Shown here: positions 1 to 64,000 of the stretch, piece after piece | Layout of the letters: each line of letters starts with the position of its first letter | How positions within the stretch are numbered: position 1 is the stretch's first letter | Program-made: the position numbers and the translations under genes | Notes under the pieces: generated by a model | The model's input: the letters and a program-made list of their open reading frames with translations, nothing else | Databases searched by the model: none | Told to the model about the DNA's origin: nothing | NCBI RefSeq assembly: GCF_003790525.1 | Contig: NZ_CP033635.1 | Reading direction: 5' to 3' (one strand) | DNA: 64,000 bases | DNA from: Escherichia coli | GTDB lineage: Bacteria; Pseudomonadota; Gammaproteobacteria; Enterobacterales; Enterobacteriaceae

Positions 1-625
1 GCCGCAAGGTTTATTTTCTCTTGGTTCGCTGGAAAGCACCGCTGCGGTGCGCATTCCGGTCACGCTGGCGGAATTTAACCGTCGTTATCCCAAAATTCAG
101 TTTTCACTTTCCACCGGCCCTTCCGGCACTATGCTGGAAGGGGTGCTGGAGGGAAAACTGAATGCAGCGTTTATTGATGGGCCCATTAACCATACTGCCA
201 TTGACGGGATACCGGTGTACCGCGAGGAGCTGATGATCGTCACGCCACAAGGACATGCGCCAGTAACCCGCGCCAGTCAGGTAAATGGCAGTAACATTTA
301 TGCCTTCCGCGCCAATTGTTCGTATCGTCGCCACTTCGAGAGCTGGTTTCATGCTGATGGTGCCGCTCCGGGAACTATTCACGAGATGGAGTCGTATCAC
401 GGGATGTTGGCCTGTGTGGTCGCAGGAGCAGGTATTGCGCTTATTCCGCGCTCTATGCTGGAAAGTATGCCGGGGCATCACCAGGTTGAAGCGTGGCCGT
501 TAGCTGAGCAATGGCGTTGGTTAACAACCTGGCTGGTCTGGCGTCGCGGTGCGAAAACGCGTCCGCTCGAGGCATTTATTCAACTGCTGGATGTGCCTGA
601 CTCGGCAAAACAGGGTTACCAATGA
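1..625 (+). CDS. yneJ: LysR-family transcriptional regulator, C-terminal substrate-binding part (5' end outside window)
   Basis: ORF 47..625 continues open to window start; LysR effector-domain-like sequence; position upstream of yneK/sotB/marC. Confidence 0.6.
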
Positions 626-702
626 GCTATTTTTGATAGTTCTTGCGGCTAATATGCTCTATATAGTGATGTTCCGATGACTTATGACTATATGGAGCAA
701 AT

Positions 703-1819
703 ATGGTTACGCCAGTAAGCATCAGCAATTACATATCTCTTCCTGATGATTTTCCCGTACGTAATATTGCACCGCAGGTAAAAGAAGTTTTAAAGGATTT
801 CATTGATGCACTTAGTACAATAATATGTGATGAAGAATGGCGCACGTCTTTAAACATCAACTCAGCCACAAAAAAGATATTTAATAACCTTGACAACTTA
901 TCATATATTCAGAGGACTTCTTTTCGGGGGTAACGACACGCTATACAATGAAAAGGTTCAGTTTAAACTCACTTATCCCGTCAAGAATGGAAGACACAAA
1001 GAAAATATTGAATTTCAGGTAGTAATAAATTTAAGCCCTATTTATTTAGATAATTTCCGCCATGATGGGGAAATTAATATTTTTTGCGCTCCCAACCCAA
1101 AGCCTGTCACTATGGGGCGCGTATTTCAGACCGGCGTCGAGCGTGTGCTCTTTCTTTTTCTGAATGACTTTATAGAACAATTTCCAATAATCAACCCTGG
1201 CGTTCCTATCAAAAGAGCGCATACGCCACATATTGAACCCCTGCATCCGGATCACCATACCGCTGCAGATTACATACGCCAGTTTGATTTGCTTGTCCTG
1301 AATTTTATCTCTCGCGGTAATTTTGTCATACTCCCCCGATTATGGAATAACTCTGAGGTTCACAGATGGTTCGGGAATAAAGAACCTAACTTGCTCACCG
1401 CTATTCTCGACATAACGGACAGCGAATTAAAAGAGGATTTATTGCAAAGTCTGATGGATTCACTAGGTTCTAACAAACATGTACTACCCGAAGTCTGCAT
1501 CTGCTTTTTATCCCTTTTAGCAGAACAAGATTTTCCACATTTTCAGGAGTTGTTTTTATTTTTCGCCAATATGTTATTGCACTATCACCAATTTATGAAT
1601 CCCAATGAAAGTGATTTGATTGACGTGTTGATGCCAGCATCATTAAGTGATGATAAAATTATCAAACATATGGCGCGCAAGACCCTCAAACTTTTTGTAA
1701 AAAATGAAACGCCGCCAAAAGTTACTCATGAAGACCTGGTGAAAAACAGGCCTCGCTCCCCTGTCAGACCACCTATACCCGCAACTGCCAAAACGCCAGA
1801 CCTCCCTGAACGTCATTAA
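703..1819 (+). pseudogene. yneK: YneK-like protein split by a +1 frameshift in a G5 run near 926-930 (or sequencing error)
   Basis: ORFs 703..933 and 890..1819 overlap in different frames; removing one G joins ...RTSFRG to NDTLYNEK... Confidence 0.5.
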
Positions 1820-1968
1820 ACCGTGATGTGAACGACTCTCTGACGCGTGAAAGAATCAGCGTCAGAGAAACGGAAAACGCGATCCAGATCACAAATGCAT
1901 TGTATTCACATCATTAACCGTTTTAAGATCATTTCATCACTTTTTCGCAACTCACCCGATAATCTGTT

Positions 1969-3159
1969 ATGACAACAAACACTGTTTCCCGCAAAGTGGC
2001 GTGGCTACGGGTCGTTACGCTGGCAGTCGCCGCCTTCATCTTCAACACCACCGAATTTGTCCCAGTTGGCCTGCTCTCTGACATTGCGCAAAGTTTTCAC
2101 ATGCAAACCGCTCAGGTCGGCATTATGTTGACCATTTACGCATGGGTAGTAGCGCTAATGTCATTGCCTTTTATGTTAATGACCAGCCAGGTTGAACGGC
2201 GCAAATTACTGATCTGCCTGTTTGTGGTGTTTATTGCCAGCCACGTACTGTCGTTTTTATCGTGGAGTTTTACCGTTCTGGTGATCAGTCGCATTGGTGT
2301 GGCTTTTGCACATGCGATTTTCTGGTCGATTACGGCGTCTCTGGCGATCCGTATGGCTCCGGCCGGGAAGCGAGCACAGGCATTGAGTTTAATTGCCACC
2401 GGTACTGCACTGGCGATGGTCTTAGGTTTACCTCTCGGGCGCATTGTGGGGCAGTATTTCGGTTGGCGAATGACCTTCTTCGCGATTGGTATCGGGGCGC
2501 TTATCACCCTTTTGTGCCTGATTAAGTTACTTCCCTTACTGCCCAGTGAGCATTCCGGTTCGCTGAAAAGCCTCCCGCTATTATTCCGCCGCCCGGCATT
2601 GATGAGCATTTATTTGTTAACTGTGGTAGTTGTCACCGCCCATTACACGGCATACAGCTATATCGAGCCTTTTGTGCAAAACATTGCGGGATTCAGCGCC
2701 AACTTTGCCACGGCATTACTGTTATTACTCGGTGGTGCGGGCATTATTGGCAGCGTGATTTTCGGTAAACTGGGTAATCAGTATGCGTCTACGCTGGTAA
2801 GTACGGCGATTGCGCTGTTGCTGGTGTGCCTGGCACTGCTGCTACCTGCGGCGAACAGTGAAATACACCTCGGGGTGCTGAGTATTTTCTGGGGGATCGC
2901 GATGATGATCATCGGGCTTGGTATGCAGGTTAAAGTGCTGGCGCTGGCACCAGATGCTACCGACGTCGCGATGGCGCTATTCTCCGGGATATTTAATATT
3001 GGAATCGGCGCGGGTGCGTTGGTAGGTAATCAGGTCAGTCTGCACTGGTCAATGTCGATGATTGGTTATGTGGGCGCGGTGCCTGCTTTTGCCGCGTTAA
3101 TATGGTCAATCATCATTTTCCGCCGCTGGCCAGTGACACTCGAAGAACAGACGCAATAG
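1969..3159 (+). CDS. sotB: MFS sugar efflux transporter
   Basis: 396 aa multi-TM MFS protein; recognised SotB/YdeA sequence and position next to marC. Confidence 0.85.
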
Positions 3160-3183
3160 TTGAAAGGCCCATTCGGGCCTTTT

Positions 3184-3849
3184 TTAGTGGTACGTTTTAA
3201 TGATTTCCAGGATGCCGTTAATAATAAACTGCACCCCCATACATACCAGCAGGAATCCCATCAGACGGGAGATCGCTTCAATGCCCCCCTTACCCACCAG
3301 CCGCATAATTGCGCCAGAGCTGCGTAGACTTCCCCACAAAATAACCGCCACCAGGAAAAAGATCAGCGGCGGCGCAACCATCAGTACCCAATCAGCAAAG
3401 GTTGAACTCTGACGCACTGTGGAGGCCGAGCTAATAATCATCGCTATGGTTCCCGGACCCGCGGTACTTGGCATTGCCAGTGGTACAAAAGCAATATTGG
3501 CGCTGGGTTCATCTTCCAGCTCTTTCGACTTGCTTTTCGCTTCCGGTGAATCAATCGCTTTCTGTTGCGGAAAGAGCATCCGAAAACCGATAAACGCGAC
3601 GATTAAGCCGCCTGCAATTCGCAGACCGGGAATCGAAATGCCAAATGTATCCATCACCAGTTGCCCGGCGTAATACGCCACCATCATGATGGCAAATACG
3701 TACACCGAGGCCATCAACGACTGACGATTACGTTCAGCACTGTTCATGTTGCCTGCCAGGCCAAGAAATAACGCGACAGTTGTTAATGGGTTAGCTAACG
3801 GTAGTAACACCACCAGCCCCAGGCCTATTGCTTTAAACAAATCTAACAT
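3184..3849 (-). CDS. marC: MarC-family inner membrane protein
   Basis: 221 aa membrane protein divergent from marRAB. Confidence 0.85.
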
Positions 3850-3961
3850 TGGTGGTTGTTATCCTGTGTATCTGGTTTATCAGCGAAAAGTATAAGGGGT
3901 AAACAACGATAAAGTGTCACTCTTTAGCTAACCTTGCATCGCATTGACCAAAACTTGAACC

Positions 3962-4058
3962 GATTTAGCAAAACGTGGCATCGGTCAATTCATTCATTTG
4001 ACTTATACTTGCCTGGGCAATATTATCCCCTGCAACTAATTACTTGCCAGGGCAACTA
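3962..4058 (+). promoter_or_regulatory. marO operator/promoter: marbox-like element, -35 TTGACT (3998-4003), MarR palindromic sites I (about 4006-4023) and II (about 4041-4055)
   Basis: two near-identical palindromes TACTTGCC(T/A)GGGCAA directly upstream of marR; GATTTAGCAAAACGTGGCAT marbox-like sequence. Confidence 0.8.
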
Positions 4059-4060
4059 AT

Positions 4061-4495
4061 GTGAAAAGTACCAGCGATCTGTTCAATGAAATTATTCCAT
4101 TGGGTCGCTTAATCCATATGGTTAATCAGAAGAAAGATCGCCTGCTTAACGAGTATCTGTCTCCGCTGGATATTACCGCGGCACAGTTTAAGGTGCTCTG
4201 CTCTATCCGCTGCGCGGCGTGTATTACTCCGGTTGAACTGAAAAAGGTATTGTCGGTCGACCTGGGGGCGCTGACCCGTATGCTGGATCGCCTGGTCTGT
4301 AAAGGCTGGGTGGAAAGGTTGCCGAACCCGAATGACAAGCGCGGCGTACTGGTAAAACTTACCACCAGCGGCGCGGCAATATGTGAACAATGCCATCAAT
4401 TAGTTGGCCAGGACCTGCATCAAGAATTAACAAAAAACCTGACGGCGGACGAAGTGGCAACACTTGAGCATTTGCTTAAGAAAGTCCTGCCGTAA
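4061..4495 (+). CDS. marR: multiple antibiotic resistance repressor MarR (GTG start)
   Basis: 144 aa wHTH protein; recognised MarR sequence. Confidence 0.93.
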
Positions 4496-4515
4496 ACAAA
4501 AAAAGAGGTATGACG

Positions 4516-4899
4516 ATGTCCAGACGCAATACTGACGCTATTACCATTCATAGCATTTTGGACTGGATCGAGGACAACCTGGAATCGCCACTGTCACTGG
4601 AGAAAGTGTCAGAGCGTTCGGGTTACTCCAAATGGCACCTGCAACGGATGTTTAAAAAAGAAACCGGTCATTCATTAGGCCAATACATCCGCAGCCGTAA
4701 GATGACGGAAATCGCGCAAAAGCTGAAGGAAAGTAACGAGCCGATACTCTATCTGGCAGAACGATATGGCTTCGAGTCGCAACAAACTCTGACCCGAACC
4801 TTCAAAAATTACTTTGATGTTCCGCCACATAAATACCGGATGACCAATATGCAGGGCGAATCGCGCTTTTTACATCCATTAAATCATTACAACAGCTAG
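4516..4899 (+). CDS. marA: AraC/XylS-family activator MarA
   Basis: 127 aa from [24 protein letters not shown]; recognised MarA. Confidence 0.93.
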
Positions 4900-4930
4900 T
4901 TGATAACGTGACAACGTCACTGAGGCAATC

Positions 4931-5149
4931 ATGAAACCACTTTTATCCGCAATTGCAGCTGCGCTTATTCTCTTTTCCACGCAGGGCATTGCGGAACAAA
5001 CCACGCAGCCGGTTGTTACTTCCTGTGCCAATGTCGTGGTTGTTCCCCCATCGCAGGAACAACCACCGTTTGATTTAAATCACATGGGTACTGGCAGTGA
5101 TAAGTCGGATGCGCTCGGCGTGCCCTATTATAATCAACACGCTATGTAG
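4931..5149 (+). CDS. marB: MarB periplasmic protein
   Basis: 72 aa with signal peptide, directly after marA. Confidence 0.85.
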   Translation: MKPLLSAIAAALILFSTQGIAEQTTQPVVTSCANVVVVPPSQEQPPFDLNHMGTGSDKSDALGVPYYNQHAM

Positions 5150-5205
5150 TTATTGTCAGGCTCTGATCACAGAGCCTGACATCTCCGTAATATCTTTTTG
5201 AAGTC

Positions 5206-8346
<3,141 letters not shown>

Positions 8347-8398
8347 TTATCCTTAAGAGTGTAATAATTTCCTCCAGCTATCGCACTGGAGGAAAAAA

Positions 8399-8716
8399 TC
8401 AGGCATGGAGCTCTTTTCTTAATGAAATGATTTCCCTGGCTAAATCCTGGCATAATATTGCATTCATCAAATGATCCTGTGCATGTACCAGAATGAGATT
8501 AACTTTTATTTTGCCACAGCCTTCATCCTGACTAATTAACGCGGTCTGAATCTTATGCGCCTGAAGACAGGCGGATTCAGAACTGGCCATTAGCTGAGTT
8601 GCGCCCTGCCAGTCTTTTTGCCCGGCACAACGTATGGCTTCCATCGCATCAGAACGGGCCTGTCCTGCGTTGACCAGTAACTCCATAACAAGTTCTTCAT
8701 CTGCAAACATCAACAT
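8399..8716 (-). CDS. PTS lactose/cellobiose-family EIIA component
   Basis: 105 aa; ...LILVHAQDHLMNA... resembles ChbA-type IIA. Confidence 0.8.
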   Translation of the reverse strand: MLMFADEELVMELLVNAGQARSDAMEAIRCAGQKDWQGATQLMASSESACLQAHKIQTALISQDEGCGKIKVNLILVHAQDHLMNAILCQDLAREIISLRKELHA

Positions 8717-8737
8717 CTCCTTCCTGTGTAAATGGCA

Positions 8738-10060
8738 TTATCCGTTAGTTGTTAAGTTATTGACCTTGTTGGCGGCAATAACAAAAGGTAAATAGATCAT
8801 TGTCGCCACACCTAAACATAAAAAACCCACCAGTAACGCCAGCCAGTTTCCCCCGGTTCCGAGGAAAGCAATTAAAGGTCCGGGCGTAGTCCAGGGCACG
8901 GCATAAGCAACCGGTGGAATAATTTCCATCGAAACAAAGAAGTAACCAATGGCACAGTTAACAATAGGAACCATAATAAACGGCACCATCATGATGGGGT
9001 TAAGTACAATAGGAAGGCCGAACATTATCGGTTCATTGATATTGAAAATACCGGGGATAAATGACATTTTTGCCAGATCACGGTATTCCGCACGCTTAGA
9101 AGCGATAAAAATAGCCAACAATAACCCCAACGTCATACCTGAACCGCCGCAGTTGGCGAATGCATCATTAATAGAAGTCCAGGTAATCGGATATGGCGCG
9201 CCCCAGGTAGTGCCGTGTTGAGCGGCCCAGGAGAGATTCTCCAGATTAGCCTCAGAAAAAACAGTTTCTCGAATTGCCGAGGTGGTATTAGGTCCGTGGA
9301 TCCCCAGCACCCACAGGAAATTACCCACAGCCCCCAGGATAATTACCGCAAAGATATTCGTTCCCATATGTTTGAGCGGCGTCTGGATTAATGTGTAAAT
9401 GAGGTCGTTTAATCCTGCCGGGGATATCAGTGTCAGGCAATAATTAAGTGCGGAAAAGAACACCATGACAAAAAATATTGGCAATAAAACTTTAAATGAA
9501 CGCGCTACCGCAGGAGGTACAGCTGCCGGCATCGTGATGGTGATTTTGGGGTTTCGAGCTAAGCGACAAAATATTTCACTGGTGATCAGTGCAACGATAA
9601 CAGCAACAAATAACCCCTGCGCGCCGAGATATTTGGTCGTCAGGAATGCTTGCCCATCTATCATCTGATATGGCGTATATACAATAAAAAATGCTCCTAT
9701 TGCCGTTAATCCGCATAAAAGATCATCTTGCTCATAGCTAATCGCCATATTCCTGGCGACCAGGAAAGCAATCATAATTGACATGATATTTACAGAACCA
9801 TTCATTACCGGAGTAAAAATAGCTTGTGCTTTTTCAAGGTTGGGGAAAACGCTGTTCAGATGCAGCAGCCCGGCAATAAAGCCGTCGGGCGATAATATGG
9901 CAAAGTTAATTAATATAATTAATGAGCTTGCCATGATAATTGGAAACGTAAAAACGAATCCATCTCTCACCGCTGCAACATGTTTTTGTGAGTTTAACTT
10001 GATAGCAACTGGAACAAGAAAACGTTCCATTCCACGTTCGAATGAGGCCATTAATCCCAT
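8738..10060 (-). CDS. PTS lactose/cellobiose-family EIIC permease
   Basis: 440 aa polytopic membrane protein, ChbC-like. Confidence 0.8.
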   Translation of the reverse strand: MGLMASFERGMERFLVPVAIKLNSQKHVAAVRDGFVFTFPIIMASSLIILINFAILSPDGFIAGLLHLNSVFPNLEKAQAIFTPVMNGSVNIMSIMIAFLVARNMAISYEQDDLLCGLTAIGAFFIVYTPYQMIDGQAFLTTKYLGAQGLFVAVIVALITSEIFCRLARNPKITITMPAAVPPAVARSFKVLLPIFFVMVFFSALNYCLTLISPAGLNDLIYTLIQTPLKHMGTNIFAVIILGAVGNFLWVLGIHGPNTTSAIRETVFSEANLENLSWAAQHGTTWGAPYPITWTSINDAFANCGGSGMTLGLLLAIFIASKRAEYRDLAKMSFIPGIFNINEPIMFGLPIVLNPIMMVPFIMVPIVNCAIGYFFVSMEIIPPVAYAVPWTTPGPLIAFLGTGGNWLALLVGFLCLGVATMIYLPFVIAANKVNNLTTNG

Positions 10061-10173
10061 TTTTTATACCTGTTGTTTTGGATATTTATACATCCCAATA
10101 AAGCATGTATGCCATATCCATTTTATGATGTGTGAAAAGTTAGTTCAGGTAATAGTTTAATAAAATTAGATTC

Positions 10174-10485
10174 TTACTGTTGCAGTAGTTTCATCGCAAA
10201 TTCAAGAACTGCCTGTCCGTTCATGGTGCCATAGTCTTTCATCTCGATAACAGCTACAGGCATTTTCCCCTGTGCAACAGCTTCAATCTCTGGTTTCTGA
10301 AAGCGAACTTGCGGGCCAAGTAAAACAACGTCAACTTCGTTATTTTTAATTTTCCCTTTAGCCTCTGCAATCGCCAATGCGGAAATATTAACTTCAAGTG
10401 AAATAGCGTTAGCATGATCAATCATACGTTTAACCAGCATACTGGTTGACATGCCCGCAGCGCAAACTAACAATATCTTTTTCAT
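10174..10485 (-). CDS. PTS lactose/cellobiose-family EIIB component
   Basis: 103 aa, MKKILLVCAAGMSTSMLV active-site Cys motif. Confidence 0.85.
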   Translation of the reverse strand: MKKILLVCAAGMSTSMLVKRMIDHANAISLEVNISALAIAEAKGKIKNNEVDVVLLGPQVRFQKPEIEAVAQGKMPVAVIEMKDYGTMNGQAVLEFAMKLLQQ

Positions 10486-10683
10486 ATTTTCCCTTACTGG
10501 TATATAACAGATTACATTGTGTAAATATCATATCCCGCAGTAGCTATACGTCCTGGTACATTGATCACAGTAATACAGCACTAAAGTTGTTCAACATCAG
10601 GGTGATAATTAAACGACTCGGCCATAGGATAAACCAATCAGGACTCAACTCCTTGTTTTCAATGGCTCTTAAAAGGTGCAAAA

Positions 10684-11382
10684 GTGATTTTTCAAAAGAT
10701 TGCCCGCTTACTTAAATCCGAGATCAATGGCTATTCATGGCATGTTGGTGATTTGTTGCCGTCAGAAGCTGAACTCGCTGTTCGTTATAATGTTTCGCGT
10801 AATACCCTGCGTAAGGCATTATCCTTGCTGGAAGGCGAAGGAATTATTCATAGAAAGCATGGTTCAGGAACATACATTCAAAAAAAGAATTTTGTTGCAC
10901 ACATTGATCACATGAACAGTTTCAGTGAAATTGCGCATAAAAGCGGCAAAGAGGCAGGGAGTCAGATTATGAAATTTGAAGTGCAGGATGCTTCTCCCCC
11001 TATTGCGACTGAGCTGAATTTAGTGACTGGTGAGCAGGTTTATTACATAAAGAGACTGCGATTCATTGAGGATAATGCAGCACAATTAGAAGAAACGTGG
11101 ATGTCAGTGGCACGTTTTCCTGATTTAACCGTAGCACATATGCAAAAATCCAAATTTTCGTATATTGAGAACGAATGCGGGATCAAAATCATTGGCACCT
11201 TTGAAACTTTCTCCCCGACTTTTCCTACCCCAGAAATCGCCAGTATTTTACGGATCAGCCCACGGGATCCCATACTTAAAATTCAGACCCAGGCTGTGGA
11301 CAGTAACTCTATTCCGCTGGATTATTCGTTACTTTACAGCAATATTTTCGAGTTCCAGGTAAAGTACTTTTTCCCGCGATAA
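10684..11382 (+). CDS. GntR-family (HutC/UTRA-type) transcriptional regulator, probable GTG start
   Basis: N-terminal GntR wHTH (SEAELAVRYNVSRNTLRKAL) and UTRA-like C-terminus; divergent from the PTS genes. Confidence 0.75.
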   Translation: MIFQKIARLLKSEINGYSWHVGDLLPSEAELAVRYNVSRNTLRKALSLLEGEGIIHRKHGSGTYIQKKNFVAHIDHMNSFSEIAHKSGKEAGSQIMKFEVQDASPPIATELNLVTGEQVYYIKRLRFIEDNAAQLEETWMSVARFPDLTVAHMQKSKFSYIENECGIKIIGTFETFSPTFPTPEIASILRISPRDPILKIQTQAVDSNSIPLDYSLLYSNIFEFQVKYFFPR

Positions 11383-11426
11383 AAGCAGACGCACAGAGTG
11401 CTGGCATCACATTCTGTGCGTATGGT

Positions 11427-12326
11427 TTAGCCTCTAACCTTTACCGCTTTACGCCACCGCAAGCCAAATACATTGATATACAGCCCGGTCATAATGAGCA
11501 CCGCACCGAAAAATTGCAGGCCCGTTAAGCGTTCATCCAGCAATAGTGCCGCACTTGCCAGTCCAACTACAGGCACCAGTAACGATAACGGTGCAACCCG
11601 CCAGGTTTCATAGCGTCCCAGTAACGTCCCCCAGATCCCATAACCAACAATTGTCGCCACAAACGCCAGATACATCAGAGACAAGATGGTGGTCATATCG
11701 ATAGTAACCAGACTGTGAATCATGGTTGCGGAACCATCGAGAATCAGCGAGGCAACAAAGAAGGGAATGATTGGGATTAATGCGCTCCAGATTACCAGCG
11801 ACATCACCGCCGGACGCGTTGCGTGCGACATGATCTTTTTATTGAAGATGTTGCCACACGCCCAACTAAATGCTGCCGCCAGGGTCAACATAAAGCCGAG
11901 CATCGCCACATGCTGACCGTTCAGACTATCTTCGATTAACACCAGTACGCCAAAAATCGCTAAGGCGATCCCCGCCAATTGTTTGCCATGCAGTCGCTCC
12001 CCGAAAGTAAACGCGCCAAGCACGATAGTAAAAAACGCCTGTGCCTGTAACACCAGCGAAGCCAGTCCAGCAGGCATACCAAAGTTAATGGCGCAGAACA
12101 GAAAGGCAAACTGCGCAAAACTGATGGTTAATCCATACCCCAGCAGCAAATTCAGTGGTACTTTCGGTCGTGCGACAAAAAAGATAGCCGGAAAAGCAAC
12201 CAGCATAAAGCGCAAACCGGCCAACATCAGCGGTGGCATGTTATGAAGCCCCACTTTGATGACCACAAAATTTAGCCCCCATACGACCACTACCAGTAGC
12301 GCCAACACCCCATCTTTTCGCGACAT
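11427..12326 (-). CDS. eamA: cysteine/O-acetylserine exporter EamA (DMT family)
   Basis: 299 aa DMT transporter from MSRKDGVLALL; recognised EamA/YdeD. Confidence 0.85.
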   Translation of the reverse strand: MSRKDGVLALLVVVVWGLNFVVIKVGLHNMPPLMLAGLRFMLVAFPAIFFVARPKVPLNLLLGYGLTISFAQFAFLFCAINFGMPAGLASLVLQAQAFFTIVLGAFTFGERLHGKQLAGIALAIFGVLVLIEDSLNGQHVAMLGFMLTLAAAFSWACGNIFNKKIMSHATRPAVMSLVIWSALIPIIPFFVASLILDGSATMIHSLVTIDMTTILSLMYLAFVATIVGYGIWGTLLGRYETWRVAPLSLLVPVVGLASAALLLDERLTGLQFFGAVLIMTGLYINVFGLRWRKAVKVRG

Positions 12327-12520
12327 TCTACCGCCTCTGAATTTCATCTTTTGTAAGCAATCAACTTAGCTGAATTTACTTTTCTTTAACAGTTGATTCG
12401 TTAGTCGCCGATTACGACGGCATTAATGCGCAAATAAGTCGCTATACTTCGGATTTTTGCCATGCTATTCCTTTACATCTCTAAAACAAAACATAACGAA
12501 ACGCACTGCCGGACAGACAA

Positions 12521-13708
12521 ATGAACTTATCCCTACGACGCTCTACCAGCGCCCTTCTTGCCTCGTCGTTGTTATTAACCATCGGACGCGGCGCTACGCT
12601 GCCGTTTATGACCATTTACTTGAGTCGCCAGTACAGCCTGAGTGTCGATCTAATCGGTTATGCGATGACAATTGCGCTCACTATTGGCGTCGTTTTTAGC
12701 CTCGGTTTTGGTATCCTGGCGGATAAGTTCGACAAGAAACGCTATATGTTACTGGCAATTACCGCCTTCGCCAGCGGTTTTATTGCCATTCCTTTAGTGA
12801 ATAACGTGACGCTGGTGGTGCTCTTTTTTGCCCTTATTAACTGCGCCTATTCCGTTTTTGCTACCGTGTTGAAAGCCTGGTTTGCCGACAATCTTTCGTC
12901 CACCAGCAAAACGAAAATCTTCTCAATCAACTACACCATGCTCAACATTGGCTGGACCATCGGTCCGCCGCTCGGCACGTTGTTGGTGATGCAGAGCATC
13001 AATCTGCCCTTTTGGCTGGCAGCTATCTGTTCCGCGTTTCCCATGCTTTTCATTCAAATTTGGGTAAAGCGCAGCGAGAAAATCATCGCCACGGAAACAG
13101 GCAGAGCCTGGTCGCCGAAAGTTTTATTACAAGATAAAGCACTGTTGTGGTTTACCTGCTCTGGTTTTCTGGCTTCCTTTGTTAGCGGCGCATTTGCCTC
13201 GTGCATTTCACAATATGTGATGGTGATTGCTGATGGGGATTTTGCCGAAAAGGTGGTCGCGGTTGTTCTTCCGGTGAATGCTGCCATGGTAGTTACGTTG
13301 CAATATTCCGTGGGCCGCCGCCTTAACCCGGCTAACATCCGCGCGCTGATGACAGCAGGCACCCTCTGTTTCGTCATCGGGCTGGTCGGTTTTATTTTTT
13401 CCGGCAACAGCCTGCTAATGTGGGGTATGTCAGCTGCGGTATTTACTGTCGGTGAAATCATTTATGCGCCGGGCGAGTATATGTTGATTGACCATATTGC
13501 GCCGCCAGGAATGAAAGCCAGCTATTTTTCCGCCCAGTCTTTAGGCTGGCTTGGTGCTGCGATTAACCCATTAGTGAGTGGCATAGTACTTACCAGTCTG
13601 CCGCCTTTCTCGCTGTTTATCATCTTAGCGTTGGTGATCGTTGCTGCGTGGGTGCTGATGTTAAAAGGAATTCGTGCAAGACCGTGGGGGCAGCCCGCGC
13701 TTTGTTGA
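12521..13708 (+). CDS. ydeE: MFS transporter YdeE
   Basis: 395 aa 12-TM MFS protein at the expected position. Confidence 0.8.
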   Translation: MNLSLRRSTSALLASSLLLTIGRGATLPFMTIYLSRQYSLSVDLIGYAMTIALTIGVVFSLGFGILADKFDKKRYMLLAITAFASGFIAIPLVNNVTLVVLFFALINCAYSVFATVLKAWFADNLSSTSKTKIFSINYTMLNIGWTIGPPLGTLLVMQSINLPFWLAAICSAFPMLFIQIWVKRSEKIIATETGRAWSPKVLLQDKALLWFTCSGFLASFVSGAFASCISQYVMVIADGDFAEKVVAVVLPVNAAMVVTLQYSVGRRLNPANIRALMTAGTLCFVIGLVGFIFSGNSLLMWGMSAAVFTVGEIIYAPGEYMLIDHIAPPGMKASYFSAQSLGWLGAAINPLVSGIVLTSLPPFSLFIILALVIVAAWVLMLKGIRARPWGQPALC

Positions 13709-13834
13709 TTTAAGTCGAACACAATAAAAATTTAATTCAGCCTTCGTTTAGGTTACCTCTGCTAATATCTTTCTCATTGAGATGAAAATTAAGGTAAGCG
13801 AGGAAACACACCACACCATAAACGGAGGCAAATA

Positions 13835-13930
13835 ATGCTGGGTAATATGAATGTTTTTATGGCCGTACTGGGAATAATTTTATTTTCTGGTTTTCTGGCC
13901 GCGTATTTCAGCCACAAATGGGATGACTAA
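13835..13930 (+). CDS. mgtS: small membrane protein MgtS (YneM), 31 aa
   Basis: MLGNMNVFMAVLGIILFSGFLAAYFSHKWDD with RBS GGAGG; followed by a hairpin terminator. Confidence 0.8.
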   Translation: MLGNMNVFMAVLGIILFSGFLAAYFSHKWDD

Positions 13931-13985
13931 TGAACGGAGATAATCCCTCACCTAACCGGCCCCTTGTTACAACTGTGTACAAGGG

Positions 13986-14100
13986 GCCTGATTTTTATGA
14001 CGGCGAAAAAAAACCGCCAGTAAACCGGCGGTGAATGCTTGCATGGATAGATTTGTGTTTTGCTTTTACGCTAACAGGCATTTTCCTGCACTGATAACGG
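13986..14100 (-). ncRNA. mgrR: probable PhoP-regulated sRNA MgrR (boundaries approximate)
   Basis: minus-strand intrinsic terminator (CCGCCGGTTTACTGGCGG + U8, about 13986-14012) and upstream PhoP-box-like direct repeat GTTTAA-N5-GTTTAA (14137-14154); known locus between mgtS and dgcZ. Confidence 0.45.
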
Positions 14101-14148
14101 ATCGTTGACACAGTAGCATCAGTTTTCTCAATGAATGTTAAACGGAGC

Positions 14149-15039
14149 TTAAACTCGGTGAATCACGTTTTGTTCGTCAATAAACATACAGCGATTTCTT
14201 CCGGTTTGCTTACCCTCATACATTGCCCGGTCCGCTCTTCCAATGACCACATCCAGAGGCTCTTCAGGAAATGCGCGACTCACACCTGCTGTCACGGTAA
14301 TGTTGATATGCCCTTCAGAATGTGTGATGGCATGGTTATCGACTAACTGGCAAATTCTGATACCTGCACGACATGCTTCTTCATCATTATCCGCTTTGAC
14401 AATAATGATAAATTCTTCGCCCCCGTAGCGATAAACCGTTTCGTAATCACGCGTCCAACTGGCTAAGTAAGTTGCCAGGGTGCGTAATACTACATCGCCG
14501 ATTAAATGCCCGTAGGTATCATTAACCAATTTAAATCGGTCAATATCCAACAACATTAAATAAAGATTCAGAGGCTCAGCGTTGCGTAACTGATGATCGA
14601 AGGATTCATCAAGAACCCGACGACCCGGCAATCCCGTCAAAACATCCATATTGCTACGGATCGTCAGTAAATAAATTTTGTAATCGGTTAATGCCGCAGT
14701 AAAAGAAAGCAACCCTTCCTGAAAAGCGTCGAAATGCGCGTCCTGCCAGTGATTTTCAACAATAGCCAACATTAATTCCCGACCACAGTTATGCATATGT
14801 TGATGGGCAGAATCCATTAGCCGAACGTAAGGTAATTCATCGTTATCGAGTGGCCCCAGATGATCAATCCACCGACCAAACTGGCACAGTCCATAAGAAT
14901 GGTTATCCGTTATTTCTGGCTTACTGGCATCTATCGCGACCACGCTGTGAAACATACTTACCAGCCACTGGTAGTGGGCATCGATAGCCTTATTGAGATT
15001 TAACAAGATGGCATCAATTTCCGTTGTCTTCTTGATCAT
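14149..15039 (-). CDS. dgcZ: zinc-sensing diguanylate cyclase DgcZ (CZB + GGDEF)
   Basis: 296 aa; GGEEF motif present; recognised DgcZ/YdeH sequence. Confidence 0.9.
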   Translation of the reverse strand: MIKKTTEIDAILLNLNKAIDAHYQWLVSMFHSVVAIDASKPEITDNHSYGLCQFGRWIDHLGPLDNDELPYVRLMDSAHQHMHNCGRELMLAIVENHWQDAHFDAFQEGLLSFTAALTDYKIYLLTIRSNMDVLTGLPGRRVLDESFDHQLRNAEPLNLYLMLLDIDRFKLVNDTYGHLIGDVVLRTLATYLASWTRDYETVYRYGGEEFIIIVKADNDEEACRAGIRICQLVDNHAITHSEGHINITVTAGVSRAFPEEPLDVVIGRADRAMYEGKQTGRNRCMFIDEQNVIHRV

Positions 15040-15293
15040 TGCCACTCCTTTTTCACAGTTCCTTGTGCGCGCTATTCTAACGGGAGAAAAGCAAAATTAC
15101 GTCAATATTTTCATAGAAATCCGAAGTTATGAGTCATCTCTGAGATAACATTGTGATTTGAAACAAAATCAGCAGATAAAAAAGTGTTTAATTCTGTAAA
15201 TTAACTCTGCATTATCGCAATTAAAAGGATGACAAATAGCATAACCCAATACCCTAATGGCCCAGTAGTTCAGGCCATCAGGCTAATTTATTT

Positions 15294-15686
15294 TTATTTC
15301 TGCAAATGAGTGACCCGAACGACGGCCGGAGCGCTTTTCTTATCCAGACTTCCGCTAATGTTGATCATCTGGTCCGGCTGAACTTCTCGTCCATCAAAGA
15401 CTGCCGCAGGAATAACAACATTAATTTCACCGCTCTTATCGCGAAAAACGTAACGGTCTTCTCCTTTGTGAGAAATCAAATTACCGCGCAGTGAAACCGA
15501 AGCGCCATCATGCATGGTTTTTGCGAAATCAACGGTCATTTTTTTTGCATCATCGGTTCCGCGATAGCCATCTTCTATTGCATGAGGCGGCGGTGGCGCT
15601 GCATCCTGTTTTAATCCGCCCTGGTCATCTGCCAACGCATAAGGCATGACAAGAAAACTTGCTAATACAATGGCCTGAAATTTCAT
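15294..15686 (-). CDS. ydeI: periplasmic OB-fold (BOF/YgiW family) protein YdeI
   Basis: 130 aa with signal peptide. Confidence 0.8.
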
Positions 15687-15925
15687 ACTGACTCCTTAAT
15701 TGCGTTTGGTTTGACTTATTAAGTCTGGTTGCTATTTTTATAATTGCCAAATAAGAATACTGCCAATTGTTATAAGGCATTTAAAATCAGGCTACTAGAT
15801 GTCAAATATTCAGAGAATTTAACTCACTAAAGTTAAGAAGATTGAAGAGTCTTAAACATATTTCAGAACAATCAGATTTATAAATTTGAAAATTATTATA
15901 ACGGAAGAGTATACAAAAAAGTAAT

Positions 15926-16003
15926 TTTGCTGGCGACTGCGAAACGGCATTCGCATTAGCGGTGAAGTTTGCCCTCGCCCAGCTGCTGCAATTACTGCTA
16001 TAA
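15926..16003 (+). pseudogene. ydeJ: 3' remnant of ydeJ (CinA/PncC C-terminal-domain paralog); 5' part replaced by AT-rich sequence
   Basis: short in-frame tail FAGDCETAFALAVKFALAQLLQLLL* matching a CinA-like C-terminus; only about 360 bp between ydeI and dcp. Confidence 0.45.
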
Positions 16004-16047
16004 CGAGGCTGGTCTGGCGATAAATCCAGGCCAGCCATTGGTGGTGT

Positions 16048-18093
16048 TTATACGTTCAAGCCACGATGTTGCAGCATCGGCATAATCTGAGGTGCCTTAC
16101 CGCGCCATTGTCGATACAGGCGTTCCAGATCCTCGCTGTTACCTCTGGAAAGGATCGCCTCGCGAAAACGCAGCCCATTTTCACGCGTTAATCCGCCCTG
16201 CTCAACAAACCACTGATAACCATCATCGGCCAACATTTGCGTCCACAGATAAGCGTAATAACCCGCGGCATATCCGCCACCAAAAATATGGGCGAAATAA
16301 CTGCTGCGATAGCGTGGCGGTATAGCGGGAAGATCCATATTTTCCGCCACCAGCGCCCGCAATTCAAAATCATCGACATCCTGCATTGCTTCGTTTTCTT
16401 CCAGGCAATGCCAGCGCATATCGAGAAGTGCGGCGCTAAGCAGTTCGCTCATCTCATACCCTTTGTTGAACAGGCTGGCATTACGCATTTTCTGTTGCAG
16501 TTCGTCAGGCATTGCTGCCCCGCTCTGATAATGCCGGGCGTAGCGAGCGAATACCTGCGGATGTGTTGCCCAGTGTTCGTTGATTTGCGACGGAAATTCG
16601 ACAAAATCACGCGGCGTGTTGGTGCCGGAAAGCGTGGCATAACGCTGGCGGGCAAAAAGGCCGTGCAGCGTATGACCAAATTCATGGAATAAGGTTATTA
16701 CATCATCCCAGAGTAACAACGCAGGCTCACCGGCAGCGGGTTTCTGATAATTGCAGACGTTATAAATTACCGGATGCGTTTCATTAAGCGTTGATTGCTC
16801 AACAAAATTGCCCATCCATGCACCGCCGCTTTTTGAATCACGGGCGAAGAAATCACCGTAAAATAACGCCAGCCCCACGCCATTATGATCAAAAATTTCC
16901 CACACCCGAACGTCAGGATGGTAGACAGGAATATCAAAACGTTCGACAAACTTAATACCGAAGAGCTGATTCGCGGTCCAGAATACACCTTCATTCAACA
17001 CCGTGTTTAATTCAAAATATGGCTTGAGCTGCGATTCATCGAGATCGAATTTCTCACGTCTTACCTGCTCGGCATAAAATGCCCAGTCCCACGGCTGCGC
17101 GCTAAACCCGCCCTGCTGCTTATCAATAATCGCCTGTATGGAGGCTAACTCATCGCTCGCACGTTGACGCGCCGCTGGAACAATTTCCCGCATAAAGTTG
17201 AGCGCTGCTTCTGGCGTTTTTGCCATCTGATCGGCGATTTTCCATGCGGCATAATGAGGAAAACCAAGCAGTTTCGCCTGCTGCGCGCGGATCTCCACCA
17301 GACGTTGAATGATAGCGCGGGTGTCATTGGCATCATTTTTTTCCGCTCGCATCCAGCCCGCAGTAAACAGTTTTTCACGCGTCGCGCGATCGCACAGTTC
17401 AGCAAGCGCTGGTTGTTGGGTGGTATTCAGCAGCGGAATCAGCCATTTGTTATACAGACCTTTCTCGCGAGCCGCCTCTGCCGCCAGCACAATCTCTTGC
17501 TCACTCATTCCTGCCAGCTGCGCGATATCGTTCACAACCAGACCGCCGGATTTATTTGCTGCCAGTAACCGCTGGTTAAACTGGCTGGTCAGGGTCGCAG
17601 CTTCTGTATTCAGTACTTTTAATTTTGCTTTATCAGCTTGCTTAAGTTTGGCTCCGGCAAGGACAAAACGTTGATGAATCACCTCCACCAGGCGGATGGA
17701 TTCACTATCAAGCCCCAGGGATTCACGGCGCTGCCAGACAGCATCTACCCGCGCGAATAATTCCCCGTTCAGATAGATATCATTCGCAAGTTCCGCCAGT
17801 TCAGCGGAAAACTGTTCATCAAGACGCTGTAATTCATCATTGGTATGCGCCGCAGTCATCGCAAAAAAGACGCTGGTAACGCGGGTAAGTAATTCTCCGC
17901 TTTGTTCCAGTGCCAGAATAGTATTGTTGAAATCAGGTGTTTGCGGGTTAAGCGCGATGGCAGCAATTTCTGCCCGCTTTTGCTGCATTCCCTCATCGAA
18001 TGCCGGGCGATAGTGATGATTGGCAATTTGATCAAAATGGGGAGCCAGATACGGCAGTGTGCTTTGCACAAGGAAAGGATTCATTGTTGTCAT
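16048..18093 (-). CDS. dcp: dipeptidyl carboxypeptidase II (M3 family)
   Basis: 681 aa from MTTMNPFLVQS; HEFGH zinc motif. Confidence 0.92.
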   Translation of the reverse strand: MTTMNPFLVQSTLPYLAPHFDQIANHHYRPAFDEGMQQKRAEIAAIALNPQTPDFNNTILALEQSGELLTRVTSVFFAMTAAHTNDELQRLDEQFSAELAELANDIYLNGELFARVDAVWQRRESLGLDSESIRLVEVIHQRFVLAGAKLKQADKAKLKVLNTEAATLTSQFNQRLLAANKSGGLVVNDIAQLAGMSEQEIVLAAEAAREKGLYNKWLIPLLNTTQQPALAELCDRATREKLFTAGWMRAEKNDANDTRAIIQRLVEIRAQQAKLLGFPHYAAWKIADQMAKTPEAALNFMREIVPAARQRASDELASIQAIIDKQQGGFSAQPWDWAFYAEQVRREKFDLDESQLKPYFELNTVLNEGVFWTANQLFGIKFVERFDIPVYHPDVRVWEIFDHNGVGLALFYGDFFARDSKSGGAWMGNFVEQSTLNETHPVIYNVCNYQKPAAGEPALLLWDDVITLFHEFGHTLHGLFARQRYATLSGTNTPRDFVEFPSQINEHWATHPQVFARYARHYQSGAAMPDELQQKMRNASLFNKGYEMSELLSAALLDMRWHCLEENEAMQDVDDFELRALVAENMDLPAIPPRYRSSYFAHIFGGGYAAGYYAYLWTQMLADDGYQWFVEQGGLTRENGLRFREAILSRGNSEDLERLYRQWRGKAPQIMPMLQHRGLNV

Positions 18094-18229
18094 TTTCTTC
18101 TCCTGAACGCGAGGTGTTCCATAGCGTAGGCTTACTGATAACGGAGTGCAATCTTGCAAACCAGTATTACCCGCTCTTAAGCATCACGTGCTATGTTATT
18201 GACACACAAAAGCGTTGAGGAACAGTGAG

Positions 18230-18976
18230 ATGATCGTTTTAGTAACTGGAGCAACGGCAGGTTTTGGTGAATGCATTACTCGTCGTTTTATTCAACAAGG
18301 GCATAAAGTTATCGCCACTGGCCGTCGCCAGGAGCGGTTGCAGGAGTTAAAAGACGAACTGGGAGATAATCTGTATATCGCCCAACTGGACGTTCGCAAC
18401 CGCGCCGCTATTGAAGAGATGCTGGCATCGCTTCCTGCCGAGTGGTGCAATATTGATATCCTGGTAAATAATGCCGGTCTGGCGTTGGGCATGGAGCCTG
18501 CGCATAAAGCCAGCGTTGAAGACTGGGAAACGATGATTGATACCAACAACAAAGGCCTGGTATATATGACGCGCGCCGTCTTACCGGGTATGGTTGAACG
18601 TAATTATGGTCATATTATTAACATTGGCTCAACGGCAGGCAGCTGGCCGTATGCCGGTGGTAACGTTTACGGTGCGACGAAAGCGTTTGTTCGTCAGTTT
18701 AGCCTGAATCTGCGTACGGACCTGCATGGTACGGCGGTGCGCGTCACCGACATCGAACCGGGTCTGGTGGGTGGCACCGAGTTTTCCAATGTCCGCTTTA
18801 AAGGCGATGACGGTAAAGCGGAAAAAACCTATCAAAATACCGTTGCATTGACGCCAGAAGATGTCAGCGAAGCCGTCTGGTGGGTGTCAACGCTGCCTGC
18901 TCACGTCAATATCAATACCCTGGAAATGATGCCGGTTACCCAAAGCTATGCCGGACTGAATGTCCACCGTCAGTAA
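18230..18976 (+). CDS. ydfG: NADP-dependent 3-hydroxy acid dehydrogenase (SDR)
   Basis: 248 aa, TGATAGFG Rossmann motif. Confidence 0.9.
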   Translation: MIVLVTGATAGFGECITRRFIQQGHKVIATGRRQERLQELKDELGDNLYIAQLDVRNRAAIEEMLASLPAEWCNIDILVNNAGLALGMEPAHKASVEDWETMIDTNNKGLVYMTRAVLPGMVERNYGHIINIGSTAGSWPYAGGNVYGATKAFVRQFSLNLRTDLHGTAVRVTDIEPGLVGGTEFSNVRFKGDDGKAEKTYQNTVALTPEDVSEAVWWVSTLPAHVNINTLEMMPVTQSYAGLNVHRQ

Positions 18977-19064
18977 TTTTTATACCCGGCGTAACTGCCG
19001 GGTTATTGCTTGTCACAAAAAAGTGGTAGACTCATGCAGTTAACTCACTCACAAGCAAGAACGA

Positions 19065-19751
19065 ATGACCGTCGAAACGCAACTTAATCCCACACAGCCT
19101 GTCAATCAGCAGATTTATCGTATTCTTCGTCGCGACATTGTCCATTGCCTGATTGCTCCAGGCACACCGTTGTCGGAAAAAGAAGTTTCTGTTCGTTTCA
19201 ATGTGTCACGCCAGCCGGTTCGTGAAGCCTTTATTAAACTGGCGGAAAACGGCCTGATTCAAATTCGTCCGCAGCGTGGCAGCTACGTCAACAAAATTTC
19301 CATGGCCCAGGTGCGCAACGGCAGTTTTATCCGTCAGGCCATTGAGTGCGCGGTGGCGCGTCGGGCGGCGAGCATGATTACCGAAAGCCAGTGCTACCAA
19401 CTGGAACAAAATCTTCACCAGCAACGCATTGCCATTGAGCGCAAGCAACTGGATGATTTTTTTGAACTTGATGACAACTTCCATCAACTCCTGACCCAGA
19501 TTGCCGACTGTCAACTGGCGTGGGATACCATTGAGAACCTGAAAGCGACCGTTGATCGCGTGCGCTATATGAGTTTCGACCACGTTTCTCCACCAGAAAT
19601 GCTGTTACGCCAGCATCTTGAGATTTTCTCTGCCCTGCAAAAACGTGATGGCGATGCGGTAGAACGTGCAATGACGCAACATTTGCAGGAAATCAGCGAA
19701 TCCGTGCGCCAGATCCGTCAGGAAAACAGCGACTGGTTTAGCGAAGAGTAA
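19065..19751 (+). CDS. rspR: GntR/FadR-family regulator RspR (YdfH)
   Basis: 228 aa, GntR HTH + FCD domain. Confidence 0.85.
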
Positions 19752-19927
19752 TTCATTTCCTCTCATCCCATCCGGGGTGAGAGTTTTTCCCTCCGTCATA
19801 TGGCTCATGCATGCATCAAAAAAGATGTGAGCTTGATCAAAAACAAAAAATATTTCACTCGACAGGAGTATTTATATTGCGCCCGTTACGTGGGCTTCGA
19901 CTGTAAATCAGAAAGGAGAAAACACCT

Positions 19928-20131
19928 ATGACGACCTACGATCGTAACCGTAACGCAATCACCACTGGCAGCCGTGTTATGGTTAGCGGCACCGGTCACA
20001 CTGGCAAGATCCTGTCGATTGATACTGAAGGTCTGACCGCTGAGCAAATCCGTCGCGGAAAAACCGTAGTTGTTGAAGGTTGTGAAGAGAAACTGGCACC
20101 TCTGGACCTGATTCGTCTCGGCATGAACTAA
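19928..20131 (+). CDS. ydfZ: small protein YdfZ
   Basis: 67 aa with good RBS. Confidence 0.8.
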
Positions 20132-20166
20132 GCGTGTGAATGCCGCCGATGGCGGCATTGCTTTTT

Positions 20167-21627
20167 TTACTTCACGGAATATTTCGCCACGGTCGCTTTC
20201 GCACCATGCGCTAATAAAGACAAGTACGCTTCCGTCACTTTTGCAGTAAACAAGCTATTGTCTGGCAAATCATCACCAAAGATCGCCTTAATCGCCAGCA
20301 ATGACTGGACGCGCGCTTTCCCTTCGGCACTACTTTGTACAGCCTTCTGAATAACAGGTAACAGTGGATCACTGATTTCAATCGGATTTCCCTGTTCATC
20401 AACACCACCGACATAGCGCATCCAACCCGCGACGCCCAGCGCCAGCAGATCGAACTTGCTGTCATGCGCCAGATGCCAGCGAACAGAATCCAACATCCGC
20501 TGTGGCAATTTCTGGCTGCCATCCATCGCAATCTGCCAGGTTCGGTGACGTAGCGCCGGGTTGCTATAGCGTTCAATTAATCGGTTAGCGTAATCTTGCA
20601 AATCAACGCCCTGCACTTTCAACGTCGGCGCTTGTTCCTGCAACATCAAGGCATACGCTGCATGACGATAATGTTCATCTTCCATGCAGTCATTAATGTG
20701 CTGATATCCGGCAAGATAACCCAGATACGCCAGGAATGAATGACTGCCGTTGAGCATGCGCAACTTCATCTCTTCATAAGGCAGCACATCACTAACCAGT
20801 TCGGCTCCCGCTTTTTCCCATTCCGGACGTCCGGCAACAAAGTTATCTTCTATTACCCACTGGCGGAAAGGTTCACAGGCAACGCCAGCAGGATCGCGCA
20901 CACCGGTAAGTTGTTCGATTTTCGCCAGCGTATCCTCTGTCACTGCGGGCACAATACGGTCCACCATTGTTGATGGGAAAGTCACGTTTTCTTCGATCCA
21001 TTGTGCCAGTTTTACATCAACAGCTTGCGCGTAGGAAGTGACAACGTCACGCATAACATGACCGTTTTCTGGCATGTTGTCACATGACATGACGGTAAAT
21101 GCGGGAAGTCCTGCCGCTTTACGGCGAGCCAGCGCCTCGACAATCACCCCTGTTGCAGTTTTCGGCTGGTGGGGATTTTGTACGTCGGCAACGACCATCG
21201 GGTGATCGAGCATTAACTGTCCGGTCGCCGGAGAGTGGAAATACCCTTTTTCGGTGATTGTCAGAGAGACAATCGCGATTTGCGGTTCACACATCGCAGC
21301 CAACACGGTTTCTAAGCCATCAATCTGTACGTGCAAGGCTTTTTTAACGACGCCAACGACGCGAGCCGTCCACGCATCGGCCGACATTTCCGCAACGGTA
21401 TAAAGATTATCTTGCTGTTGTAAATCGGCAATTTGCTGTTCGCCGCCGATTAAATTGACCTCATAATATCCCCAGTCACTGAAATGTTCCGTAGCAAGAA
21501 TATCGGCATACACACCCTGATGCGCACGGTGAAATGCACCAAAGCCTAAATGAACAATTCTTGGGGCCAGGTTATTACGATCATAAACAGGGAGCGTCGC
21601 TTTTGCTGATAACAAATTATTTCCCAT
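20167..21627 (-). CDS. ydfI: mannitol-dehydrogenase-family oxidoreductase YdfI
   Basis: 486 aa, long-chain mannitol/mannonate dehydrogenase family. Confidence 0.85.
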
Positions 21628-21715
21628 AACAATTCCTTAAATATAAATATGGCAAGCTACATGTTTTGTTATATGAATAAAAATCCCCTCTCCGGTAAGA
21701 GAAGGGATGGAGGAT

Positions 21716-23083
21716 TTAAAGACTTCTGGAAGGTTGCGCAGCTCTGACAACATGCGGTTGATCTTCCGCAGCGTCTTCCAGCGCACTTAAATCACGGTCT
21801 TTCACTTCTGGCATTTTCAGCGCAGAAATTAAACCAATCACTGAATATGCCATGATCATAATTGCGATCGGATACCAGGATTCCGTCATGGTGCAGAAAA
21901 TACCCGCCAGGATAGGACCAAAACCGGAAGCGATAAGACCACCAATTTCTTTAGAAATGGCCATCCGGGTAAAGCGGTTTTTACAGCCGAACATTTCTGC
22001 CATGGTAATGTTTTCCAGAGCAAATAATCCCAGCACCGCACAGTTATGAATCACAATCAGTGCAACCATAATGGTGCTCGGGGCATAGCTTTTATCTACG
22101 ATGATAGAAAGCATTGGCCATGCCAGCACAATCGCAGAGGTATTCATAATAATATACGGGATCCGGCGACCAATTTTATCGGATAACCAACCAAGGAACG
22201 GAATGGTCATAAAGCCGAGAATCGAACTGATCATCAATGCATCTGTTGGAATTGCTTTGTTAAACAATAACGTCTGCACTAAATAGCCTGCAAGGAAAGT
22301 CTGAATTAAACCTGAGTTACCAGCCTGACCAAAACGCAGCCCTGTTGCCAGCCAGAAGGATTTGCTCTGGAACATGCTACCAGCAGGTGCAGGTTTTGCT
22401 GTAGGTTGGTTGCTGTCGTTAACCTTCTCAAAGACCGGGCTTTCTTTCAGATTCATACGCAACCAGATAGCAAAGACCATCACGACAACGCTCGCCAGGA
22501 ACGGTATACGCCATCCCCACGCCAACAGTTCCTCTTTACTGAGAATGAAGAACATAAAGGCCCAGATTGCCGTTGCGCTCAAGGTTCCGCAGTTAGTCCC
22601 CATAGCAACAAATGAGGAGATAATTCCGCGCTTACCTTTTGGCGCATATTCCGCCAGCATCGTACCGGCACCGGAAATTTCCGCGCCTGCCCCCAGCCCC
22701 TGAATAATACGCAGCGTCACCAGCAAAATTGGCGCAAACACACCAATTTGTGCATAGGTCGGCAGCACACCAATTAAGGTGGTACAGATCCCCATCATAG
22801 TTATGGTAATAAAGAGCACTTTTTTACGCCCGATTCTGTCGCCCATTTTGCCGAAAATAAATGCTCCGACAATACGCGCCACATAACCTGCACCGTAGGT
22901 TCCCATTGCCAGAATTAACGCCATTGCCGTTGATGATTCAGGAAAAAATATTTCATGAAACACTAACGCTGCGCCGAGCGAATATAACTGGAAATCCATA
23001 AATTCAAGCGCAGTGCCCAGCCATCCCGATACTGCTGCTTTCACCAAATCCTTAGTGCTTCTTTCGTGTTTTTCTATTGTCAT
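21716..23083 (-). CDS. ydfJ: MFS metabolite:H+ symporter YdfJ (intact)
   Basis: 455 aa ProP-like MFS transporter, uninterrupted. Confidence 0.8.
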   Translation of the reverse strand: MTIEKHERSTKDLVKAAVSGWLGTALEFMDFQLYSLGAALVFHEIFFPESSTAMALILAMGTYGAGYVARIVGAFIFGKMGDRIGRKKVLFITITMMGICTTLIGVLPTYAQIGVFAPILLVTLRIIQGLGAGAEISGAGTMLAEYAPKGKRGIISSFVAMGTNCGTLSATAIWAFMFFILSKEELLAWGWRIPFLASVVVMVFAIWLRMNLKESPVFEKVNDSNQPTAKPAPAGSMFQSKSFWLATGLRFGQAGNSGLIQTFLAGYLVQTLLFNKAIPTDALMISSILGFMTIPFLGWLSDKIGRRIPYIIMNTSAIVLAWPMLSIIVDKSYAPSTIMVALIVIHNCAVLGLFALENITMAEMFGCKNRFTRMAISKEIGGLIASGFGPILAGIFCTMTESWYPIAIMIMAYSVIGLISALKMPEVKDRDLSALEDAAEDQPHVVRAAQPSRSL

Positions 23084-23140
23084 AATGGTTATCTCTAAAA
23101 AAGAGGTAAGATGCGTACTACTTACTCGCCGTTATTGGTA

Positions 23141-24160
23141 TTATTCAGAAAAAGTGAGTAAGACTTTGCAGCAATGCTTTTGATCCTGTTCAAATAAACT
23201 AATGGCATCAGCAACATGCTGGAAATCAAACGTATGGGTAATTAGTTTTTCTGGTTTAATTAACCCTTTACTTAACCAGTCGATAACGACCGGGAATTTA
23301 TTTGCATTTAAGCGTGAAGAGAAAATAGAGAGTTCTTTTCCGGTAATTCCTTGCTGAATCACTTCAGACGGTTCACTGGAGAAGCCCATCAATACAATAC
23401 GTGCCGCTGGAGAAGCCAGCGTTACGGCTTCTTTCAGGATTGAAGGATGACAAGCCGCATCGATAATTAATGTCGGCTTGATGCCTTTTTCAGCGAAACT
23501 CTCGCTAAGCGGTGTCTGGCTGTTATTAATCGCCCAGTCTGCCCCGCTCTCTTTCGCTTTTTCCAGTCGTTCATCAATGCGATCGGCAACAATCACATTC
23601 TTAACGTTATAGACGCCTTTTAATACCTGAACGATCGTCAGGCCGATTGGACCTGCACCGTAAACCAGAACGGTATCATTTTCAGTCGGTTGACCATGAC
23701 CGGTAACGTTAGCCGCAATGGTAAAAGGTTCAATCATCACCGCATATTGATCGGCCACTGCTTCAGGAATTTTCCACGCATTTTTTGCCGGCACCACGGC
23801 ATATTCACTGAAACCACCGTCAGCGTGCACACCTAATACAGCCAGTGTCGTACAAACGTTCGGCTTACCTATAGAGCACGGATAGCAATGCCCACAGCTG
23901 ACCACCGGATCGACAGCAACGCGTTCACCGACTCTGTCGCTTTCCACGCCTTCACCCACTGCATCAATGACGCCAAAGAATTCATGTCCAATGACGCGCG
24001 GATATTTCGCAAAAGGATTATGCCCACGATAAATATGGCTATCTGAACCACAAATTCCGGCAAGTTTCACTTTTACTCGTACTTCACCCGCTGACGGGGT
24101 GGGTATTTCGCGTTCGATAATTGCCAGTTGATTCGGTTTTTCAATTAAAATGCTTTTCAT
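23141..24160 (-). CDS. rspB: starvation-sensing zinc-dependent dehydrogenase RspB
   Basis: 339 aa MDR/ADH family from MKSILIEKPN. Confidence 0.88.
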   Translation of the reverse strand: MKSILIEKPNQLAIIEREIPTPSAGEVRVKVKLAGICGSDSHIYRGHNPFAKYPRVIGHEFFGVIDAVGEGVESDRVGERVAVDPVVSCGHCYPCSIGKPNVCTTLAVLGVHADGGFSEYAVVPAKNAWKIPEAVADQYAVMIEPFTIAANVTGHGQPTENDTVLVYGAGPIGLTIVQVLKGVYNVKNVIVADRIDERLEKAKESGADWAINNSQTPLSESFAEKGIKPTLIIDAACHPSILKEAVTLASPAARIVLMGFSSEPSEVIQQGITGKELSIFSSRLNANKFPVVIDWLSKGLIKPEKLITHTFDFQHVADAISLFEQDQKHCCKVLLTFSE

Positions 24161-24171
24161 TATCTTACTCC

Positions 24172-25386
24172 TTACCAGTTCCACAGCGTGCCATCTTCCA
24201 GACGTGCGACTGGCAGATAAGCAGGTTCATAGGGATATTTCGCCGCCAGCTTTTCATCGAATTCGATGCCAAGACCCGGTTTGTCTCCCGGATGCATATA
24301 GCCGTTATCGAAAGTCCAGTTGTGCGGGAAGACTTCAAGCATTTGTTCGGAATAACCCATGTATTCCTGGACACCGAAATTGGGGACCCACAGATCAAAG
24401 TGCAGCGCCGCAGCCATGCAGACTGGCGACAAATCGGAAGGACCGTGTGAGCCAGTACGTACCTGATACAGCGAAGCAAAATCGGCAATCCGGCGCATAC
24501 CGGTAATCCCCCCCGCGTGAGTCAGCGTGGTGCGGATATAGTCGATGAGTTGTTCTTCAATCAGCTGTTTGCAGTCCCAGATGCTGTTGAAGACTTCACC
24601 CACTGCAATTGGCGTGACGGTGTGTTGGCGAATCAGGCGGAAACACTCCTGGTTTTCCGCAGGCGTCGGGTCTTCCATCCAGAACATGCGATAATCTTCA
24701 ATGCTTTTACCAAAGCGCGCCGCTTCAATAGGCGTTAAGCGATGGTGCATGTCATGAAGCAAATGTTCATTAAAACCAAACTTGTTACGTACCGCGTCAA
24801 ACAATTTCGGCATGAAATCGAGGTATTTCTCCGTCGACCACAGCTGCTCTTCCGGCCACTGTCCTTTGGTTGCGGGTTCATAAGCCAGACCTTTACCTTT
24901 CGACATGCCATAGGTGGTTTTCATACCAGGGATTCCGCACTGCACGCGGATGGCTTTGAATCCCAGCTCCTGATGACGGGCATAATCATCCAGAGCTTCA
25001 TCAATACTGTGACCGGTGGTATGGCAATAAACCATCACCCCTTCACGAGACGCGCCGCCGAGTAACTGGTAAAGCGGCATGTCGGCAGCTTTGGCTTTAA
25101 TATCCCACAGCGCCATATCAACCGCTGAAATGGCCGACATCGTAACCGGACCGCGACGCCAGTAAGCACCTTTATAGAAAAACTGCCAGATATCTTCGAT
25201 ACGGTGTGCATCGCGACCAATAAGCTGCGGACAAAGGTGATCCTGCAAATAAGAGGCCACGGAAAGCTCACGTCCATTTAGGGTGGCATCCCCAAGGCCC
25301 GTAATACCGTCCTCAGTGGTGATTTTTAATGTGACGAAATTACGCCCCGGACAGGTAACAAAAACTTCAGCCTTTACGATCTTCAT
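24172..25386 (-). CDS. rspA: starvation-sensing enolase-superfamily protein RspA
   Basis: 404 aa mannonate-dehydratase-like enolase from [10 protein letters not shown]. Confidence 0.88.
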
Positions 25387-25591
25387 GTTCGATTCCTTGC
25401 ATCGCTTGTCGTGATGCATGAAATTTACGCAACTGAGCTACTACCATACAAGTATGAAGATCAAAAAAAGCCGGAGTGATCACAAAAAAAGGCGTATATT
25501 TGCGCCGTGAATGGTTGACAAAAGATGAAATAGAATACCTTTTGTCAGCTGACACTTCCTCGTATCTTATTGATAAAATGAATTTATGTTC

Positions 25592-25918
25592 CTACGTGCG
25601 CCCCCAGCCCGCTACAATGATCAACATGCCGCAAAGCGCAATCAACGCCCCCGTCCAGTCATAAAGACTCAGTTTCACGCCATCCACAACGCGTAGCCAA
25701 ATCAACGCCGTGCAGACATAAACGCCACCATAAGCCGCGTAAACACGCCCACTCGCCGCAGGATGCAACGTTAACAACCAGACAAACAGCGCCAGTGAAA
25801 TCCCTGCCGGAAGCAACAGCCAGATACTGGCGTTTCGCTTCAACCACAGCCAGGGCAAAAAGCACCCAATAATTTCACACAGCGCAGTAGCAAAAAATAG
25901 TAACGTTGTTTTAATCAT
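25592..25918 (-). CDS. ynfA: UPF0060 inner membrane protein YnfA
   Basis: 108 aa 4-TM protein. Confidence 0.8.
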
Positions 25919-26052
25919 CTTTGTCACTTATTGACATCATGTATAGTTATAGGACGACATAATATCAGCAATATAAACACCCTCCTTGAACGTTTTGCGT
26001 TCGCAGTGGATGGTGTAGAATCAGCTTTAATCATTCATACAGGGAATGAATT

Positions 26053-26394
26053 ATGAAAATCACTCTCAGCAAACGAATCGGCCTGCTCGCTTTTCTGCTG
26101 CCTTGCGCACTGGCATTGAGCACAACTGTTCATGCCGAAACTAACAAACTGGTGATTGAGTCTGGCGACAGTGCACAAAGCCGCCAGCACGCCGCTATGG
26201 AAAAAGAGCAATGGAATGACACGCGCAATCTGCGCCAGAAAGTGAATAAACGCACTGAAAAAGAGTGGGATAAAGCCGACGCCGCTTTTGATAACCGCGA
26301 TAAATGTGAGCAAAGCGCCAACATCAATGCCTACTGGGAGCCAAATACTTTGCGCTGCCTGGACCGTCGAACTGGTCGCGTTATTACCCCCTAA
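26053..26394 (+). CDS. ynfB: secreted UPF0482 protein YnfB
   Basis: 113 aa with signal peptide. Confidence 0.8.
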
Positions 26395-26428
26395 CCTGTT
26401 ATTGATTTAAGGAATGTAAGGACACGTT

Positions 26429-26989
26429 ATGCCAAGCGCCCACAGTGTTAAGCTACGCCCGCTGGAGCGTGAAGATTTACGCTATGTACATCAACTCGAC
26501 AATAACGCCAGTGTGATGCGTTACTGGTTTGAGGAACCCTACGAAGCCTTTGTTGAACTCTCTGATCTGTACGATAAGCATATTCACGATCAGAGCGAAC
26601 GGCGCTTTGTGGTGGAATGTGACGGCGAAAAAGCCGGTCTGGTGGAGCTGGTGGAAATTAACCATGTTCATCGCCGCGCAGAATTTCAGATAATTATCTC
26701 CCCGGAATATCAGGGGAAAGGTCTGGCAACGCGTGCCGCAAAATTAGCAATGGACTATGGCTTCACCGTTCTCAATCTCTATAAGCTGTATCTGATCGTC
26801 GATAAAGAGAATGAAAAAGCGATTCACATTTACCGCAAGCTTGGCTTTACGGTTGAAGGTGAATTGATGCATGAGTTCTTTATTAATGGTCAATATCGGA
26901 ATGCCATTCGTATGTGCATATTCCAGCATCAGTATCTGGCAGAGCACAAAACACCGGGTCAGACTCTCCTGAAGCCGACCGCACAATAG
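26429..26989 (+). CDS. speG: spermidine N1-acetyltransferase
   Basis: 186 aa GNAT; recognised SpeG. Confidence 0.92.
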
Positions 26990-26991
26990 CA

Positions 26992-27702
26992 TTAATAATA
27001 ATCGATAGTATTTTTGATGGTGTAAACCCGTTCGACGGCGGGTTTTACTCCTTCATCAACAATGATTAGCTGACAGTCTACCGGATTGGCGTGACTGTCA
27101 TATTCACAGCTCTGTTTTACATTACCAACCCGTTGATTATTCAGTAAAGTAACCGCGGTGTAATCTAATTTTTTGATCGGATCCGTTGATGGCGTGGCGC
27201 TGACAGATAATGTTTTGTCGTTACTTTTCGTAGTTTTACCCAGCGGATACCCCTGATCATCATAGCGATATTCCATCTGCATCTGTTTGCTGCTGGCTTT
27301 AATCACAAAGCCATTATCATCGGTTTCCCAACTCACCCCGGCAGAAGGTAATTCTGCTAGCTGGCATTTTCCCTGCAAACGAACTCTTTTCTCCAGTGTC
27401 TGGGCATCACGGTAATAATTGGCGTCCAGTACCAGGGCAACCACGGTATTATTTTCCAGATCCAGTAATTCGAGAGAATCAAAACAGCCTTCTTCCGACA
27501 AAGTCCCCGAAACACGTTTCGTCACTTCACCTTGCTCATCCATTAATGTCTGAGTGAAATCTTTTACGGGACCACGCAGCGGATCAAAATCGAATTCATT
27601 AGAGAAACTGGCCATCTCCGGGGTAAATGAAAGTGTTACCTCTGTGCGGTCACATCCTGTGAGGAATATCGCGAGTAAGCATGGCAGTAATTTGTATTTC
27701 AC
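26992..27702 (-). CDS. ynfC: UPF0257 lipoprotein YnfC (start uncertain, possibly GTG)
   Basis: lipobox LTGC near N-terminus. Confidence 0.75.
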   Translation of the reverse strand: MKYKLLPCLLAIFLTGCDRTEVTLSFTPEMASFSNEFDFDPLRGPVKDFTQTLMDEQGEVTKRVSGTLSEEGCFDSLELLDLENNTVVALVLDANYYRDAQTLEKRVRLQGKCQLAELPSAGVSWETDDNGFVIKASSKQMQMEYRYDDQGYPLGKTTKSNDKTLSVSATPSTDPIKKLDYTAVTLLNNQRVGNVKQSCEYDSHANPVDCQLIIVDEGVKPAVERVYTIKNTIDYY

Positions 27703-27806
27703 AACAGTCACCTGAGAGTAGAGATGATTCTCAATCATAGTAGCAAATACAGTACTTTACACGTTAAATGCTATGCTTAAAGAAGTTATCTTCGCGTAAG
27801 GAGCTT

Positions 27807-28115
27807 ATGATGAAACTCTCAACCTGCTGTGCCGCGCTTCTGCTCGCCCTCGCCTCACCCGCGGTACTCGCCGCGCCGGGATCCTGTGAGCGCATACAGA
27901 GCGATATATCACAGCGCATTATCAATAATGGCGTACCCGAAAGCAGCTTCACGTTAAGTATTGTACCCAATGACCAGGTTGATCAGCCTGATTCCCAGGT
28001 CGTCGGGCATTGCGCTAATGATACGCATAAAATTCTCTACACCCGCACCACCAGCGGTAACGTCTCTGCTCCCGCGCAGTCTACCCAGGATGGCGCGCCT
28101 GCCGAACCGCAGTAA
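27807..28115 (+). CDS. ynfD: secreted DUF1161-type protein YnfD
   Basis: about 102 aa with signal peptide. Confidence 0.75.
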   Translation: MMKLSTCCAALLLALASPAVLAAPGSCERIQSDISQRIINNGVPESSFTLSIVPNDQVDQPDSQVVGHCANDTHKILYTRTTSGNVSAPAQSTQDGAPAEPQ

Positions 28116-28313
28116 CACATTATCGACTGAACGCCGGATACGACACATCCGGCGATTTGAACATACAACATAATCCCACCTTATTACTCATACCCTTCTA
28201 TTGATATGGATTAATAATTCTTAACCCAAAATGGGTAGACTCCCTCTATTGTTAGCGCGCTAAATATTCAATATATAAACTTTTATATAACGATAAAGAA
28301 CAGGGAGTGAGTT

Positions 28314-30740
28314 ATGTCCAAAAATGAACAAATGGTGGGCATCAGCCGCAGAACACTCGTTAAATCTACCGCGATAGGTTCTCTGGCGCTGGCTGCAGGC
28401 GGTTTTTCTTTACCGTTCACCCTGCGCAGTTCAGCGGCAGCGGTACAACAGGCCAGCGAAAAAGTGGTCTGGGGTGCCTGTTCCGTCAACTGTGGTAGCC
28501 GCTGTGCACTTCGTCTACATGTTAAAGATAATGAAGTCACTTGGGTGGAAACTGACAACACCGGCAACGACGAGTATGGCAATCAACAAGTACGCGCCTG
28601 TTTGCGCGGTCGGTCCATCCGTCGACGTATTAATCATCCCGATCGCTTGAATTACCCAATGAAACGCGTGGGCAAACGTGGCGAAGGCAAATTCGAACGG
28701 ATTAGCTGGGATGAAGCCCTGGATACTATCGCCAGTAGCCTGAAAAAAACCGTCGAACAATATGGCAATGAGGCTGTATATATTCAGTACTCTTCAGGGA
28801 TCGTTGGCGGCAATATGACCCGCTCTTCACCATCAGCCTCGGCGGTCAAACGCCTGATGAACTGCTACGGCGGTTCACTCAATCAGTATGGCTCCTACAG
28901 CACCGCGCAAATTTCCTGTGCCATGCCCTACACCTACGGCAGTAATGATGGCAACAGCACCACGGATATTGAAAACAGCAAGCTGGTCGTGATGTTTGGT
29001 AACAACCCGGCAGAAACCCGCATGAGCGGCGGTGGCATCACTTATCTTCTTGAAAAAGCACGCGAGAAATCGAACGCAAAAATGATTGTTATCGATCCGC
29101 GATATACCGATACGGCTGCTGGTCGTGAAGACGAATGGTTACCTATTCGCCCGGGCACCGATGCCGCGCTGGTTGCGGGTATTGCCTGGGTATTGATTAA
29201 CGAAAATCTCGTTGATCAACCTTTTCTCGATAAATACTGCGTCGGCTATGACGAAAAAACCTTACCCGCAGATGCACCAAAAAATGGTCACTATAAAGCC
29301 TATATTCTTGGTGAAGGTGATGATAAAACAGCGAAAACGCCGCAGTGGGCTTCGCAAATTACCGGTATCCCGGTGGACCGTATCATCAAGCTGGCTCGTG
29401 AAATTGGCACAGCAAAACCCGCTTATATCTGCCAGGGCTGGGGGCCGCAACGCCAGGCAAACGGTGAGCTGACCGCACGCGCTATTGCTATGTTGCCTAT
29501 TTTGACGGGCAATGTCGGCATCAGCGGCGGAAATAGTGGTGCGCGTGAATCGACCTATACCATTACCATAGAACGCCTACCGGTGCTGGATAATCCGGTC
29601 AAAACGTCAATCTCTTGCTTCAGCTGGACGGATGCTATCGATCATGGCCCGCAAATGACGGCAATCCGCGACGGTGTCCGGGGCAAAGATAAACTGGATG
29701 TGCCCATTAAGTTCATCTGGAACTACGCGGGAAATACCCTCGTTAATCAGCATTCTGACATCAACAAAACGCATGAAATTCTGCAGGACGAATCGAAATG
29801 CGAAATGATTGTGGTCATCGAAAACTTTATGACCTCATCGGCAAAATATGCCGACATTCTGCTGCCAGACCTGATGACCGTTGAGCAGGAAGATATTATT
29901 CCTAACGACTACGCCGGTAACATGGGATATCTCATTTTCCTTCAGCCAGTCACCAGCGAAAAATTCGAACGCAAACCGATTTACTGGATCCTGAGTGAAG
30001 TCGCGAAACGTCTTGGACCTGACGTCTATCAAAAGTTCACTGAAGGTCGCACTCAGGAACAATGGTTACAACATCTGTACGCCAAAATGCTTGCCAAAGA
30101 TCCGGCGTTACCGTCTTACGACGAACTGAAAAAAATGGGTATCTATAAGCGTAAAGATCCCAATGGTCATTTTGTCGCCTACAAAGCATTTCGTGAGGAC
30201 CCCGAGGCAAATCCACTTAAAACGCCTTCCGGTAAGATTGAAATTTATTCCAACAGGCTGGCGGAAATTGCCCGTACCTGGGAACTGGAAAAAGATGAAG
30301 TGATAAGCCCATTGCCAGTTTATGCCTCAACCTTTGAAGGCTGGGACTCCCCTGAACGTAGAACCTTCCCACTGCAACTGTTTGGTTTCCATTACAAATC
30401 CCGTACTCACTCGACCTACGGCAACATTGATGTCCTGAAGGCAGCCTGCCGTCAGGAGGTGTGGATCAACCCTATAGATGCACAGAAACGTGGGATTGCC
30501 AACGGCGATATGGTGCGGGTGTTTAACCATCGTGGCGAAGTTCGGCTACCAGCCAAAGTGACACCACGCATTCTCCCTGGAGTTAGTGCTATGGGCCAGG
30601 GAGCCTGGCACGAGGCCAATATGTCTGGCGATAAAATCGACCATGGCGGCTGTGTGAATACGCTAACCACTCTGCGCCCTTCACCACTGGCGAAGGGAAA
30701 CCCGCAGCACACTAATCTGGTCGAGATCGAAAAAATATAA
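28314..30740 (+). CDS. ynfE: Tat-exported molybdopterin oxidoreductase catalytic subunit (DmsA paralog)
   Basis: 808 aa, twin-arginine signal (SRRTLVK), Cys cluster CSVNCGSRC. Confidence 0.9.
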   Translation: MSKNEQMVGISRRTLVKSTAIGSLALAAGGFSLPFTLRSSAAAVQQASEKVVWGACSVNCGSRCALRLHVKDNEVTWVETDNTGNDEYGNQQVRACLRGRSIRRRINHPDRLNYPMKRVGKRGEGKFERISWDEALDTIASSLKKTVEQYGNEAVYIQYSSGIVGGNMTRSSPSASAVKRLMNCYGGSLNQYGSYSTAQISCAMPYTYGSNDGNSTTDIENSKLVVMFGNNPAETRMSGGGITYLLEKAREKSNAKMIVIDPRYTDTAAGREDEWLPIRPGTDAALVAGIAWVLINENLVDQPFLDKYCVGYDEKTLPADAPKNGHYKAYILGEGDDKTAKTPQWASQITGIPVDRIIKLAREIGTAKPAYICQGWGPQRQANGELTARAIAMLPILTGNVGISGGNSGARESTYTITIERLPVLDNPVKTSISCFSWTDAIDHGPQMTAIRDGVRGKDKLDVPIKFIWNYAGNTLVNQHSDINKTHEILQDESKCEMIVVIENFMTSSAKYADILLPDLMTVEQEDIIPNDYAGNMGYLIFLQPVTSEKFERKPIYWILSEVAKRLGPDVYQKFTEGRTQEQWLQHLYAKMLAKDPALPSYDELKKMGIYKRKDPNGHFVAYKAFREDPEANPLKTPSGKIEIYSNRLAEIARTWELEKDEVISPLPVYASTFEGWDSPERRTFPLQLFGFHYKSRTHSTYGNIDVLKAACRQEVWINPIDAQKRGIANGDMVRVFNHRGEVRLPAKVTPRILPGVSAMGQGAWHEANMSGDKIDHGGCVNTLTTLRPSPLAKGNPQHTNLVEIEKI

Positions 30741-30797
30741 CCCTCTACGACCATAAATTTTGACATGACATTTTGTTTGAAAAGCAATAAGTGAGTA

Positions 30798-33223
30798 ATG
30801 ATGAAAATCCATACCACAGAGGCGCTCATGAAGGCTGAAATCAGCCGTAGAAGTCTGATGAAAACCTCCGCACTTGGCAGTCTTGCGCTGGCAAGCAGTG
30901 CTTTCACTCTGCCATTTTCCCAAATGGTCCGAGCGGCAGAGACACCGGTAGAAGAGAAAGCGGTCTGGAGTTCCTGCACCGTTAACTGCGGGAGCCGCTG
31001 TCTGTTACGTTTGCATGTGAAAGATGACACCGTGTACTGGGTGGAGTCTGATACGACAGGTGACGACGTCTACGGTAATCATCAGGTTCGAGCGTGTTTA
31101 CGCGGGCGCTCTATCCGTCGACGGATGAATCATCCTGACAGGTTGAAATATCCCATGAAGCGCGTCGGCAAGCGCGGTGAAGGTAAATTTGAACGGATAA
31201 GTTGGGATGAAGCCCTGGATACCATCAGTGATAATCTTCGGCGGATCCTGAAAGATTACGGCAATGAGGCTGTACATGTCCTGTACGGAACAGGCGTAGA
31301 TGGCGGAAACATCACCAACTCGAACGTCCCGTACCGTCTGATGAACTCTTGCGGTGGTTTTCTCAGTCGCTATGGCAGCTACAGTACCGCACAGATCAGT
31401 GCCGCGATGAGTTATATGTTCGGTGCCAATGATGGCAACAGCCCGGATGATATCGCCAATACGAAACTGGTCGTTATGTTCGGAAATAACCCGGCAGAAA
31501 CCCGGATGAGCGGCGGTGGTGTCACTTACTACGTCGAGCAAGCCCGCGAACGTTCAAACGCACGCATGATCGTCATTGATCCACGTTATAACGACACTGC
31601 TGCCGGCGTGAAGATGAATGGCTGCCCATTCGCCCTGGCACCGATGGCGCACTGGCCTGTGCGATTGCCTGGGTACTGATTACTGAAAACATGGTCGATC
31701 AGCCATTTCTCGACAAATATTGTGTTGGTTACGATGAAAAAACGCTGCCCGCCAACGCACCACGTAACGCGCATTATAAAGCCTATATTCTGGGCGAAGG
31801 GCCTGACGGCATAGCTAAAACGCCGGAATGGGCAGCAAAAATCACCAGCATCCCGGCAGAAAAAATTATCCAGTTGGCACGAGAGATCGGTTCAGCAAAA
31901 CCGGCTTATATTTGTCAGGGTTGGGGGCCACAACGACATTCCAACGGCGAGCAAACATCCCGCGCTATTGCCATGCTTTCCGTTCTCACCGGTAACGTCG
32001 GCATAAACGGCGGCAACTCAGGTGTACGCGAAGGTAGCTGGGATCTGGGAGTAGAATGGTTCCCGATGCTCGAGAATCCTGTTAAAACGCAGATTTCCGT
32101 CTTTACATGGACAGATGCCATCGACCATGGTACGGAAATGACCGCGACCCGTGATGGTGTTCGTGGAAAAGAAAAACTGGATGTCCCCATCAAGTTTTTA
32201 TGGTGCTACGCCAGTAACACATTGATCAATCAACATGGCGACATCAATCACACCCATGAGGTGCTTCAGGATGACAGCAAGTGCGAGATGATTGTTGGCA
32301 TTGACCACTTCATGACTGCCTCGGCTAAGTATTGCGATATCCTGTTGCCCGACCTGATGCCAACAGAGCAAGAAGACCTTATCTCTCACGAATCTGCCGG
32401 GAATATGGGCTATGTGATCCTCGCCCAACCCGCAACCTCAGCAAAATTTGAACGCAAACCCATCTACTGGATTCTGAGTGAAGTTGCCAAACGCTTAGGA
32501 CCAGACGTTTATCAAACCTTTACTGAAGGTCGCAGTCAGCATGAATGGATCAAATATCTCCATGCGAAAACGAAGGAACGTAACCCTGAGATGCCCGACT
32601 ACGAGGAGATGAAAACGACCGGGATCTTTAAGAAAAAATGCCCGGAAGAACACTACGTCGCTTTCCGCGCATTCCGTGAAGATCCACAGGCAAACCCGTT
32701 GAAAACACCTTCGGGGAAAATCGAAATTTATTCTGAACGACTGGCGACGATTGCGGATACCTGGGAATTGAAAAAAGATGAAATTATTCATCCCCTTCCT
32801 GCATATACCCCAGGTTTTGATGGCTGGGACGATCCCCTGCGGAAAACCTATCCACTGCAGCTAACGGGCTTCCACTACAAAGCACGTACCCACTCCAGCT
32901 ACGGCAATATTGATGTGTTACAGCAGGCCTGCCCACAAGAGGTGTGGATCAACCCCATTGATGCTCAGGCACGCGGTATCCGTCATGGCGATACCGTGCG
33001 GGTATTTAACACTAATGGAGAAATGCTGATTGCCGCAAAAGTGACTCCGCGTATTCTGCCTGGCGTTACCGCCATCGGGCAAGGTGCGTGGCTTAAAGCG
33101 GATATGTTTGGTGACCGGGTCGATCACGGCGGCAGTATCAATATTCTGACCTCTCACCGCCCTTCACCGCTGGCAAAGGGAAACCCGTCGCACAGCAATC
33201 TAGTCCAGATCGAAAAGGTTTAA
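30798..33223 (+). pseudogene. ynfF: YnfF (second DmsA paralog) disrupted by an apparent 1-nt deletion near 31605-31610 (or sequencing error)
   Basis: ORFs 30798..31679 and 31691..33223 together match YnfE end-to-end but are in different frames; frame-A tail after DPRYNDTAAG is nonsense. Confidence 0.6.
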
Positions 33224-33233
33224 GGAGTAGCCC

Positions 33234-33851
33234 ATGACCACACAATATGGATTTTTTATCGATTCCAGCCGCTGTACTGGCTGTAAAACCTGCGAACTGG
33301 CGTGCAAAGATTTTAAAGATCTTGGCCCGGAAGTCAGTTTCCGCCGTATTTATGAATATGCTGGCGGCGACTGGCAGGAAGATAATGGCGTCTGGCACCA
33401 GAACGTGTTCGCTTATTATCTCTCCATCTCCTGTAACCATTGCGATGACCCCGCATGTACAAAAGTCTGCCCCAGCGGCGCAATGCATAAGCGTGAAGAT
33501 GGCTTTGTGGTGGTTGATGAAGATGTTTGTATCGGCTGCCGCTACTGCCACATGGCTTGTCCGTACGGCGCACCACAGTACAATGCTGAAAAAGGGCACA
33601 TGACGAAGTGCGATGGTTGTTATTCGCGCGTCGCCGAGGGGAAACAACCCATATGTGTCGAATCCTGCCCGCTGCGTGCACTTGAATTCGGTCCAATTGA
33701 AGAGCTGCGCCAGAAGCACGGCACTCTGGCTGCCGTTGCGCCACTGCCGCGCGCGCATTTCACAAAACCCAATATCGTTATCAAACCTAACGCCAACAGC
33801 CGCCCGACCGGCGATACCACTGGTTATCTGGCTAATCCGGAGGAAGTGTAA
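33234..33851 (+). CDS. ynfG: 4Fe-4S ferredoxin-type electron-transfer subunit (DmsB paralog)
   Basis: 205 aa with four CxxCxxCxxxCP clusters. Confidence 0.9.
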   Translation: MTTQYGFFIDSSRCTGCKTCELACKDFKDLGPEVSFRRIYEYAGGDWQEDNGVWHQNVFAYYLSISCNHCDDPACTKVCPSGAMHKREDGFVVVDEDVCIGCRYCHMACPYGAPQYNAEKGHMTKCDGCYSRVAEGKQPICVESCPLRALEFGPIEELRQKHGTLAAVAPLPRAHFTKPNIVIKPNANSRPTGDTTGYLANPEEV

Positions 33852-33852
33852 A

Positions 33853-34707
33853 ATGGGAAATGGATGGCATGAATGGCCACTGGTTATCTTTACCGTATTG
33901 GGTCAATGCGTAGTAGGCGCGCTGATTGTTAGCGGAATTGGCTGGTTCGCCGCCAAAAATGACGCAGACCGTCAGCGTATTGTCCGTGGCATGTTTTTCC
34001 TCTGGCTGTTGATGGGCATCGGGTTTATTGCCTCTGTCATGCACCTGGGGTCGCCACTGCGGGCGTTTAACTCGCTGAATCGAATCGGAGATTCTGGTCT
34101 GAGTAACGAGATTGCTGCCGGTTCCATATTTTTTGCCGTTGGCGGATTATGGTGGCTGGTGGCAGTCATCGGTAAAATGCCGCAAGCGTTGGGGAAACTC
34201 TGGTTACTTGTCAGCATGGCGCTCGGCGTCATTTTCGTCTGGATGATGACCTGCGTGTATCAAATCGACACAGTGCCAACCTGGCATAACGGTTACACTA
34301 CGCTGGCTTTCTTCCTGACAGTATTGTTGAGCGGTCCAATACTTGCTGCCGCAATTCTGCGGGCAGCCCGCGTTACATTTAATACCACACCATTTGCCAT
34401 CATTAGCGTTCTGGCGCTGATCGCTTGTGCCGGGGTGATTGTGCTGCAAGGTTTGTCTCTGGCGTCTATTCACTCATCCGTACAACAAGCCAGCGCACTG
34501 GTACCAGATTACGCCTCCTTACAGGTCTGGCGTGTGGTATTGTTATGCGCAGGTCTAGGATGCTGGCTTTGTCCGCTCATTCGTCGCCGTGAACCTCACG
34601 TTGCCGGACTTGTTCTGGGGTTAATCCTCATTCTTGGCGGTGAAATGATCGGGCGTGTGCTCTTTTATGGCCTGCACATGACGGTAGGAATGGCTATTGC
34701 AGGTTAA
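33853..34707 (+). CDS. ynfH: membrane anchor subunit (DmsC paralog)
   Basis: 284 aa polytopic protein from MGNGWHEW, overlapping the ynfG stop. Confidence 0.85.
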   Translation: MGNGWHEWPLVIFTVLGQCVVGALIVSGIGWFAAKNDADRQRIVRGMFFLWLLMGIGFIASVMHLGSPLRAFNSLNRIGDSGLSNEIAAGSIFFAVGGLWWLVAVIGKMPQALGKLWLLVSMALGVIFVWMMTCVYQIDTVPTWHNGYTTLAFFLTVLLSGPILAAAILRAARVTFNTTPFAIISVLALIACAGVIVLQGLSLASIHSSVQQASALVPDYASLQVWRVVLLCAGLGCWLCPLIRRREPHVAGLVLGLILILGGEMIGRVLFYGLHMTVGMAIAG

Positions 34708-34749
34708 CAAATTGGTGCGGGGCAACCCGCACATTTCAGGATGTTAGGA

Positions 34750-35364
34750 ATGACCCATTTTTCACAGCAAGATAATTTTTCTGTTGCGGCGCGCGTGTTG
34801 GGCGCGCTGTTTTATTACGCTCCAGAGAGTGCGGAAGCCGCCCCCCTGGTTGCGGCACTCACCCGTGACGGCTGGGAAACTCAGTGGCCTCTACCAGAAG
34901 AGTCATTAGCGCCGCTGGTGACTGCTTTTCAGACACAGAGTGAAGAGACTCACGCCCAGGCTTGGCAGCGTTTGTTTGTCGGCCCGTGGGCACTGCCGTC
35001 ACCGCCGTGGGGATCGGTCTGGCTGGATCGCGAATCTGTGCTGTTTGGCGATTCAACATTGGCACTTCGTCAGTGGATGCGCGAGAAAGGCATTCAGTTT
35101 GAAATGCAGCAAAACGAACCGGAAGATCATTTTGGTTCACTGCTGTTGATGGCTGCGTGGTTGGCGGAGAATGGTCGCCAGACAGAATGCGAAGAATTGC
35201 TGGCATGGCACCTTTTTCCGTGGTCAACACGTTTTCTTGACGTTTTTATCGAAAAAGCAGAACACCCTTTCTACTGTGCACTGGGTGAACTGGCTCGCTT
35301 AACGCTGGCGCAATGGCAATCACAACTGTTGATTCCTGTCGCGGTTAAACCACTCTTTCGATAG
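34750..35364 (+). CDS. dmsD: Tat proofreading chaperone DmsD
   Basis: 204 aa from MTHFSQQDNF, TorD family. Confidence 0.88.
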   Translation: MTHFSQQDNFSVAARVLGALFYYAPESAEAAPLVAALTRDGWETQWPLPEESLAPLVTAFQTQSEETHAQAWQRLFVGPWALPSPPWGSVWLDRESVLFGDSTLALRQWMREKGIQFEMQQNEPEDHFGSLLLMAAWLAENGRQTECEELLAWHLFPWSTRFLDVFIEKAEHPFYCALGELARLTLAQWQSQLLIPVAVKPLFR

Positions 35365-35558
35365 GATCACCGTAATATTGCCGGATGGTGACGATTACGC
35401 GCGATTCGGCAATAATACGTTACAGTGTCACGTTTTTTTATCTCTTAAAGCACGCACTGCTTTTGCGGCTGGCCTCTTTTGCCGCAAAATAGTCGCCCGT
35501 GTTTCATTGCCCATTTCTGCTCATGCATCATCTACACATCTATCCGGATCTGAGCACT

Positions 35559-36815
35559 ATGTTCCGCCGTCTGCTTATCGCAACAGTCGTCGGTATTCTT
35601 GCGGCCTTTGCCGTTGCCGGGTTTCGTCATGCAATGCTGCTACTGGAGTGGTTGTTCCTCAATAATGACTCCGGCAGTCTGGTCAATGCAGCGACAAATC
35701 TTTCCCCATGGCGACGGTTGCTAACTCCGGCGCTCGGCGGACTGGCGGCGGGTTTGTTGCTGATGGGCTGGCAGAAATTTACCCAGCAACGCCCTCATGC
35801 GCCGACCGATTACATGGAAGCGTTGCAAACCGATGGTCAGTTCGATTACGCAGCAAGCCTGGTTAAATCGCTTGCCTCTCTGCTGGTAGTAACCAGCGGC
35901 AGTGCAATTGGTCGCGAAGGTGCGATGATTCTTTTAGCTGCCCTTGCCGCCTCCTGTTTTGCCCAACGTTTTACGCCACGCCAGGAGTGGAAATTATGGA
36001 TCGCCTGTGGAGCTGCGGCGGGAATGGCTGCGGCCTATCGAGCCCCGCTTGCTGGCAGTTTATTTATAGCCGAAGTGCTGTTTGGCACTATGATGTTGGC
36101 CTCTCTCGGCCCGGTGATTATTTCCGCCGTCGTGGCGTTGCTGGTTAGCAATCTGATTAATCATAGCGACGCGTTACTCTACAGCGTACAACTCTCAGTG
36201 ACGGTTCAGGCTCGTGACTATGCGCTGATTATCAGTACAGGTGTGCTGGCAGGTCTGTGCGGACCACTGTTGTTAACGTTAATGAACGCCTGTCATCGTG
36301 GATTTGTAAGTCTCAAACTTGCGCCGCCCTGGCAACTGGCACTGGGCGGGTTGATCGTGGGTCTGCTTTCCCTGTTCACACCTGCAGTGTGGGGCAACGG
36401 CTATAGCACCGTACAATCCTTTTTAACCGCCCCGCCACTGTTAATGATCATTGCCGGGATCTTCCTCTGTAAACTGTTTGCCGTGCTGGCGAGTAGTGGT
36501 TCTGGCGCGCCCGGTGGTGTCTTTACACCGACGCTATTTATCGGTCTTGCCATTGGCATGTTGTATGGTCGTAGCCTGGGATTATGGTTCCCTGATGGCG
36601 AAGAAATTACGCTTTTACTCGGATTGACCGGGATGGCGACACTATTGGCGGCAACCACGCACGCGCCGATTATGTCGACGTTGATGATATGTGAAATGAC
36701 CGGGGAGTATCAGCTACTCCCCGGTTTATTGATTGCCTGCGTAATTGCGTCGGTAATTTCGCGGACGTTACACCGTGACTCTATCTACCGCCAGCACACT
36801 GCGAAGCATAGCTAA
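35559..36815 (+). CDS. clcB: ClC-type voltage-gated chloride channel ClcB
   Basis: 418 aa from [11 protein letters not shown]; GREG and GxFxP motifs. Confidence 0.85.
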
Positions 36816-37463
36816 GCGGATGTATTGCCCCAGTTCACGCTGTTCGGCGCGCGGCAGATAAGGCAGTTCACCAATGAGCGGTGCCGGAAGTTTTTTACCG
36901 AGCACATCAATGATTTCCGCATAATGCGCAAGTCCTGGGTTGATTCGGTTAGCCACCCAGCCAATGAGCGGCAGCCCGTCGTTGGCAATCGCCTGAGCTG
37001 TTAGCAGTGCATGGTTAATGCAACCTTCCTGAATACCGACAACCATCAACACCGGCAGTTGTTCCTGCACCACCCATTCAGAGAGCGGACGCAAATCATT
37101 CATCAGACTGCGCCAGCCGCCAGTCCCTTCTACCACGACATGATCGACTTTATCGGTCAGGTTTGCCAGGCCGTTTGAAATGAGGGTGTAATTGATTGGG
37201 CAACTGTGCGCCACGCTACTTTCTTCTTCGCTTAACGCGATAGGATTAACTGCTTCATAAGGCAGTTCGATGGTTGAAACACTCTGCAACACCAGGGCAT
37301 CTTTATTACGCAGCCCTTCGGGTGTCTCTTTGCTCCCCTTCGCTACGGGTTTATATCCCGCAACCGTTTTTCCCTGGGAGGCTAACGCTTGTAGCAATGC
37401 GCGGGAAACCACCGTTTTCCCTACAGAAGTGTCTGTACCGGTAATAAAGAAACGCTTCAGCAT
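36768..37463 (-). CDS. bioD2: dethiobiotin synthetase paralog BioD2 (YnfK)
   Basis: 231 aa with P-loop GTDTSVGKT. Confidence 0.85.
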
Positions 37464-37587
37464 CACTAACTCCACCGTTATGCTTCACAAATATAAACCA
37501 GGAAAATAATTAACCTTGAAAGTCTAAGTTATGCTTTCCTGGCCCAAATTGAGATAGCGCAAATTTTGGTAGAACAGTTAAAAAATG

Positions 37588-38808
37588 TTAACCCTGCAAC
37601 AGACGAATCAACAAAGAACCGTTATACATCGCGTCTTTTACTAGCGCAGCCCCTGCCATCGTACCCTGGTTAGAAAATTGAGTACTCTCAACGCTAATGT
37701 GCTGACTATACGCAGGAAGGGCCTGCTGACGGATGCTGTCCGAGATGACCGGGAAGAGGATATCTGCCGCTTTACTTAACGGTGAGCCAATCAGTATTTT
37801 TTGTGGGTTAAATAAATTCACCATGATGGCAAGAATGCGCCCGACATGCGCGCCCACCCCGGTAATGATGTCTTTTGCCAGTAGATCGCCGCGCAATGCC
37901 GCCTGACACAATGAGTCCACGGTTAACGGCTGTCCATGTAACATCGAGCTCATGGATTGATTGAGACGCAGCTGTGCCAGCTCAAGAATACTGTCCACAC
38001 TGGCGATGGTTTCGAGGCAGCCGTGATTCCCGCAATAACAGCGTTTCCCATACGGGTCGACCTGCGTGTGACCTATTTCCACGAGGCTACTGCTGCCGGC
38101 GTGTAGCAGATGACCATCGGTAATGACGCCCGCCCCCACGTTGTGATCGATAACCACCTGAATCACATCGCGCGCCCCGCGTGAGGCACCAAACAAGGCC
38201 TCTGCCATCGTCCATGCGCTGATATCATGCTGGATATAAACCGGTACGCCGGTATGCTGCTCCAGCGCCTCGCCGAGCGGCATCTCTTTTACATCCTCGT
38301 AGAACGGCATGCGATGTACAATGCCATTTTCCGTATCAATAATTCCCGGCAAGGTTATGGCAATCGAAGTTAGACGCTCAAGTTTTTTCTGGTGGCGGAT
38401 AAAAAACTGATCGATATGGGAAATGATACGATCCAGCAATGGTGAGTCATCTTTTAACGCCAGTTCCTGCGCCTCCTCCACCACCAGTTTGCTGCTCAGA
38501 TCGCGCAGAGCAAGGAAAATCTCCCCGCGACTAATGCGCAGAGAAAGATAGTGCCAGGCTTCAGTTTCAACCACCAGCCCCACCGCCGGACGGCCACGGT
38601 TCCCCGCTTCTTTGATTTCCAGCTCTTGCACCAGGTGTGCTTCGAGCATCTCACGGACAATTTTAGTGATACTGGCAGGAGCCAGTTGCGCCAGACGGGA
38701 AAGATCGATACGCGAGACTGGACCAAGCTGATCAATCAGGCGATATACCGCGCCCGCGTTGGTCTGCTTTATTTGATCAATGTGCCCAGGCTGGTTTTCA
38801 GCAACCAC
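37588..38808 (-). CDS. mlc: ROK-family global regulator Mlc (DgsA)
   Basis: 406 aa ROK protein with N-terminal HTH. Confidence 0.9.
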   Translation of the reverse strand: MVAENQPGHIDQIKQTNAGAVYRLIDQLGPVSRIDLSRLAQLAPASITKIVREMLEAHLVQELEIKEAGNRGRPAVGLVVETEAWHYLSLRISRGEIFLALRDLSSKLVVEEAQELALKDDSPLLDRIISHIDQFFIRHQKKLERLTSIAITLPGIIDTENGIVHRMPFYEDVKEMPLGEALEQHTGVPVYIQHDISAWTMAEALFGASRGARDVIQVVIDHNVGAGVITDGHLLHAGSSSLVEIGHTQVDPYGKRCYCGNHGCLETIASVDSILELAQLRLNQSMSSMLHGQPLTVDSLCQAALRGDLLAKDIITGVGAHVGRILAIMVNLFNPQKILIGSPLSKAADILFPVISDSIRQQALPAYSQHISVESTQFSNQGTMAGAALVKDAMYNGSLLIRLLQG

Positions 38809-38942
38809 CGCATACTCCCTATATTTTCGCGCTCCGAAATAATCTGTAGGCTATGGTGAAGCACTTCAATACGTGTCGTCAAATTTTTACTTAGGCATGT
38901 GATTAACAGCACATTTTTCGGGCTTTTTCGCTGAAATTTCCC

Positions 38943-39836
38943 TCACCTGAGAGCATTCAGCAGATGAATACGAAAGTTTCGCGCAGCTGGACTTTGTTCA
39001 TGATGTTTCGGCCAGACCAACCACATTTCAGAAACCGCATCCTCTTCAGCAATCGGCACCCAGCGCATTTCGTTGAGCTGAACACGTTTAAATGACGCAG
39101 GCAAAATTGAAACGCCCAGACCAGCGGAAACCAGACCGATGATGGTCATTGCCTCACCCACCTCCTGAGTGATGACGGGCGTCAAATGGTAACGTCGCAT
39201 CAGTCCGAGAATATCGTCATACAGCCCTGTCCCGACGTGCGGATCAAAAAAGACAAAGGGTTCTTTCGCCAGTTCAGCCAGCGTTACACTCGGGTTATTT
39301 GCCAGGGGATGATCGTGCGGGATCATCGCCATAAGCGGTTCATGGACGATGACTGCGTGTTCAAGCGTCTCCGGTAACGCTGTGTTACGCAGCAATCCCA
39401 TATCCAGCGTTCCTTCAATGAGCGGAGCGATTTGCTCGCGAGTGTTCATTTCGCGGGTTTGTAAATGGACATCGGGATAATCACGGCGAAACAGCGATAA
39501 CGTATCAGACACCGCCCGAATAAAAGGAGCGGACGAAGTAAAACCAATACGCAACTCCCCCGCTTCACCCTGATGCAGTCTTTCAGCGCGAGCGGCAGCG
39601 TCATCCACCATAGACAGGATTTGCCGACTATCTGCAAGAAACTGTTTTCCTGCTGCCGTCAGAAATACACTGCGATTGGTTCGTGCCAGCAGTCGGGCAC
39701 CAATTTGTTGCTCCAGCGCCTGAATCTGCTGGCTTAGCGGCGGTTGCGAAATATTCAGGCGGGCAGCGGCGCGCCCGAAATGCAGCTCTTCTGCAACCGC
39801 AACAAAGTAACGCAGATGACGAAGTTCAATATTCAT
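38943..39836 (-). CDS. ynfL: LysR-family transcriptional regulator YnfL
   Basis: 297 aa, LysR HTH MNIELRHLRYFVAVAEELHFGRAA. Confidence 0.85.
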   Translation of the reverse strand: MNIELRHLRYFVAVAEELHFGRAAARLNISQPPLSQQIQALEQQIGARLLARTNRSVFLTAAGKQFLADSRQILSMVDDAAARAERLHQGEAGELRIGFTSSAPFIRAVSDTLSLFRRDYPDVHLQTREMNTREQIAPLIEGTLDMGLLRNTALPETLEHAVIVHEPLMAMIPHDHPLANNPSVTLAELAKEPFVFFDPHVGTGLYDDILGLMRRYHLTPVITQEVGEAMTIIGLVSAGLGVSILPASFKRVQLNEMRWVPIAEEDAVSEMWLVWPKHHEQSPAARNFRIHLLNALR

Positions 39837-39942
39837 ATTTAAAACATCTTATTTGAGATTATTAATATATTAGACAGAACAATTCGATTTTCCTAATCTA
39901 TCCATAAGCCTGATCCACAGGCATATTTAGCAAGGATTTCAA

Positions 39943-41196
39943 GTGAGCCGTACTACAACTGTTGATGGCGCTCCGGCAAGCGACACTGACAAGCAAAGCA
40001 TTTCTCAGCCAAATCAATTTATTAAACGCGGTACGCCGCAATTTATGCGCGTCACCCTGGCGCTGTTCTCTGCCGGACTGGCAACCTTCGCACTTCTCTA
40101 TTGTGTGCAACCTATCCTTCCGGTGCTTTCGCAGGAGTTTGGCTTAACGCCCGCGAACAGTAGTATTTCACTGTCCATTTCCACGGCGATGTTGGCTATC
40201 GGTTTGCTGTTTACTGGCCCGTTATCCGATGCCATTGGTCGCAAACCAGTGATGGTCACGGCGCTACTGTTGGCCTCCATTTGTACGTTACTTTCGACAA
40301 TGATGACCAGCTGGCACGGCATTTTGATTATGCGCGCCTTGATTGGGCTTTCGTTAAGTGGCGTAGCAGCTGTTGGCATGACTTATCTTAGCGAGGAAAT
40401 CCACCCCAGTTTCGTGGCCTTTTCGATGGGGTTGTATATCAGCGGCAACTCAATTGGCGGCATGAGCGGACGCTTAATTAGCGGTGTCTTCACGGACTTT
40501 TTCAACTGGCGAATTGCGCTGGCGGCAATCGGTTGTGTCGCGCTGGCCTCGGCGTTAATGTTCTGGAAAATCCTCCCTGAATCACGCCATTTTCGCCCGA
40601 CTTCGCTGCGACCTAAGACGTTGTTTATCAACTTTCGTCTGCACTGGCGTGACCGGGGATTACCGTTATTGTTCGCAGAAGGCTTTTTGCTGATGGGGTC
40701 GTTCGTCACGCTGTTTAATTACATCGGCTATCGGTTGATGCTCTCCCCCTGGCATGTCAGTCAGGCTGTGGTTGGCTTATTATCGCTGGCCTATTTGACC
40801 GGTACATGGAGCTCACCCAAAGCCGGAACCATGACCACCCGCTATGGGCGCGGTCCGGTGATGTTGTTTTCGACGGGGGTTATGCTGTTTGGTTTACTGA
40901 TGACCTTATTCAGCTCGCTGTGGCTGATCTTTGCCGGAATGTTACTCTTCTCAGCCGGATTCTTCGCAGCCCACTCCGTTGCCAGCAGCTGGATCGGCCC
41001 CCGCGCAAAACGCGCTAAAGGCCAGGCCTCCTCGCTGTATCTGTTCAGTTACTATCTGGGGTCGAGTATTGCCGGGACGCTGGGTGGTGTTTTCTGGCAT
41101 AACTATGGCTGGAACGGCGTCGGCGCATTTATTGCTCTGATGCTGGTCATTGCTCTGCTGGTCGGGACGCGTTTGCATCATCGTCTGCACGCCTGA
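39943..41196 (+). CDS. ynfM: MFS transporter YnfM
   Basis: 417 aa MFS, divergent from ynfL. Confidence 0.85.
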   Translation: MSRTTTVDGAPASDTDKQSISQPNQFIKRGTPQFMRVTLALFSAGLATFALLYCVQPILPVLSQEFGLTPANSSISLSISTAMLAIGLLFTGPLSDAIGRKPVMVTALLLASICTLLSTMMTSWHGILIMRALIGLSLSGVAAVGMTYLSEEIHPSFVAFSMGLYISGNSIGGMSGRLISGVFTDFFNWRIALAAIGCVALASALMFWKILPESRHFRPTSLRPKTLFINFRLHWRDRGLPLLFAEGFLLMGSFVTLFNYIGYRLMLSPWHVSQAVVGLLSLAYLTGTWSSPKAGTMTTRYGRGPVMLFSTGVMLFGLLMTLFSSLWLIFAGMLLFSAGFFAAHSVASSWIGPRAKRAKGQASSLYLFSYYLGSSIAGTLGGVFWHNYGWNGVGAFIALMLVIALLVGTRLHHRLHA

Positions 41197-41620
41197 AAAA
41201 ATAAGTCCGGACTGAGGTAAATACCCGTCCGGACTTATTGCCTGCTCAAACCAACGTTAATAGCCATCCTAAAATAGACGAAGCGCCAGCCAATTCCCGC
41301 AGCGCATCTAGCGTCATCAGGATTATAAGTACCCAAATAAACGGATTCATTTTGCTGTGTGTCATTTATTACTGATGCGCAGTTATTCTACCGCTTTGTG
41401 GGTAGTAAAATAGTTAACCCGATCAAGACTACTATTATTGGTAGCTAAATTTCCCTTAAGTCACAATACGTTATTATCAACGCTGTAATTTATTCAGCGT
41501 TTGTACATATCGTTACACGCTGAAACCAACCACTCACGGAAGTCTGCCATTCCCAGGGATATAGTTATTTCAACGGCCCCGCAGTGGGGTTAAATGAAAA
41601 AACAAATTGAGGGTATGACA

Positions 41621-41929
41621 ATGAAAAAAGTATTAGCTCTGGTTGTTGCCGCTGCTATGGGTCTGTCTTCTGCCGCCTTTGCTGCAGAAACTGCGACCAC
41701 ACCTGCTCCGACTGCGACGACCACCAAAGCAGCGCCGGCGAAAACTACACATCATAAAAAACAGCATAAAGCAGCACCTGCCCAGAAAGCGCAGGCGGCT
41801 AAAAAGCATCATAAAAATGCGAAAGCTGAACAGAAAGCTCCTGAACAAAAAGCGCAGGCAGCGAAGAAACACGCCAAGAAACACAGCCATCAGCAACCGG
41901 CAAAACCTGCTGCACAACCCGCAGCGTAA
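41621..41929 (+). CDS. asr: acid shock protein Asr (Lys/Ala/His-rich periplasmic protein)
   Basis: 102 aa from [21 protein letters not shown] with KKHxK repeats. Confidence 0.88.
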
Positions 41930-42021
41930 GTTTTCAACAGTAATGCTGGCGCGCCCCCTCGCGCCTGAAAATTACGGTGCTAAGCGGTTAACGTTTAGCA
42001 CCGCCTTTAGCGGAGGGTAGT

Positions 42022-42105
42022 ATGGTGGGCCGTTATCGCTTTGAGTTCATTCTTATCATCCTTATTTTATGCGCACTGATTGCCGCCCGTTTTTATCTTT
42101 CCTGA
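42022..42105 (+). CDS. ydgU: small membrane protein YdgU (27 aa)
   Basis: MVGRYRFEFILIILILCALIAARFYLS, single TM helix. Confidence 0.5.
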   Translation: MVGRYRFEFILIILILCALIAARFYLS

Positions 42106-42204
42106 TCGTAGTTATCTGATTTTACTCCCACTTTCATCCCGTCCCGTCTATAGTATTTATGAGGGTTTGCTTTTAATAATCATAATTACCCACCAGAGTG
42201 TGAT

Positions 42205-43026
42205 ATGCGTACAACCATTGCTGTAGTGTTGGGTGCAATTAGTTTGACGTCTGCTTTTGTGTTTGCAGATAAACCAGACGTTGCCAAATCGGCAAACGAT
42301 GAGGTCAGCACCCTGTTTTTTGGTCATGATGATCGTGTGCCAGTAAATGACACGACCCAATCACCGTGGGATGCGGTTGGGCAACTGGAAACGGCCAGCG
42401 GCAATTTATGTACGGCTACGCTGATTGCACCCAATCTGGCATTAACGGCAGGACACTGTTTATTGACGCCGCCAAAGGGTAAAGCCGATAAAGCGGTAGC
42501 GCTGCGTTTCGTGTCAAATAAAGGTCTTTGGCGCTATGAGATCCACGACATAGAAGGCCGCGTTGACCCGACACTAGGAAAGCGGTTAAAAGCAGATGGG
42601 GATGGCTGGATTGTACCTCCCGCAGCTGCGCCGTGGGACTTCGGTTTGATTGTGCTACGTAATCCCCCTTCTGGCATTACACCGTTGCCGTTATTTGAGG
42701 GAGATAAAGCCGCGCTTACCGCCGCATTAAAAGCAGCTGGTCGTAAAGTGACTCAGGCGGGCTACCCTGAAGATCATCTCGATACGTTGTACAGTCATCA
42801 AAACTGTGAAGTGACTGGCTGGGCGCAAACGTCGGTGATGTCGCATCAGTGCGATACCTTGCCGGGAGACAGCGGTTCGCCTCTGATGTTGCATACCGAT
42901 GACGGCTGGCAATTAATTGGGGTACAAAGCTCGGCTCCTGCCGCGAAAGATCGCTGGCGCGCCGATAACCGGGCCATTTCTGTTACCGGTATTCGCGACA
43001 AGCTGGATCAACTGTCGCAAAAATAA
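42205..43026 (+). CDS. ydgD: secreted trypsin-like serine protease YdgD
   Basis: 273 aa, signal peptide, TAGHC and GDSGSP motifs. Confidence 0.85.
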
Positions 43027-43064
43027 TGTTCAAACGCTGCCCGACAGTGCGGGCAGCGTGTTCA

Positions 43065-43394
43065 TCAGGCAAGTTTCACCATGATCATTCCAGCCAACAG
43101 CAAGACCAGGCCAATCCAGCCTTTACGATTTAACCGTTGACCAAACAAGATCCAACCTGCGGCTAACGTGGCGGCAATACCAAACCCGCCCCACAATGCA
43201 TAAGCGACAGACAAGTCGATCCCTTTAACGGCCTGAGAAAGCGCACTAAAGGCAGCCAGCACCGCCGCCAGGGAGAGCAAGCCAAATATTTTGCGACGAA
43301 AGCCGTCAGAAAATTTCAAAAAGACGTTAGCAACGATTTCCAGCACGATTGCCAATGCCAGCCAGGCGGCGTGAACCCATTCAAACTGCGCCAT
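43065..43394 (-). CDS. mdtI: SMR-family spermidine exporter subunit MdtI
   Basis: 109 aa 4-TM SMR protein. Confidence 0.88.
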
Positions 43395-43746
43395 GGTTCA
43401 CCTCCAGTTCAGGTTTACGCGCTTTACGAGTACCTGATTTGATCAACACAATCCCGGCGACCAGGGTGGTTAACCCGGCAATTTTCATCAGCGATAAACT
43501 TTCGTCGAATAACAAAACGCTAAACAAGGTAATAAATAAAATACCGATACCTTCCCACAGCGCATAAGCCACGCCTAAGGCGATCTTTTTAACGGCGAAA
43601 GAGAGAAATATATACGACAGAGAAATCATCACCAGCATTAAAATAAAGCCGCCATTTCCCTCACTGACGCTCGCCCATTTCATAGACAGCGTACCGGTAA
43701 TTTCTGTAGCAATAGCCAGACCTAATAAAATCCAATAAATATACAT
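43381..43746 (-). CDS. mdtJ: SMR-family spermidine exporter subunit MdtJ
   Basis: 121 aa 4-TM SMR protein overlapping mdtI. Confidence 0.88.
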
Positions 43747-44157
43747 TGTCCTTCTCCTGCAAGAGAATTATTTTAATTTTCGCTTAATTCAGCGAAACCA
43801 AAGTAAAGTGGTCAAGCCCCGCGCATAGCGCAAGCTTAAGCAGGAGAAAGGACTAAAGCGCGTTGCGCCAGTGCTGCTCACCTACGAGCAAGATAGTGGA
43901 TGAGGTACGAAGATGGGTAAATGTAGAAAATAACGTCCTGAACAAATTGTCCATAATATTACAATTATCCGCAGTGTTGCTTCTCGTCATCGCGGATGAT
44001 AATTGTCCTCGGTAGTTGAACACGCCTGATTTGTATCATAGCTTAAGAATTAACTCAAAATATTTTCACTTCTTTACCTGAGCGGTTTGATTTTCGTTAT
44101 GATGACGGAGCGAAAAAGACATTATTATTAGCAAAGGAAGAAAAAACGGGGACAAGC

Positions 44158-44322
44158 ATGGCAAAGCCGATCATCACGCTCAATGGCCTAAAAATCGTCA
44201 TTATGTTGGGAATGCTGGTCATTATTCTCTGCGGTATCCGTTTTGCCGCCGAGATCATCGTGCCGTTTATTCTCGCATTATTTATTGCTGTTATATATAA
44301 CTTATTTCGCTTAACTAATTGA
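44158..44322 (+). pseudogene. tqsA: tqsA 5' fragment (first ~45 codons, then foreign tail and stop) cut by the inserted element
   Basis: [45 protein letters not shown] then IYNLFRLTN*; the rest of the gene resumes at 55720. Confidence 0.85.
44286..44294 (+). repeat. left copy of 9-bp junction direct repeat TGCTGTTAT (candidate att core/overlap)
   Basis: identical 9-mer at 55720-55728; flanking bases differ on both sides. Confidence 0.6.
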
Positions 44323-44365
44323 TTTAATTAAATAATTTGCACTACAAAAAGTGCCAAAAATCGCA

Positions 44366-44391
44366 AATTAACTACACCATTAACTACACCG
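44366..44391 (+). repeat. left copy of 26-bp direct repeat AATTAACTACACCATTAACTACACCG (tandem 12-mer; candidate integrase arm-type sites)
   Basis: exact copy at 55567-55592; followed in both copies by a related ACAACGTG(G/A)AACAA motif. Confidence 0.6.
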
Positions 44392-45466
44392 TTCGGCGCA
44401 CTGTATGAAACAACGTGGAACAAATAGACACAAGCGGCAGGCTATACCGTTATCATTTTTCAGCTATCCGTCATGAAGCTGGTGGATGATCACGGATAAC
44501 CAGGCATCTACAGCGCCTTAAAAAGCTGAACCCGACAAACATTTCTGCTTATCGGGTCCGATCGCTCTTTCTACTCGTGGCAGATGAGTTTACTAGGAAG
44601 GGGGGAACATTGTATCAGGCTATCCCCTTTCTGTGCTGATTCGGCTGGTGAATGATCTACTTGGGGCACTACACTTTTCGGATAGTGCGGGTATCCGGTT
44701 TTCTGCCTCATCGAATTTTAAGCCTTCTGACGGCCTGTATATCATTTCCTGTGGAGTTGCCGCCCTGATAGCGAATACTGCGGCAGCATGTGATTTACCC
44801 CCCGTTCTGTTGATGTTTGATGTGGCTGGTTGATGTGCTGCCATGTTTTCCGCCAATGGTGGAAAAGCCCACCAGCGCAACGCAGGACGCATAAAACCAT
44901 TGCGATGACTCTGGACGCAAAACCACGTTTAACGATGTTTTGCACTGAACCAGAATACTGTTCGTTTTTGTCTCGATGTCCGTACGTATTACGTCCGCAC
45001 CTAATCCGGCATCATGCCCACCAGCGTAACGCATTTTTTTAATTTCGTGGCTGTGCGTCCACCAGCTACGCCGGAATGGGGTATTCCGTTTCAACGGAAC
45101 AGGTATGACGAACATAATCGCACCTTCTCCCGAAAACGGTGCGACCTGCATCATCGAAATGGTGATTCAGCTACTCGGCGATTTTCACCATTCAGAATCT
45201 GGCGGGTGAGTTATCCAGCTTCCACCAATGGGGGATTCTGGAACAATCAACGGGTTACGCCTTATCAGCAAAAAAGCACATCAACTGTAAAGGAAATCGT
45301 TATGGTTGCTGGTGGGCTGCGTCACCATCATGGTGATGATGCTGTCCAGTCAGCCGGAACGGTTGAACAGGGTGGCTATGGGTCACTCTGTTGTGCGTTA
45401 TTTGCGTGATCCTGGTACGGGGTGACTATCTTTCAGATAGTCGGTTGCCTGGTTACACGAAAAAAT

Positions 45467-45769
45467 TTACTTCCTGCGTTTATCCTGCTTTGTATGCCCG
45501 TGCTGAATGCCCCGCAGTGGATCTTCTTTTTTCAGGTCGATCCCCATGTCCGTTAGTGTTTTTGTGGCGGCGGTTCTTATGGCACAAATCAGGTCTCTTT
45601 CCGGTTCCCGGGTTATGGTTGCCTTCCGGATGCATGCCGTTCGTCGTTCCGTTACATACTGACGCGCTTCATCACTTGCCGCCTGTTTCAGTAACTCACC
45701 CCAGCGATTAGCCGCCCGTCGCCATAAACCTTTCGCTTCCAGTTCTTCCGCTTTGTCATCATGCACCAT
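45467..45769 (-). CDS. ANR-like small regulator, paralog 2 (start at MVHDD.. assumed)
   Basis: MVHDDKAEELEAKGLWRRAANRWGELL... parallels the protein at 49352-49624. Confidence 0.55.
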   Translation of the reverse strand: MVHDDKAEELEAKGLWRRAANRWGELLKQAASDEARQYVTERRTACIRKATITREPERDLICAIRTAATKTLTDMGIDLKKEDPLRGIQHGHTKQDKRRK

Positions 45770-45883
45770 AAGCATAATCCCATTGATACCTGTTAACTCT
45801 GAATGGTTGGTTTCTGTTCTTTTGATAATTTCCCGCATAGCTTATTGTATGACAGTACTGTCCCACAATAAGGAGTTGCACGC

Positions 45884-46174
45884 ATGAGAATGACTAGGCA
45901 CAAAAAACAGATTCTTGAACTCTACAAACCTGAGTATCGCGATTGGGTGCGGGTGGAGGCCGGAGATCCGCCTTTTGATGTTCGTGGTGTGACAGTGCTG
46001 CTCTATGGTTCCGAATATCGGCGATATCACATAGAGGCAACACGAAGGACGCTAAACGCTATGGTTCGTGATAAGTTGCTGGAGCGTGTGAAAGTCCGTG
46101 AGCCACGTTTTGATGTGCGTATTGGTGGCGATGGTGCGCATTGCACGGTAATCCGCTATGGCCTGGTAAGGTAA
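45884..46174 (+). CDS. hypothetical protein (96 aa), divergent from the ANR-like gene
   Basis: ORF with upstream AGGAG-like RBS; no recognisable family. Confidence 0.4.
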   Translation: MRMTRHKKQILELYKPEYRDWVRVEAGDPPFDVRGVTVLLYGSEYRRYHIEATRRTLNAMVRDKLLERVKVREPRFDVRIGGDGAHCTVIRYGLVR

Positions 46175-46276
46175 GCCATCGGGTAAATCAGATGATTAAA
46201 TCACCAGAATGTAAATTTACATTCTGCCAGCCACCAGCTACCCTCCTCAAAATTGAGGACCCTTTTTATCAACTGG

Positions 46277-46558
46277 TTACCGCCGCAACCGTTCCGGCTT
46301 CTTCCACTGATAAGTGTTTTTCGCGCTCTCCTGATACATCGCCACGCGTCGACGGTATGCCAGCAACTCTAGTACTCTGATTCGTATGTCGCGCATATCC
46401 ACGCCGTTAAGCTCAATACCATCACGGCGCATTACATCAGCAACAACACGCACATAATTTTCGGCGGTCACGCTGTCCGGCTGCGTGGCCTGTTCGTCAT
46501 GCTGCTGGCTGATTCCGGTAACGCGGCGGATTAATCCCAGTAGTTCGACTTCTGTCAT
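46277..46558 (-). CDS. hypothetical protein (93 aa) adjacent to cos copy A; start taken at internal Met
   Basis: MTEVELLGLIRRVTGI...; the longer ORF 46277..46756 would read through the cos site and is judged an artefact. Confidence 0.4.
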   Translation of the reverse strand: MTEVELLGLIRRVTGISQQHDEQATQPDSVTAENYVRVVADVMRRDGIELNGVDMRDIRIRVLELLAYRRRVAMYQESAKNTYQWKKPERLRR

Positions 46559-46570
46559 TGTGCCCCCATC

Positions 46571-46648
46571 GCTCTGATAGTCTGGTGTCGTCGGGTCCTT
46601 TCCGGCATGTGGACCCGTTACGGGGCGTCGACCTCGCGCGTTTTCACT
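46571..46648 (+). other. lambda-like cos site copy A (cosQ-cosN-left-arm homology); cosN-like 12-mer GGGCGTCGACCT at 46602-46613
   Basis: GGGTCCTTTCCGG...GTTACG GGGCGTCGACCT CGCGCGTTTTCACTATTTATGAAAATTTTTCGG closely matches the recalled lambda cos junction (lambda cosN GGGCGGCGACCT). Confidence 0.75.
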
Positions 46649-46664
46649 ATTTATGAAAATTTTT

Positions 46665-46775
46665 CGGGATCCATGTCCGGTTTCTCTGCAAGTTAACCAT
46701 ATGAAAAATATAAAAACATGCTTTCCATGAACCGGACATGCGCAAAAAACAGACACTAAAACCGGACATCGAACC
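46665..46775. repeat. three CCGGACAT motifs in alternating orientation next to cos copy A (candidate cosB-like terminase-docking sites)
   Basis: ATGTCCGG near 46671, CCGGACATG near 46729, CCGGACATC near 46763. Confidence 0.45.
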
Positions 46776-46837
46776 AGTTAACCGAAAGTGTGCACAAATC
46801 ACATTCATTGCTGCGAGTGATTAACAAGTTATCGGCT

Positions 46838-47272
46838 TTACTGTTCTGTATCGGCTGATTGCTCCATGCTGGCACGGCGAACGCTTACGGCATGACGCCA
46901 CCCAGCCAGAAAGCCAGCCATTTTATTTCGTGCCTTGCTCACATCTTCCGGTGAATAGCCGTAAATATGCAAACCTTCATCAAATCGATGTTCTGTTTCT
47001 TCACTGGAGTACTCGTCACGCTCAGATGAAAGCAGCCTCGCAAACATAATTTTTTCCAGCGCACTGGTTTCTACGTGATATCCGATGGTCTGAAGATGGC
47101 TTTTACCTGAATACCAAAGCAATGTATGCCCGATGTGATAACCGCCAGACTTTCCGCGATCCGCATTAAGATACGGCATCCCCTGTTTGGTCCATGCGCG
47201 AATAGTGGTTCTGTTAACCTTGAAATGTTCAGCTATTTCCTGCTGACTTACAAAACAAGCTTTATCAATCAT
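46838..47272 (-). CDS. Nu1-like small terminase-type DNA-binding protein (wHTH N-terminus, divergent C-terminus); possibly a packaging-redirection factor
   Basis: VSQQEIAEHFKVNRTTIRAWTKQGMPYL aligns with lambda Nu1 VNKKQLADIFGASIRTIQNWQEQGMPVL; 144 aa versus 181 aa for Nu1. Confidence 0.65.
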   Translation of the reverse strand: MIDKACFVSQQEIAEHFKVNRTTIRAWTKQGMPYLNADRGKSGGYHIGHTLLWYSGKSHLQTIGYHVETSALEKIMFARLLSSERDEYSSEETEHRFDEGLHIYGYSPEDVSKARNKMAGFLAGWRHAVSVRRASMEQSADTEQ

Positions 47273-47334
47273 AATGTTACCTTAACTGCATGGTTAAATA
47301 TCAATCAAGTGGTGGTGGTGTCACCTTCACGGAA

Positions 47335-47405
47335 AAACGTCATAAATAGCGAAAACGTGCGAGGTCGACGCCCCGTAACGGGTCCACATGCCGGAAAGGA
47401 CCCGC
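47335..47405 (-). other. lambda-like cos site copy B, inverted relative to copy A; cosN-like 12-mer (reverse complement) at 47362-47373
   Basis: reverse complement reads GGGTCCTTTCCGGCATGTGGACCCGTTACG GGGCGTCGACCT CGCACGTTTTCGCTATTTATGA; lies about 70 bp upstream of the terS-like start in the lambda cosN-to-Nu1 orientation. Confidence 0.7.
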
Positions 47406-47428
47406 AAAAAAAGCCGGATTTCTCCGGC
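47406..47428 (-). terminator. intrinsic terminator after the capsid/decoration genes
   Basis: minus strand GCCGGAGAAATCCGGC followed by U7. Confidence 0.65.
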
Positions 47429-47502
47429 CTTGTCTCAGATGGTTTTCAGTATGCGATAGATGTCGCCGTCATCGCCCTGGTTTGTGCCATCGTTCCCCCT
47501 GC

Positions 47503-47838
47503 TTATCGGGCCAGCGGCTGAACGGATACGCCGGAACCCGCAAAGGCGGCGCATTTTTTCGCATCGGTGTCGACGCTCTCAGGCCAGTTAACGGCGGCAA
47601 TATTGAATATCCCCGTCTTGTAACACTGTGCTGATTTCTGCTTTGACGTGTCCACAGGGTACGAGGTCAGATAAACAGCCTTGCCAGATTCCTTACCATC
47701 CCACGCCTTAAACTCGCCATTGTCTGCCAGCATCAGCGGGGTAAATTCCTGAATAACGCCAGCATCAGCGGCAAAATGTACCAGCGTCGTGGATACCTGT
47801 TGGCTGCCTGAAAATAACTCAATGTATGGAGCGTCCAT
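47503..47838 (-). CDS. lambda gpD-like head decoration protein
   Basis: TPLMLADNGEFKAWDG and AFAGSGVSV match lambda gpD TPLMLDTSSRKLVAWDG and AFAGTAISIV; 111 aa. Confidence 0.8.
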   Translation of the reverse strand: MDAPYIELFSGSQQVSTTLVHFAADAGVIQEFTPLMLADNGEFKAWDGKESGKAVYLTSYPVDTSKQKSAQCYKTGIFNIAAVNWPESVDTDAKKCAAFAGSGVSVQPLAR

Positions 47839-47849
47839 AGAATCCCCCG

Positions 47850-48905
47850 TTAAGCAATTTTGACGGTAACAAATTTGCGAATATCTGCCGGTACAGGCTG
47901 CGGTGCGCTGTGCGTCTGCACGTACTCAATCGCCGGATCGCCGTCCTCAATCCAGTTTTTCGGGTAGTACATGTTTTGCGTTGCGCCCGTTCTTACCGCT
48001 TCCTGATCCATAATCGCACCATATGCCACCAGCCCTTTATTGTTGGTGTTACCCAGGACCAGCAAATCAGGCTCAAGGAAATATTTTTCGGTCCCGTCGC
48101 TGTCAGTGTATTTGCCGGAATAGACGATAAGGGCCAGATCACCAAGATAGCCTTTAAAGCTCACCACTTCGCCCAGGTTTTTACAGGCCAGCTCGGCGGC
48201 GGATTCTGATCCACGGGAAAGATCGTACAGTTCACGGAATTTTTTAAAGCTGCGTAATGTGCGCCATACCTCACCGCCCATAATCATGACGTTGGCGGGG
48301 CAACCTGCCTGATCAGCATAAAGCTCGATGTCATAGATTGGGTCGTGCATGTCTTTATCCTGCTGGGACCATTTTTTACCACTGGCCTGCTGTATGATGC
48401 AGTTTTCCGGTATTTTCCAGTCGATTTCATAGCGTTCTATGCCTTCGCCCTCAATGATGTTTTTTCCGGTCGTTACCGCATTCACCGCCAGCCATTCCAC
48501 GCGCGCCTTAATGGCGTTTATCTGGCGGCGCATGTTGCCAGTAATCAGGCGCATACGGCGGTAAGTTGGATCGTTAAGCTGTGCCGGATCTTCTCCATCC
48601 ATGCGCATGATGGTCTTTGTTGGATCGATTTCGTGCTTTGGCTTCATGTAGCCTGGTTTAATCGTGCTGGTTTCGTACCCTTTATCGCGCTGGACCTGAC
48701 TACCCACCATAGGAGAACAGAACGCTGACATCGTAACCTCTTCAATGTCCAGGGTGTCCAGCATGATGTTTTGGGTGTTGAAGGTCGCCACGTTCGGGAA
48801 AAACAGCGTGGTAAACAGCGGACTAAATTTATATTCCGAAATATCCCCGCGATTCAGGTACGCGAAAAGCTGGTTAGTTGTAAGTGCCTTTGCTTTGCCT
48901 GTCAT
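47850..48905 (-). CDS. lambda gpE-like major capsid protein
   Basis: 351 aa; KPGYMKPKHEIDPTKT, DPTYRRMRLITGNMRR and YPKNWIEDGDPA...SAP...FVTVKIA align with lambda gpE along the whole length. Confidence 0.85.
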   Translation of the reverse strand: MTGKAKALTTNQLFAYLNRGDISEYKFSPLFTTLFFPNVATFNTQNIMLDTLDIEEVTMSAFCSPMVGSQVQRDKGYETSTIKPGYMKPKHEIDPTKTIMRMDGEDPAQLNDPTYRRMRLITGNMRRQINAIKARVEWLAVNAVTTGKNIIEGEGIERYEIDWKIPENCIIQQASGKKWSQQDKDMHDPIYDIELYADQAGCPANVMIMGGEVWRTLRSFKKFRELYDLSRGSESAAELACKNLGEVVSFKGYLGDLALIVYSGKYTDSDGTEKYFLEPDLLVLGNTNNKGLVAYGAIMDQEAVRTGATQNMYYPKNWIEDGDPAIEYVQTHSAPQPVPADIRKFVTVKIA

Positions 48906-49111
48906 TATTCACCTCCGTGAACCTGATTGATACCCAGCGCCGCACGCAAATAGGTGCGCACCTGCCAGCCTGTTGACGGCTCAACCATCGCCAGCGGATC
49001 AAGTCCTGCCGCAATGCCTGCTTTTACATTCTGCTGGTGGCGTTCCTTGAGCGCCTCCACGATGTCGGGGCTTATGTAGACCGTCACCCCGCCTTTTTTC
49101 TCTTCTGCCAT
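48905..49111 (-). CDS. hypothetical 68-aa protein translationally coupled (TAATG) to the capsid gene
   Basis: stop overlaps the gpE-like ATG; first gene of the capsid operon. Confidence 0.5.
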   Translation of the reverse strand: MAEEKKGGVTVYISPDIVEALKERHQQNVKAGIAAGLDPLAMVEPSTGWQVRTYLRAALGINQVHGGE

Positions 49112-49145
49112 AGTCAGAAATTCCTCTTTGACTTAAAAAATCATA

Positions 49146-49163
49146 ACTGGATGTTCATCCAGT
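49146..49163. promoter_or_regulatory. perfect palindrome ACTGGATG-TT-CATCCAGT upstream of the capsid operon (candidate operator/activator site)
   Basis: 8-bp arms with 2-bp spacer, about 35 bp upstream of the first operon ATG (49111). Confidence 0.4.
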
Positions 49164-49322
49164 CCTGATTATAATCATGATTGCATTTTGCGCAACAATA
49201 TTGAGTTACGTTGCAAATTATGAAATGATTATCCCGATCATGTGTGTCAGTTCACCATAAAAAACCTCGTATACAAAAGCCCCATAAGCCCCCTGTGACC
49301 TTATCGGGCTTTTTTTAGGCGT

Positions 49323-49344
49323 AAAAAAGCCGGATTGCTCCGGC
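49323..49344 (-). terminator. intrinsic terminator after the ANR-like gene (same stem family as 47406-47428)
   Basis: minus strand GCCGGAGCAATCCGGC followed by U6. Confidence 0.6.
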
Positions 49345-49351
49345 TGTGTGC

Positions 49352-49624
49352 TCACTTCTGCGGGTAGTTGCGCCATATTGCTTTGCCAATACCAGCTATC
49401 CCCATTTGTTTTTCAGTGCGATTAACTGACCTTTTCAGAGCGCCTAAATCATCCGGCGGCTCCGGTGGCCTCTGTGCCTTACGGATACATTCCGCGCGAC
49501 GCATTGCCACCTGTTCGCGCTCCTTGTCTGTCTCCACCAGCCTCATAACTTCACCCCATCGCGCCGCCGCCCTCCGGTAAAAGCCTTTTGCCTCGAGTTC
49601 CTCCGCTATGCGGTCATGTACCAT
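49352..49624 (-). CDS. ANR-like small regulator, paralog 1 (start at MVHDR.. assumed)
   Basis: MVHDRIAEELEAKGFYRRAAARWGEVM...; longer ORF start would overlap ssb. Confidence 0.55.
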   Translation of the reverse strand: MVHDRIAEELEAKGFYRRAAARWGEVMRLVETDKEREQVAMRRAECIRKAQRPPEPPDDLGALKRSVNRTEKQMGIAGIGKAIWRNYPQK

Positions 49625-49634
49625 CGTCACCCCC

Positions 49635-50045
49635 TCAGAACGGAATATCATCACCGTAAGGGTCATCGCCTCCCGCTGGTGGCTGATTACCCTGTGTGCC
49701 TGTGGTTTTGCGTCTGTTCCCGCCAGGACGTGCCGCACGGGCACTGATTACGCTGTCTGCAATAACCTGCCAGCCCTGCCGCGTTTCCCCGTTCTGTCCG
49801 GTCCACTGGCTGACCTGCATCGTGCCGGATACGCTGGCAACGTCGCCTTTTTGATGTTTAGCCAGAAAGTCGGCCTGTTTGCCAAATGCGATGACCGATA
49901 ACCATAACGTCGCCTGTCCGTCCTGTGCCTGGCCGCATGGTAAAGATACCGCCATACGCGCCAGCGTCATCGGTGTACCCTTACTGGTCTGTTTTACCTG
50001 CGGGTCGTCCACCAGCCGCCCGTAAGCTGCTATCTGTGCTGTCAT
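49635..50045 (-). CDS. single-stranded DNA-binding protein (SSB-like OB fold with acidic DDIPF tail)
   Basis: 136 aa; C-terminal ...DPYGDDIPF typical of SSB; Gly/Pro-rich linker. Confidence 0.75.
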   Translation of the reverse strand: MTAQIAAYGRLVDDPQVKQTSKGTPMTLARMAVSLPCGQAQDGQATLWLSVIAFGKQADFLAKHQKGDVASVSGTMQVSQWTGQNGETRQGWQVIADSVISARAARPGGNRRKTTGTQGNQPPAGGDDPYGDDIPF

Positions 50046-50284
50046 GCTGTCTGCTCTCCGGTTTTAACGTTGATGGTTGTTACCTGTTCTGCTTCGGCAA
50101 TATCCCGCTCTGTCAGCGTGGCAAAGTTTGCCGCCGTCGTTGTCATGAATGCGCTTATCAGTTCGGGATGTGCTTTCGCGTATCCTTCCCCTGTGTTGCG
50201 GTCGATGATTTTTATCGCCACCCTCAGCCAGTGCTCTGTAAGGTCAATGGCGCGGTGATCTGTCTTTTTGTGGCTTACCTTCAT
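50042..50284 (-). CDS. hypothetical protein (80 aa)
   Basis: ORF overlapping the ssb start (coupled); no recognisable family. Confidence 0.45.
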   Translation of the reverse strand: MKVSHKKTDHRAIDLTEHWLRVAIKIIDRNTGEGYAKAHPELISAFMTTTAANFATLTERDIAEAEQVTTINVKTGEQTA

Positions 50285-50287
50285 GAT

Positions 50288-50611
50288 TTACTCCAGAGTA
50301 CCGCTATTGCTGCTGTCGTTAACCGGATACCAGGCAAATACCATCGATTCACCACAGTGAACAAACTTCTTATCCGGCAGATAAAGGCACTCGCACATTC
50401 CCTCATCAGGACTATGCGGACTCATGCCCAGCTCACTGGTCAGCACGGGTAAGATTTCGCGGCAGGTGTTCCCCGCACCGAAATAATCAACCTCACAAAG
50501 CGCCCATGCAGCAATCGGGCTGTACCATTCCGTGCCGTCGTCGTCTTTGAACTTAGCCCACCAGCCAGGAAGGGCAGTTGATATGCTCAGTGTTTCAATT
50601 TCAGTGTTCAT
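50288..50611 (-). CDS. hypothetical protein (about 107 aa; start uncertain)
   Basis: ORF 50288..50656 with internal Met; Cys-rich, no recognisable family. Confidence 0.45.
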   Translation of the reverse strand: MNTEIETLSISTALPGWWAKFKDDDGTEWYSPIAAWALCEVDYFGAGNTCREILPVLTSELGMSPHSPDEGMCECLYLPDKKFVHCGESMVFAWYPVNDSSNSGTLE

Positions 50612-50659
50612 AAATTTACCTTCGGTATTTTGTCCTGCTGTTCGATTTTTATTCATTGC

Positions 50660-50870
50660 TCACCATCTCTCACTTTTACTACTCACTTTTTAAAGCGTCT
50701 CGCTTCGTCTCACTTGAGATTTTTGTGTTTTGTATGTGCATGTTTCATAAGTGTTTTTTCACTGCTCACTTTTGAGCATGTATACAGGTGAGAAAGTGAG
50801 TAATTGTGTTAATATTTTGTAAAAACCTCACCATTACTCACTTTTACTACTCACTTTTTACAGTGGTCCT
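50660..50870. repeat. iteron array (CTCACTT heptamers, two 24-bp direct repeats) - candidate replication origin of the element
   Basis: at least 6 direct and 2 inverted CTCACTT copies between 50669 and 50856; CTCACTTTTACTACTCACTTTTTA at 50669 and 50839; directly 3' of the primase-helicase gene. Confidence 0.6.
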
Positions 50871-52264
50871 ACATCATCACCATCAATGTAAATCACGGCG
50901 TCTTTTTCCAGTTTGGCTAACCATCGCCGCATATTTTTCACGTCATACCCAAGCCGTTTCATGTCATCACGTAACAGCGGGATCGTGCACTTGTCGCCGT
51001 TCTGTGTGCGTGAACGGATGCACCCCCATAGCGCGGTATGGTTTTCCGTCTTGTTGCCTGCCTCCTCGATGCGCTCCAGTTCAGCAGGGGCGCGGGGAAC
51101 GTCAATCACCACCATGGACACAATTTCTTCGCCATCTGTATCGGTGAACACCTCCACGCTTTTAAGGTCGTATGCACTCTCTTTTGGCTCCTCTGCGTCC
51201 TTCATCTTCGTACACGCCGCAACCAGTGCTGTAACGTCTGAATTTTCCCTGCTGATTCGGTACTCTGCATCAAGCGCGGCACGGAATGCACTGGAACCAC
51301 GCGCCCCCTTTGTTTCATCCTTGCCGGAATGGTGAACCACCAGCACCGTGGCCCCTGTGGCCTGCTTTATCGCGTCACACCCCTGGATAAATGCGCCCAT
51401 ATCACGGGAATCATTTTCATCATTCCCACCAAAGCAACGGGCCAGCGTGTCGATCACAATCAGCCGCACATTTTCGCCCGTTCTGCTCTTAACAAGTCCG
51501 GCAGTCCTGATAACCTGCTCCACATAGTCAGGCGATGCAGGGAAAACAGGCGCGTTAATGATGCACAAATCTGTAACCACCTTGTCGTGGGTTATCTCCC
51601 ACGCCTTAACGCGGCGTTTTACGCCCATGCTGCCTTCACCAGCGATATAGATAACCGCACCCTTACTTACCCTGCGGCCTCCCCATGCCATACCTGTGGC
51701 AACATGGCACGACCAGGAAATGGCGAGGAACGATTTATAAGAACCGCTGGCCCCGTAGGTGCTGCATAATGACTCAGCCGGAATAAGCCCCTTAATGACG
51801 TAGCTTTGCTGCGCATCGAATCCCTCAGAACCCCATGAGATGGGAAGTGTGATTTTTCGCTTTCCGCCATTCATGACCAGGCTTTCCCCTCTCTCCCATG
51901 TTTCCCGTAGTCGTGGTAGCTGGTCGCTCCAGTCCTCCAGCAGTTCGAAATTTTCAGAAAGTAGCCGCGCCTCCTGGACTCCGGCGATCGCCAGTTTTGT
52001 GGCAATGGTCAGCATCTGCATATCGTCCAGGTTTCCGGCGCGTATGACCTTTACCCTGTATCGTCCTTCATCAACAATCTGTAAGTTGTCCAGTTCGCTT
52101 AACTGATAACGGCCCAGATAAACCGGAGGGATGGGATCGCCTGCTTTTTTGGCCTGTGCAATCATGTAATGTTCTGCAAAGGAGTGAGCATTATCACCCG
52201 CAAAAATAACCGCCTCAGTGTGTTTATCTTTCGGTAACAGTTTTACGTTCGGTGCAAGTTTCAT
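50858..52264 (-). CDS. replication initiator: primase-associated N-domain + RecA-like/AAA helicase (pri-rep type)
   Basis: 468 aa; Walker A GASGSYKS, Walker B LIVIDTL, VLVVHHSGKD; C-terminal wH-like tail. Confidence 0.8.
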   Translation of the reverse strand: MKLAPNVKLLPKDKHTEAVIFAGDNAHSFAEHYMIAQAKKAGDPIPPVYLGRYQLSELDNLQIVDEGRYRVKVIRAGNLDDMQMLTIATKLAIAGVQEARLLSENFELLEDWSDQLPRLRETWERGESLVMNGGKRKITLPISWGSEGFDAQQSYVIKGLIPAESLCSTYGASGSYKSFLAISWSCHVATGMAWGGRRVSKGAVIYIAGEGSMGVKRRVKAWEITHDKVVTDLCIINAPVFPASPDYVEQVIRTAGLVKSRTGENVRLIVIDTLARCFGGNDENDSRDMGAFIQGCDAIKQATGATVLVVHHSGKDETKGARGSSAFRAALDAEYRISRENSDVTALVAACTKMKDAEEPKESAYDLKSVEVFTDTDGEEIVSMVVIDVPRAPAELERIEEAGNKTENHTALWGCIRSRTQNGDKCTIPLLRDDMKRLGYDVKNMRRWLAKLEKDAVIYIDGDDVGPL

Positions 52265-52548
52265 TTCTTACCCCCTGCGACCAGCATTTCACGGATTTTG
52301 CGGATATAACTTGCAGCACGTTTCTGATTAACGGCTTTACGATGGCCCACCAGCGTGAAATCACGCCGGAACTGATAAACAGGCATAACGCAGTCATATT
52401 CGTAGCCTTCACGGCGGTAAGTGATGCGACGTTCCTCCACGCCCTTAATCATTACCGTGCCGCCGTAGTTATCACGGAAAATATCGCCGGGACGGATTTC
52501 AGGACGAGCGGGGCCGCTGGCATTAACGCCAGAATTTTTATTTTTCAT
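52261..52548 (-). CDS. hypothetical protein (95 aa) translationally coupled to the replication gene
   Basis: stop overlaps the downstream start; basic protein. Confidence 0.45.
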   Translation of the reverse strand: MKNKNSGVNASGPARPEIRPGDIFRDNYGGTVMIKGVEERRITYRREGYEYDCVMPVYQFRRDFTLVGHRKAVNQKRAASYIRKIREMLVAGGKK

Positions 52549-52553
52549 GTTTT

Positions 52554-52781
52554 TTATTCTCCGGTGTGCTGTTCTTTATATCTGTCGTGAATTGCCATCA
52601 CTGTATTTAATTCATTAATAACAGCCGTTAATAGCGTACGCACGGCAGAAAACATCATTGAATCAGATTCATCGCCACTTTCCTGCACATCAATTAAATT
52701 AAGTAGTAATGCGTCCATTTCCTTTGCGCGGATTAATGCCTTTTCACAATGAAAAATAACACCAAAGGGTATTTTATTCAT
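52554..52781 (-). CDS. hypothetical protein (about 75 aa)
   Basis: ORF with internal Met start; first gene after the divergent operator region. Confidence 0.4.
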   Translation of the reverse strand: MNKIPFGVIFHCEKALIRAKEMDALLLNLIDVQESGDESDSMMFSAVRTLLTAVINELNTVMAIHDRYKEQHTGE

Positions 52782-53056
52782 GACTCCCCTCCTGACGGAT
52801 ACGGGCGGCGAATACAGCGACACAACCGGACGGGCAACGGTTACGCGCTTCGCGTTCCGTCCAGGCGGTCACGTGGATAATTTGAGATTCTCCGGCACTC
52901 AGTGCCAGAAAACGCCACACAAAGGCGGTTTGTGTGTGCGCTAGTCGTGGGGTATGCTGTGTTCCAGCCATAATCGTTACTCCTGTTAACGGTTTGGTTA
53001 GACGCCCTGCATGTGTTACAGCACTGCGGGGCGTTGTCTTTTTAACGGCTTTCGTG

Positions 53057-53104
53057 ATAGGGTGTACACCTATCAAGCAAAAACATAACGCTATAGGTGT
53101 ACAC
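53057..53104. promoter_or_regulatory. two TAGG(G)TGTACAC palindromic operator-like sites immediately upstream of the RHH gene
   Basis: ATAGGGTGTACACCTAT at 53057-53073 and ATAGGTGTACAC at 53093-53104, ending at the ATG. Confidence 0.6.
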
Positions 53105-53299
53105 ATGTCAACAGTTATTAAGCGAGATAAAAAACCAAAGGGAACAGGAAAAGCCCCCCCATTCCATATGCGAATAGCTCCAGAACTGAAAGAGCAGTTT
53201 GATAATGAGGCCAGCAATGATGGGGTAAGCCTAGCCAACTGGCTTAAAGAGTTGGGGCGCGCCGAACTAAAGCGACGCGGCATTGAACCTAAAGGCTGA
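53105..53299 (+). CDS. ribbon-helix-helix (CopG/Arc-like) DNA-binding protein, 64 aa
   Basis: beta-strand/helix pattern PFHMRIAPELKEQF...SLANWLKELGRAEL typical of RHH regulators/antitoxins. Confidence 0.6.
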   Translation: MSTVIKRDKKPKGTGKAPPFHMRIAPELKEQFDNEASNDGVSLANWLKELGRAELKRRGIEPKG

Positions 53300-53302
53300 T
53301 GT

Positions 53303-53428
53303 ATGACTGAAAAGCAGACCGATAACAAACTTTCTCTACCAGAGAATAAACCAGCAGGCTTCTTACCAAGAAAAATCCTTGATGAGATCAAACGCCGCCA
53401 GCGCCGCAAGGCCAAAGAGCAGGAATAG
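53303..53428 (+). CDS. small basic ORF (41 aa) immediately downstream of the RHH gene
   Basis: ATG 4 nt after the RHH stop; product MTEKQTDNKLSLPENKPAGFLPRKILDEIKRRQRRKAKEQE. Confidence 0.3.
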   Translation: MTEKQTDNKLSLPENKPAGFLPRKILDEIKRRQRRKAKEQE

Positions 53429-53752
53429 CCCACCAGCAAGCCAGCACACTGATCACATTGGCCACCGTGACAGGTGGCCTTTTCTTTGCCCGTTATCCGG
53501 CAATTGTGGCGCTTCGCCACACGGTTGATATAATTCCCCTGCTCAGATTCATTTTTTGCGCGGCAGGTAAATTGTTCAGAAAGGCGGCTCCTTATCGGGG
53601 CCGCTTTTTTTATGTCTGAAAAACCGCGATTTTGTTGTTTTTCAGTTTCACCAGGCCGAACGAAGCCCCGCCCATGTTCGGGCGTATATCCAGTCTTCAT
53701 GGTTAAATCTCTGTATTAGTGGATGGGTGGCGGCTGTGTGCCGCCAGTCTTT

Positions 53753-53941
53753 TTAGTGAACTGCCTCGCAGCTTTCCTTCCATGCCAGAACTTCGGATAA
53801 AGACCAGCCAACGGAACGACCGCCCAGCTTACGCCGTGATGGGAATTGTCCGGCCTTTTCCAGGCGGTAGCGGCATGAGCGGCTAAGGCCTGTTAGCTTT
53901 TCGCATTCTTTTTCACGTATAAAGCGATCAGTGCTTAACAC
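53753..53941 (-). CDS. alpA: AlpA/Vis-family phage regulatory protein (excisionase-like)
   Basis: 62 aa; ...IREKECEKLTGLSRSCRYRLEKAGQFPSRRKLGGRSVGW... typical AlpA fold signature. Confidence 0.8.
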   Translation of the reverse strand: MLSTDRFIREKECEKLTGLSRSCRYRLEKAGQFPSRRKLGGRSVGWSLSEVLAWKESCEAVH

Positions 53942-54315
53942 TATTGCCCCCTTTCGTTTCTTAAAGAGTTATTTCGTGTTCTATTGCGTTGGGATGTGTC
54001 TGATTGTGTCAGGGTGATTCAGAGTTGGCAAATGTTGGTGGCGGGTATTTTACAGAAACGGGGTGATTTTAATAAAAATCATTTTAATTCAGTATTATGC
54101 AAAGGCATAAAATCTCGTTTTATGCCTTTTTTCTCACTATTTAAAGCGTTATTCGCTAATGTATAAAAAACCAGTTGAGCATTAAAAATCAGCAACTTAT
54201 AAATCTGTATACTTTTTGACCTCTTGTTCGTGGTTGTTTCACGTTGTTGTGTATTGTTGCACGTTGTATCTGTGCACTTATCCAGTATGCGCATACTGAA
54301 AAAACACGAAAAAAA

Positions 54316-55566
54316 TTATTTTCTTCTGGCTACTGGTAGCGTGGTTACGTTTTCATGTGCTCCCGCCAGTATCTCCAACCGCTCCACCCACATATCCAGC
54401 GCATTGCGTTTCGCATCCAGATAACGGGAATGATTATAAACTCGCTGCATTCCTGGCATCTGGTGGCCTGTAAGCTGCTCCACGACGTGAGGATCCACGC
54501 CTAAATCGTTCAGCATCGTTGTAAAGGTGCGCCGGATGTCATGCAGTGACCATTGAGGGTGTTTTAGCCTCCTGTGCGCTAATCTGCCGTACTGCGATAC
54601 GCTGGCCTCCTGTTTCACTTCCCCCAGTAATAAGCCCGTGTGCCTGTTCTGCTCCACCAGCCGCGTGACGAACGGCAGGATCGCTTCCGGTATGGGCCGG
54701 AATATTGCGACCTTCGTTTTGCTGTGCTCCTTCGGAACGGTCCAGAGCATTTCCGTGAAATCCCACTCCCCGATCTCCGATAACCTCAGTTCTACCGTCC
54801 TGGCTCCGAAGACAATCAGGAGGCGGATTAGTGCGACGTAGTAAGGGGAAAATATTTTTTTGTCCAGTGCCTGCAATAATTCGCCCAGTTCTTTGGTGCT
54901 TAAGACACGTTCGCTTATATCCGGTTTTTTCCCAACGTCCGCCACGTTCAGATCGTCCAGAACGTTGCTGATTGCATAGCGCCGCCTCCGGCAAAACTTA
55001 AGCGCCTGTTTGCACGCCTGTAGCACGAATCCGGCAGTAACAGGCGTTCGCTTTGCCACCCGATCAAAACAGGCCAGCCAGTGCCGTAGCTCGCATTTAT
55101 CCAGCGGCATAGCACCAATGTGCTGTATTACGTGATTATTAAGTCGCCTTTTCAGGGCGATATAATCCACGCGGTTTTCCTTTACGTAAGACTCAAGCCA
55201 GTAGGTGAGCGCATCTCCAACCGTTACAGGCTTTAACGCTTCCTGCATGGTGTAATTCATCTCATGACGTGGATTTTTCCCCTCAGCCAGCCATGCGCGA
55301 CACTGGGCGGCTTTTTCCCTGGCTGATTTCAGGCTCAGATCAGGATAATTTCCCAGCTTAATACGTTCCGGTCGTGTCTCTCTTCCCGTTCCGGCCCTGT
55401 AAGTGAAATACCAGGTTAAAAGGCCGCTGGTTGAATGCCTGACGCTCAGATTTCCACCGTCATTAAGAAAGGCTGTTTTTTGGGCGGGTGTGCCGTTGAT
55501 TTTCCTTAGCTGTGTATCGCTCAGCTTGTTAAGTGCTCTGGTCATAATTTTGAATCCGGTCATCAC
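54316..55566 (-). CDS. int: tyrosine site-specific integrase (P4-type)
   Basis: 416 aa; C-terminal catalytic region with ...HDIRRTF... and ...LTGHQMPGMQRVYNH... (R..H..R..Y). Confidence 0.88.
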   Translation of the reverse strand: MMTGFKIMTRALNKLSDTQLRKINGTPAQKTAFLNDGGNLSVRHSTSGLLTWYFTYRAGTGRETRPERIKLGNYPDLSLKSAREKAAQCRAWLAEGKNPRHEMNYTMQEALKPVTVGDALTYWLESYVKENRVDYIALKRRLNNHVIQHIGAMPLDKCELRHWLACFDRVAKRTPVTAGFVLQACKQALKFCRRRRYAISNVLDDLNVADVGKKPDISERVLSTKELGELLQALDKKIFSPYYVALIRLLIVFGARTVELRLSEIGEWDFTEMLWTVPKEHSKTKVAIFRPIPEAILPFVTRLVEQNRHTGLLLGEVKQEASVSQYGRLAHRRLKHPQWSLHDIRRTFTTMLNDLGVDPHVVEQLTGHQMPGMQRVYNHSRYLDAKRNALDMWVERLEILAGAHENVTTLPVARRK

Positions 55567-55592
55567 AATTAACTACACCATTAACTACACCG
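55567..55592 (+). repeat. right copy of the 26-bp direct repeat AATTAACTACACCATTAACTACACCG
   Basis: exact copy of 44366-44391, directly upstream of the int start codon. Confidence 0.6.
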
Positions 55593-55719
55593 ATCGTTGC
55601 ACAAAGGGCTACAACGTGAAACAAGCTGGAACAAGAAAAATCACAAATTTGTTTATAATCAAAAACATAATGCACAACCTGAAACATTATGAAACGGCAA
55701 AAAACACTAATTGATAAAG

Positions 55720-56626
55720 TGCTGTTATTCTTAACCCGCTGGTGCAACACATGGTCCGCTGGCGAGTGCCGCGTGTACTGGCGGTGTCGATTTTGATGAC
55801 CATCATCGTGATGGCGATGGTGTTGCTGTTAGCTTATCTGGGTTCCGCGCTCAACGAGTTGACGCGGACGTTACCGCAATATCGCAACTCTATTATGACG
55901 CCGCTGCAAGCGATTGAACCGTTGTTGCAACGCGTAGGGATTGATGTCTCAGTTGACCAACTGGCGCATTACATTGATCCGAACGCGGCAATGACGTTGC
56001 TCACCAACTTATTGACGCAGTTATCTAATGCCATGTCATCAATCTTTTTATTGCTGCTGACGGTGCTGTTTATGTTGCTCGAAGTGCCACAATTGCCCGG
56101 AAAATTTCAGCAAATGATGGTGCGTCCGGTTGAAGGGATGGCGGCGATTCAGCGTGCGATTGACAGTGTGTCTCATTATCTGGTGCTGAAAACAGCCATC
56201 AGCATCATCACCGGCCTGGTCGCCTGGGCGATGCTCGCCGCACTCGATGTTCGCTTCGCTTTTGTCTGGGGATTGCTGGCCTTTGCGCTTAATTACATCC
56301 CTAATATTGGTTCAGTTCTCGCGGCAATCCCCCCTATCGCTCAGGTACTGGTGTTTAATGGCTTCTACGAAGCGTTGCTGGTGCTGGCGGGATATCTGCT
56401 AATTAATCTGGTCTTCGGCAATATTCTGGAGCCGCGCATCATGGGACGTGGGCTGGGGCTTTCCACATTGGTGGTATTTTTGTCGTTGATTTTTTGGGGA
56501 TGGTTGTTAGGACCGGTGGGTATGCTGCTTTCCGTGCCGTTAACAATTATTGTCAAAATTGCGCTTGAACAAACAACGGGAGGTCAAAGCATCGCCGTTC
56601 TGTTAAGCGATCTCAACAAAGAGTGA
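55720..56626 (+). pseudogene. tqsA: tqsA 3' fragment (about 300 codons) downstream of the inserted element
   Basis: in-frame continuation ...[26 protein letters not shown]... after a stop codon at 55715. Confidence 0.85.
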
Positions 56627-56650
56627 CGGCCTCCGCAGAGGCCGTCAGGG

Positions 56651-58042
<1,392 letters not shown>

Positions 58043-58049
58043 TTACCCC

Positions 58050-59645
<1,596 letters not shown>

Positions 59646-60106
59646 TCATGTACGAGCTAAATGTTACTCCGTTAAAATAAATTAGTAACAAACGCCCTAT
59701 AACGTACTGAAAATTATGCCTGTGATCTAGCGCCAAAAATCAGTATTTCGGCGTGAACTCGCAAAATATTAACGATTCAGCCGTGATAGTGGGATAAACA
59801 CCTTAGAACGCTGGATAAAGACTGATAATTGTCTTCGACGGTCGGGTAAAACGAGACATCGCCCCGGTACGAATCACTACTTAACATTAAATTAACTTAT
59901 ACAATTCAGTTGATTCAGTAGTATTGATGCTGATACGGCTGTTTTTTTAAGCATAGACGGTCATTTGAGCAGGATTAAAATTGGCTTAAGGAATGTGATA
60001 TGAAAAATGACGCAGACAGTTACACCGTTTAAATGCAATAATCAGCCACGTTTCTCGTTAATAACAATACCAGTACTTGGTTTGCGCAAGGCGAAGGATT
60101 ATTTTT

Positions 60107-61051
60107 ATGAAGCTTAAGAACACCCTCCTGGCGTCGGCACTGCTTTCTGCTACGGCATTCTCCGTTAACGCAGCAACAGAACTGACACCGGAGCAAGCGG
60201 CAGCGGTTAAACCTTTTGACCGTGTAGTGGTTACCGGTCGTTTTAATGCTATTGGCGAAGCGGTGAAAGCCGTTTCTCGTCGCGCAGATAAAGAAGGTGC
60301 CGCCTCTTTTTATGTTGTCGACACTTCTGATTTTGGTAACAGCGGTAACTGGCGTGTGGTCGCTGACCTCTATAAAGCCGATGCTGAAAAAGCAGAAGAA
60401 ACAAGTAATCGCGTAATTAACGGTGTTGTCGAACTGCCGAAAGATCAGGCTGTTCTGATTGAACCGTTTGACACGGTCACCGTCCAGGGCTTCTATCGTA
60501 GCCAGCCAGAAGTCAATGATGCCATCACCAAAGCAGCAAAAGCGAAAGGTGCCTACTCTTTCTACATCGTTCGTCAAATCGATGCCAACCAGGGCGGCAA
60601 CCAGCGTATTACTGCATTCATCTATAAAAAAGATGCTAAGAAACGTATCGTCCAGAGCCCGGATGTGATCCCGGCAGATTCCGAAGCAGGACGTGCAGCT
60701 CTGGCTGCCGGTGGCGAAGCTGCGAAGAAAGTTGAGATCCCGGGGGTTGCGACTACCGCATCACCAAGTTCTGAAGTCGGTCGCTTCTTTGAAACCCAGT
60801 CATCAAAAGGCGGGCGTTACACCGTCACGCTCCCGGATGGCACTAAAGTCGAAGAACTGAACAAAGCGACCGCAGCGATGATGGTCCCGTTCGACAGCAT
60901 CAAATTCTCTGGCAACTACGGCAACATGACCGAAGTCTCCTATCAGGTTGCGAAACGTGCCGCGAAGAAAGGTGCTAAGTATTACCACATCACCCGCCAG
61001 TGGCAGGAACGTGGTAATAACCTGACCGTCAGCGCAGATCTGTATAAATAA
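60107..61051 (+). CDS. ydgH: periplasmic DUF1471-repeat protein YdgH
   Basis: 314 aa from MKLKNTLLASALL with signal peptide and three repeated domains. Confidence 0.85.
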   Translation: MKLKNTLLASALLSATAFSVNAATELTPEQAAAVKPFDRVVVTGRFNAIGEAVKAVSRRADKEGAASFYVVDTSDFGNSGNWRVVADLYKADAEKAEETSNRVINGVVELPKDQAVLIEPFDTVTVQGFYRSQPEVNDAITKAAKAKGAYSFYIVRQIDANQGGNQRITAFIYKKDAKKRIVQSPDVIPADSEAGRAALAAGGEAAKKVEIPGVATTASPSSEVGRFFETQSSKGGRYTVTLPDGTKVEELNKATAAMMVPFDSIKFSGNYGNMTEVSYQVAKRAAKKGAKYYHITRQWQERGNNLTVSADLYK

Positions 61052-61236
61052 CTATTCAGTTACTCCTATAAGGCGGCTTGATGCCGCCTTTCGCATTTTT
61101 AGTCACAAATTTCCCCGCGACCATTGCATGCAGACACATCTCTTCGTAAAATCCCGCGCTTCAGTGGCAAACTCCATTTTTATGCGTTTTGCCCTAATAT
61201 TTATTCTTCTTATCACGTTTTAATCACTGGATATCG

Positions 61237-62619
61237 ATGGAAAAGAAACTGGGACTGAGCGCACTCACCGCGCTGGTATTAAGCTCAATGCTGGGCGCGG
61301 GTGTTTTCAGTCTGCCGCAAAATATGGCGGCAGTTGCCAGCCCGGCAGCACTGCTCATCGGCTGGGGTATTACTGGCGCTGGCATTTTATTGCTGGCCTT
61401 TGCCATGCTGATCCTCACGCGCATTCGTCCCGAACTTGACGGCGGTATCTTTACCTATGCCCGCGAAGGGTTTGGCGAGCTAATCGGCTTTTGTTCCGCA
61501 TGGGGATACTGGCTGTGCGCAGTCATCGCCAACGTCTCCTATCTGGTGATCGTTTTTTCCGCGTTAAGCTTTTTTACGGACACGCCGGAATTGCGCCTGT
61601 TTGGCGATGGTAATACCTGGCAATCGATAGTCGGTGCATCGGCTTTATTGTGGATTGTTCACTTTTTGATCCTGCGCGGGGTGCAAACCGCTGCCAGCAT
61701 TAACCTGGTGGCAACACTGGCAAAACTGTTGCCGCTGGGTCTGTTTGTTGTGCTGGCGATGATGATGTTCAAACTGGATACCTTCAAGCTCGACTTCACC
61801 GGACTTGCACTTGGCGTACCCGTTTGGGAACAGGTGAAAAACACCATGCTGATCACCCTGTGGGTTTTCATTGGTGTGGAAGGTGCCGTGGTTGTTTCTG
61901 CGCGTGCGCGTAATAAACGTGATGTTGGCAAAGCGACACTGCTGGCGGTTCTCTCCGCTCTGGGCGTTTACTTGCTGGTAACGCTGCTTTCGCTGGGTGT
62001 GGTGGCACGTCCTGAACTGGCTGAAATTCGTAACCCGTCAATGGCCGGTCTGATGGTGGAAATGATGGGACCATGGGGCGAAATCATCATCGCAGCCGGT
62101 TTGATCGTTTCCGTTTGCGGCGCGTACTTAAGCTGGACCATCATGGCGGCAGAAGTTCCGTTCCTGGCCGCCACTCATAAAGCATTCCCGCGCATTTTTG
62201 CGCGCCAGAACGCACAAGCTGCGCCATCCGCCTCACTGTGGTTGACCAACATCTGCGTGCAAATTTGTCTGGTGCTCATCTGGCTGACCGGTTCCGATTA
62301 CAACACATTGCTGACCATCGCCTCAGAAATGATTCTGGTGCCCTATTTCCTGGTCGGCGCGTTCTTGCTAAAAATCGCAACCCGTCCACTGCATAAAGCG
62401 GTAGGTGTCGGTGCCTGCATTTATGGCTTATGGTTATTGTACGCCTCTGGTCCAATGCACTTGCTGTTATCCGTTGTTCTGTATGCACCGGGGCTGCTGG
62501 TTTTCCTGTACGCGCGTAAAACGCATACCCATGATAATGTACTGAATCGTCAGGAAATGGTGCTGATTGGCATGCTGTTAATTGCCTCAGTTCCGGCGAC
62601 CTGGATGCTGGTGGGATAA
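61237..62619 (+). CDS. ydgI: APC-family arginine:ornithine antiporter-like transporter
   Basis: 460 aa 12-13 TM APC-family protein. Confidence 0.85.
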   Translation: MEKKLGLSALTALVLSSMLGAGVFSLPQNMAAVASPAALLIGWGITGAGILLLAFAMLILTRIRPELDGGIFTYAREGFGELIGFCSAWGYWLCAVIANVSYLVIVFSALSFFTDTPELRLFGDGNTWQSIVGASALLWIVHFLILRGVQTAASINLVATLAKLLPLGLFVVLAMMMFKLDTFKLDFTGLALGVPVWEQVKNTMLITLWVFIGVEGAVVVSARARNKRDVGKATLLAVLSALGVYLLVTLLSLGVVARPELAEIRNPSMAGLMVEMMGPWGEIIIAAGLIVSVCGAYLSWTIMAAEVPFLAATHKAFPRIFARQNAQAAPSASLWLTNICVQICLVLIWLTGSDYNTLLTIASEMILVPYFLVGAFLLKIATRPLHKAVGVGACIYGLWLLYASGPMHLLLSVVLYAPGLLVFLYARKTHTHDNVLNRQEMVLIGMLLIASVPATWMLVG

Positions 62620-62655
62620 CGTTCATCCCATCGTTGGATAGCAAAGGAGATAACG

Positions 62656-63378
62656 ATGGGTAAAGCCCAACCCTTGCCAATATTAATTACTGGCGGTGGT
62701 CGTCGCATCGGCCTCGCCCTCGCATGGCATTTCATTAATCAAAAGCAACCGGTGATTATCAGCTATCGGACGCACTATCCCGCCATTGATGGACTTATTA
62801 ACGCAGGTGCGCAGTGTATTCAGGCTGATTTTTCGACCAACGACGGTGTGATGGCGTTTGCCGATGAAGTACTAAAAAGCACCCATGGCCTGCGTGCTAT
62901 TTTGCATAACGCCAGCGCGTGGATGGCAGAAAAACCAGGTACATCACTGACCGACGTACTGGCTTGCATGATGCAGATCCACGTTAATACCCCATACCTA
63001 CTCAACCATGCACTGGAAAGATTACTGCGTGGGCACGGACACGCCGCCAGCGATATCATTCACTTTACCGATTATGTGGTGGAGCGCGGTAGCGACAAAC
63101 ATATTGCCTATGCTGCAAGCAAAGCGGCACTGGATAATATGACCCGCTCGTTTGCCCGCAAGCTGGCACCGGAAGTGAAAGTGAATTCTATTGCGCCATC
63201 GCTAATCCTGTTTAATGAACATGATGATGCCGAATATCGACAACAGGCGCTGAATAAATCACTGATGAAAACCGCGCCTGGCGAGAAAGAAGTGATCGAC
63301 CTGGTCGATTACTTACTTACCAGCTGCTTTGTCACCGGACGCAGTTTCCCTCTTGATGGCGGTCGTCATCTGCGTTAA
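62656..63378 (+). CDS. folM: dihydromonapterin reductase (SDR)
   Basis: 240 aa, ITGGGRRIG cofactor motif. Confidence 0.88.
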   Translation: MGKAQPLPILITGGGRRIGLALAWHFINQKQPVIISYRTHYPAIDGLINAGAQCIQADFSTNDGVMAFADEVLKSTHGLRAILHNASAWMAEKPGTSLTDVLACMMQIHVNTPYLLNHALERLLRGHGHAASDIIHFTDYVVERGSDKHIAYAASKAALDNMTRSFARKLAPEVKVNSIAPSLILFNEHDDAEYRQQALNKSLMKTAPGEKEVIDLVDYLLTSCFVTGRSFPLDGGRHLR

Positions 63379-63710
63379 TGCAGCTTTATCCAGCATATAA
63401 TCAACACCCATGCGCTTATCCCCCAACACGCAACAGAACCAACAAAAGCGGCGGGCAAGCGCATCATTCCGGTGAAATACCACAGCGACGCCAGGTAAAC
63501 AAAATAGGGAATAATCGACCACATACTAAAAATGATGGTTGCGCGTAAGGCTTCAATGCCGCGTTCGCTGGCAACAATATAATGCGCGATAAGCGCAAAG
63601 GTCGGGAAAAGTGGAATCAGCCCGGCGATATAATAATTTTTCGTTTTTGCTAAAACACCAATCAACAGCACTACCAGCGCACCGAGCGCGGCTTTGATTA
63701 CCAGCCCCAT
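63375..63710 (-). CDS. ydgC: GlpM-family inner membrane protein YdgC
   Basis: 111 aa 3-4 TM protein. Confidence 0.8.
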   Translation of the reverse strand: MGLVIKAALGALVVLLIGVLAKTKNYYIAGLIPLFPTFALIAHYIVASERGIEALRATIIFSMWSIIPYFVYLASLWYFTGMMRLPAAFVGSVACWGISAWVLIICWIKLH

Positions 63711-63838
63711 CTTTTTACCTTAACACTTCCATAACAAGTCATCAGTAGAATACCTGATGAAACCTTGTTTAGAAACGATTGATAGTAAGTAAAAACAGTG
63801 CGGTGTATTGTGACGTTTTTATATCTACCGTGAATGTT

Positions 63839-64000
63839 ATGAACACTATCGTATTTGTGGAAGATGATGCGGAAGTCGGTGCACTGATTGCCGCATACCT
63901 GGCAAAACATGATATGCAGGTTACCGTAGAGCCGCGCGGCGACCGGGCCGAAGAAACTATTCTGCGAGAAAATCCGGATTTGGTGTTACTCGACATCATG
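63839..64000 (+). CDS. rstA: response regulator RstA, N-terminal receiver domain (3' end outside window)
   Basis: MNTIVFVEDDAEVGALIAAYLAKHDMQV...LLDIM, open to window end. Confidence 0.8.
   Translation, partial: MNTIVFVEDDAEVGALIAAYLAKHDMQVTVEPRGDRAEETILRENPDLVLLDIM

Follow-up and report, generated by a model that had tools for sequence, protein, structure and literature searches.

In the stretch of Escherichia coli chromosome analyzed here (64,000 nucleotides, hereafter the window), the gene for the AI-2 transporter TqsA lies in two pieces on the two sides of an inserted element. This raises the questions of whether the gene is truly interrupted, which kind of element is responsible, whether the strain can still make TqsA, and whether the damage is permanent, reversible, or even regulated. 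In brief, tqsA has very probably been split by a phage-inducible chromosomal island (PICI), one of EcCI042/EcCIK1516 type, that integrated at a specific site in the gene, and excision of this island would restore tqsA.

The tqsA Gene Is Cut after Codon 46

The element measures 11,434 bp and occupies window positions 44295–55728, a range that includes the right copy of the repeated core. The 5′ fragment of tqsA (44158..44322, plus strand) translates into 46 native codons (M1 to I46) followed by eight foreign ones (YNLFRLTN) and a TGA, in agreement with the first-pass annotation of this DNA, which had described about 45 native residues ahead of a foreign tail. Directly before the right junction, two stops in a row (TGA TAA; 55712–55717, plus strand) are read in the tqsA frame. 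The 3′ fragment (55721..56626, plus strand) then resumes at GCT 55721 (Ala44, within the duplicated core) and holds native codons 44–344 and the stop codon. The claim that this fragment begins after a stop codon is therefore correct, whereas the start proposed for it has to be amended: position 55742, described as an internal Met, is a GTG (Val51) at which the mechanically called ORF begins, and the first ATG lies at 55751 (Met54). No other codon near the front of the 3′ piece is a candidate start. A fusion or otherwise reconstituted product was considered and rejected. The 5′ piece stops after its eight foreign codons, and read-in from the element to the 3′ piece is ruled out because the double stop lies in the tqsA frame before the junction.

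The ends of the element carry a perfect 9-bp direct repeat, TGCTGTTAT, whose left copy (attL core, 44286..44294) and right copy (attR core, 55720..55728) span tqsA codons 44–46. When one copy of the repeat and the element are removed in silico, an uninterrupted ORF of 1,035 nt results. Its 344-aa product aligns over residues 1–344 with the TqsA structure of E. coli (PDB 7nb6), from which it differs by three substitutions, and it has the AI-2E_transport domain (PF01594) over residues 14–328 (E = 1e-78), a domain that in the window is cut at residue 46. The 400-bp empty site obtained in this way matches the intact tqsA of other strains (H31 and H32) at 100% identity. The direct repeat, the exact restoration, and the identical empty sites elsewhere bear out the view that tqsA has been split by an element. 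In CM2, a near-identical strain, as well as in five more strains, NCBI PGAP labels the two pieces as pseudogenes; in CM2, the 5′ piece is annotated as “pheromone autoinducer 2 transporter, missing C-terminus” and the 3′ piece as “AI-2 transporter TqsA, missing N-terminus.”

Positions 1–43621 of the window are core chromosome, 99.98% identical to that of strain CM2, and to the right of tqsA lie ORFs that match pntB and pntA as annotated in CM2. The window contains a second pseudogene, unrelated to the island: ynfF (30798–33223), which codes for a selenate/tellurate reductase subunit, is split in different frames between 30798..31679 (293 aa) and 31691..33223 (510 aa). PGAP calls this gene frameshifted in the 99.98%-identical CM2, and ynfE, its adjoining paralog, is an intact ORF of 808 aa.

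A Published Integration Site and Its Occupancy in E. coli

An insertion in tqsA is ordinary and has already been described, as a known PICI lineage has its published site there. In Fillol-Salom et al. (2018; PMC6092414), Table S1 places EcCI042 and EcCIK1516 at “tqsA” with the core ATAACAGCA, which is the reverse complement of TGCTGTTAT, and it also contains PICIs at other sites, for example, at yejM-luxR. EcCI042 is an 11-kb element of E. coli 042 (FN554766.1, 1832521–1843554), and EcCIK1516 has 11.4 kb (PMC6092414). The locus of E. coli 042 shows the same split of tqsA at the same core. Over 409 aa, the integrase of the window has 92.9% identity with those encoded by the tqsA islands of E. 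coli 042 and STEC434, and the island as a whole is 99% identical to the element in strain CM2. Two genomic surveys also include the gene: Bobay et al. (2013; PMC3603311) found tqsA among the core genes disrupted by integrating elements, which they classed as prophages, and Mageeney et al. (2020; PMC7192596) found it disrupted by integrating elements and put it among 19 newly named candidates for regulated gene integrity.

The intact, uninterrupted 400-bp tqsA site is present in 5,167 of 5,426 complete E. coli genomes, and the attL junction of a tqsA island in at least 244 of them (about 4.5%). The latter count is a lower bound, since a few more genomes match one half-site only, such as H69, in which the match starts exactly at the core. 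Besides the window, six occupied loci were fetched (those of CM2, 042, STEC434, RM9245, HY220605, and SW4848). Their islands range from 11.0 to 11.9 kb and differ in their replication modules (RepA helicase, DNA primase, or DUF5906) and in their accessory genes. The position of the core is identical in all seven sampled loci, the window included, and in silico excision yields a 344-aa ORF in every one of these seven.

Repeats at the Ends of the Island

Inside the two cores lies another pair of related sequences. The attL-proximal region (44366..44434, plus strand) is a 69-nt direct repeat (77%) of the attR-proximal region (55567..55635, plus strand), the latter being located between the start of int and attR. 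This end repeat opens with two tandem copies of an 11-mer, in the form TTAACTACACC-A-TTAACTACACC. The 11-mer has four exact copies in the window, all of them at the two ends of the element, with 0.69 expected by chance. These copies are probably arm-type binding sites of the integrase. Among the sampled islands, the exact 11-mer occurs only in those of the window and CM2 and is not found in those of 042, STEC434, RM9245, HY220605, and SW4848.

Two other features are seen near the ends. A 26-nt inverted repeat (88%; ACAACGTGAAACAAGCTGGAACAAGA) at 54222–54247 and 55611–55636 brackets int; Int, AlpA, or some other regulator may bind to it. Just inside attL, at the distal end of leftward island transcription, there is a terminator-like hairpin with a 14-bp stem and a T-run (44528..44559, minus strand), which was detected by a consensus scan only.

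Gene Content Points to a Gram-Negative PICI

Judged by its genes, the element belongs to the Gram-negative PICIs and is of the EcCI042/EcCIK1516 type. The gene set and its order are those of the Gram-negative PICIs of the Penadés laboratory (PMC6092414 and PMC6739421; summarized in PMC10111431 and PMC9026076). A tyrosine integrase stands at one end and is followed by alpA, and a replication module of its own, with a RepA-type helicase and a single-stranded DNA-binding protein (SSB), lies downstream of alpA. The length is within the range of the class (about 10–20 kb), the main genes have one direction, and there is no full set of structural and lysis genes. The att core TGCTGTTAT in tqsA is the site published for EcCI042 and EcCIK1516, and the packaging hijack module consists of a homolog of RppC and of helper-type cos sites, in two lambda-like copies.

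The main genes are all on the minus strand and run from int, on the attR side, toward the capsid module, on the attL side. The tyrosine integrase (54316..55566) is full length, with the domains Arm-DNA-bind_3 (PF13356) and Phage_integrase (PF00589); the mechanically called ORF has 416 aa from a GTG, and the start equivalent to the one chosen by PGAP (55545) gives 409 aa. It is followed by a regulator or excisionase of the AlpA family (53753..53941; PF05930, E = 5e-18; phrog_2790), by a DUF4222 protein (52261..52548; family match), and by the replicative helicase of RepA type, which represents the replication initiator module (50858..52264; AAA_25, E = 8.5e-43; phrog_2850, E = 4e-188). Then come the SSB (49635..50045; PF00436, E = 3.7e-16) and a regulator of the PerC family (49352..49744; PF06069, E = 4.5e-39), the coordinates of the latter being those of the mechanical ORF, as the PGAP gene in CM2 is shorter. 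The capsid module comprises a major capsid protein similar to lambda gpE (47850..48905; PF03864, E = 2e-49; phrog_29) and a head decoration protein similar to lambda gpD (47503..47838; PF02924, E = 4e-17; phrog_49). Next is a 144-aa homolog of Rpp, the protein for redirecting phage packaging (46838..47272), which in a phmmer search against PDB matches RppC (6hlk, E = 4.3e-32) and also, weakly, the TerS/Nu1 DNA-binding domain. An accessory gene on the attL side codes for a PerC-family regulator (45467..45838, minus strand; PF06069, E = 7.6e-23).

The island thus has two genes for PerC-family regulators (45467–45838 and 49352–49744). A role of PerC-like genes from Gram-negative PICIs in modulating the LEE pathogenicity island has been under discussion, and the results conflict (PMC11773190). 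The segment of about 1 kb beside attL (44400–45450) has only overlapping low-confidence ORFs without family matches, and PGAP places two hypothetical proteins in its CM2 counterpart. The segment is absent from the island of E. coli 042, and it may be a slot for accessory or defense genes. The only large difference from the CM2 island is at 52592–52779, where the window has about 186 bp versus about 503 bp in CM2. This is a region of small ORFs between the DUF4222 gene and an Icd-like gene, and in CM2 it contains a small pseudogene with an internal stop.

Pfam and phrog searches found no portal, large terminase, tail, or lysis genes in the island, and the homologs of capsid and decoration proteins are its only structural genes. 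Two other kinds of satellite were considered, in view of the capsid gene and of an Icd-like gene, and rejected. A capsid-forming PICI (cf-PICI), which would have a complete capsid and packaging set of its own (portal, protease, capsid, head-tail connectors, TerS, and TerL), does not fit, as among the ORFs of at least 55 aa there is no portal, protease, or TerL, and only the gpE- and gpD-like genes are present. A P4-like satellite, which would have the P4 alpha primase-helicase, Psu/Sid/Delta genes for capsid size and transactivation, and a P2-type cos, does not fit either, as there are no matches to Psu, Sid, or Delta, the cos is of lambda type, and Rpp is present. The Icd-like gene annotated in the CM2 island is common to many elements and is not diagnostic of P4-like satellites.

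The cos Sites and the Packaging Module

A cos site lies directly upstream of rpp (47327..47404, minus strand). Its cosN is GGGCGTCGACCT, followed by CGCACGTTTTCGCTATTTATGA, near the lambda sequence, and the site as a whole reads ...CGTTACGGGGCGTCGACCTCGCACGTTTTCGCTATTTATGA..., with lambda-like cosQ and cosN. A second lambda-like cos (46592..46669, plus strand) is inverted with respect to the first and has the same cosN variant, GGGCGTCGACCT, at 46623. Together, 46592–46669 and 47327–47404 form a 78-nt inverted repeat (91%) in which each arm is a cos and rpp is in between; the arrangement of cos and rpp is the one described in PMC9026076. The paired inverted cos sites were at first sight a candidate for an unusual feature of this element, and this was rejected, since they correspond to the known cos1 and cos2 of EcCICFT073-type PICIs (PMC6739421). 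Two inverted copies of cos are also found in all six other sampled tqsA islands.

In five of these six islands, both copies have the exact cosN of lambda, GGGCGGCGACCT. In the islands of the window and of CM2, both copies have the G6T variant (GGGCGTCGACCT), a concerted change. The matched G6T may indicate that the cohesive end of a helper phage has this variant, too. More generally, the features of cos and Rpp point to a helper phage of lambda-like type.

Excision and Its Possible Regulation

The proposed mechanism is one of site-specific recombination, by which the tyrosine integrase would put the PICI into the 9-bp core TGCTGTTAT at tqsA codons 44–46. Unlike most integrating elements, the island brings no replacement for the displaced part of tqsA, and because of this the gene is left in two pieces. 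One is a 5′ stub of 54 codons that still stands behind the native promoter; the other is a 3′ piece that has neither an evident promoter nor a start served by a ribosome-binding site, and that is deprived of helix H1 and of most of helix H2. Excision mediated by Int and AlpA would restore tqsA exactly, because recombination at the core is conservative. [quoted passage not shown] This proviso is well founded: excision at the 9-bp core restores the gene in silico, and int, alpA, and the att ends look intact. Since the two cores and the two arm regions are intact, as are Int and AlpA, precise excision is plausible, and we infer that the island may well be competent for it. In the related EcCICFT073, spontaneous excision and the function of Int have been shown (PMC6092414). 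No helper prophage was found within the 64-kb window.

Reversibility of this kind could also be put to use. According to the notion of regulated gene integrity, tqsA would be off when the island is integrated and on after excision by Int and AlpA, for example, upon induction by a helper phage, and selection on this switch would account for an integration site within a gene. Such a switch would be an addition to the integration of a PICI at its specific site, not a replacement for it. Several observations agree with it. Multiple independent integrations have disrupted one and the same domain at a single position of this locus, none of them with restoration, and empty alleles exist. At least 244 genomes have the insertion, and different variants of the island are found at an identical base; E. 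coli has both split and unsplit alleles; the seven split genes sampled can all be restored to a 344-aa ORF; EcCICFT073 excises spontaneously (PMC6092414); and tqsA is among the 19 new candidate cases of Mageeney et al. (PMC7192596). However, any site-specific integrase gives recurrence at one position, and no selection is needed for it. Only about 4.5% of the genomes have an occupied site, and an excision frequency or timing relevant to AI-2 export is a supposition. Moreover, induction of the island by a helper phage takes place in cells that will soon lyse, and a restored tqsA would be of no obvious benefit to them. We regard regulated gene integrity of tqsA as unlikely.

A stronger form of this idea is that the targeting of tqsA is not neutral and that the satellite manipulates the quorum sensing of its host by means of regulated gene integrity, which we consider very unlikely. 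If it were true, the lack of AI-2 export would lead to more intracellular AI-2, to higher lsr expression, and to changed biofilm formation and motility, as reported for ΔtqsA; the changed behavior would favor contact with, or induction of, a lambda-like helper phage; and excision would be a population-level switch of the export of a quorum signal. The question of a regulatory or adaptive meaning of tqsA targeting has already been raised in the literature.

At the opposite extreme, the island would be a fixed and immobile remnant and tqsA permanently dead in the lineage. A few features agree with this. Both cos sites have a G-to-T change in cosN relative to lambda, the CM2 island holds a small pseudogene in a place where an indel separates CM2 from the window, and there is no helper prophage in the 64-kb window. 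Yet the integrase is full length, with both domains, and shares 93% identity with integrases of other tqsA islands. The genes for AlpA, Rpp, and replication are intact, as are the two att cores; the two ends of the island have identical arm repeats, and no decay is seen in the flanking pieces of tqsA. As for the helper, it could sit elsewhere in the genome or come by infection. An immobile remnant is quite unlikely.

Probable Loss of TqsA Function

As long as the PICI is integrated, the strain most likely makes no functional TqsA. The prediction to this effect in the first-pass annotation is well supported: the transport domain is cut, H1 is gone from the 3′ piece, and neither a Shine-Dalgarno sequence nor a consensus promoter was found for it. 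In the cryo-EM structure of TqsA, H1 (Thr7–Phe29) of the five protomers entwines round the fivefold axis and makes the major cytoplasmic contact of the pentamer, and H2 (Ala31–Trp57) is a long horizontal helix embedded in the membrane (PMC9475539). The break after residue 46 costs the 3′ piece H1 and 16 residues of H2. A product starting from Val51 or Met54 would be without H1 and without 20–23 of the 27 residues of H2. No Shine-Dalgarno sequence lies within 20 nt before GTG 55742 or ATG 55751. A scan with the strict consensus over 55300–55900 revealed no sigma-70 promoter facing the 3′ piece; the scan is insensitive, as it also missed the int promoter that must lie in this interval, and a weak outward promoter is possible. 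The main genes of the island are oriented opposite to tqsA, and the principal transcripts do not enter the 3′ fragment. A replacement tqsA carried by the island (the “gene replacement” variant of PMC7192596) was searched for and rejected, as the tblastn hits of TqsA in the island interior are at the level of noise (E = 2.7 and 9).

What the lack of TqsA would mean for the cell can be gathered from deletion mutants, in which intracellular AI-2, lsr expression, biofilm formation, and motility are reported to increase (Herzberg et al. 2006, as cited in PMC9475539). In the structural work itself, AI-2 is called no more than a “probable substrate” of TqsA (PMC9475539).

It is highly improbable that the 3′ fragment is expressed from a promoter of the island or a cryptic one, with a start at GTG 55742 or ATG 55751, to give a truncated and partly functional TqsA. 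Such a protein is at least encoded: the ORF is open for 294 codons from 55742 and keeps positions 40–326 of the 327 in the AI-2E_transport profile, and a product of 294 or 291 residues would retain H3–H4, TMH5–6, and both hairpins. The ORF is intact in the seven sampled loci, PGAP has a small ORF on the same strand just upstream in some strains, and the consensus promoter scan, as said, is insensitive. Nevertheless, the scan found nothing similar to a sigma-70 promoter, neither start has a Shine-Dalgarno sequence within 20 nt, the main genes of the island run the opposite way, and the product would lack the major pentamer contact made by H1 together with 20–23 of the 27 residues of H2. The intact 3′ ORFs of the seven loci fit a recent or reversible insertion of the PICI, and they would also fit residual selection on the fragment. 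Finally, that tqsA is not interrupted at all, the split being an assembly artifact or a chance similarity, is hardly conceivable, given the identical junction in 244 independent complete genomes, the exact att structure at both ends, and the prior publication of the site (PMC6092414).

The PICI in tqsA is of importance mainly for annotation. In this strain and in about 4.5% of the complete E. coli genomes, among them that of E. coli 042 and those of O103 and O121 strains, tqsA should be scored as a pseudogene caused by a PICI, and this is relevant when phenotypes related to AI-2, biofilm, or motility are compared across strains. The window reveals no new biology, and tqsA had already been flagged by others as a candidate for regulated gene integrity.

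Comparison with Known Systems

The closest known systems are EcCI042 and EcCIK1516, with which the window island shares the attachment gene, the 9-bp core, the size class (11 and 11.4 kb, versus 11.4 kb here), and the gene order int-alpA-...-replication-SSB-perC-capsid-decoration-rpp/cos. At the DNA level, the 042 island and the window island share 92%–98% identity at the att ends, in int, and in the regions of the capsid genes and of cos-rpp, but only about 77% in the replication region. The accessory end on the attL side (about 44.4–46.3 kb, with the extra perC) is absent from the 042 island, and the G6T change in both cosN also sets the window island apart from the 042-type islands.

EcCICFT073 is the studied model among these PICIs (PMC6092414, PMC6739421). 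In common with the window island, it has modules for int, alpA, and replication, a c1499-like capsid gene and a c1500-like decoration gene, Rpp in the cos-rpp arrangement with two cos sites, transcription in one direction, and packaging signals of lambda/φ80 type. Induction, transfer, and interference have been shown for EcCICFT073; its comparison with the window island covers gene content, direction of transcription, and packaging features.

The catalogued cases of regulated gene integrity include mlrA with the Stx prophage, comK with φ10403S, and sigK with skin (PMC7192596). As in these, a conserved gene is split inside a Pfam domain, there is no replacement borne by attP, restoration is exact, and there are many independent occupied alleles as well as empty ones. 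In the known cases, regulated excision or a phenotype is established by experiments, and the tqsA candidate differs from them in being based on sequence.

Lambda-like and P4-like elements that target tRNA genes or the 3′ ends of genes resemble the window island in their arm-binding tyrosine integrase, their directionality factor of AlpA/Vis type, and their short core repeat. In those elements, an attP copy of the displaced gene end keeps the target functional. In contrast, the window island hits codons 44–46 of a gene of 344 codons and restores nothing, and it thereby provides a clean natural case in which integration ruins the target gene rather than keeping it whole.

Follow-up and report, generated by a model that had tools for sequence, protein, structure and literature searches.

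The crr of P4 is a cis replication region, and Rousset et al. reportedly described defence hotspots in P4 and P2 in 2022. Among phage-inducible chromosomal islands (PICIs), Gram-negative elements of the cos type, including EcCICFT073, have been characterized (Fillol-Salom et al. 2018, PMC6092414; 2019, PMC6739421). In PICI origins two iteron sets flank an AT-rich region, and accessory genes are known at the 3′ end of SaPIs and PICIs (PMC6092414). For lambdoid phages, a Chi-rich genome devoid of anti-RecBCD functions is a documented strategy that goes along with a strong top-strand Chi bias (PMC12315714, PMC8791490). Here we analyse positions 44400-45460 of a 64,000-nucleotide stretch of Escherichia coli DNA (the window), which appear to form the integrase-distal arm of a ~11.4 kb EcCICFT073-type PICI inserted in tqsA, hereafter the tqsA element. 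An earlier note on this DNA had delimited a left arm here, and its coordinates are right: attL-side repeats lie on the left and the stop codon of a PerC-family gene on the right. It had overlooked that the first ~100 bp are att arm, as well as the Chi cluster, the terminators and the origin-like module of related elements. The limits of the satellite and of its arm are the following.

44286-44294: attL core TGCTGTTAT inside tqsA, left boundary of the satellite (direct repeat and sequence reading)
55720-55728: attR copy of the core TGCTGTTAT inside tqsA
44366-44437, plus strand: putative integrase arm region as a whole (direct and inverted repeats)
44366-44391, plus strand: putative integrase arm-type site ATTAACTACACC, present twice, second copy at 55567-55592 (repeat analysis)
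44406-44437, plus strand: putative arm-type site AACAACGTGGAACAA, with copies at 55611-55636 and, inverted, at 54220-54248
45467-45769, minus strand: PerC-family regulator gene (Pfam PerC, E=7.6e-23; RefSeq), the right-hand limit and first credible gene

The satellite measures ~11.43 kb from att core to att core, and tqsA is split in the RefSeq annotation of the near-identical strain PKF11. The same annotation places a tyrosine-type integrase at the right end (ORF 54316-55566) and a RepA-family helicase gene at 50858-52264, and lists no tail or lysis genes in the 11.4 kb element. An AlpA-family regulator is encoded on the minus strand at 53753-53941 (Pfam Phage_AlpA, E=5e-18), an SSB is present, and the origin, with CTCACTTTT-type iterons at 50659-50866 in a region of 42% GC, adjoins the RepA helicase gene. 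Two inverted lambda-like cosN sites (GGGCGTCGACCT; 46623, plus strand, and 47362, minus strand), located inside a 78-nt inverted repeat, flank a Nu1/Rpp-like gene; the 144-aa Rpp-like ORF matches the phrog_57 terminase small subunit (E=1e-8) and has a weak match to Phage_Nu1. With integrase and att sites, AlpA, rep plus iteron origin, cos plus Rpp, and size, the element has the sequence hallmarks expected of a Gram-negative EcCICFT073-type PICI. Like EcCICFT073, it is ~11 kb long and carries, in the same order, int, alpA, an icd-like gene, primase/helicase with iteron origin, ssb and perC, and likewise lambda-E/D-like capsid and decoration genes, the 144-aa Rpp-like gene and a phrog_1561 gene; both elements have two inverted lambda-like cosN sites around the Rpp-like gene, and in both Chi is the top octamer. 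The differences concern the integration site (tqsA versus a position next to phoQ), the RepA-family helicase with its different iterons, one change in cosN (GGGCGTCGACCT), an additional perC together with a 96-aa ORF, and the arm itself, which spans 1.1 kb in the tqsA element versus ~555 bp in EcCICFT073, where only ~50 bp are common to block C (see below). Satellites at the smrA and yifB sites share the attL arm of the tqsA element at 83-86% identity (BLAST).

The arm contains no convincing ORF, as had been claimed from the sequence. Only short ORFs overlapping on both strands are present, the longest measuring 131, 119 and 90 aa; in dinucleotide-preserving shuffles (n=500) the longest ORF has a mean length of 104 ± 27 aa and reaches at least 131 aa in 15% of cases, and hence the observed lengths are no more than chance. 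Neither the ORFs nor the six-frame translations of 44400-45460 match Pfam, PHROGs or PADLOC, and six-frame translations with masked stops yield no Pfam match at E≤5. In related copies, indels of 1-2 nt and a 137-bp insert break the ORF frames (alignment), and the variable sites of block C are distributed without 3-periodicity (20/21/25, p=0.73). By ORF length, family match, kept frame and codon-periodic substitutions, the stretch is not protein-coding. A gene-free stretch this long is unusual for E. coli, yet it occurs at the same position in every related element examined (1.1-1.35 kb).

Alignments and searches resolve the arm into blocks. Rightward from the attL arm repeats, it reads as block A, a 505-bp ‘ghost cassette’, and blocks B, C and D, in which the cassette holds a strong leftward terminator, flank remnants of missing genes and an 18-aa antirepressor relic.

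44462-44501: block A, hairpin TATCCGT/ACGGATA enclosing Chi 44478-44485 (+) (invariant alignment columns, BLAST, fold of the homologous L015 segment)
44502-45006: 505-bp patchwork between blocks A and B, at least three modules of which are found separately in other satellites
44518-44559, minus strand: intrinsic terminator, 14-bp stem (44559-44528) plus U-run (terminator scan)
44642-44824: L013-like module; its counterpart in the PICI L013 (72-81% identity) is non-coding and directly follows a hypothetical cargo gene
44825-44999: phrog_1561 flank fusion, upstream and downstream sequences joined at Chi 44869-44876 (-) with the gene missing (BLAST, alignment)
44957-45010, minus strand: antirepressor relic GLGADVIRTDIETKTNS, 18 aa, ORF6N/KilA-N type (blastn to phage phi467; tblastn)
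45007-45054, plus strand: block B, hairpin 45009-45032 with Chi 45018-45025 (-), followed by T7 at 45034-45040 (BLAST, alignment, fold)
45047-45345: block C, ~300 bp, non-coding, common to many PICIs/cfPICIs, bracketed by inverted Chi at 45059-45066 (-) and 45308-45315 (+)
45089-45139: block C core, 51 nt, nearly invariant
45140-45179: block C hypervariable patch, ~40 nt, three allele groups
45180-45212: block C conserved 33-nt stretch
45346-45466: block D, the conserved sequence 3′ of the PerC gene; it includes the palindrome GACTATCT-TTC-AGATAGTC at 45424-45442 (alignment)

Conservation of block A extends to satellites that differ in integrase and att site, and in relatives blocks A and B form one ~75-bp unit. 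The full 505-bp arrangement that separates them here is found in 3 of 5,426 complete E. coli genomes. Its minus-strand terminator segment shares ~86% identity with the DNA between rlfB and pmgF of P1, and a P1-like minus-strand terminator module also adjoins att in L012. The module at 44642-44824 contains a decayed copy of the 9-bp-stem hairpin of L013 and a weak plus-strand terminator-like site (44678-44698). At the phrog_1561 fusion, left and right variants are arranged around a shared CCCACCAGCG, and three of the four possible combinations occur (alignment). The relic at 44957-45010 is 67% identical over 18 aa to its tblastn match (E=0.002); a recognisable decayed protein domain was sought with Pfam and none was found. 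Block B looks like a plus-strand terminator, one stem pair of which reads as weakened in the tqsA element's copy. At the left edge of block D, relatives carry the 137-bp insert, a hairpin, and in some of them also a (CCAG)n run; block D is 93-94% identical versus 99% for the PerC gene, and blocks C and D together are 90-96% conserved versus 99% for neighbouring perC. For the hypervariable patch of block C, 24 further loci from one viral-contig and one metagenome scan gave the same three allele groups only. The near-invariance of the core beside this patch hints at a cis-acting or RNA function, and both features are left unaccounted for by the best model presented below.

Comparison with related elements identifies the stretch as an accessory slot, in line with the earlier suggestion that satellites often keep anti-phage cargo in such places and that an empty one is informative. 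The cfPICI L014 (strain TUM9757), which shares arm repeats and right-hand flank with the tqsA element, carries an intact defence gene at the same position: a 380-aa Fic gene that matches PADLOC SoFic (E=6.7e-49) and sits between duplicated A-B units. Among the loci, the distance from block A to block C adopts five discrete states. In the tqsA element the slot contains no cargo gene, and its local ORFs are without PADLOC match. Decayed cargo, another content that had been considered, is indeed detectable in the 18-aa ORF6N/KilA-N relic, and relatives contain BRO-N/Ant pseudogenes (L012) and a KilA-N fragment (L010). Regulatory-type DNA, also proposed before, is represented by the integrase arm repeats and two terminators. 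A conserved gene that stays intact in relatives and has only suffered a frameshift here does not account for the arm, which is a patchwork produced by recombination, with only tiny gene relics. As in the known accessory and defence slots of satellites, a variable interval with conserved flanks is located at the integrase-distal end and holds a SoFic gene in a relative; in contrast to them, the slot of the tqsA element holds no gene, and its flanks are short non-coding, Chi-bearing hairpin units, whereas elsewhere they are core genes. The arm is thus nothing out of the ordinary, an accessory slot left empty in a member of a known satellite family; its Chi-bounded architecture is a noteworthy by-product.

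Five Chi octamers lie in 44400-45460, corresponding to 4.7 per kb versus 0.23 per kb in the flanking chromosome (P=4e-6 if the chromosomal rate is assumed, P=0.006 with the rate in the remainder of the element). The whole satellite has 16 Chi in 11.3 kb versus 12 in 52.7 kb of flanks (Poisson P=9e-9 at the chromosomal rate), and Chi is its commonest octamer, the next one reaching 7 copies. Chi is therefore strongly over-represented in the satellite, whose density of 1.4 per kb is about six times that of the E. coli chromosome. EcCICFT073 contains 11 copies, again as the top-ranked octamer, L015 contains 22, and most of 24 further contigs have 0.6-2.2 per kb. The five copies in the arm share the octamer only, plus 2-3 nt in some pairs, which makes an extended protein-binding motif around Chi unlikely. 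Module switch points fall exactly at Chi; these junctions could also mirror short shared repeats, with Chi as a passenger.

The satellite resembles the Chi-rich lambdoid phages of the LLS and Gifsy-1 classes (PMC12315714, summarised in PMC8791490) in that Chi is its most frequent octamer and that it has a lambda-type cos. No Gam-like gene is recognisable in it: annotation and Pfam reveal neither a Gam- or recombinase-type family nor a Gam/Abc2 anti-RecBCD function among its ORFs, several of which are without family assignment. It differs from phage LLS in its higher Chi density (1.4 per kb versus about 25 sites in the whole LLS genome). Moreover, its Chi sites occur in both orientations, whereas those of the phages are biased to the top strand and clustered at the right end. 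Chi polarity relative to cos is inconsistent (4+/12- in the satellite, 6+/5- in EcCICFT073, 10+/12- in L015), and none of these three elements shows one-strand Chi clustering toward the cos end of RecBCD entry. The tqsA element is a satellite, and PMC12315714 makes no mention of satellites; in the literature searched we found no paper linking Chi to PICIs.

We propose, with a probability of roughly 0.6, that the arm is the non-coding integrase-distal end of an EcCICFT073-type PICI in tqsA, a Chi-dense mosaic with an emptied cargo slot and with insulating and exchange roles. Convergent terminators would insulate the satellite from tqsA read-through and end its own leftward operon. Chi sites in both orientations may attenuate RecBCD on linear or broken satellite DNA, and as RecBCD action at Chi yields a recombinogenic 3′ end, the same sites could serve as junctions for swaps of modules and cargo between satellites. 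The copy in the tqsA element would then represent the slot after cargo loss. As deduced from sequence features, insulation, RecBCD attenuation and Chi-primed exchange are the putative functions of the arm.

Several other readings attribute a product or a site to the arm. A small unannotated protein, either the PGAP-called 106/119-aa minus-strand ORF or a micro-ORF with the conserved peptide PFSGEGAIMFVIPVPLK, is very improbable. PGAP/RefSeq does annotate two ‘hypothetical proteins’ in near-identical PKF11 (44795-45115, minus strand; 45206-45409, plus strand), and among the arm ORFs, whose codon-usage scores are otherwise near zero, the 119-aa minus-strand ORF reaches 0.18, close to genuine small satellite genes (0.19-0.23). 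A 31-aa peptide is kept among 20 database entries, and an AAGG motif reads 7 nt upstream of an internal ATG. However, this peptide coincides with a conserved DNA block, the N- and C-termini vary with the adjoining modules, and the equivalent PGAP calls in related elements differ in their ends and have only the part over one conserved DNA block in common. The ORF is truncated after ...PLK in L017/L018, lacks a family match in Pfam, PHROGs and PADLOC, and shows substitutions without codon periodicity. Its matches among 5.8 billion proteins amount to 20 clusters, all of them mosaic Escherichia hypotheticals with differing termini, and we reject a genuine 119-aa protein. A non-coding RNA, whether an sRNA or 3′-UTR-derived RNA (about 44660-44518) or a block C RNA with the hypervariable hairpin as its specificity determinant, also seems unlikely, if less so. 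In its favour, the segment 44500-44660 folds with z=-3.35 on the minus strand, with three hairpins plus the terminator, whereas the plus strand gives -0.47; for block C the fold has a z of about -3, its hypervariable patch is flanked by ultra-conserved sequence, and two compensatory pair changes within the hairpin ATCATC-GAAAT-GGTGAT distinguish allele 1 from allele 3 (sequence reading). Yet block C folds equally on both strands, which points to inverted repeats at the DNA level, and RNAalifold (10 sequences, both strands) gave invariant helices only, with a covariation term of about zero, so that a consensus RNA structure of block C was rejected; three allele groups are too few for covariation statistics. 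Sigma-70-like promoters number 0 versus 2.8 expected on both strands of 44200-46000. A structured RNA had been suggested before, but the covariance-model search with Rfam 15 retrieved no known family in the stretch: 43500-47000 yields nothing at E≤1 except one chance snoRNA match outside the stretch, and 44000-56000 nothing at gathering score, which also disposes of C4/IsrK-type RNAs. The least probable reading assigns to the arm a site that acts in cis in replication or packaging, either an additional origin resembling P4 crr or a cos site. It derives from relatives, which carry a 366-bp PICI-origin-like module between blocks B and C. A TTTTTCGTATATATATACAAAACA leader, six GCGGGTTAT iterons (three direct, three inverted) and a central AT-rich segment make up this module, and what reads as a P2-cos-like GACGAGGCGGGCGGTCCC motif precedes it; L026 and L030 use the same iteron at the origin next to rep. 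Like P4 crr and PICI origins, these arms have an additional iteron/AT-rich module, placed several kb away from the rep-adjacent origin; in contrast to those systems, the L015-type iteron is unlike that element's own origin and therefore an orphan there, and the module is missing from the tqsA element. Two iteron sets around an AT-rich segment are present in relatives, but the 366-bp module is precisely absent from the window, whose CTCACTTTT-type iterons occur only by the RepA gene and not in the arm. A cos site in the arm was rejected as well, since the lambda cosN pattern is found only at 46623 and 47362, outside the arm, and the P2-like motif and iterons of relatives are missing. For the tqsA element's copy, a replication or packaging site is largely refuted. 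Block C as a decayed rep relic of an orphan origin was likewise discarded; when four satellite Rep proteins, one SSB-like ORF and one small hypothetical ORF were used as tblastn queries on three arms, no match fell below E=0.25.

It is also conceivable, though doubtful, that the arm is pure junk, namely neutral debris of decayed antirepressor-type cargo and illegitimate recombination, in which Chi and hairpins are functionless and carried along by homogenising recombination. The tiny gene relics and the pseudogenes of L012 and L010 agree with this, as do the lower conservation of blocks C and D relative to perC, the restriction of the full arrangement to 3 genomes and the fact that EcCICFT073 manages with a ~555-bp arm. 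On the other hand, satellites that differ in integrase, att site and packaging module repeatedly contain blocks A, B and C, the 51-nt core is nearly invariant, and the terminators are well formed and strand-specific. The first rank of Chi among the octamers of entire elements, including their coding parts, is a further argument that Chi itself is selected. A more far-reaching proposal, which we put forward only tentatively as it is rather less likely to be true than false, combines three elements. The ~75-bp unit of E. coli PICIs and cfPICIs, comprising the block A hairpin, a small hairpin and the block B terminator with two inverted Chi, would act as a portable recombination junction: 3′ ends generated at its Chi could prime exchange with other unit-bearing satellites, and SoFic-like cargo could be gained, swapped and lost as a Chi-bounded cassette. 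Chi hyper-enrichment in both orientations would be a RecBCD adaptation by which Gam-less satellites with two inverted cos survive and exploit the enzyme. Finally, the invariant core of block C and its hypervariable hairpin with three alleles might mark this block as a so far undescribed element, cis-acting or RNA, that these satellites have in common.

Reading the arm as an emptied accessory slot at the integrase-distal end of the PICI places the entry point of cargo beside attL, between two short non-coding blocks that bear Chi. Searches for defence genes in PICIs and cfPICIs can use this A-B interval as a simple landmark. If Chi indeed protects and recombines satellite DNA via RecBCD, the ‘Chi-rich, Gam-less’ strategy of some lambdoid phages would extend to their parasites, and the same role would help to account for the mosaicism of satellites.

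The chromosomal setting of the window is E. coli ydgD-mdtI-mdtJ-tqsA′, with tqsA interrupted by an element of ~11.43 kb. The region is 99.9% identical in strains PKF11, PKF4 and CM2, and its RefSeq annotation comprises an integrase, AlpA, an Icd-like protein, a RepA-family helicase, SSB, two PerC-family regulators, a major capsid protein and a head decoration protein. Comparison with the strain CFT073 sequence shows the genes to be arranged as in the prototype satellite EcCICFT073. The element is defined by the following features:

44286-44294 and 55720-55728: att core TGCTGTTAT
46838-47272, minus strand: Nu1/TerS-like (Rpp-like) gene, 144 aa
46623 (plus) and 47362 (minus): inverted lambda-like cosN pair GGGCGTCGACCT, either side of the Rpp-like gene
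50659-50866: probable satellite origin, with CTCACCAT..CTCACTTTTACTACTCACTTTTT repeats within a segment of 42% GC
50858-52264, minus strand: RepA-family helicase gene, with the likely origin directly downstream

Both cosN sites are carried by a 78-nt inverted repeat (46592-46669 / 47327-47404; 91% complementary) and differ by one change from those of lambda and EcCICFT073. The same inverted pair surrounds the Rpp-like gene of EcCICFT073 (cos1/cos2), whose two cos sites have been described (PMC6092414; PMC6739421). On the basis of the gene order, the Rpp-like gene and the two inverted cosN sites, the element is a cos-type PICI, and 44400-45460 forms the arm distal to the integrase, lying downstream of the final gene in the leftward set.

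The insertion cuts tqsA, which encodes an AI-2 transporter, at codon ~46 (pieces 44158-44322 and about 55729-56540). The N-terminal fragment reads into satellite DNA and stops at 44322; the strain should therefore lack TqsA. The PKF11 element is near-identical to that of the window, apart from integrase and alpA ORFs that are offset by about 84-105 bp (window about 52800-54300), which points to a putative indel difference in a regulatory region. The Icd-like region is spanned by a 308-aa open frame (52774-53700, minus strand).

From 44400 to the stop codon of the PerC-family gene (45467), only short overlapping ORFs are present. The longest, of 131 and 119 aa, lie within chance, because dinucleotide shuffles yield similar lengths (longest 104 ± 27 aa; 131 aa attained in 15%). 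PGAP does predict two hypothetical proteins in the arm, and the 119-aa ORF has 20 matches among 5.8 billion proteins, all of them Escherichia hypotheticals of 66-160 aa. The part common to the PGAP calls in relatives is the translation of one conserved DNA block, with both ends differing; the variable sites of this block show no preference for a codon position (20/21/25, p=0.73), and related copies break the frames by 1-2 nt indels and a 137-bp insertion. Codon-usage log-odds are close to zero for most arm ORFs, compared with 0.19-0.23 for real small satellite genes and 0.45 for chromosomal genes, and neither the ORFs nor the six-frame translation matched Pfam, PHROGs or PADLOC. The interval thus very probably holds no gene, in agreement with the earlier note, which had seen no convincing ORF here. 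A consensus scan of both strands of 44200-46000 found no sigma-70-like promoter (shuffles 2.8 ± 1.5); the PerC-family gene and a divergent 96-aa ORF lie in this 1.8 kb.

As a reference for the arm, we examined the corresponding position in elements at the smrA, yifB, yejO/tRNA-Pro, tRNA-Ile, thiM, yqeG, hpt and clpS sites and in 24 additional contigs drawn from viral and metagenome collections. Every element carries 1.1-1.35 kb of mostly unannotated DNA at this position, the content of which is modular. In the window, the parts are:

44366-44437: att arm, tandem ATTAACTACACC repeats and a AACAACGTGGAACAA motif, both repeated near attR
44462-44501: block A, hairpin enclosing a Chi octamer
44502-45006: 505-bp patchwork between blocks A and B
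44559-44528, minus strand: stem of a strong intrinsic terminator, 14 bp followed by a U-run
44957-45010, minus strand: ORF6N/KilA-N antirepressor relic, 18 aa
45007-45054: block B, hairpin with an inverted Chi, then T7
45047-45345: block C, common to Rpp-type PICIs and capsid-forming cfPICIs
45346-45466: block D, 3′ flank of the PerC-family gene
44478(+), 44869(-), 45018(-), 45059(-) and 45308(+): Chi GCTGGTGG, five copies in 1.06 kb

The att-arm repeats are presumably integrase arm-type sites. Block A is invariant, also where the att arms are unrelated. Among relatives, the PerC-family gene is 99% identical and blocks C and D 90-96%. At the left edge of block D some relatives carry a variable (CCAG)n run of about 7-10 units (L003 about 3530-3570, L007 about 3940-3970), which could be a slippage-prone tract; the window has CCAGTCAGCC at 45342-45351.

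The complete 505-bp arrangement occurs in only 3 of 5,426 genomes, and its parts are each found separately in other elements. The sequence 44446-44641 is the att-proximal arm of a thiM-site PICI (96%) and includes a 70-bp piece ~86% identical to the rlfB/pmgF intergenic region of phage P1. The terminator lies in this piece, and the RNA fold is stable on the minus strand (z=-3.35) as opposed to the plus strand (z=-0.47). The adjoining 44642-44824 shows 72-81% identity to a non-coding segment that immediately follows a hypothetical cargo gene in a yqeG-site PICI. In 44825-44999, the upstream and downstream sequences of the conserved phrog_1561 gene of relatives are fused at a Chi, with no gene between them. 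Arms of relatives contain BRO-N/Ant pseudogenes in some cases and a KilA-N fragment in another. Since phrog_1561 flanks, terminator and relic persist without genes, the patch is what remains of cargo, namely flanks and terminators; the decayed cargo suggested in the earlier note is thereby borne out. Its view of the arm as an accessory slot also gains support from the cfPICI of TUM9757 (L014), in which the integrase-arm repeats on the left of the arm are those of the window element. Where the window has no gene, this element encodes an intact 380-aa Fic protein (2651-3793; PADLOC SoFic model, E=6.7e-49), a defence gene placed between two copies of a ~75-bp unit in which a small hairpin separates block A from block B; the module to the right of this cargo (4001-4132) corresponds to window 44867-44999. 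Among loci, the spacing between blocks A and C falls into discrete classes (123, 221-253, ~537 and ~655; window 648 bp). The comparison disclosed no intact conserved gene that is merely frameshifted in the window copy. The arm accordingly belongs to a familiar class: it is the accessory end of a PICI of the EcCICFT073 type, found here empty and recombined.

A structured RNA had also been proposed for the interval. The 51-nt core of block C (45089-45139) is nearly invariant among copies otherwise 86-96% identical, and is followed by a hypervariable patch of ~40 nt, for which the 37 loci fall into only three allele groups, and a conserved 33-nt stretch (whole array 45089-45212). Alleles 1 and 3 are separated by two compensatory changes in a hairpin, ATCATC-GAAAT-GGTGAT; three groups are too small a sample to assess covariation. 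RNAalifold gave no covarying structure for block C, and the Rfam search found no match, both of which count against an RNA function. Block C folds well on both strands because an inverted Chi pair brackets it. Judged from its conservation, block C may yet be a cis-acting or RNA element of a kind not described before.

In most relatives, blocks B and C are separated by an origin-like module of 366 bp (L015, a tRNA-Pro-site PICI, 560-930; also L002-L007, L019 and L026-L043). It consists of a TTTTTCGTATATATATACAAAACA leader, three direct and three inverted GCGGGTTAT iterons and an AT-rich centre, and is laid out like the true origin beside rep of the same element, with the same leader. The arm-module iterons match those beside rep in L026 and L030 and differ from them in L015 (GTTGTCCC); in some lineages the module therefore appears to provide a second region for Rep to bind, comparable to P4 crr, whereas in others it appears to be an orphan. 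A P2-cos-like motif, GACGAGGCGGGCGGTCCC, lies upstream of it in relatives. The window precisely lacks the module and has its own iterons at 50659-50866, and we reject a replication or packaging role for its arm.

Chi is the commonest octamer of the satellite (44302-55719), with 16 copies in 11.3 kb (1.4/kb; the runner-up has 7), compared with 12 in the remaining 52.7 kb of the window (0.23/kb). It is again the top octamer in EcCICFT073 (11 copies), L015 has 22, and densities of 0.6-2.2/kb were found in most of the 24 additional contigs. Apart from the octamer, the five arm copies have only 2-3 adjacent bases in common, and module switch points fall at Chi. Around a shared CCCACCAGCG, two variants on the left (GGCATCAYG... 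and GGTGGAAAAG...) combine with two on the right (CAACGCAGGACGCATAAAACC and TRACGC-T-run), three of the four possible pairings being present. One inverted Chi pair lies in blocks A and B, another brackets block C. Among the ORFs of the element an SSB is present and no Gam-like or recombinase family is recognisable. Chi-rich lambdoid phages without anti-RecBCD functions have been documented (PMC12315714; PMC8791490); satellites are not mentioned in the former study, and no paper linking Chi to PICIs was found in the literature searched. Both orientations of Chi are common in the satellites, in contrast to these phages, and this might be related to the two inverted cos sites of the satellites.

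The arm is thus gene-free, mosaic and Chi-dense, with well-formed terminators, and we propose, at a probability of roughly 60%, that it serves as a non-coding boundary and exchange region. The minus-strand terminator would end the leftward satellite transcript, and the hairpin and T-run of block B would halt read-through from the truncated tqsA. On satellite DNA that is linear or broken, Chi sites would attenuate RecBCD and, since the 3′ end that RecBCD leaves there is recombinogenic, may double as junctions for the exchange of modules and cargo; in the window copy, the slot would have lost its cargo. Two points are worth pursuing, namely how Chi sites bound the slot and how strongly Chi is enriched across these satellites.

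Follow-up and report, generated by a model that had tools for sequence, protein, structure and literature searches.

A convergent pair of cos sites flanking rppA in an EcCICFT073-family satellite of Escherichia coli

Within the window, i.e., the whole 64-kb stretch of Escherichia coli DNA analysed here, a single gene lies between two lambda-like cos sites that are inverted relative to each other, and together these sites probably constitute the packaging module of a cos-type PICI of the EcCICFT073 family, in which one site, cos2, would offer a second packaging route and the two sites recombine with one another. Both sites are already known, namely as the published cos1 and cos2 flanking rppA of an EcCICFT073-type satellite, described and tested in 2018-2019 (Fillol-Salom et al., PMC6092414; PMC6739421). 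As such, finding two sites is in itself a rediscovery that only adds a member to the family. What appears to be new is (i) that cos2 would copy a real phage cos, and (ii) that the segment between the sites occurs flipped in natural strains; in the EcCICFT073 papers, the convergent orientation, the inversion and the identity of the cos2 cosB with a phage cosB go unmentioned (PMC6092414; PMC6739421). The published open question of why such an island carries two cos sites is now directly testable.

The two sites and the satellite carrying them

A repeat search returned a single inverted repeat, with arms of 78 nt that are 91% complementary and lie 657 nt apart (Table 1). Each arm carries cosQ and the cosN 12-mer GGGCGTCGACCT, followed by the lambda left arm up to ~bp 30. 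Aligned with the lambda cos junction, taken from the ends of NC_001416, copy A (cos2) matches in 67 of 78 columns and copy B (cos1) in 67 of 81, the match extending in both from cosQ CGGGTCCTTTCCGG through cosN to ~bp 45 of the left arm. The cosN 12-mer is common to the two copies, stands between GTTACG and CGC as in lambda-like cos, and differs from lambda by a single G-to-T change yielding GTCGAC; cosQ is found at lambda's spacing in both, its place in a lambda-like cos being ~17-30 bp upstream of cosN. In copy B, cosN ends 89 nt and the repeat arm 54 nt upstream of the rppA ATG. An earlier note on this DNA had proposed two inverted lambda-like cos sites bracketing a gene, with a cosN one mismatch away from lambda that creates a GTCGAC palindrome, and the repeat search and lambda alignment bear out each of these points, including the lambda cos sequence given there. 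The repeat it delimited is the same object, only its edges (46571-46648 and 47335-47405), its ~55-bp repeat length and its ~690-bp spacer being slightly off.

That this likeness arose by chance, or the pair by duplication during assembly, is already refuted. Within the window, the 21-mer GTTACGGGGCGTCGACCTCGC is found at two places and no others, namely 46617-46637 (+) and 47359-47379 (-), with 0 occurrences expected in 100 shuffles tolerating up to 3 mismatches; 64 complete E. coli genomes and 25 distinct loci show the arrangement, dozens of these genomes having been assembled independently; and the CFT073 copies of both sites have been cloned and deleted experimentally. The assembly artefact that the earlier note had envisaged is thereby ruled out.

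The gene between the sites, which had been viewed as Nu1-like or terS-like and hence as a small terminase, turned out to be rppA. Its product is 96% identical to CFT073 c1503/RppA, has 144 aa with R21-T22 like the published RppA, and matches the RppC structures 6HLK/6HN7 (E = 4e-32). Aligned with Nu1 of lambda and with two TerS from phages, it ends ~35 residues before TerS, and is as such shorter than TerS and devoid of the TerL-binding C-terminus, as is characteristic of Rpp. A scan of the genome contigs for RppA gave no confirmed locus. RppA mimics the DNA-binding domain of TerS and hijacks the TerS of the helper, with which it pairs in a heterocomplex that ignores the phage cosB and brings the helper large terminase to cos1, the required and Rpp-dependent site of EcCICFT073, so that the island is packaged and the phage blocked; for both RppA and RppC, binding of helper TerS and blocking of helper packaging have been reported (Fillol-Salom et al., PMC6092414; PMC6739421).

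The module belongs to an island inserted in tqsA, with a direct repeat of 26 nt, AATTAACTACACCATTAACTACACCG, marking its ends (44366 and 55567). This island is ~94% identical to EcCICFT073 and 99.9% identical to the PKF11 locus, whose annotation was used for gene content and lists int, alpA, an Icd-like gene, a RepA-family helicase, ssb, perC, and capsid and decoration homologues, with tqsA split on both sides and no terminase gene annotated at that locus. The layout is that of Gram-negative cos-type PICIs, namely a size of ~10-15 kb, an int gene at one extremity, alpA, a replication module and flanking att repeats, in the absence of terminase and tail genes. As in EcCICFT073, the order is capsid homologue, decoration homologue, cos1, rppA, cos2, c1504; the region is 94% identical to CFT073 1387438-1388664, and the cosB1 and cosB2a sequences are the same. 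The differences with EcCICFT073 are that (i) the island of the window lies in tqsA and not beside phoQ, (ii) no additional ORF separates the decoration gene from cos1 as it does there, (iii) both cosN 12-mers carry G6T, and (iv) cos2 has gained a cos1-type cosQ patch. Induction, replication and helper transfer are published for EcCICFT073 only. Cos-type SaPIs (SaPIbov5, SaPIbov4) are likewise satellites packaged via the cos sequence of their helper, but they are Gram-positive and without Rpp, and the likeness to SaPIbov4, for which two putative cos sites are mentioned as cited in PMC6092414, concerns the number of sites.

Table 1. Features of the satellite and of its cos module, in window coordinates
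Feature	Position	Strand	Basis
Whole satellite, EcCICFT073-family PICI, 11.2 kb in tqsA	44366..55592	-	PKF11 annotation; direct repeat
c1504-like small ORF directly outside cos2	46277..46558	-	ORF; hypothetical protein in CFT073, PKF11, WP4, HM670
Inverted repeat arm, copy A	46592-46669	+	repeat search
cos2 (copy A), apparent phage-type cosB	46592..46769	+	published EcCICFT073 cos2 sequence; PhiR12 phage match
cos2 cosQ-like	46592-46605	+	lambda alignment
cos2 cosN GGGCGTCGACCT	46623-46634	+
Inter-arm segment (cosB2, rppA, cosB1)	46670..47326	.	either orientation in related islands
cos2 R3-like CATGTCCGG, forward	46672-46680		register vs lambda
cos2 R2-like CCGGACATG, reverse	46732-46740		register vs lambda; A/T-rich spacer between R3-like and R2-like
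cos2 third R-like element CCGGACAT	46762-46769
rppA, 144-aa redirecting-phage-packaging protein, winged-helix domain	46838..47272	-	homology to CFT073 RppA
cos1 (copy B)	47311..47404	-	published EcCICFT073 cos1 sequence (Fig. S1A); lambda alignment
cos1 R3 element ACCACCACC, bp 55-63, single, island-specific	47311-47319	-	register vs lambda
Inverted repeat arm, copy B	47327-47404	-	repeat search
cos1 cosN GGGCGTCGACCT	47362-47373	-
cos1 cosQ-like	47391-47404	-	lambda alignment
Terminator-like hairpin GGCCGGAGAAAUCCGGC then U7, just upstream of cos1	47406..47431	-	fold
Head decoration homologue, lambda gpD-like, c1500 equivalent	47503..47838	-	ORF; annotation
Major capsid homologue, lambda gpE-like, c1499 equivalent	47850..48905	-	ORF; annotation; 95% identical to CFT073 gene
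Island integrase (tyrosine recombinase), far island end	54316..55566	-	ORF; PKF11 annotation as site-specific integrase

The cosB of each site

In EcCICFT073, cos1 combines cosQ and cosN of the helper's kind with a cosB peculiar to the island, placed immediately in front of rppA. The R3-I1-R2-R1 layout is absent from cos1, which bears only one R3-like element and neither R2 nor R1. R3-PICI has been put at bp 48-65 (Murialdo and Feiss, 2022, PMC9026076), and from the published chimera primers the functional cosB1 reaches ~47194, inside rppA. The cosB of phage N15, used as a model for cos-PICI by the same authors, has a single R3 like cos1, but it is read by TerS alone whereas cos1 is read by the Rpp-TerS heterocomplex; this N15-type model was applied to cos1 only (PMC9026076).

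Judging from its sequence, cos2 is of phage type and copies a genuine phage cos: over 125 bp, its cosB shares 98.4% identity with the stretch preceding Nu1 in five PhiR12 lambdoid phages, on which a literature search found nothing relevant. The R3-like element stands at bp 50-58 in forward and the R2-like at bp 110-118 in reverse orientation; the homologous phage has the full set, but because similarity to the phage ends at bp 147, its forward R1 is truncated and missing from the island. Like the cos of lambda-like phages, cos2 thus possesses cosQ, cosN, an I2 region and R elements in lambda register with R2 reversed, the differences being that no terS follows and that the forward R1 is lacking. 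A regex for the IHF consensus had no match at the cos sites, nor in lambda itself, and is as such uninformative on I1.

Two alleles of the cos2 cosB could be distinguished. An exact 26-mer of cosB2a, the type present in the window, occurs upstream of terS-terL in 43 phage loci, and the alternative allele, cosB2b, upstream of terS-terL in 40 others; cosB2b had no match in the phage collection and its phage context came from IMG/VR only. In the phages of these two groups, the R elements lie at bp 50-58 (forward), 109-118 (reverse) and 145-195 (third copy, forward), compared with 53-59, 114-120 and 155-161 in lambda, and it is from this lambda-like register that an R3-I1-R2-R1 layout can be assigned to them. 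Between the groups, TerS is near-identical in its C-terminal region and unrelated in its N-terminal DNA-binding domain; this difference, confined to the N-terminal domain, makes for a pairing of the same kind as the lambda and 21 specificity pairs of cosB and TerS. The R sequence itself is CATGTCCGG in type a and GGTTGTTGT in type b, versus CGTTTCC in lambda and CATGTCGG in 21 and phage 4. Assignment of the cos2 repeats to the R elements of phage 21 or phage 4 was considered and discarded, since they contain one C more and agree with the PhiR12-type phages.

Regarding prevalence, the 113-nt cosB2a core occurs in 225 genomes, of which about 79 have it in an island; compared with this figure, the 1,141 genomes obtained with cosB2a and terS combined were an overstatement. 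Most island-bearing genomes hold the core in single copy, PKF11 and PKF4 in two, and a comparison by eye of IMG/VR genome identifiers found none common to island contigs and contigs of matching-type phages.

Conservation of the pair and possible roles of cos2

At the sequence level, the convergent layout is conserved, including in islands with a different cosN class, in derivatives having lost rpp and in islands encoding TerS. The rpp-bearing loci with two cos sites come to 25 distinct ones, namely the window, CFT073 and 23 contigs from IMG/VR; in every one of them, cosB1 precedes rpp and shares its orientation, and cosB2 follows rpp and points the other way. In RppB-type islands, both sites have switched to an alternative cosN class, present too in cosB2b phages. 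Islands without rpp (n = 11) retain a convergent cos pair whose phage-type cosBs differ from each other. In Nissle-type islands, a cos accompanied by the island's own TerS is paired with a convergent cos bearing 21-like R elements; this second cos has only its R3 region (44 bp, 95.5%) in common with prophages, and was found by eye, outside a cos pattern search that had been widened to include CACTATTTATGA variants.

Each of the two EcCICFT073 sites alone supports transfer, and only the double deletion abolishes it (PMC6092414). On a plasmid cos2 functions as a cos, residual transfer persists with cos1 deleted, and cos2 is dispensable with lambda and phi80 as helpers, its deletion increasing lambda-mediated transfer significantly and phi80-mediated transfer slightly (PMC6092414; PMC6739421). 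Among the possibilities raised by the earlier note, packaging from both sites and the coexistence of one main and one secondary site both agree with these published results.

Considering this dispensability, and even cost, with lambda and phi80, together with the recombinants at cos described below, cos2 could be viewed as a scar without selected function, i.e., phage DNA left behind by recombination between island and helper at the shared cosQ/cosN. Such an origin without function is nonetheless unlikely, given that cos2 keeps position and orientation in 25/25 rpp-bearing two-cos loci, exists as two alleles with the R elements in register in each, followed cos1 in changing cosN class in RppB-type islands, has a phage-type counterpart where rpp is lost, and alone supports residual transfer.

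Under the favoured reading, cos2 would be a faithful copy of the cos of another class of lambdoid phages, with R3, spacer and R2 in lambda register. Since it copies a phage cos, the TerS of that class would be expected to read it directly, without Rpp, which would provide the island with a second packaging route and a second class of helper; we infer such direct reading for TerS of the cosB2a and cosB2b types. A phage-type cos2 would as such predict which phages should package the island via cos2 without Rpp, and would explain why this site seemed useless or harmful with lambda and phi80. Some observations weigh against a dual route, namely that (i) with the tested helpers (lambda), cos2 is a cost, (ii) the island cosB2a lacks the forward R1 beyond bp 147, (iii) Rpp might sequester type-a TerS too, leaving cos2 unused, and (iv) a matching prophage does not seem to be usually co-resident, the cosB2a core being mostly single-copy per island-bearing genome.

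The gain in lambda-mediated transfer upon cos2 deletion could also be accounted for if cos2 were a decoy or brake, titrating the helper terminase or cutting island concatemers, whereby it would reinforce interference with the helper or restrain packaging and not serve transfer; on a replicating island, a cosB of helper type would presumably compete with the phage's own cos. This appears very unlikely: interference was mapped to rppA alone, whose deletion restored lambda plaques (Fillol-Salom et al., PMC6092414; PMC6739421), a terminase-binding site beside a functional cosN would start island packaging too and would hardly be told from a second route, and islands without rpp depend entirely on sites of this kind.

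As for the orientation of the sites, packaging of the lambda type is polar and its termination needs cosQ ahead of cosN. A translocating terminase would therefore ignore an inverted cos, and the sites may be convergent for that very reason: packaging begun at one could not be ended prematurely at the other, and either start would yield full island units.

Inversion and exchange at the cos sites

The segment between the sites is found in both orientations. Matched as one piece, a synthetic flipped sequence recovered the flipped isomer in 15 complete E. coli genomes; WP4-S17-ESBL-08, a flipped isomer, and HM670, in normal orientation, carry an 813-bp segment with 100% identity in opposite orientations; and in rpp-less islands, the module lies one way in 4 and the other way in 6. 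These data support the inversion by recombination between cos copies that had been put forward from the sequence alone. A literature search on inverted or invertible cos sites found nothing relevant. Comparison of related loci further revealed cosQ patches exchanged between the copies in both directions. The 46-78 bp shared by the two sites may thus recombine with two outcomes: cosQ/cosN patches would undergo gene conversion, and cosB2-rppA-cosB1 would become inverted. The arms of HM670 being identical over 46 bp, the crossover is placed within this length and no finer; a crossover in the 25-bp cosN core, deduced from comparison with CFT073, was superseded by this closer parent.

Inverted repeats bounding a segment seen both ways are reminiscent of the Hin, Gin, Cin and Fim systems, and a programmed invertible switch (phase variation) for rppA/c1504 expression or packaging direction would be in line with the identity of the inner sequence in the two natural orientations and with rppA transcription running against its neighbours in the flipped isomer. 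Unlike in these systems, though, no dedicated invertase gene is adjacent, the sole recombinase being the island integrase ~7 kb away; the repeats serve as functional substrates for terminase; and no on/off logic can be seen in the promoters, promoter-like matches inside the segment not exceeding chance (4 found vs 2.0 +/- 1.8 expected, in a promoter/terminator scan that overlooked the obvious hairpin upstream of cos1). Moreover, two intact cos sites are kept in either isomer, leaving no obvious on/off state, and the 15 flipped EcCICFT073-type genomes are mutually identical and may stem from one event. A programmed switch is accordingly hardly credible.

Returning to a pair of recombining sites serving packaging, it can be proposed, tentatively and with rather less than even confidence, that they form a modular two-key cassette, flipping and open to two helper classes. 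The first position would be a cos read via a DNA-binding protein that the island itself encodes, be it Rpp or, in Nissle-type islands, a complete TerS, and the second an interchangeable copy of the helper's own cos, at least three cosB classes having been seen; islands without rpp would survive on two phage-type keys. The cassette might flip because terminase cuts both cosN sites, which would free a fragment of 751 bp whose two cohesive ends are identical and able to re-anneal either way.

The head-to-head layout and the natural flipped isomers suggest that cos sites are recombination hotspots, where packaging specificity may be reshuffled between satellites and phages; this has a bearing on the widening of helper range in virulence-carrying islands, as well as on how PICI- or cosmid-based delivery particles are designed. 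Recombinants of this kind were encountered at two loci: in the first (L055), a phage cosB2a and the first 9 codons of a phage Nu1 are fused to the 3' part of rppA, and in the second (L078), an island like that of the window is joined at cos to a phage terS-terL. Finally, the terminator-like hairpin upstream of cos1 (fold of -19.1 kcal/mol, z = -3.2) is kept in front of this site in all related loci.

The cos1-rppA-cos2 module of the window

In the region under study, a repeat search returned a single inverted repeat, the arms of which (46592-46669 and 47327-47404, 78 nt) are 91% complementary and separated by 657 nt. Each strand of the 64-kb window has a single occurrence of the repeat core, GTTACGGGGCGTCGACCTCGC, where none is expected by chance even with three mismatches permitted. 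When aligned to the lambda cos junction, built from the retrieved ends of phage lambda, copy A (46592-46769, plus strand) is identical in 67 of 78 columns and copy B (47311-47404, minus strand) in 67 of 81, the similarity of each spanning cosQ (CGGGTCCTTTCCGG), cosN and the left arm to about bp 45; in both copies, cosN is GGGCGTCGACCT, with a single G-to-T difference from lambda. The inverted repeat and the alignments bear out the earlier note, which had described two inverted lambda-like cos sites around a gene; the lambda sequence it had given proved correct, and its interpretations of the pair, i.e., inversion, two-way packaging or a functional site with a decoy, are supported. The enclosed "Nu1-like gene" is not a small terminase (TerS) gene, though, but encodes an Rpp (redirecting phage packaging) protein, 96% identical to RppA of E. 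coli CFT073 and matching the RppC crystal structures (E = 4e-32).

Comparison with the sequences given in the 2019 paper (Fig. S1A) identifies copy B, the one located upstream of the ORF, as cos1 and the other, copy A, as cos2. Since the copies match these published sites and the ORF matches RppA, the finding is real but already published, and the window holds a new member of the EcCICFT073 family with the cos1-rppA-cos2 module. Three complete E. coli genomes share the 1.3-kb cos region at 99.9% identity, and CFT073 has it at about 94%, at 1387438-1388664, a locus that falls within EcCICFT073, a well-studied phage-inducible chromosomal island (PICI). The window island (11.2 kb) is inserted in tqsA, bounded by a 26-nt direct repeat, and comprises an integrase at the far end, alpA, a replication module, ssb, perC, and capsid and decoration homologues; its annotated gene content includes no terminase genes. 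Upstream of rppA lie lambda gpE- and gpD-like genes and downstream a small ORF (see table). The capsid genes are ordered E then D, the reverse of lambda, and deletion of their CFT073 homologues, c1499 and c1500, gave no relief of lambda interference (2018 paper, PMC6092414).

Features of the cos region in window coordinates, and R elements of cosB counted from the first base of cosN
Feature	Position	Strand or orientation	Sequence	Basis or remark
cosN 12-mer, copy A (cos2)	46623-46634	+		lambda alignment
cosN 12-mer, copy B (cos1)	47362-47373	-		lambda alignment
rppA, 144-aa ORF	46838-47272	-		ORF listing; sole ORF between the two copies
lambda gpD-like gene	47503-47838	-		ORF
lambda gpE-like gene	47850-48905	-		ORF
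lambda R3	53-59	forward		
lambda R2	114-120	reverse		
lambda R1	155-161	forward		
cos2 and PhiR12 R3	50-58	forward	CATGTCCGG	
cos2 and PhiR12 R2	110-118	reverse	CCGGACATG	
PhiR12 R1	145-153	forward	CATGACCGG	phage only
cos1 R3	55-63		ACCACCACC	single element; no R2, no R1
cosB2b, first R element	50-58	forward	GGTTGTTGT	
cosB2b, second R element	109-117	reverse	ACAACAACC	
cosB2b, third R element	187-195	forward	GGTTGTTGT	

For EcCICFT073, each site cloned alone made a plasmid transferable by lambda and phi80. Deletion of cos1 lowered island transfer, deletion of cos2 raised lambda-mediated transfer, and the double deletion abolished transfer (PMC6092414). The lambda inhibitor c1503, i.e., RppA (144 residues, with R21-T22 in the recognition helix), binds the helper TerS, and the complex recognises cosB of cos1. 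In this homologue, cos1 with RppA was shown to be the main route and cos2 a weaker, independent cos. In the 2019 paper no phage cosB was identifiable in the island, and Murialdo and Feiss (2022; PMC9026076) considered the cos1-type site only, proposing a single R3-PICI at bp 48-65 and leaving cos2 unmentioned. Within an incomplete coverage of the literature, the published accounts of these sites make no mention of site orientation or inversion; what appears to be new is that cos2 is of phage type, that the convergent arrangement is conserved and that inversion isomers occur in nature, and these points turn a question left open by the 2019 paper into defined experiments.

As side features, the G-to-T change (G6T) creates a SalI site, GTCGAC, in both window cosN; it recurs in both sites of locus L024 and in L075 and L078, all three close relatives of the window island, with capsid genes 98.5-99% identical to its own. 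Within L012 and within L015, the two sites have unequal cosN, GGGCGGCGACCT versus GGGCGACGACCT. The island carries two PerC-family regulator genes (45467-45838 and 49352-49744, minus strand), one of them in an accessory region beyond cos2 that is absent from CFT073, adjoining a 96-aa ORF (45884-46174). Just upstream of cos1, a strong hairpin followed by U7 (47406-47431, minus strand; -19.1 kcal/mol, z = -3.2) is kept in all related islands and was missed by the terminator scan.

The phage-type cosB of cos2

Over 125 bp, the cosB of cos2 (window 46645-46769) shares 98.4% identity with the sequence, hereafter cosB2a, that directly precedes Nu1 (terS) in five lambdoid PhiR12 phages. The alignment of cos2 with PhiR12 runs from cosQ through cosN and ends just short of the phage terS. 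The R elements are placed as in the R3-I1-R2-R1 layout that defines lambda-like cosB, except that the island copy of cosB2a stops at bp 147, truncating R1.

On this basis, TerS of the copied phage class would read cos2 directly, providing a second route and a second class of helper; Rpp may also capture type-a TerS. With lambda or phi80, which have no match to cosB2a, cos2 would merely be a competing cut site, and this fits the published gain in transfer on cos2 deletion.

Related loci in phages and islands

With RppA as query, IMG/VR yielded 26 loci, and two exact-pattern scans added more than 100 further ones, which were sorted by cos sites and neighbouring genes, duplicate contigs being removed before counting. 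Thirteen loci, the window and CFT073 included, combine rpp with cosB1 (cosB of cos1) and cosB2a, twelve combine it with cosB1 and a second cos2 allele, cosB2b, and one, L028, has an rpp-like gene with a single cos, in a satellite within a prophage gpE gene. The two-cos rpp loci (25/25) share one arrangement, with cosB1 upstream and co-oriented with rpp, and cosB2 downstream and facing the opposite way. Among phages, the cosB2a 26-mer precedes a PhiR12-type terS-terL pair in 43 loci and the cosB2b 20-mer a second terS type in 40. The two TerS types are almost identical over their C-terminal ~110 residues and have unrelated N-terminal winged-helix domains, a pairing of cosB and DNA-binding domain like that distinguishing lambda from 21.

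The RppB-type islands (L025-L027) carry a different cosN class at both sites, also found in phages combining cosB2b with a more divergent TerL, only ~82% identical to that of PhiR12. This class, ACACCGGGGG, ~10 variable bases, CGCGCAAAAACGCGC, replaces the lambda-type cosN in L025-L027, L103, L106, L112 and L139, its central bases varying from locus to locus. Eleven islands have lost rpp and kept the convergent cos pair, one cosB2a and one cosB2b. Nissle 1917-type islands bear a cos with a full-length island TerS homologue and a convergent cos with 21-like CATGTCGG elements. In E. coli Nissle 1917 itself (L152, NZ_CP058217.1 1696070-1699499), the homologue (180 aa, 49% identical to type-b phage TerS) occupies the rppA position with its own cos upstream; the second cos has 21/phage-4-like R elements, and its cosB is found at >=80% coverage in 109 complete genomes.

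At >=80% query coverage, the type-a cosB-terS module is present in 1,141 and the type-b module in 244 of 5,426 complete E. coli genomes. Searched alone by megablast, the 113-nt core of cosB2a matched only 225, ~79 of them islands, and the count of 1,141 is therefore mainly due to terS. A prophage with the matching cosB type appears usually not to be co-resident with the island. E. coli PKF11 and PKF4 (NZ_CP156706.1, NZ_CP156662.1) carry the window island at 99.9% and a second cosB2a core elsewhere, which could be a matching-type prophage or a second island.

In L028 (IMGVR_UViG_2840363982_000001, 59.8 kb; locus 600-6200), the Rpp-like gene is 68% identical, the single site is cos1-type and a truncated lambda-like gpE gene follows; the locus has the appearance of a PICI embedded in its helper, inserted into a lambdoid prophage capsid gene, of the kind described in PMC10111431. 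In L114 (IMGVR_UViG_3300028982_000003; 800-3300 and 11400-13900), the capsid gene is satellite-like, with 55% identity to that of the window; beside it are a full-length Nu1-like gene and a cos of unclassified cosB type, and a type-b terS-terL pair of phage type lies ~8 kb away.

Orientation, inversion and exchange

The head-to-head orientation would be accounted for by the polarity of lambda-type packaging, in which terminase stays bound to the end that bears cosB and moves along the DNA away from cosN, termination requiring cosQ and cosN at the downstream site. An inverted site met from the wrong side would not end packaging early, and a direct arrangement of the sites would lead to excision or loss of the rppA segment.

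A flipped isomer of window 46200-47500, built in silico and searched against the 5,426 complete genomes, gave one continuous match in 15; the query in native order was covered to at least 80% in 64. One flipped genome, WP4-S17-ESBL-08, has the island next to phoQ, the CFT073 location, and its RppA protein is identical, with rppA on the strand opposite to all its neighbours. The island flanks there and in HM670, of normal order, match on one strand at 99.7-99.9% identity, and the 813-bp segment inside them is reversed at 100% identity; in at least ten genomes, this island variant has the normal order. All 15 flipped genomes are mutually identical and may descend from one event. The rpp-less module is a second, independent case of inversion: its 442-nt inner segment, 98.4-100% identical across loci, has one orientation in four genomes and the opposite orientation in six when the capsid and c1504 flanks are taken as reference. 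Inversion would require nothing beyond recombination within the 46-78 bp common to the arms. Cut-and-religate is also chemically possible, in that cutting both cosN would release a 751-bp fragment, the ends of which would share the same 12-nt overhang if the two cosN are identical, as in the window. Both possibilities fit the inversion data.

Patches of cosQ have moved between the copies in both directions: the window cos2 carries a cos1-type patch, and L009-L011, L013 and L022 show the reverse transfer. The G6T cosN is likewise common to both copies in the window and L024. Exchange with phages is seen in L055 (IMGVR_UViG_2718217885_000003, ~1250-1850), where codons 1-9 of Nu1, along with the phage cosB2a, are fused to the 3' part of rppA; the chimeric ORF joins a PhiR12-type Nu1 start to the C-terminal half of RppA (~residues 77-144), with the full phage cosB2a upstream and a convergent cosB2b site downstream. 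In L078 (IMGVR_UViG_3300008491_000088, 1265-4614), a window-like island is joined to a phage terS-terL at cos, and this locus represents either genuine recombination between island and phage or a chimera of metagenome assembly. The G6T cosN is again present, the capsid region has 98.7% identity to that of the window, and past cos the sequence becomes cosB2a and a complete terS-terL of phage type, at 93% identity to PhiR12.

Follow-up and report, generated by a model that had tools for sequence, protein, structure and literature searches.

Phage-inducible chromosomal islands (PICIs) spread virulence and resistance genes, and the phages that mobilize them are set by cos recognition. The DNA analyzed here, a stretch of 64,000 nucleotides from Escherichia coli (contig NZ_CP033635.1; hereafter referred to as the window), contains an island with two cos copies, and a triplet of short repeats is found beside one of them, cos copy A. 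The question raised by this locus is which protein reads the repeats and what they do for the island. A sequence-only reading had proposed that they form a novel cosB by which the Nu1-like protein of the island, or a helper TerS complex, selects satellite over helper DNA.

An EcCICFT073-type island with two inverted cos copies

E. coli PKF11 has a locus that is 99.8 to 100% identical to that of the window, consisting of an island of 11 to 12 kb inserted in tqsA. The order of features in the PKF11 island is integrase, AlpA, Icd-like, DUF4222, RepA-type helicase, SSB, PerC, major capsid, decoration, cos copy B, a 144-aa open reading frame (ORF), the repeats, cos copy A, and small ORFs. EcCICFT073 (PMC6092414, PMC6739421) similarly contains int, alpA, replication genes, capsid and decoration genes, cos1, rpp, and cos2, with cos2 antisense to and downstream of rpp and convergent with cos1. 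The two islands differ in that (i) EcCICFT073 is adjacent to phoQ, whereas the island of the window is in tqsA, and (ii) the latter has a T at cohesive-end base 6 and identical cosQ sequences in both cos copies and lacks the 137-aa gene before cos1. The island of the window is an EcCICFT073-type PICI integrated in tqsA.

The 144-aa protein matches the RppC structure (PDB 6hlk) with E=4e-32, with conservation of the DNA-reading residues R21, T22, R25, and K29, and its N terminus is identical to the printed RppA sequence (Fig. S1 in Fillol-Salom et al. 2019, PMC6739421). The Nu1-like protein of the island is therefore Rpp, the redirecting phage packaging protein. The features of the cos region, except for the repeats, are as follows.

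46277..46558, - strand: 93-aa ORF, a phage-family protein beside the cosQ side of cos copy A; full-length match to phrog_1561 (E=1e-54), hypothetical in PKF11 and CFT073
46592..46603, + strand: CGGGTCCTTTCC, element on the cosQ side of cos copy A; phage 21 has the same sequence at -30..-19, annotated as its "R4" box
46623..46634, + strand: cosN core GGGCGTCGACCT of cos copy A (EcCICFT073 cos2), lambda-like, with T instead of G at cohesive-end base 6
46652..46666, + strand: I2-like segment TATGAAAATTTTTCG at +30..+44, the same position as I2 of phage 21 (TATGAAAATTTTTCA), with 14/15 bases matching
46694..46706, - strand: IHF-like I1 candidate TTTCATATGGTTA at +72..84, matching 7/9 consensus positions of WATCAANNNNTTR; position and strand as for I1 of lambda and phage 21
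46838..47272, - strand: rpp, coding for an RppA-like protein of 144 aa; it runs in the orientation of cos copy B and is antisense to cos copy A
47192..47335, - strand: region homologous to the Rpp-responsive cosB of EcCICFT073 cos1, +39..+182 of copy B; bounds taken from the chimera primers phi80quimera-cosB-3m and -4c
47362..47373, - strand: cosN core of cos copy B (EcCICFT073 cos1), inverted with respect to copy A

Both cos sequences of EcCICFT073 are printed in Fig. S1A of Fillol-Salom et al. 2019 (Mol Cell, PMC6739421), where cos1 continues CCGTGAAGGTGACACCACCACC... up to the rpp start codon and cos2 continues CGGGATCCATGTCCGGTTTCTC...GAACCGGACATGCGC...AAACCGGACATCG. Comparison with this figure and with the CFT073 chromosome identifies copy B as the published cos1 and copy A as the published cos2. 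Copy A is identical to cos2 from +13 to +182, all three motifs included, and within cosN it differs only at cohesive-end base 6. It has all the characteristics of an EcCICFT073-type cos2, namely, a second cos that is inverted relative to cos1, located downstream of rpp and beside the phrog_1561 ORF, and that has the published sequence. The original articles referred to cosB as "completely divergent" and identified no R elements or phage counterpart (PMC6092414, PMC6739421). The proposed cosB is thus not novel as a sequence, since it was already in print in the above figure as EcCICFT073 cos2; apparently undescribed are the ATGTCCGGTT R sequence of this site, defined below, and the TerS specificity class that goes with it.

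Two further observations concern the history of this region. (i) The segment from cosQ to cosN is identical in both inverted copies (46592-46634 and 47362-47404), including the unusual T at cohesive-end base 6 (GGGCGTCGACCT); cosQ differs between the two cos copies of CFT073, and both copies of KE51 have a cos2-type cosQ. These identity patterns in the window, CFT073, and KE51 suggest gene conversion or inversion between the inverted copies. (ii) The 137-aa gene that is located between the decoration gene and cos1 in CFT073, GPEC874, LH50-c, and KE51, and that is annotated once as a head-tail connector, is missing from the window, where a remnant of about 130 bp (47374-47502) retains its start and last codons.

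Three 10-mers at cosB-like positions beside cos copy A

Within the 64 kb of the window, the 8-mer CCGGACAT is found at three sites only, 46673-46680 (-), 46732-46739 (+), and 46762-46769 (+), all of them within the interval 46665-46775 reported earlier. The motifs noted in the sequence-only reading are thus real, spanning +51 to +147 from cosN. The conserved repeat unit is longer, namely, the 10-mer ATGTCCGGTT (AACCGGACAT on the opposite strand), which is found at the following positions, with offsets counted from cosN base 1 of copy A.

46673-46682, + strand: M1, ATGTCCGGTT, R3-equivalent candidate TerS-binding element; +51..+60, forward, within the R3 window of both phage 21 (+50..65) and lambda
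46730-46739, - strand: M2, R2-equivalent candidate element, ATGTCCGGTT on the - strand (AACCGGACAT on +); +108..+117, inverted with respect to M1; R2 of phage 21 is at +107..122
46760-46769, - strand: M3, third element; +138..+147, inverted, oriented as M2; homology to phage cosB stops just past it

The number of 8-mers is uninformative by itself because about 0.5 such triplets, of whatever 8-mer, are to be expected in 64 kb; Markov simulations gave a mean of 0.54 clusters within 120 bp per 64 kb, with at least one in 42% of the windows. The 10-mer triplet, in turn, is rare (2/600 simulations; analytic expectation of 0.0014 per 64 kb), and these figures were computed before counting its exact R3/R2 placement beside cosN. 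The weight of the evidence lies in the 10-mer plus its position, not in the 8-mer count. A search for the whole architecture in 298 Gb of species-representative genomes returned 13 chance matches, all of them in unrelated taxa; there is therefore no cross-genus series for covariation.

Both cos copies were inspected for the CGTTTCC-type R element of lambda, and none was found beside either of them, as the sequence-only reading had stated. The array nevertheless resembles the cosB of lambda and phage 21, since it is located right beside cosN and has elements at about 50 to 60 and, inverted, at about 108 to 118, with an IHF-like site at about 72 to 85. The individual sub-sites compare as follows; those of phage 21 are taken from the GenBank annotation (M81255), and the background on the lambda array is Feiss laboratory work, summarized in PMC9026076.

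R3: M1 at 51-60, forward; lambda 53-59, forward; phage 21 annotated at 50-65
I1 (IHF): IHF-like site with a 7/9 match at 72-84; lambda I1 on the same strand and at the same position; phage 21 annotated at 72-86
R2: M2 at 108-117, inverted; lambda 114-120, inverted; phage 21 annotated at 107-122
R1: M3 at 138-147, inverted; lambda 155-161, forward; phage 21 annotated at 150-165

The spacing from R3 to R2 is 57 bp for M1-M2 (51 to 108), compared to 61 bp in lambda and 57 to 59 bp in phage 21, and the TAAC..T.TG core of the IHF-like I1 candidate is invariant in the cosB alignment. There are also clear differences. (i) The R sequence is ATGTCCGGTT, in contrast to CGTTTCC in lambda and (C/G)(A/G)TGTCGG in phage 21. 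(ii) M3 does not correspond to R1: it is 12 bp nearer to M2 than R1 of phage 21 is to R2 and has the opposite orientation to R1. A lambda-type R1 has the orientation of R3 and is located about 40 bp past R2, whereas M3 is oriented as M2 and is 30 bp away. The position of the terS start, in turn, is again similar, being +196 in phages that carry the ATGTCCGGTT array, 191 in lambda, and 189 in phage 21.

The array is the native cosB of a class of lambdoid phages

The stretch from cosQ to M3 is 92.7% identical in a prophage of strain IAI39 and 94.4% identical in the PhiR12 phages (PhiR12_1), where the module is located directly upstream of terS-terL-portal; the similarity to the island stops right past M3. 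The module is also native to prophages of O157:H7 and CFT073, and in the O157:H7 prophage the motifs are at +51, +110, and +140, followed by terS at +196. All three 10-mers are kept in a divergent prophage with another cosN core (GGGCGGGAGCGG) and drifted spacers. When cos2 is compared to these helper-type cos sites, the M1 core is identical in PhiR12_1, IAI39, and the potB prophage of CFT073, and M2 and M3 are identical in PhiR12_1 and IAI39 and have one variant base each in the potB prophage. A fourth, forward element, ATGACCGG at +146, is present in most phages and degenerate in the island.

Among 5,426 complete E. coli genomes, the ATGTCCGGTT-class cosB is present in 1,184 (~21%), and cosB together with a WP_000235436-like terS is present in 1,163, whereas the island junction (cosB to the rpp 3' end) is found in 62. 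A scan of IMG/VR for the bare architecture resulted in 121 matches, in 117 of which M1 followed cosN at a distance of exactly 50 bp. In 99 cases the array was followed by a WP_000235436-like TerS, and in none by another type of TerS. The remainder comprised 18 matches in islands (9 with antisense rpp, 8 without rpp, and 1 chimera), 2 chance matches in unrelated GC-rich contigs, and 2 with flanks too short to classify. All 99 TerS-followed phage cases thus belong to one class, whereas only antisense rpp follows the array in the island.

An initial conservation test that used motif-anchored loci was discarded as circular, since these loci had been chosen by exact 8-mers. The final test set consisted of 80 IMG/VR loci retrieved by the TerS protein and not by the motif, which provided 44 distinct upstream sequences. 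Mean entropy was 0.096 in the motif columns and 0.292 in the spacers (permutation p=0.028), and a minor allele of at least 10% was observed in 1/30 motif columns as against 17/90 spacer columns. M1 was invariant across all 44 sequences, and the CCGGACAT core of M3 was invariant in the 43/44 sequences not truncated there, its 5' AA flank alone being variable. Conservation across relatives, the check that had been proposed for the motif, was seen in phage loci as well as in the island copies examined. What the data establish is what the motifs are, where and in which orientation they lie, how well they are conserved, and that they are tied exclusively to one TerS class.

The cognate TerS, WP_000235436, has 169 aa, and its match to Pfam Phage_Nu1 covers only aa 49-150, which indicates that its DNA-binding domain differs from those of Nu1 and gp1. 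In accordance, this N-terminal domain differs from Nu1, phage 21 gp1, and Rpp, and is combined with a Nu1-like C-terminal body; PHROGs places the whole protein in the same small-terminase family. In this N-terminal domain, the TerS of the ATGTCCGGTT class is thus unlike the TerS of lambda and phage 21, and it differs from that of lambda throughout residues 1-75.

The idea of a cosB-like site is therefore sustained by the R3/R2 positions and by the single TerS class found in 99/99 cases. The idea of a site distinct from that of the helper is not, since the same cos-cosB module is native to lambdoid phages and prophages in about 21% of the complete E. coli genomes and thus cannot discriminate satellite DNA from the DNA of those phages. 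Our data also provide concrete R-element sequences for two lambdoid terminase specificity classes, this one and the GGTTGTTGT class introduced below, that are not described in the searchable literature.

A role of the triplet as a replication iteron or operator was considered and ruled out, since in phages the very same array separates cosN from terS. The sole other 10-mer triplet in the window is AAAGTGAGTA at 50669-50857, directly 3' of the gene for the RepA-type helicase (50858-52264, -). This is where PICI replication origins have been reported, and the AAAGTGAGTA repeats are probably ori iterons.

Rpp acts through cos1

The published experiments on EcCICFT073 bear directly on whether Rpp uses the triplet (PMC6092414, PMC6739421). 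Both cos1 and cos2 work as cos sites on plasmids, and lambda- and phi80-mediated transfer needs cos1 but not cos2. The transfer of cos1 plasmids is raised by RppA, and cosB swaps confined this response to the cosB of cos1. Murialdo and Feiss (2022; PMC9026076) dealt with cos1 only and proposed a single R3-PICI at bp 48-65, with no mention of cos2 or the motif. In our literature search for follow-up work on cos2, the only item beyond PMC6092414 and PMC6739421 was a review on cos1 alone.

The two cosB regions share the island, cosQ, and cosN, and both are of non-lambda type (PMC9026076), but their layouts differ. The layout of cos1 is N15-like: it contains no repeats, and only one R3 (GGTGACACCACCACCACT) has been proposed. 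Co-oriented rpp follows, and cos1 is experimentally Rpp dependent. The CCGGACAT array, in contrast, has three repeats, is phage derived, and is not Rpp responsive, the response data being those of the near-identical EcCICFT073 cos2. The triplet is located beyond the 3' end of rpp and antisense to it, and the co-oriented arrangement from cosN to rpp exists only at copy B. With respect to R3-PICI (bp 48-65 / 55-63), positions 48-65 on the cos A side read ATCCATGTCCGGTTTCTC, and GGTGACACCACCACCACT is present only on the copy B side. Conversely, no ATGTCCGGTT-like sequence was detected on the cos1 (copy B) side with up to 2 mismatches allowed.

These data permit an evaluation of the proposal that the triplet is a satellite-specific cosB bound by Rpp, alone or with helper TerS, by which island DNA is chosen over helper DNA. 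Rpp has a Nu1-like winged-helix DNA-binding domain, the motifs are at R3- and R2-like positions, and the literature contains no biochemical mapping of the precise Rpp site, all of which would be compatible with such a role. However, the published swaps tied the RppA response solely to the cos1 cosB, that of copy B upstream of rpp, and cos1, not cos2, was required for transfer. Furthermore, the same array is the native cosB of phages without rpp and is kept in islands that lack rpp, and the cos1 cosB that Rpp does use has no related motif. For a sequence nearly identical to that of the window, use of the triplet by Rpp is thus contradicted both by the cosB swaps and by the absence of ATGTCCGGTT (≤2 mismatches) at cos1. 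We consider this proposal highly improbable and largely refuted by the published cosB swaps; the array is neither a satellite-specific new cosB nor the target of the Nu1-like protein. What survives of the earlier idea is predicted recognition by a helper TerS, and for one particular TerS class only.

A putative Rpp-independent packaging route

The triplet is probably the TerS-binding R array of a phage-type cosB of the WP_000235436-like class, captured by the island as cos2, so that a helper of this class would package the island without Rpp. In the proposed mechanism, the unmodified TerS dimer of an active helper of this class would dock on M1 and M2 across an IHF-induced bend and would place TerL on cosN (46623-46634), and packaging would proceed toward the + direction of the window. 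Rpp would not be needed because the island cosB equals the helper cosB. The predicted binding by this TerS class, the predicted independence from Rpp, and the putative benefit to the island are drawn by analogy with the lambda and phage 21 systems.

Cos copy B (cos1) together with Rpp would serve helpers with TerS of the lambda, phi80, or 21 type. The single substitutions E65K, Y50N, V3I, and A55V in lambda TerS each abolish the interaction with Rpp, and HK97, which has an unrelated TerS, is insensitive to Rpp. Judging from these substitutions and from the differences in residues 1-75, Rpp may be unable to act on TerS of the ATGTCCGGTT class. In EcCICFT073, deletion of cos2 resulted in more lambda- and phi80-mediated transfer, an increase that was significant for lambda (PMC6092414, PMC6739421). 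cos2 is thus costly with noncognate helpers, yet it is retained, and such a division of helpers between cos1 and cos2 would explain its retention despite the lowering of lambda transfer. The presence of two cos sites in EcCICFT073-type islands could thus be explained in concrete and testable terms, and, if this is true, Rpp would be only half of the packaging story. If cos2 is cognate to a TerS class present in about one-fifth of the complete E. coli genomes, including O157:H7 and uropathogenic strains, the helper range would be far wider than the lambda, phi80, and phage 4 tested so far.

There is precedent in SaPIbov5 and SaPIbov4, which carry helper cos sites, SaPIbov4 having two (as cited in PMC6092414 and PMC5052747). 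As in these elements, the cos of the island, including its specificity part, matches that of a phage, and the SaPIs are packaged by the helper terminase without a specificity factor of their own. Unlike in the SaPIs, the mimic cos is next to a second, Rpp-dependent cos for other helpers, and the likeness proposed here is one of sequence.

The array could also be a decoy, by which the island would show a helper cosB to soak up or misdirect the terminase of this class and thereby lower helper yield, with packaging not its main role. Interference with helper packaging is general among PICIs. The TerS of the ATGTCCGGTT class differs across the region where single substitutions abolish Rpp binding, so that Rpp may fail and another route of interference would be useful, and cutting at both convergent cos sites would release a 750-bp fragment. 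On the other hand, if a replicating concatemer bears a working cos together with a cognate cosB, packaging would simply follow, and competition and packaging are indistinguishable from sequence. We regard a decoy function as very unlikely.

Co-resident prophages of the cognate class

If cos2 is the entry point for helpers of the WP_000235436-like class, as favored above, prophages of this class in island-bearing strains are of interest. In CFT073, a complete lambdoid prophage with a cos2-class cosB and WP_000235436 occupies potB (locus L215, NC_004431 1340000-1386000; 8534-9238). It is located about 5 kb upstream of the island EcCICFT073, and its cosB matches cos2 at 127/147 positions. The same pairing was found in KE51, where a full lambdoid prophage of the class lies about 5 kb from the island, and PKF11 has a second cosB copy of the class elsewhere in its chromosome, outside the island. 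In total, co-residence of islands and cognate prophages was seen in 36/49 cases, compared to a background of about 21%, but this enrichment is confounded by clonal ancestry and is not strong evidence because many of the genomes are clonal relatives of CFT073.

The 2018 prophage-deletion table for CFT073 (PMC6092414) covers prophages 1, 2, 4, and 5, and prophage 3 is not among them. Deletion of prophage 4 alone reduced island transfer to <1 transductant. The potB prophage stays in this mutant and is therefore not a sufficient helper in CFT073; possible reasons are a defective prophage, failure of the prophage to induce the island or to infect the recipients, and disuse of cos2. Located beside EcCICFT073 and absent from the deletions in the 2018 table, the potB prophage is nevertheless a specific candidate helper of the model strain that has been overlooked.

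The loss of transfer despite a remaining prophage of the cos2 class, as well as the increased lambda- and phi80-mediated transfer upon cos2 deletion, would also fit the idea of a relic. Accordingly, cos2 and its cosB would have been gained by prophage recombination at the shared cosQ-cosN and would have no selected role, being neutral or mildly harmful. The sister islands provide further evidence on both sides.

The cos2 position is modular in sister islands

The island of GPEC874 has the same rpp, cos1, and cos2 cosQ-cosN, but its cos2 cosB contains instead a GGTTGTTGT triplet (forward, inverted, forward). No sequence of the phage collection matched this cosB type beyond cosN; it was found instead in E. 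coli prophages, to which it is native, and is present in 299 of the 5,426 genomes. A prophage of the O121:H19 strain 16-9255 (L094, 2469-3203) carries three copies of GGTTGTTGT and a strong IHF-like TTGATA site upstream of terS, and its TerS has a third kind of N-terminal domain, whereas the C-terminal half is identical to that of the ATGTCCGGTT-class TerS. The islands of CEA601S (L090, 1469-2004) and B771 (L092, 1169-1704) and those on eight IMG/VR contigs (e.g., L103 and L117) have no rpp. They contain only two convergent cos sites, one with a CCGGACAT-type and one with a GGTTGTTGT-type cosB, and an rpp 3'-end remnant between them. The data on GPEC874, O121:H19, and the rpp-less islands thus indicate that R triplets and TerS DNA-binding domains change together, as modules, in four classes (lambda, 21, ATGTCCGGTT, and GGTTGTTGT), and, as judged by sequence, islands of the EcCICFT073 type have captured at least two of the four cosB/TerS classes.

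In the island-context copies examined, the three cores and their spacing are all kept, even where the spacers have changed, which argues against a relic. This conservation could, however, reflect repeated recombination with phage cos sites and not selection in the island. Clear traces point to frequent exchange between cos copies by recombination, inversion, and gene conversion, as well as to swapping of cosB modules, all of which favors the relic explanation. In addition, the cosN core beside the intact CCGGACAT motifs is mutated (GGGCGTCGAACCCGCG) in the LH50-c island (L091, ~1168-1185), so that this cos2 copy may be inactivated. Other data speak against a relic: the same island position is held by two different phage-type cosB modules, the rpp-less islands depend on phage-type cos sites alone, which is hard to square with junk, and an element that carries a cost tends to be lost if it brings no gain elsewhere. 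On balance, we think it rather unlikely that cos2 is a relic.

A captured phage-type cosB thus remains the preferred interpretation, and it can tentatively be extended to two parallel packaging strategies. In this model, which is attractive but somewhat short of probable, cos1 and Rpp would be used with TerS of the lambda, 21, and phi80 types, and cos2 would be an exchangeable "helper-mimic" cassette, the cosB of which is swapped by recombination to fit TerS classes beyond the reach of Rpp, namely, ATGTCCGGTT, GGTTGTTGT, or, in the rpp-less islands, both.

The chimera among the IMG/VR matches is found on an IMGVR_UViG contig (L179). About 30 bp downstream of its CCGGACAT array, an ORF combines the first 9 codons of a ATGTCCGGTT-class TerS (VATQTEVAR) with an in-frame C-terminal half of Rpp that starts at about residue 78. 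This ORF is preceded by a phage-like cosB and followed by an inverted GGTTGTTGT-type cos.

Follow-up and report, generated by a model that had tools for sequence, protein, structure and literature searches.

A probable RppA allele between convergent cos sites in a tqsA-borne PICI of Escherichia coli

The window, by which we mean the whole stretch of 64,000 nucleotides analysed here, contains an open reading frame at 46838..47272 on the minus strand that starts with ATG, comprises 144 codons and encodes a protein of 144 aa; we refer to it as rpp. The gene lies in an island of 11.2 kb with a direct repeat at either end (44366-44434 and 55567-55635). Its insertion has split tqsA, two partial pseudogene pieces of which flank the island in the annotation of E. 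coli PKF11, and the PKF11 chromosome is 100% identical to positions 45000-49500 of the window. The features of the locus are as follows.

44366..44434, plus strand: att repeat at the rpp-proximal end (direct repeat D1, shared core AATTAACTACACCATTAACTACACCG)
46277..46558, minus strand: small conserved ORF of 93 aa downstream of cos2, homologue of CFT073 C_RS07030, a CDS in the annotations of both PKF11 and CFT073 (phrog_1561, unknown function, E=1.4e-54)
46592..46669, plus strand: cos2 (cosQ and cosN), one arm of inverted repeat I1, matching the cosN pattern
46838..47272, minus strand: rpp
47273..47340, minus strand: cosB of cos1, putative target of an Rpp-TerS complex, placed by alignment of positions +30..+100
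47327..47404, minus strand: cos1 (cosQ and cosN), lambda-like, the other arm of I1, placed by the cosN pattern and by alignment with lambda and CFT073
47503-47838, minus strand: homologue of the gpD-type head decoration protein (phrog_49, E=2.1e-26)
47850-48905, minus strand: homologue of the lambda gpE-type major capsid protein (phrog_29, major head protein, E=1.7e-108)
48905-49111, minus strand: small ORF upstream of the capsid gene (phrog_3255, E=8.7e-36)
49352-49624, minus strand: PerC-like regulator (PKF11 island annotation, PHROG/NCBIfam matches)
49635-50045, minus strand: SSB (same sources)
50858-52264, minus strand: RepA-family helicase (same sources)
52261-52548, minus strand: DUF4222 protein (same sources)
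about 52774-52968, minus strand: Icd-like cell-division inhibitor (PHROG/NCBIfam matches)
53753-53941, minus strand: AlpA (62/62 residues identical to the PKF11 AlpA-family CDS)
within 54316-55566, minus strand: tyrosine integrase (PKF11 island annotation, PHROG/NCBIfam matches)
55567..55635, plus strand: att repeat at the integrase end (direct repeat D1)

Read leftward from the integrase end, the order is integrase, AlpA, Icd-like protein, DUF4222 protein, RepA helicase, SSB and PerC-like regulator, followed by the small ORF, the gpE-type capsid gene, the gpD-type decoration gene, rpp and the small conserved ORF. Neither the PKF11 annotation nor the PHROG matches place a TerL, portal, tail or lysis gene in the island. 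In its size, its integrase, AlpA and replication module, its att repeats and its freedom from lysis, tail and terminase genes, the island conforms to a PICI of the EcCICFT073 type. In Megablast the region proved colinear with EcCICFT073, with ~94% for the capsid-rpp module, and about 1,930 genomes carry some part of the island backbone. A reading frame of 308 codons at 52774-53700 on the minus strand was dismissed as spurious read-through for most of its length; a real gene, that of the Icd-like protein, is confined to the final ~64 codons.

Several further observations concern the remainder of the island. The capsid and decoration homologues are present though the island has no gene for a portal, a protease or a terminase. 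Directly after the decoration gene come a GC-rich hairpin with a T-run (47407-47433, minus strand) and then cos1. The promoter and terminator scan gave counts no higher than in shuffled sequence. At the other end, an extra ~1.9 kb (44435-46270) separates the last conserved island ORF from the att repeat, and holds a second PerC-like ORF (45467-45838, minus strand) and three small hypothetical ORFs. This segment is absent from EcCICFT073, is contiguous with the rest of the island in only 3 of 5,426 genomes, and gave no defence matches in PADLOC; it could represent accessory or cargo DNA or the remnant of another island. The window holds no Nu1-type helper prophage; it extends from the marC/sotB region as far as rstA, and the PICI is the only insert. 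In PKF11, some 20 kb away from the island, the Qin locus is occupied by a lambdoid prophage (L003 30057-32692) that the strain of the window lacks. The TerS of that prophage is of the DUF1441 type, without detectable similarity to Nu1, and the prophage is therefore unlikely as a target of Rpp.

What is the product of rpp? The identical CDS of PKF11 (WP_032354311.1) is a 'hypothetical protein' in RefSeq. The protein is identical at 138 of 144 residues (96%), with 144/144 residues covered, to c1503 of E. coli CFT073 (C_RS07025, 144 aa), which occupies the same position. The product of c1503 is RppA ('redirecting phage packaging'), of 144 residues (Fillol-Salom et al. 2019, Mol Cell 75:1020, PMC6739421), and its sequence is printed with both EcCICFT073 cos sites, c1503 being named, in supplementary Figure S1 of that paper (PMC6739421). 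Among PDB sequences, phmmer returned a single strong match, RppC (6HLK, 6HN7; E=4.3e-32), which covers residues 2-125 and in which residues 65-125 align with alpha4-alpha6 of RppC. A search of 5.8 billion protein sequences yielded only 17 clusters, all from Enterobacteriaceae and bearing names such as 'hypothetical protein' or 'prophage protein', none of them functional. One of these, P0003 (146 aa), corresponds to RppB; the RppB-type proteins, which include the VG35A2 and ETEC1732 alleles, are 83% identical to the window protein. Of 5,426 complete E. coli genomes, 109 carry RppA- or RppB-type DNA, in every case in the chromosome and annotated as 'hypothetical protein'. Scans of Rpp and its small neighbours with Pfam, NCBIfam and PADLOC produced sub-threshold HTH matches or nothing, and these libraries hold no model for the family. 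From this level of identity, we consider it very probable that the window gene is an RppA allele of an EcCICFT073-like PICI and works by the Rpp packaging-redirection mechanism. The protein is thus already known: since 2019 it has received a name, undergone mutagenesis and, in the form of RppC, yielded crystal structures, and its near-identity to the characterised RppA makes the finding real but ordinary.

The function of RppA has been established in some detail. When the island genes downstream of ori were cloned singly, none but c1503 blocked lambda (PMC6739421). Expression of RppA blocks lambda and phi80, not HK97, and leaves phage replication and lysis unaffected; the mutations by which phages escape the block map to TerS (V3I, A55V, E65K and others) (PMC6739421). 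Binding of TerS by RppA and RppC has been shown both by two-hybrid assay and by pull-down, each of the two proteins homodimerises, and island transfer requires both RppA and the Rpp-TerS interaction (PMC6739421). Deletion of the helper terS abolishes transfer of EcCICFT073, and TerS point mutants that do not bind Rpp also lose island transfer (PMC6739421, PMC6092414). RppC consists of an N-terminal winged-HTH domain (residues 1-64), which superimposes on the Nu1 DNA-binding domain with 1.6 Å rmsd, and of a C-terminal domain in which alpha4-alpha6 mediate dimerisation, alpha6 forming a coiled coil (PMC6739421). In the Rpp-TerS complex, the position of the second TerS domain is filled by the DNA-binding domain of Rpp, and TerS alpha3 lies against Rpp alpha6 (PMC6739421). 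L51D abolishes TerS binding and F121R dimerisation; R21A/T22A retains interference and loses cos1 stimulation (PMC6739421). The earlier note had linked the window protein to the redirection of packaging by satellites and had suggested interference with helper packaging. Both ideas were right: the first matches RppA and RppC, and the second describes what RppA, its 138/144-identical relative, does experimentally to the packaging of lambda and phi80 (PMC6739421).

We noted that the RppA residues tested by mutagenesis, R21, T22, L51 and F121, are all present at the same positions in the window protein, and that the proposed DNA-contact residues R25, K29 and K41 are also kept. Across the 17 homologues, R21, T22 and F121 are invariant, as are most of the tested and contact residues. 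The protein would divide into two parts.

Residues ~1-64: predicted winged-HTH DNA-binding domain, mimicking the TerS domain
Residues ~65-144: predicted helical domain for dimerisation and TerS contact

The AlphaFold2 model, built from the 17-sequence alignment, was too poor for structural conclusions (pLDDT 50.7, pTM 0.34). Its low-confidence helices (10-16, 21-29, 48-62, 71-84, 91-103 and 108-143) agree in order with alpha1-alpha6 of RppC, and in a Foldseek search of the PDB with this poor model, 6HLK and 6HN7_A were the sole significant matches (40% identity, TM about 0.32, E about 3e-5). With a TM of about 0.32 the Foldseek match is largely driven by sequence, and is therefore weak corroboration; the evidence proper for the predicted Rpp fold is the sequence match to the crystal structures.

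How might this allele differ from RppA? Seven nucleotide differences separate it from rppA of CFT073, six nonsynonymous and one synonymous, and the substitutions (CFT073 residue first) are S54Y, R59H, E61Q, A62T, R64G and Q102H. Five of the six fall within 11 codons, residues 54-64 (window 47081-47113), in helix alpha3 just past the L51 patch. This clustering is non-random (simulation, P about 3e-4), and codons 51-67 have 0 synonymous changes. Because the five changes lie beside the L51 interface patch, affinity or helper range could differ from that of RppA. It is improbable, in our judgement, that the altered alpha3 patch (Y54, H59, Q61, T62, G64) has gone so far as to change or abolish the TerS partner of this RppA-family protein, leaving it inactive against lambda and phi80 or acting on another helper TerS. 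Such a shift would fit the clustering itself and the alignment of residue 54 (Tyr) with Tyr50 of Nu1, a TerS interface residue between DNA-binding domains (PMC6739421). It would also fit the variant sequence YSGKSHLQTIG being the representative of a 229-member cluster (P0001), which marks it as a circulating allele. However, L51 and F121 are kept, and functional Rpps conserve the interface residues only partly: RppB, at 83% identity, and RppC, at 44%, remain able to block both lambda and phi80 (PMC6739421). Nor is the gene-wide dN/dS significantly above neutral, six nonsynonymous changes out of seven being what neutrality predicts (P=0.54). Positive selection on rpp is accordingly not supported; the clustering alone is non-random, and may equally represent a recombination patch. 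GKSHL also occurs in RppB-like alleles, with which the alpha3 patch may have a small recombination tract in common. Relative to RppB-type alleles, pN/pS is about 0.25, which indicates purifying selection on rpp overall. We regard as rather unlikely the further idea that the cluster arose through an arms race with the TerS of helpers and alters which TerS variants Rpp captures; Tyr54, in line with Tyr50 of Nu1, might then strengthen binding, for instance, or overcome TerS escape mutants. A possible change in helper TerS specificity is nevertheless the single loose thread of the analysis.

The earlier note had also described a Nu1-like N-terminal DNA-binding domain joined to a C-terminal half unlike that of Nu1, in a protein of 144 aa as against 181 aa. 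The lengths are correct and both halves of the description hold, the likeness extending over only ~50 residues. BLASTP aligned residues 8-55 with residues 3-51 of lambda Nu1 (31% identity over 49 residues, pairwise E=7e-7) and gave no further alignment to Nu1, including its C-terminal TerL-binding region. The PHROG family phrog_57, 'terminase small subunit', matched residues 7-54 only (E=1.1e-8), and by phmmer the Nu1 DNA-binding domains 1J9I, 7LW0 and 6HN7_B appeared at E about 0.014-0.025. The Pfam model Phage_Nu1 (PF07471) remained below threshold (E=0.009, score 16, residues 8-56, model positions 3-52 of 164), and a full-length match passing the threshold, as would be expected of a member of the Nu1 family, was not obtained. 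No TerS matched residues ~58-144. In a tblastn search with the whole protein, 50,697 phage records yielded nothing at E<=0.01, which rules out an ordinary phage TerS; full-length likeness to such a protein, which the earlier note named as counter-evidence, was not seen.

Could the protein still be a genuine TerS of the island, a shortened Nu1-type protein that binds cos and recruits TerL directly in place of the phage TerS? The N-terminal winged-HTH, the lambda-like order cosQ-cosN-cosB-gene and the 'terminase small subunit' annotations in some related islands would all be explained. We consider this very unlikely, because TerS similarity ends at residue ~57 and does not include the Nu1 TerL-binding region, because no phage record holds a homologue, because the island has no TerL gene, and because transfer with the 96%-identical RppA depends on the helper terS and on a TerS able to bind Rpp (PMC6739421, PMC6092414). 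More remote still is the idea that rpp encodes an ordinary transcription regulator for the island, with an HTH of the MerR/excisionase type and no packaging role, which would account for the weak, sub-threshold HTH_17, MerR_1 and BldC matches, for MerR-family structures among the non-significant Foldseek matches and for the MerR-like structure of the RppC DNA-binding domain (PMC6739421), but none of the HTH matches reaches its family threshold or extends beyond the ~25-residue HTH, Rpp is what the protein matches over its full length, and RppA hits packaging rather than replication or lysis, with escape mutations in terS (PMC6739421). An RppA allele remains the reading that we prefer.

The DNA that surrounds rpp closely resembles that of EcCICFT073. 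A 78-nt inverted repeat, I1 (91% complementary), flanks the gene, and both of its arms are lambda-like cosQ/cosN sequences (GGGCGTCGACCT...) that face it; a cosN pattern search of the window matched both arms, with 0 matches expected by chance. First, cos1 lies directly upstream of rpp in the same orientation, with base 1 of the left cohesive end GGGCGTCGACCT at 47373. The rpp ATG is at bp 102 from this base, and bp 102 is the start of PICI-C rpp according to Murialdo & Feiss (PMC9026076). The sequence matches 'EcCICFT073 cos1' of Fig. S1A (PMC6739421 supplement), which reads on into ATGATTGATAAA, at the rpp start codon. From -60 to +30 (cosQ-cosN) cos1 is identical to lambda at 61 of 90 positions; from +30 to +100 it is identical to CFT073 cos1 at 69 of 70 and to lambda cosB at 24 of 70, and is thus unrelated to the latter. 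The R3-PICI proposed by Murialdo & Feiss (PMC9026076), bp 48-65, corresponds to AGGTGACACCACCACCAC at 47309-47326. Second, cos2 lies downstream of rpp, convergent with cos1, with base 1 of the cohesive end at 46623 and its own cosB-like flank to about 46830. Its +30..+100 region is identical to that of CFT073 cos2 at 70 of 70 positions and to lambda cosB at 27 of 70, and it matches 'EcCICFT073 cos2' (PMC6739421 supplement). RppA does not promote cos2, and transfer can do without it (PMC6739421, PMC6092414). Third, eight RppA-type loci were compared, and each of them has the convergent pair (the window, CFT073, 042, EPSSH018, 2014C-3307, 2017C-4173W12, NCTC86 and Ch1). We had entertained the inverted cos-like repeat as a novelty and rejected this, the repeat being the published cos1/cos2 pair of EcCICFT073.

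The cosB box GACACCACCACCACTTGATT (putative R3-PICI) and cosQ are also kept upstream of two RppB-type genes (L011 and L012, ~936-1050), where the cosN core differs from the lambda type, e.g. GGGGCGGCAGACGCGCAAAAAAGC. Conservation of the box beside a different cosN core agrees with a role as the Rpp recognition element. It further suggests that some islands may share Rpp recognition and yet suit helpers with a different cohesive end.

Because R21, T22, R25, K29, K41, L51 and F121 are present and the cosB of cos1 is intact, we assign the RppA/RppC mechanism to this allele with high confidence. Binding of TerS, the block to helper packaging and the need for Rpp in island transfer are attributed to it by virtue of its 96% identity to RppA. 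The proposed course of events would begin with induction of a lambda-like cos helper phage, upon which the island would excise and replicate. Rpp would form a homodimer through its C-terminal helices, with the alpha6 coiled coil and the essential F121, and each protomer would take one monomer of the helper TerS (Nu1). The N-terminal winged-HTH of Rpp would replace the second TerS DNA-binding domain by way of the L51 patch, and alpha6 would pack on an extended TerS alpha3. The resulting hybrid DNA-binding unit would be blind to the R sites of the phage cosB, leaving phage DNA unpackaged, and helix alpha2 of Rpp (R21/T22) would provide the unit with a putative means of recognising the island cosB beside cos1. 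Transfer of cos1 plasmids is promoted by RppA, and cosB swaps have shown the cosB of cos1 to be the only one that the Rpp-TerS complex recognises (PMC6739421). Rpp has no recognisable TerL-binding domain, and it has been hypothesised that TerS supplies TerL (PMC9026076); TerS, with its TerL-binding tail, might thus bring TerL to the lambda-like cosN of the island, which would then be packaged in helper capsids. The suggestion in the earlier note that the protein recruits a heterologous TerL is therefore wrong in detail, as the partner is the helper TerS (Nu1), which is thought to bring TerL along (PMC9026076). Recruitment and poisoning, posed there as alternatives, would both occur, one protein blocking the phage and being needed for packaging of the island.

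The value of these results lies mainly in annotation, the gene being a 'hypothetical protein' in RefSeq in every genome examined. Once rpp is recognised, the island can be given its proper annotation, that of a cos-type PICI parasitic on lambda-like phages.

Among known systems, the closest is RppA of EcCICFT073. Both proteins have 144 aa, with 138/144 residues identical and all tested residues kept, both genes lie between convergent cos1 and cos2 sites whose cosB regions are 69/70 and 70/70 identical, and the PICI gene order is common to both. The islands themselves differ in several respects. EcCICFT073 adjoins phoQ, whereas the window island lies in tqsA; the former has a primase replication module and the latter a RepA-type helicase; and the extra ~1.9 kb with the second PerC-like gene at the rpp-proximal end has no counterpart in EcCICFT073. 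Conversely, the 137-aa C_RS07020 between the decoration gene and cos1 of EcCICFT073 is missing from the window island (47404-47503). In another strain C_RS07020 is annotated as 'phage head-tail connector protein'.

RppB is 83% identical and has the cosB box GACACCACCACCACTTGATT upstream, but is 146 aa long, and in the genes examined its cosN core is not of the lambda type found in the window. RppC of EcCIEC2733.1 (6HLK; 6HN7 with lambda TerS 1-98) can be aligned over residues 2-125 (E=4e-32), has the same order alpha1-alpha6 as the helices predicted here, and shares R21, T22, R25, K29, K41 and L51. In contrast, it has 153 aa and about 40-50% identity, R30 where the window protein has Q30, and an alpha6 dimer interface that differs; RppA does not form heterodimers with RppC, whose binding to lambda TerS is the tighter of the two (PMC6739421). 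With lambda gpNu1 the window protein shares the N-terminal winged-HTH and the layout of cos followed by the gene. It differs in its DNA-recognition-helix residues and in being without the oligomerisation and TerL-binding C-terminal half; by analogy with its relatives, it would bind TerS rather than serve as TerS. The SaPIs (TerS and Ppi) and P4 (Sid/Psu) are comparable in that satellite proteins divert the packaging or capsid machinery of the helper and interfere with it. SaPIs use two proteins, their own TerS and Ppi, which blocks the phage TerS, and P4 remodels capsid size, whereas Rpp is one protein that does both jobs by heterodimerising with the helper TerS (PMC6739421).

Follow-up and report, generated by a model that had tools for sequence, protein, structure and literature searches.

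Two hairpins with the common stem GCCGGA-N4-TCCGGC, called here T1 and T2, are probably ordinary intrinsic terminators that belong to one homologous subfamily of phage-inducible chromosomal islands (PICIs) of Escherichia coli, in which they would mark, and possibly mediate, the junctions between exchangeable gene cassettes. As terminators, T1 and T2 are textbook cases and unremarkable. The evidence comes from the anatomy, position, orientation and conservation of the hairpins, from the pattern of their copy numbers and from the positions at which homology between islands breaks off, all of which were observed directly in the window (the whole stretch of DNA that was analysed, 64 kb in length) and in its relatives.

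Results

The window carries an EcCICFT073-type island

The element within the window is a PICI of the EcCICFT073 type, with all the features by which this type was recognised: int, alpA, a replication module, PerC, homologues of capsid and decoration genes, rpp, two cos sites, a length of ~11-15 kb and a dedicated att site. Over 46800-50100, the window matches E. coli PKF11, whose copy of the island is inserted in tqsA, at 100% identity, and the CFT073 island EcCICFT073 at 93%. Of 5,426 complete E. coli genomes, 1,528 have related sequence. A scan of genome contigs with the capsid protein returned no relatives, and the diversity described below was taken from viral contigs and E. coli genomes.

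According to annotation and Pfam, the early part of the island reads, on the minus strand, int, alpA, further genes, a RepA-type helicase, SSB and PerC, and ends with T2. It is followed by a second hairpin, a promoter/operator region, a leader hairpin, p68, the genes of an E-type major capsid protein and of a head decoration protein, and T1. Beyond T1 lie a cos site, an rpp homologue, an inverted copy of the cos site and p93 (Table 1). The c1503 gene of CFT073 is RppA (PMC6739421).

An earlier note on this DNA had proposed that the two hairpins close the capsid operon and an ANR-like gene, respectively. The first assignment holds, except that the sequence directly in front of T1 is what remains of the 3' end of a deleted gene, and not the decoration gene: of a c1501-like gene only the last ~60 nt are left in the window, and in CFT073 T1 sits 7 nt past the stop codon of this extra gene, which encodes 137 aa. 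The second has to be amended, as the gene upstream of T2 belongs to the PerC family. ANR matches have been found further down the BLASTp and conserved-domain results obtained for a PerC-like PICI gene (PMC11773190).

Table 1. Positions of hairpins, cos copies and genes around T1 and T2 in the window.
Feature	Position	Strand	Description
Second cos copy	46592..46669	+	Inverted, without adjoining hairpin; pattern match and repeat analysis
rpp-like gene	46838..47272	-	144 aa, HTH/Nu1-like, between the two cos copies; Pfam, CFT073 comparison
lambda-like cos adjoining T1	47327..47404	-	One arm of a 78-nt inverted repeat; cosQ GGGTCCT 47403-47397; cosN-like GGGGCGTCGACCT 47374-47362
T1 U-tract	47406..47412	-	T7; its end 2 nt from cosQ
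T1 hairpin	47413..47428	-	GCCGGA-GAAA-UCCGGC; closes the capsid operon; identical in CFT073
3' remnant of c1501-like gene	47429..47493	-	358 nt of CFT073 absent from the window
Head decoration protein gene	47503..47838	-	PF02924, E=4e-17
Major capsid protein gene (E-type)	47850..48905	-	PF03864, E=2e-49
p68	48905..49111	-	68 aa, first gene of the capsid cassette; annotation, protein panel
Leader hairpin/palindrome	49139..49170	-	T6 behind it (49140-49135); p68 ribosome-binding site just downstream; overlaps TATAAT
Second hairpin	49275..49316	bidirectional	Arms 49279-49288 and 49300-49309; A/T runs on both sides; T7 on the plus strand (49310-49316)
T2 U-tract	49323..49328	-	T6; homology to cf-PICI-type islands stops here
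T2 hairpin	49329..49344	-	GCCGGA-GCAA-UCCGGC; 7 nt past the PerC stop codon; identical in CFT073
PerC-family regulator gene	49352..49624	-	PF06069, E=4.5e-39; last gene of the replication/early operon

T1 and T2 have the anatomy of intrinsic terminators

The pattern GCCGGAN4TCCGGC occurs exactly twice in the 64 kb of the window, at the two minus-strand positions that the earlier note had given. Its expected count was 0.00 in 100 dinucleotide-preserving shuffles, a null that is blind to terminators being selected GC palindromes. Because this null ignores such selection and an exact 20-mer of the hairpin sequence is common elsewhere (see below), the case against chance rests on comparative data and not on the shuffle. 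The plus strand of T1 is GCCGGATTTCTCCGGC, read on the minus strand as GCCGGAGAAATCCGGC and then T7; that of T2 is GCCGGATTGCTCCGGC, read as GCCGGAGCAATCCGGC and then T6. Over 27 nt, 24 are the same in both (47407-47433 compared with 49323-49349).

Both hairpins have a stem of 6-7 bp with five GC pairs and a loop of 4 nt, which on the minus strand is a GNRA tetraloop (GAAA in T1, GCAA in T2), and in both the U-tract stands immediately 3' of the stem on this strand. The plus-strand side of each is without a T-run, so that T1 and T2 are taken to be unidirectional. The folding energy of the core hairpins is -10.4 kcal/mol and reaches -13.6 and -12.6 kcal/mol when the flanks are included, with local-fold z-scores of -2.8 and -2.6; T2 is also present in the list of a terminator scan. 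Both are co-oriented with the genes that they follow, T2 at 7 nt from the PerC stop codon and T1 at the same distance from that of c1501 in CFT073, or past its remnant in the window. These are the traits of E. coli Rho-independent terminators with GNRA loops, in which a GC-rich stem of 6-7 bp, co-oriented with the gene and a few nt past its stop codon, is directly followed by U6-7. As the 6-bp stem is short, termination at T1 and T2 may be partial.

The hairpin is conserved behind PerC

To obtain a less biased sample than that selected by the hairpin itself, 78 loci were collected with the PerC protein as sole query. The exact stem was present 6-7 nt past the PerC stop codon in 67 of them, and stem variants that break a single pair were found in another six. 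The loops of these loci were GAAA (38), GCAA (17), GTAA (11) and GGAA (1), and positions 1, 3 and 4 of the tetraloop were invariant, only the N of GNRA being free to vary. A plot of per-position conservation that takes the exact hairpin as its anchor is circular as regards the hairpin and was excluded as evidence; the unbiased figure is that of 67/78. All seven pairs of the stem were invariant in the 16 sequences compared, and as compensatory changes were absent, covariation lends no support to the RNA structure.

The same hairpin is widespread outside the islands

At least 120 stretches contain the exact 20-mer; they come from one archaeon and from very diverse bacteria in many phyla, and nearly all have a single copy; among the matches listed, one of 120 background loci had more than one. 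Unrelated phage sequences of high AT content also supplied at least 20 contexts. With such a distribution, the hairpin appears to be a generic terminator design that is reached convergently, and because the exact 20-mer arises in this way, identical sequences by themselves say little about common descent. T1 and T2 could then be independent terminators, their resemblance being of no further significance, each of which has converged on the favoured design GCCGGA-GNRA-UCCGGC plus a U-tract, as the single copies in distant bacteria, in the archaeon and in the phages illustrate. We consider this unlikely in the islands, where 34 of 59 junctions show a CA-rich spacer without an A-tract in contrast to 6 of 121 background instances, the latter typically having an A-tract upstream. 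Moreover, the islands carry 2-3 copies per ~10 kb, and these copies flank cassettes that are present in some islands and absent from others, with the homology breakpoints mapping to the hairpin. Because of the CA-rich spacer, the lack of an A-tract and the multiple copies, compared with the background, T1 and T2 were treated as copies within one island subfamily.

Cassettes end and homology breaks off at the hairpin

Viral contigs were scanned for GCCGGAGNAATCCGGCTTTT, which gave at least 120 stretches, and 165 instances of the hairpin were analysed. Among the matches listed, the majority were in enterobacterial islands, and the upstream and downstream classes of flanking sequence occurred in various combinations: the PerC end was joined to six downstream classes, and downstream classes of the cos type followed several upstream genes. 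For the related elements, in which the earlier note had recommended a search for the same stem, reconstruction with the protein panel showed that the hairpin (T in the following) closes each exchangeable cassette, namely PerC-T, p74-T, capsid-T-cos and X-T-cos, where X is an unnamed gene upstream of cos. The architectures encountered were SSB-PerC-T-HK97 capsid (cf-PICI), SSB-PerC-T-p74-T-HK97 capsid, SSB-PerC-T-p68-capsid-Dec-c1501-T-cos-Rpp-cos-p93 (CFT073 type), PerC-T-p74-T-p68-...-T-cos (three hairpin copies), SSB-X-T-cos-cos-p93 and PerC-T-cos-cos-p93. An island has one, two or three copies of the hairpin, all co-oriented with the genes.

In total, 65 distinct junctions were collected, the majority from loci that had been found through the hairpin itself or through PerC, and the hairpin lies 5-11 nt past stop codons. 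One identical PerC end of 22 nt is fused to four different downstream modules. Junctions were then paired that resembled each other on one flank and were unrelated on the opposite flank. Of 373 left-similar pairs, 364 lost their similarity 4-9 nt past the hairpin, and all 189 right-similar pairs lost theirs 1-7 nt before it, these pairs not being independent events. Independently of the pairs, megablast matches of other E. coli islands begin at position 49323/49324 of the window, which is the end of the T2 T-run. One locus, L010 (PerC-GAAA-T5-late region), combines the GAAA loop of a left copy with the T5 and the flank of a right copy; judging from its sequence, it looks like the product expected of a crossover inside the hairpin, the p74 cassette having been lost from an island of the L003 type. 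The proposal that the hairpins are boundary marks between satellite modules is strongly borne out by these architectures, junctions and breakpoints.

A cos site adjoins T1

Two nt past the U-tract of T1, the minus strand enters a cos block, GGGTCCTTTCCGG...GTTACGGGGCGTCGACCTCGC. With a lambda-type cos defined as the cosQ GGGTCCT located ~30 nt upstream of a cosN resembling GGGCGGCGACCT, such a site is present next to T1, and the same block was seen in 120 lambda-type contigs. Within the window the 45-nt cos pattern has two matches, both free of mismatches and inverted relative to each other (46593-46637 on the plus strand, 47359-47403 on the minus strand), and the 78-nt inverted repeat encloses rpp; of the two copies, only that on the T1 side is accompanied by the hairpin. 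In EcCICFT073, two functional lambda-like cos sites have been described (PMC6092414); c1503/RppA diverts packaging towards one of the two (PMC6739421). The layout of the window is the same, with two lambda-like cosQ/cosN copies around an rpp homologue, downstream of the capsid and decoration genes. The direct abutment of T1 and cosQ/cosN had not been mentioned in the earlier note.

The GC hairpin was found in two of the 120 contexts retrieved by the lambda-type cosN alone, and both were of the island type. Phage-type cosN contexts are without it and have, in that slot directly upstream of cosQ, a conserved AT-rich palindrome, GATGATAATCATTATCATTTT, with a T-run (GATGATAATnATTATCATTTT). Among the relatives of the island, several different types of cos have the hairpin at a distance of 2 nt from cosQ. 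It is conceivable that the hairpin acts at the level of DNA, either as an attC-like palindrome for a recombinase or in packaging, as an auxiliary of cosQ that replaces the palindrome of the helper phage, and that its terminator look is incidental. The slot that it occupies next to several cos types, the coincidence of the breakpoints with it and the invariance of its stem while the flanks diverge are all compatible with such a role. A strict strand asymmetry is nevertheless difficult to reconcile with it: a T-run follows the hairpin on one side only, the hairpin always points the way of the genes and lies 5-11 nt past stop codons, and variation of the loop maintains GNRA on the transcribed strand only. 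In addition, the majority of the copies, after PerC and p74, are far from any cos, the second cos of the window lacks the hairpin, no GTTRRRY-type core is present, and identical hairpins are ordinary terminators in unrelated bacteria. A DNA-level site is, in our estimation, improbable, and we retain the reading of T1 and T2 as terminators.

A second hairpin backs onto T2

The earlier note had described a weaker plus-strand hairpin, back-to-back with T2. Such a hairpin is indeed present, and its weakness is a peculiarity of the window: of 30 distinct relatives, 29 have the 10-bp stem, GCCCGATAAG/CTTATCGGGC, with every pair intact and with a loop that varies freely. The window alone carries a C-to-G mismatch, which weakens the hairpin; on the plus strand its energy goes from -14.4 to -8.4 kcal/mol, and on the minus strand from -18.8 to -15.4 kcal/mol. 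This hairpin is invariably the left edge of the capsid cassette. It may act as a backup for T2 on the minus strand, or block antisense transcripts that would leave the cassette on the plus strand. The leader hairpin in front of p68 folds at -13.8 kcal/mol with a z-score of -4.5; its 13 pairs show one compensatory change and several one-sided changes.

No convincing promoter could be assigned to rpp itself, which lies downstream of T1. The sole candidate matches the consensus at 9 of 12 positions and, since promoter-like sites are fewer in the region than in shuffles, it was given no weight. The lack of a clear rpp promoter would fit a reading of the hairpins as stabilisers of RNA 3' ends, sites of processing by RNases or targets of an antitermination or regulatory factor, with regulated read-through as the norm; a short stem that may leak, and the second hairpin behind T2, which suggests that T2 alone may be leaky, would fit as well. 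We regard this as very unlikely. No candidate antiterminator and no nut- or put-like element was found, and the U-tract directly abuts the stem, as it does in true terminators. When 43500-56000 was searched against Rfam with a permissive threshold, the sole match was a weak symR-like one elsewhere, and no known RNA family covered the hairpins. Similarly, the suggestion that the hairpin serves as a processing or protein-recognition site received no specific support. Termination at T1 and T2 remains our preferred reading.

Discussion

From these observations, we infer termination at T1 and T2 and its efficiency, along with a probable insulation of cos and a possible recombination at the hairpin. 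T1 and T2 would be canonical Rho-independent terminators reading in the direction of the island genes, on the minus strand. T2 would end the early/replication operon that extends from alpA to perC, and T1 would end a separately promoted capsid cassette, comprising p68, the capsid and decoration genes and the c1501 remnant, so that transcription would stop 2 nt ahead of the cosQ-cosN-cosB site and of rpp. The two appear to be copies of one island-specific unit of ~25 nt, formed by a stop codon, a CA-rich spacer of 5-11 nt, the hairpin and the T-run, which would constitute the 3' end of each exchangeable cassette in E. coli PICIs and cf-PICIs. Cassettes would be gained, lost or swapped with their junctions at this unit, the simplest routes being homologous recombination between copies of the unit or the accretion of gene-plus-terminator cassettes. 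Our survey of the literature on PICIs, which covered the literal hairpin sequence and Term-seq for O157 and CFT073, yielded no usable evidence from transcript 3' ends or reporters, and no mention of a terminator abutting cosQ or of the reuse of a terminator at cassette boundaries.

Compared to E. coli Rho-independent terminators, the hairpin unit is distinguished by being reused two to three times within an element of ~11 kb and across island lineages; otherwise nothing sets it apart. Extragenic REP/BIME elements, which are imperfect palindromes with many chromosomal copies, resemble it in their outer stem, GCCGGA...TCCGGC, and can attenuate transcription. The hairpin was not assigned to them, being 16 nt long instead of ~35 nt, with a U-tract, without the internal REP sequence and without a GTAG/CTAC end; it is also not found in the ~50 kb of the window that are chromosomal, the two island copies being the only ones in 64 kb. 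Integron attC sites offer another parallel, in that a palindrome of one kind stands at the end of each cassette, with as many copies as there are cassettes. They were rejected too, as the R''/L''/L'/R' boxes and the GTTRRRY core are missing, the length is far under 57-141 nt, there is no context of an IntI-type integrase and a U-tract is present.

A further parallel is that of the lambdoid phages, whose mosaic genomes carry conserved boundary or linker sequences at module junctions and optional cassettes of a gene with its terminator, the so-called morons. In both cases, a short conserved sequence is located at the junctions of exchangeable modules and the cassettes end in a terminator. In contrast to the lambdoid linkers, the linker of the islands is one specific 16-nt hairpin with a T-run, common to the PICI and cf-PICI lineages. 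A bolder proposal, which we put forward only tentatively and hold to be doubtful, is that the ~25-nt unit (CA spacer, hairpin and T-run) may itself be the actual crossover point at which PICI and cf-PICI cassettes are inserted, deleted and swapped, and that its fixed place 2 nt upstream of cosQ may be needed for packaging, by shielding cos from transcription or by aiding cosQ.

If confirmed, the organisation proposed here would give PICIs a simple transcription map, in which an early operon, T, the capsid or interference cassette, T and the cos-rpp region succeed one another. It would likewise provide a testable account of how cassettes are shuffled between the lineages of satellites that build their own capsids and those that do not. 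The hairpin is a handy landmark for the limits of cassettes in the annotation or the engineering of PICIs, and the juxtaposition of terminator and cosQ suggests that cos needs insulation from transcription in a satellite without phage antitermination.

The cos pair and the sequence next to the GC hairpin

Two lambda-like cosQ-cosN blocks in the window form an inverted repeat of 78 nt (91% identity), with an rpp-like gene between the arms. Of these two cos copies, only the one adjoining T1, the terminator-type hairpin behind the capsid cassette, has a hairpin beside it. Ahead of T1, 358 nt are deleted at 47493/47494 compared to strain CFT073, and the c1501-like gene (137 aa), annotated in some strains as a head-tail connector, has lost its start and most of its length, leaving a 3' remnant of about 60 nt. 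In the phage-type contexts of the lambda-type cos contigs (L125-L243), an AT-rich palindrome followed by a T-run (GATGATAATnATTATCATTTT) is conserved within the ~25 nt upstream of cosQ, directly 5' of CGGGTCCTTTCCGG, which is the slot filled by the GC hairpin in the islands. This palindrome folds weakly as RNA (-3.9 kcal/mol) and presumably resembles a Fur-box-like sequence.

Features of the island and its surroundings in the window
Feature	Coordinates	Strand	Remarks
Terminator-like hairpin	44528-44559	-	strongest for the last gene of the island
Second PerC-family gene	45467-45769	-	annotated in strain PKF11
Lambda-like cosQ-cosN block	46592-46669	+	inverted-repeat partner of 47327-47404
Lambda-like cosQ-cosN block	47327-47404	-	inverted-repeat partner of 46592-46669
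13-bp hairpin/palindrome, then T6	49135-49175	-	-13.8 kcal/mol, z -4.5
Inverted repeat	49180-49197		ATTGCA-N5-TGCAAT form in relatives; imperfect copy in window
Weak SymR-antitoxin-like match	52966-53038	+	Rfam, 24.7 bits, E=0.44, far under gathering score

Leader region of the capsid cassette and PerC genes

The 13-bp leader palindrome lies just 5' of the ribosome-binding site of p68, the first gene of the capsid cassette, and overlaps a TATAAT. Among relatives, a compensatory change occurs once and G-U changes several times. The palindrome could serve for attenuation in the leader or as an operator at the DNA level. The neighbouring inverted repeat is strongly conserved across islands and looks like an operator; it overlaps the capsid-cassette promoter at its putative -35.

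In one related locus (L003, ~3950-4000, minus strand), the cassette of the optional gene p74 starts right behind the PerC terminator, and its first ~25 nt are similar to the perC 3' end (GAAACGGTATGGCGCATTACCGGG versus GAAATATGGCGCAATTACCAGG). The p74 cassette may have originated behind another perC copy and then been carried over. The second PerC-family gene of the window lies in the same island, close to its far end.

The terminator-like hairpin of the last island gene includes CCCGATAAG, the arm motif of the second hairpin adjoining T2 (the terminator-type hairpin after perC), and the two may constitute another reused hairpin family. The SymR-antitoxin-like match is located close to the alpA/icd-like region.

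Islands with two hairpin-cos units

Some islands (L009, L035 and L115) each carry two hairpin-cos units of identical orientation and unlike cos types: a GC-rich cosN type lies 5' of the capsid cassette, and the unit 3' of it is of the lambda type. Such islands may use two helper-phage families.
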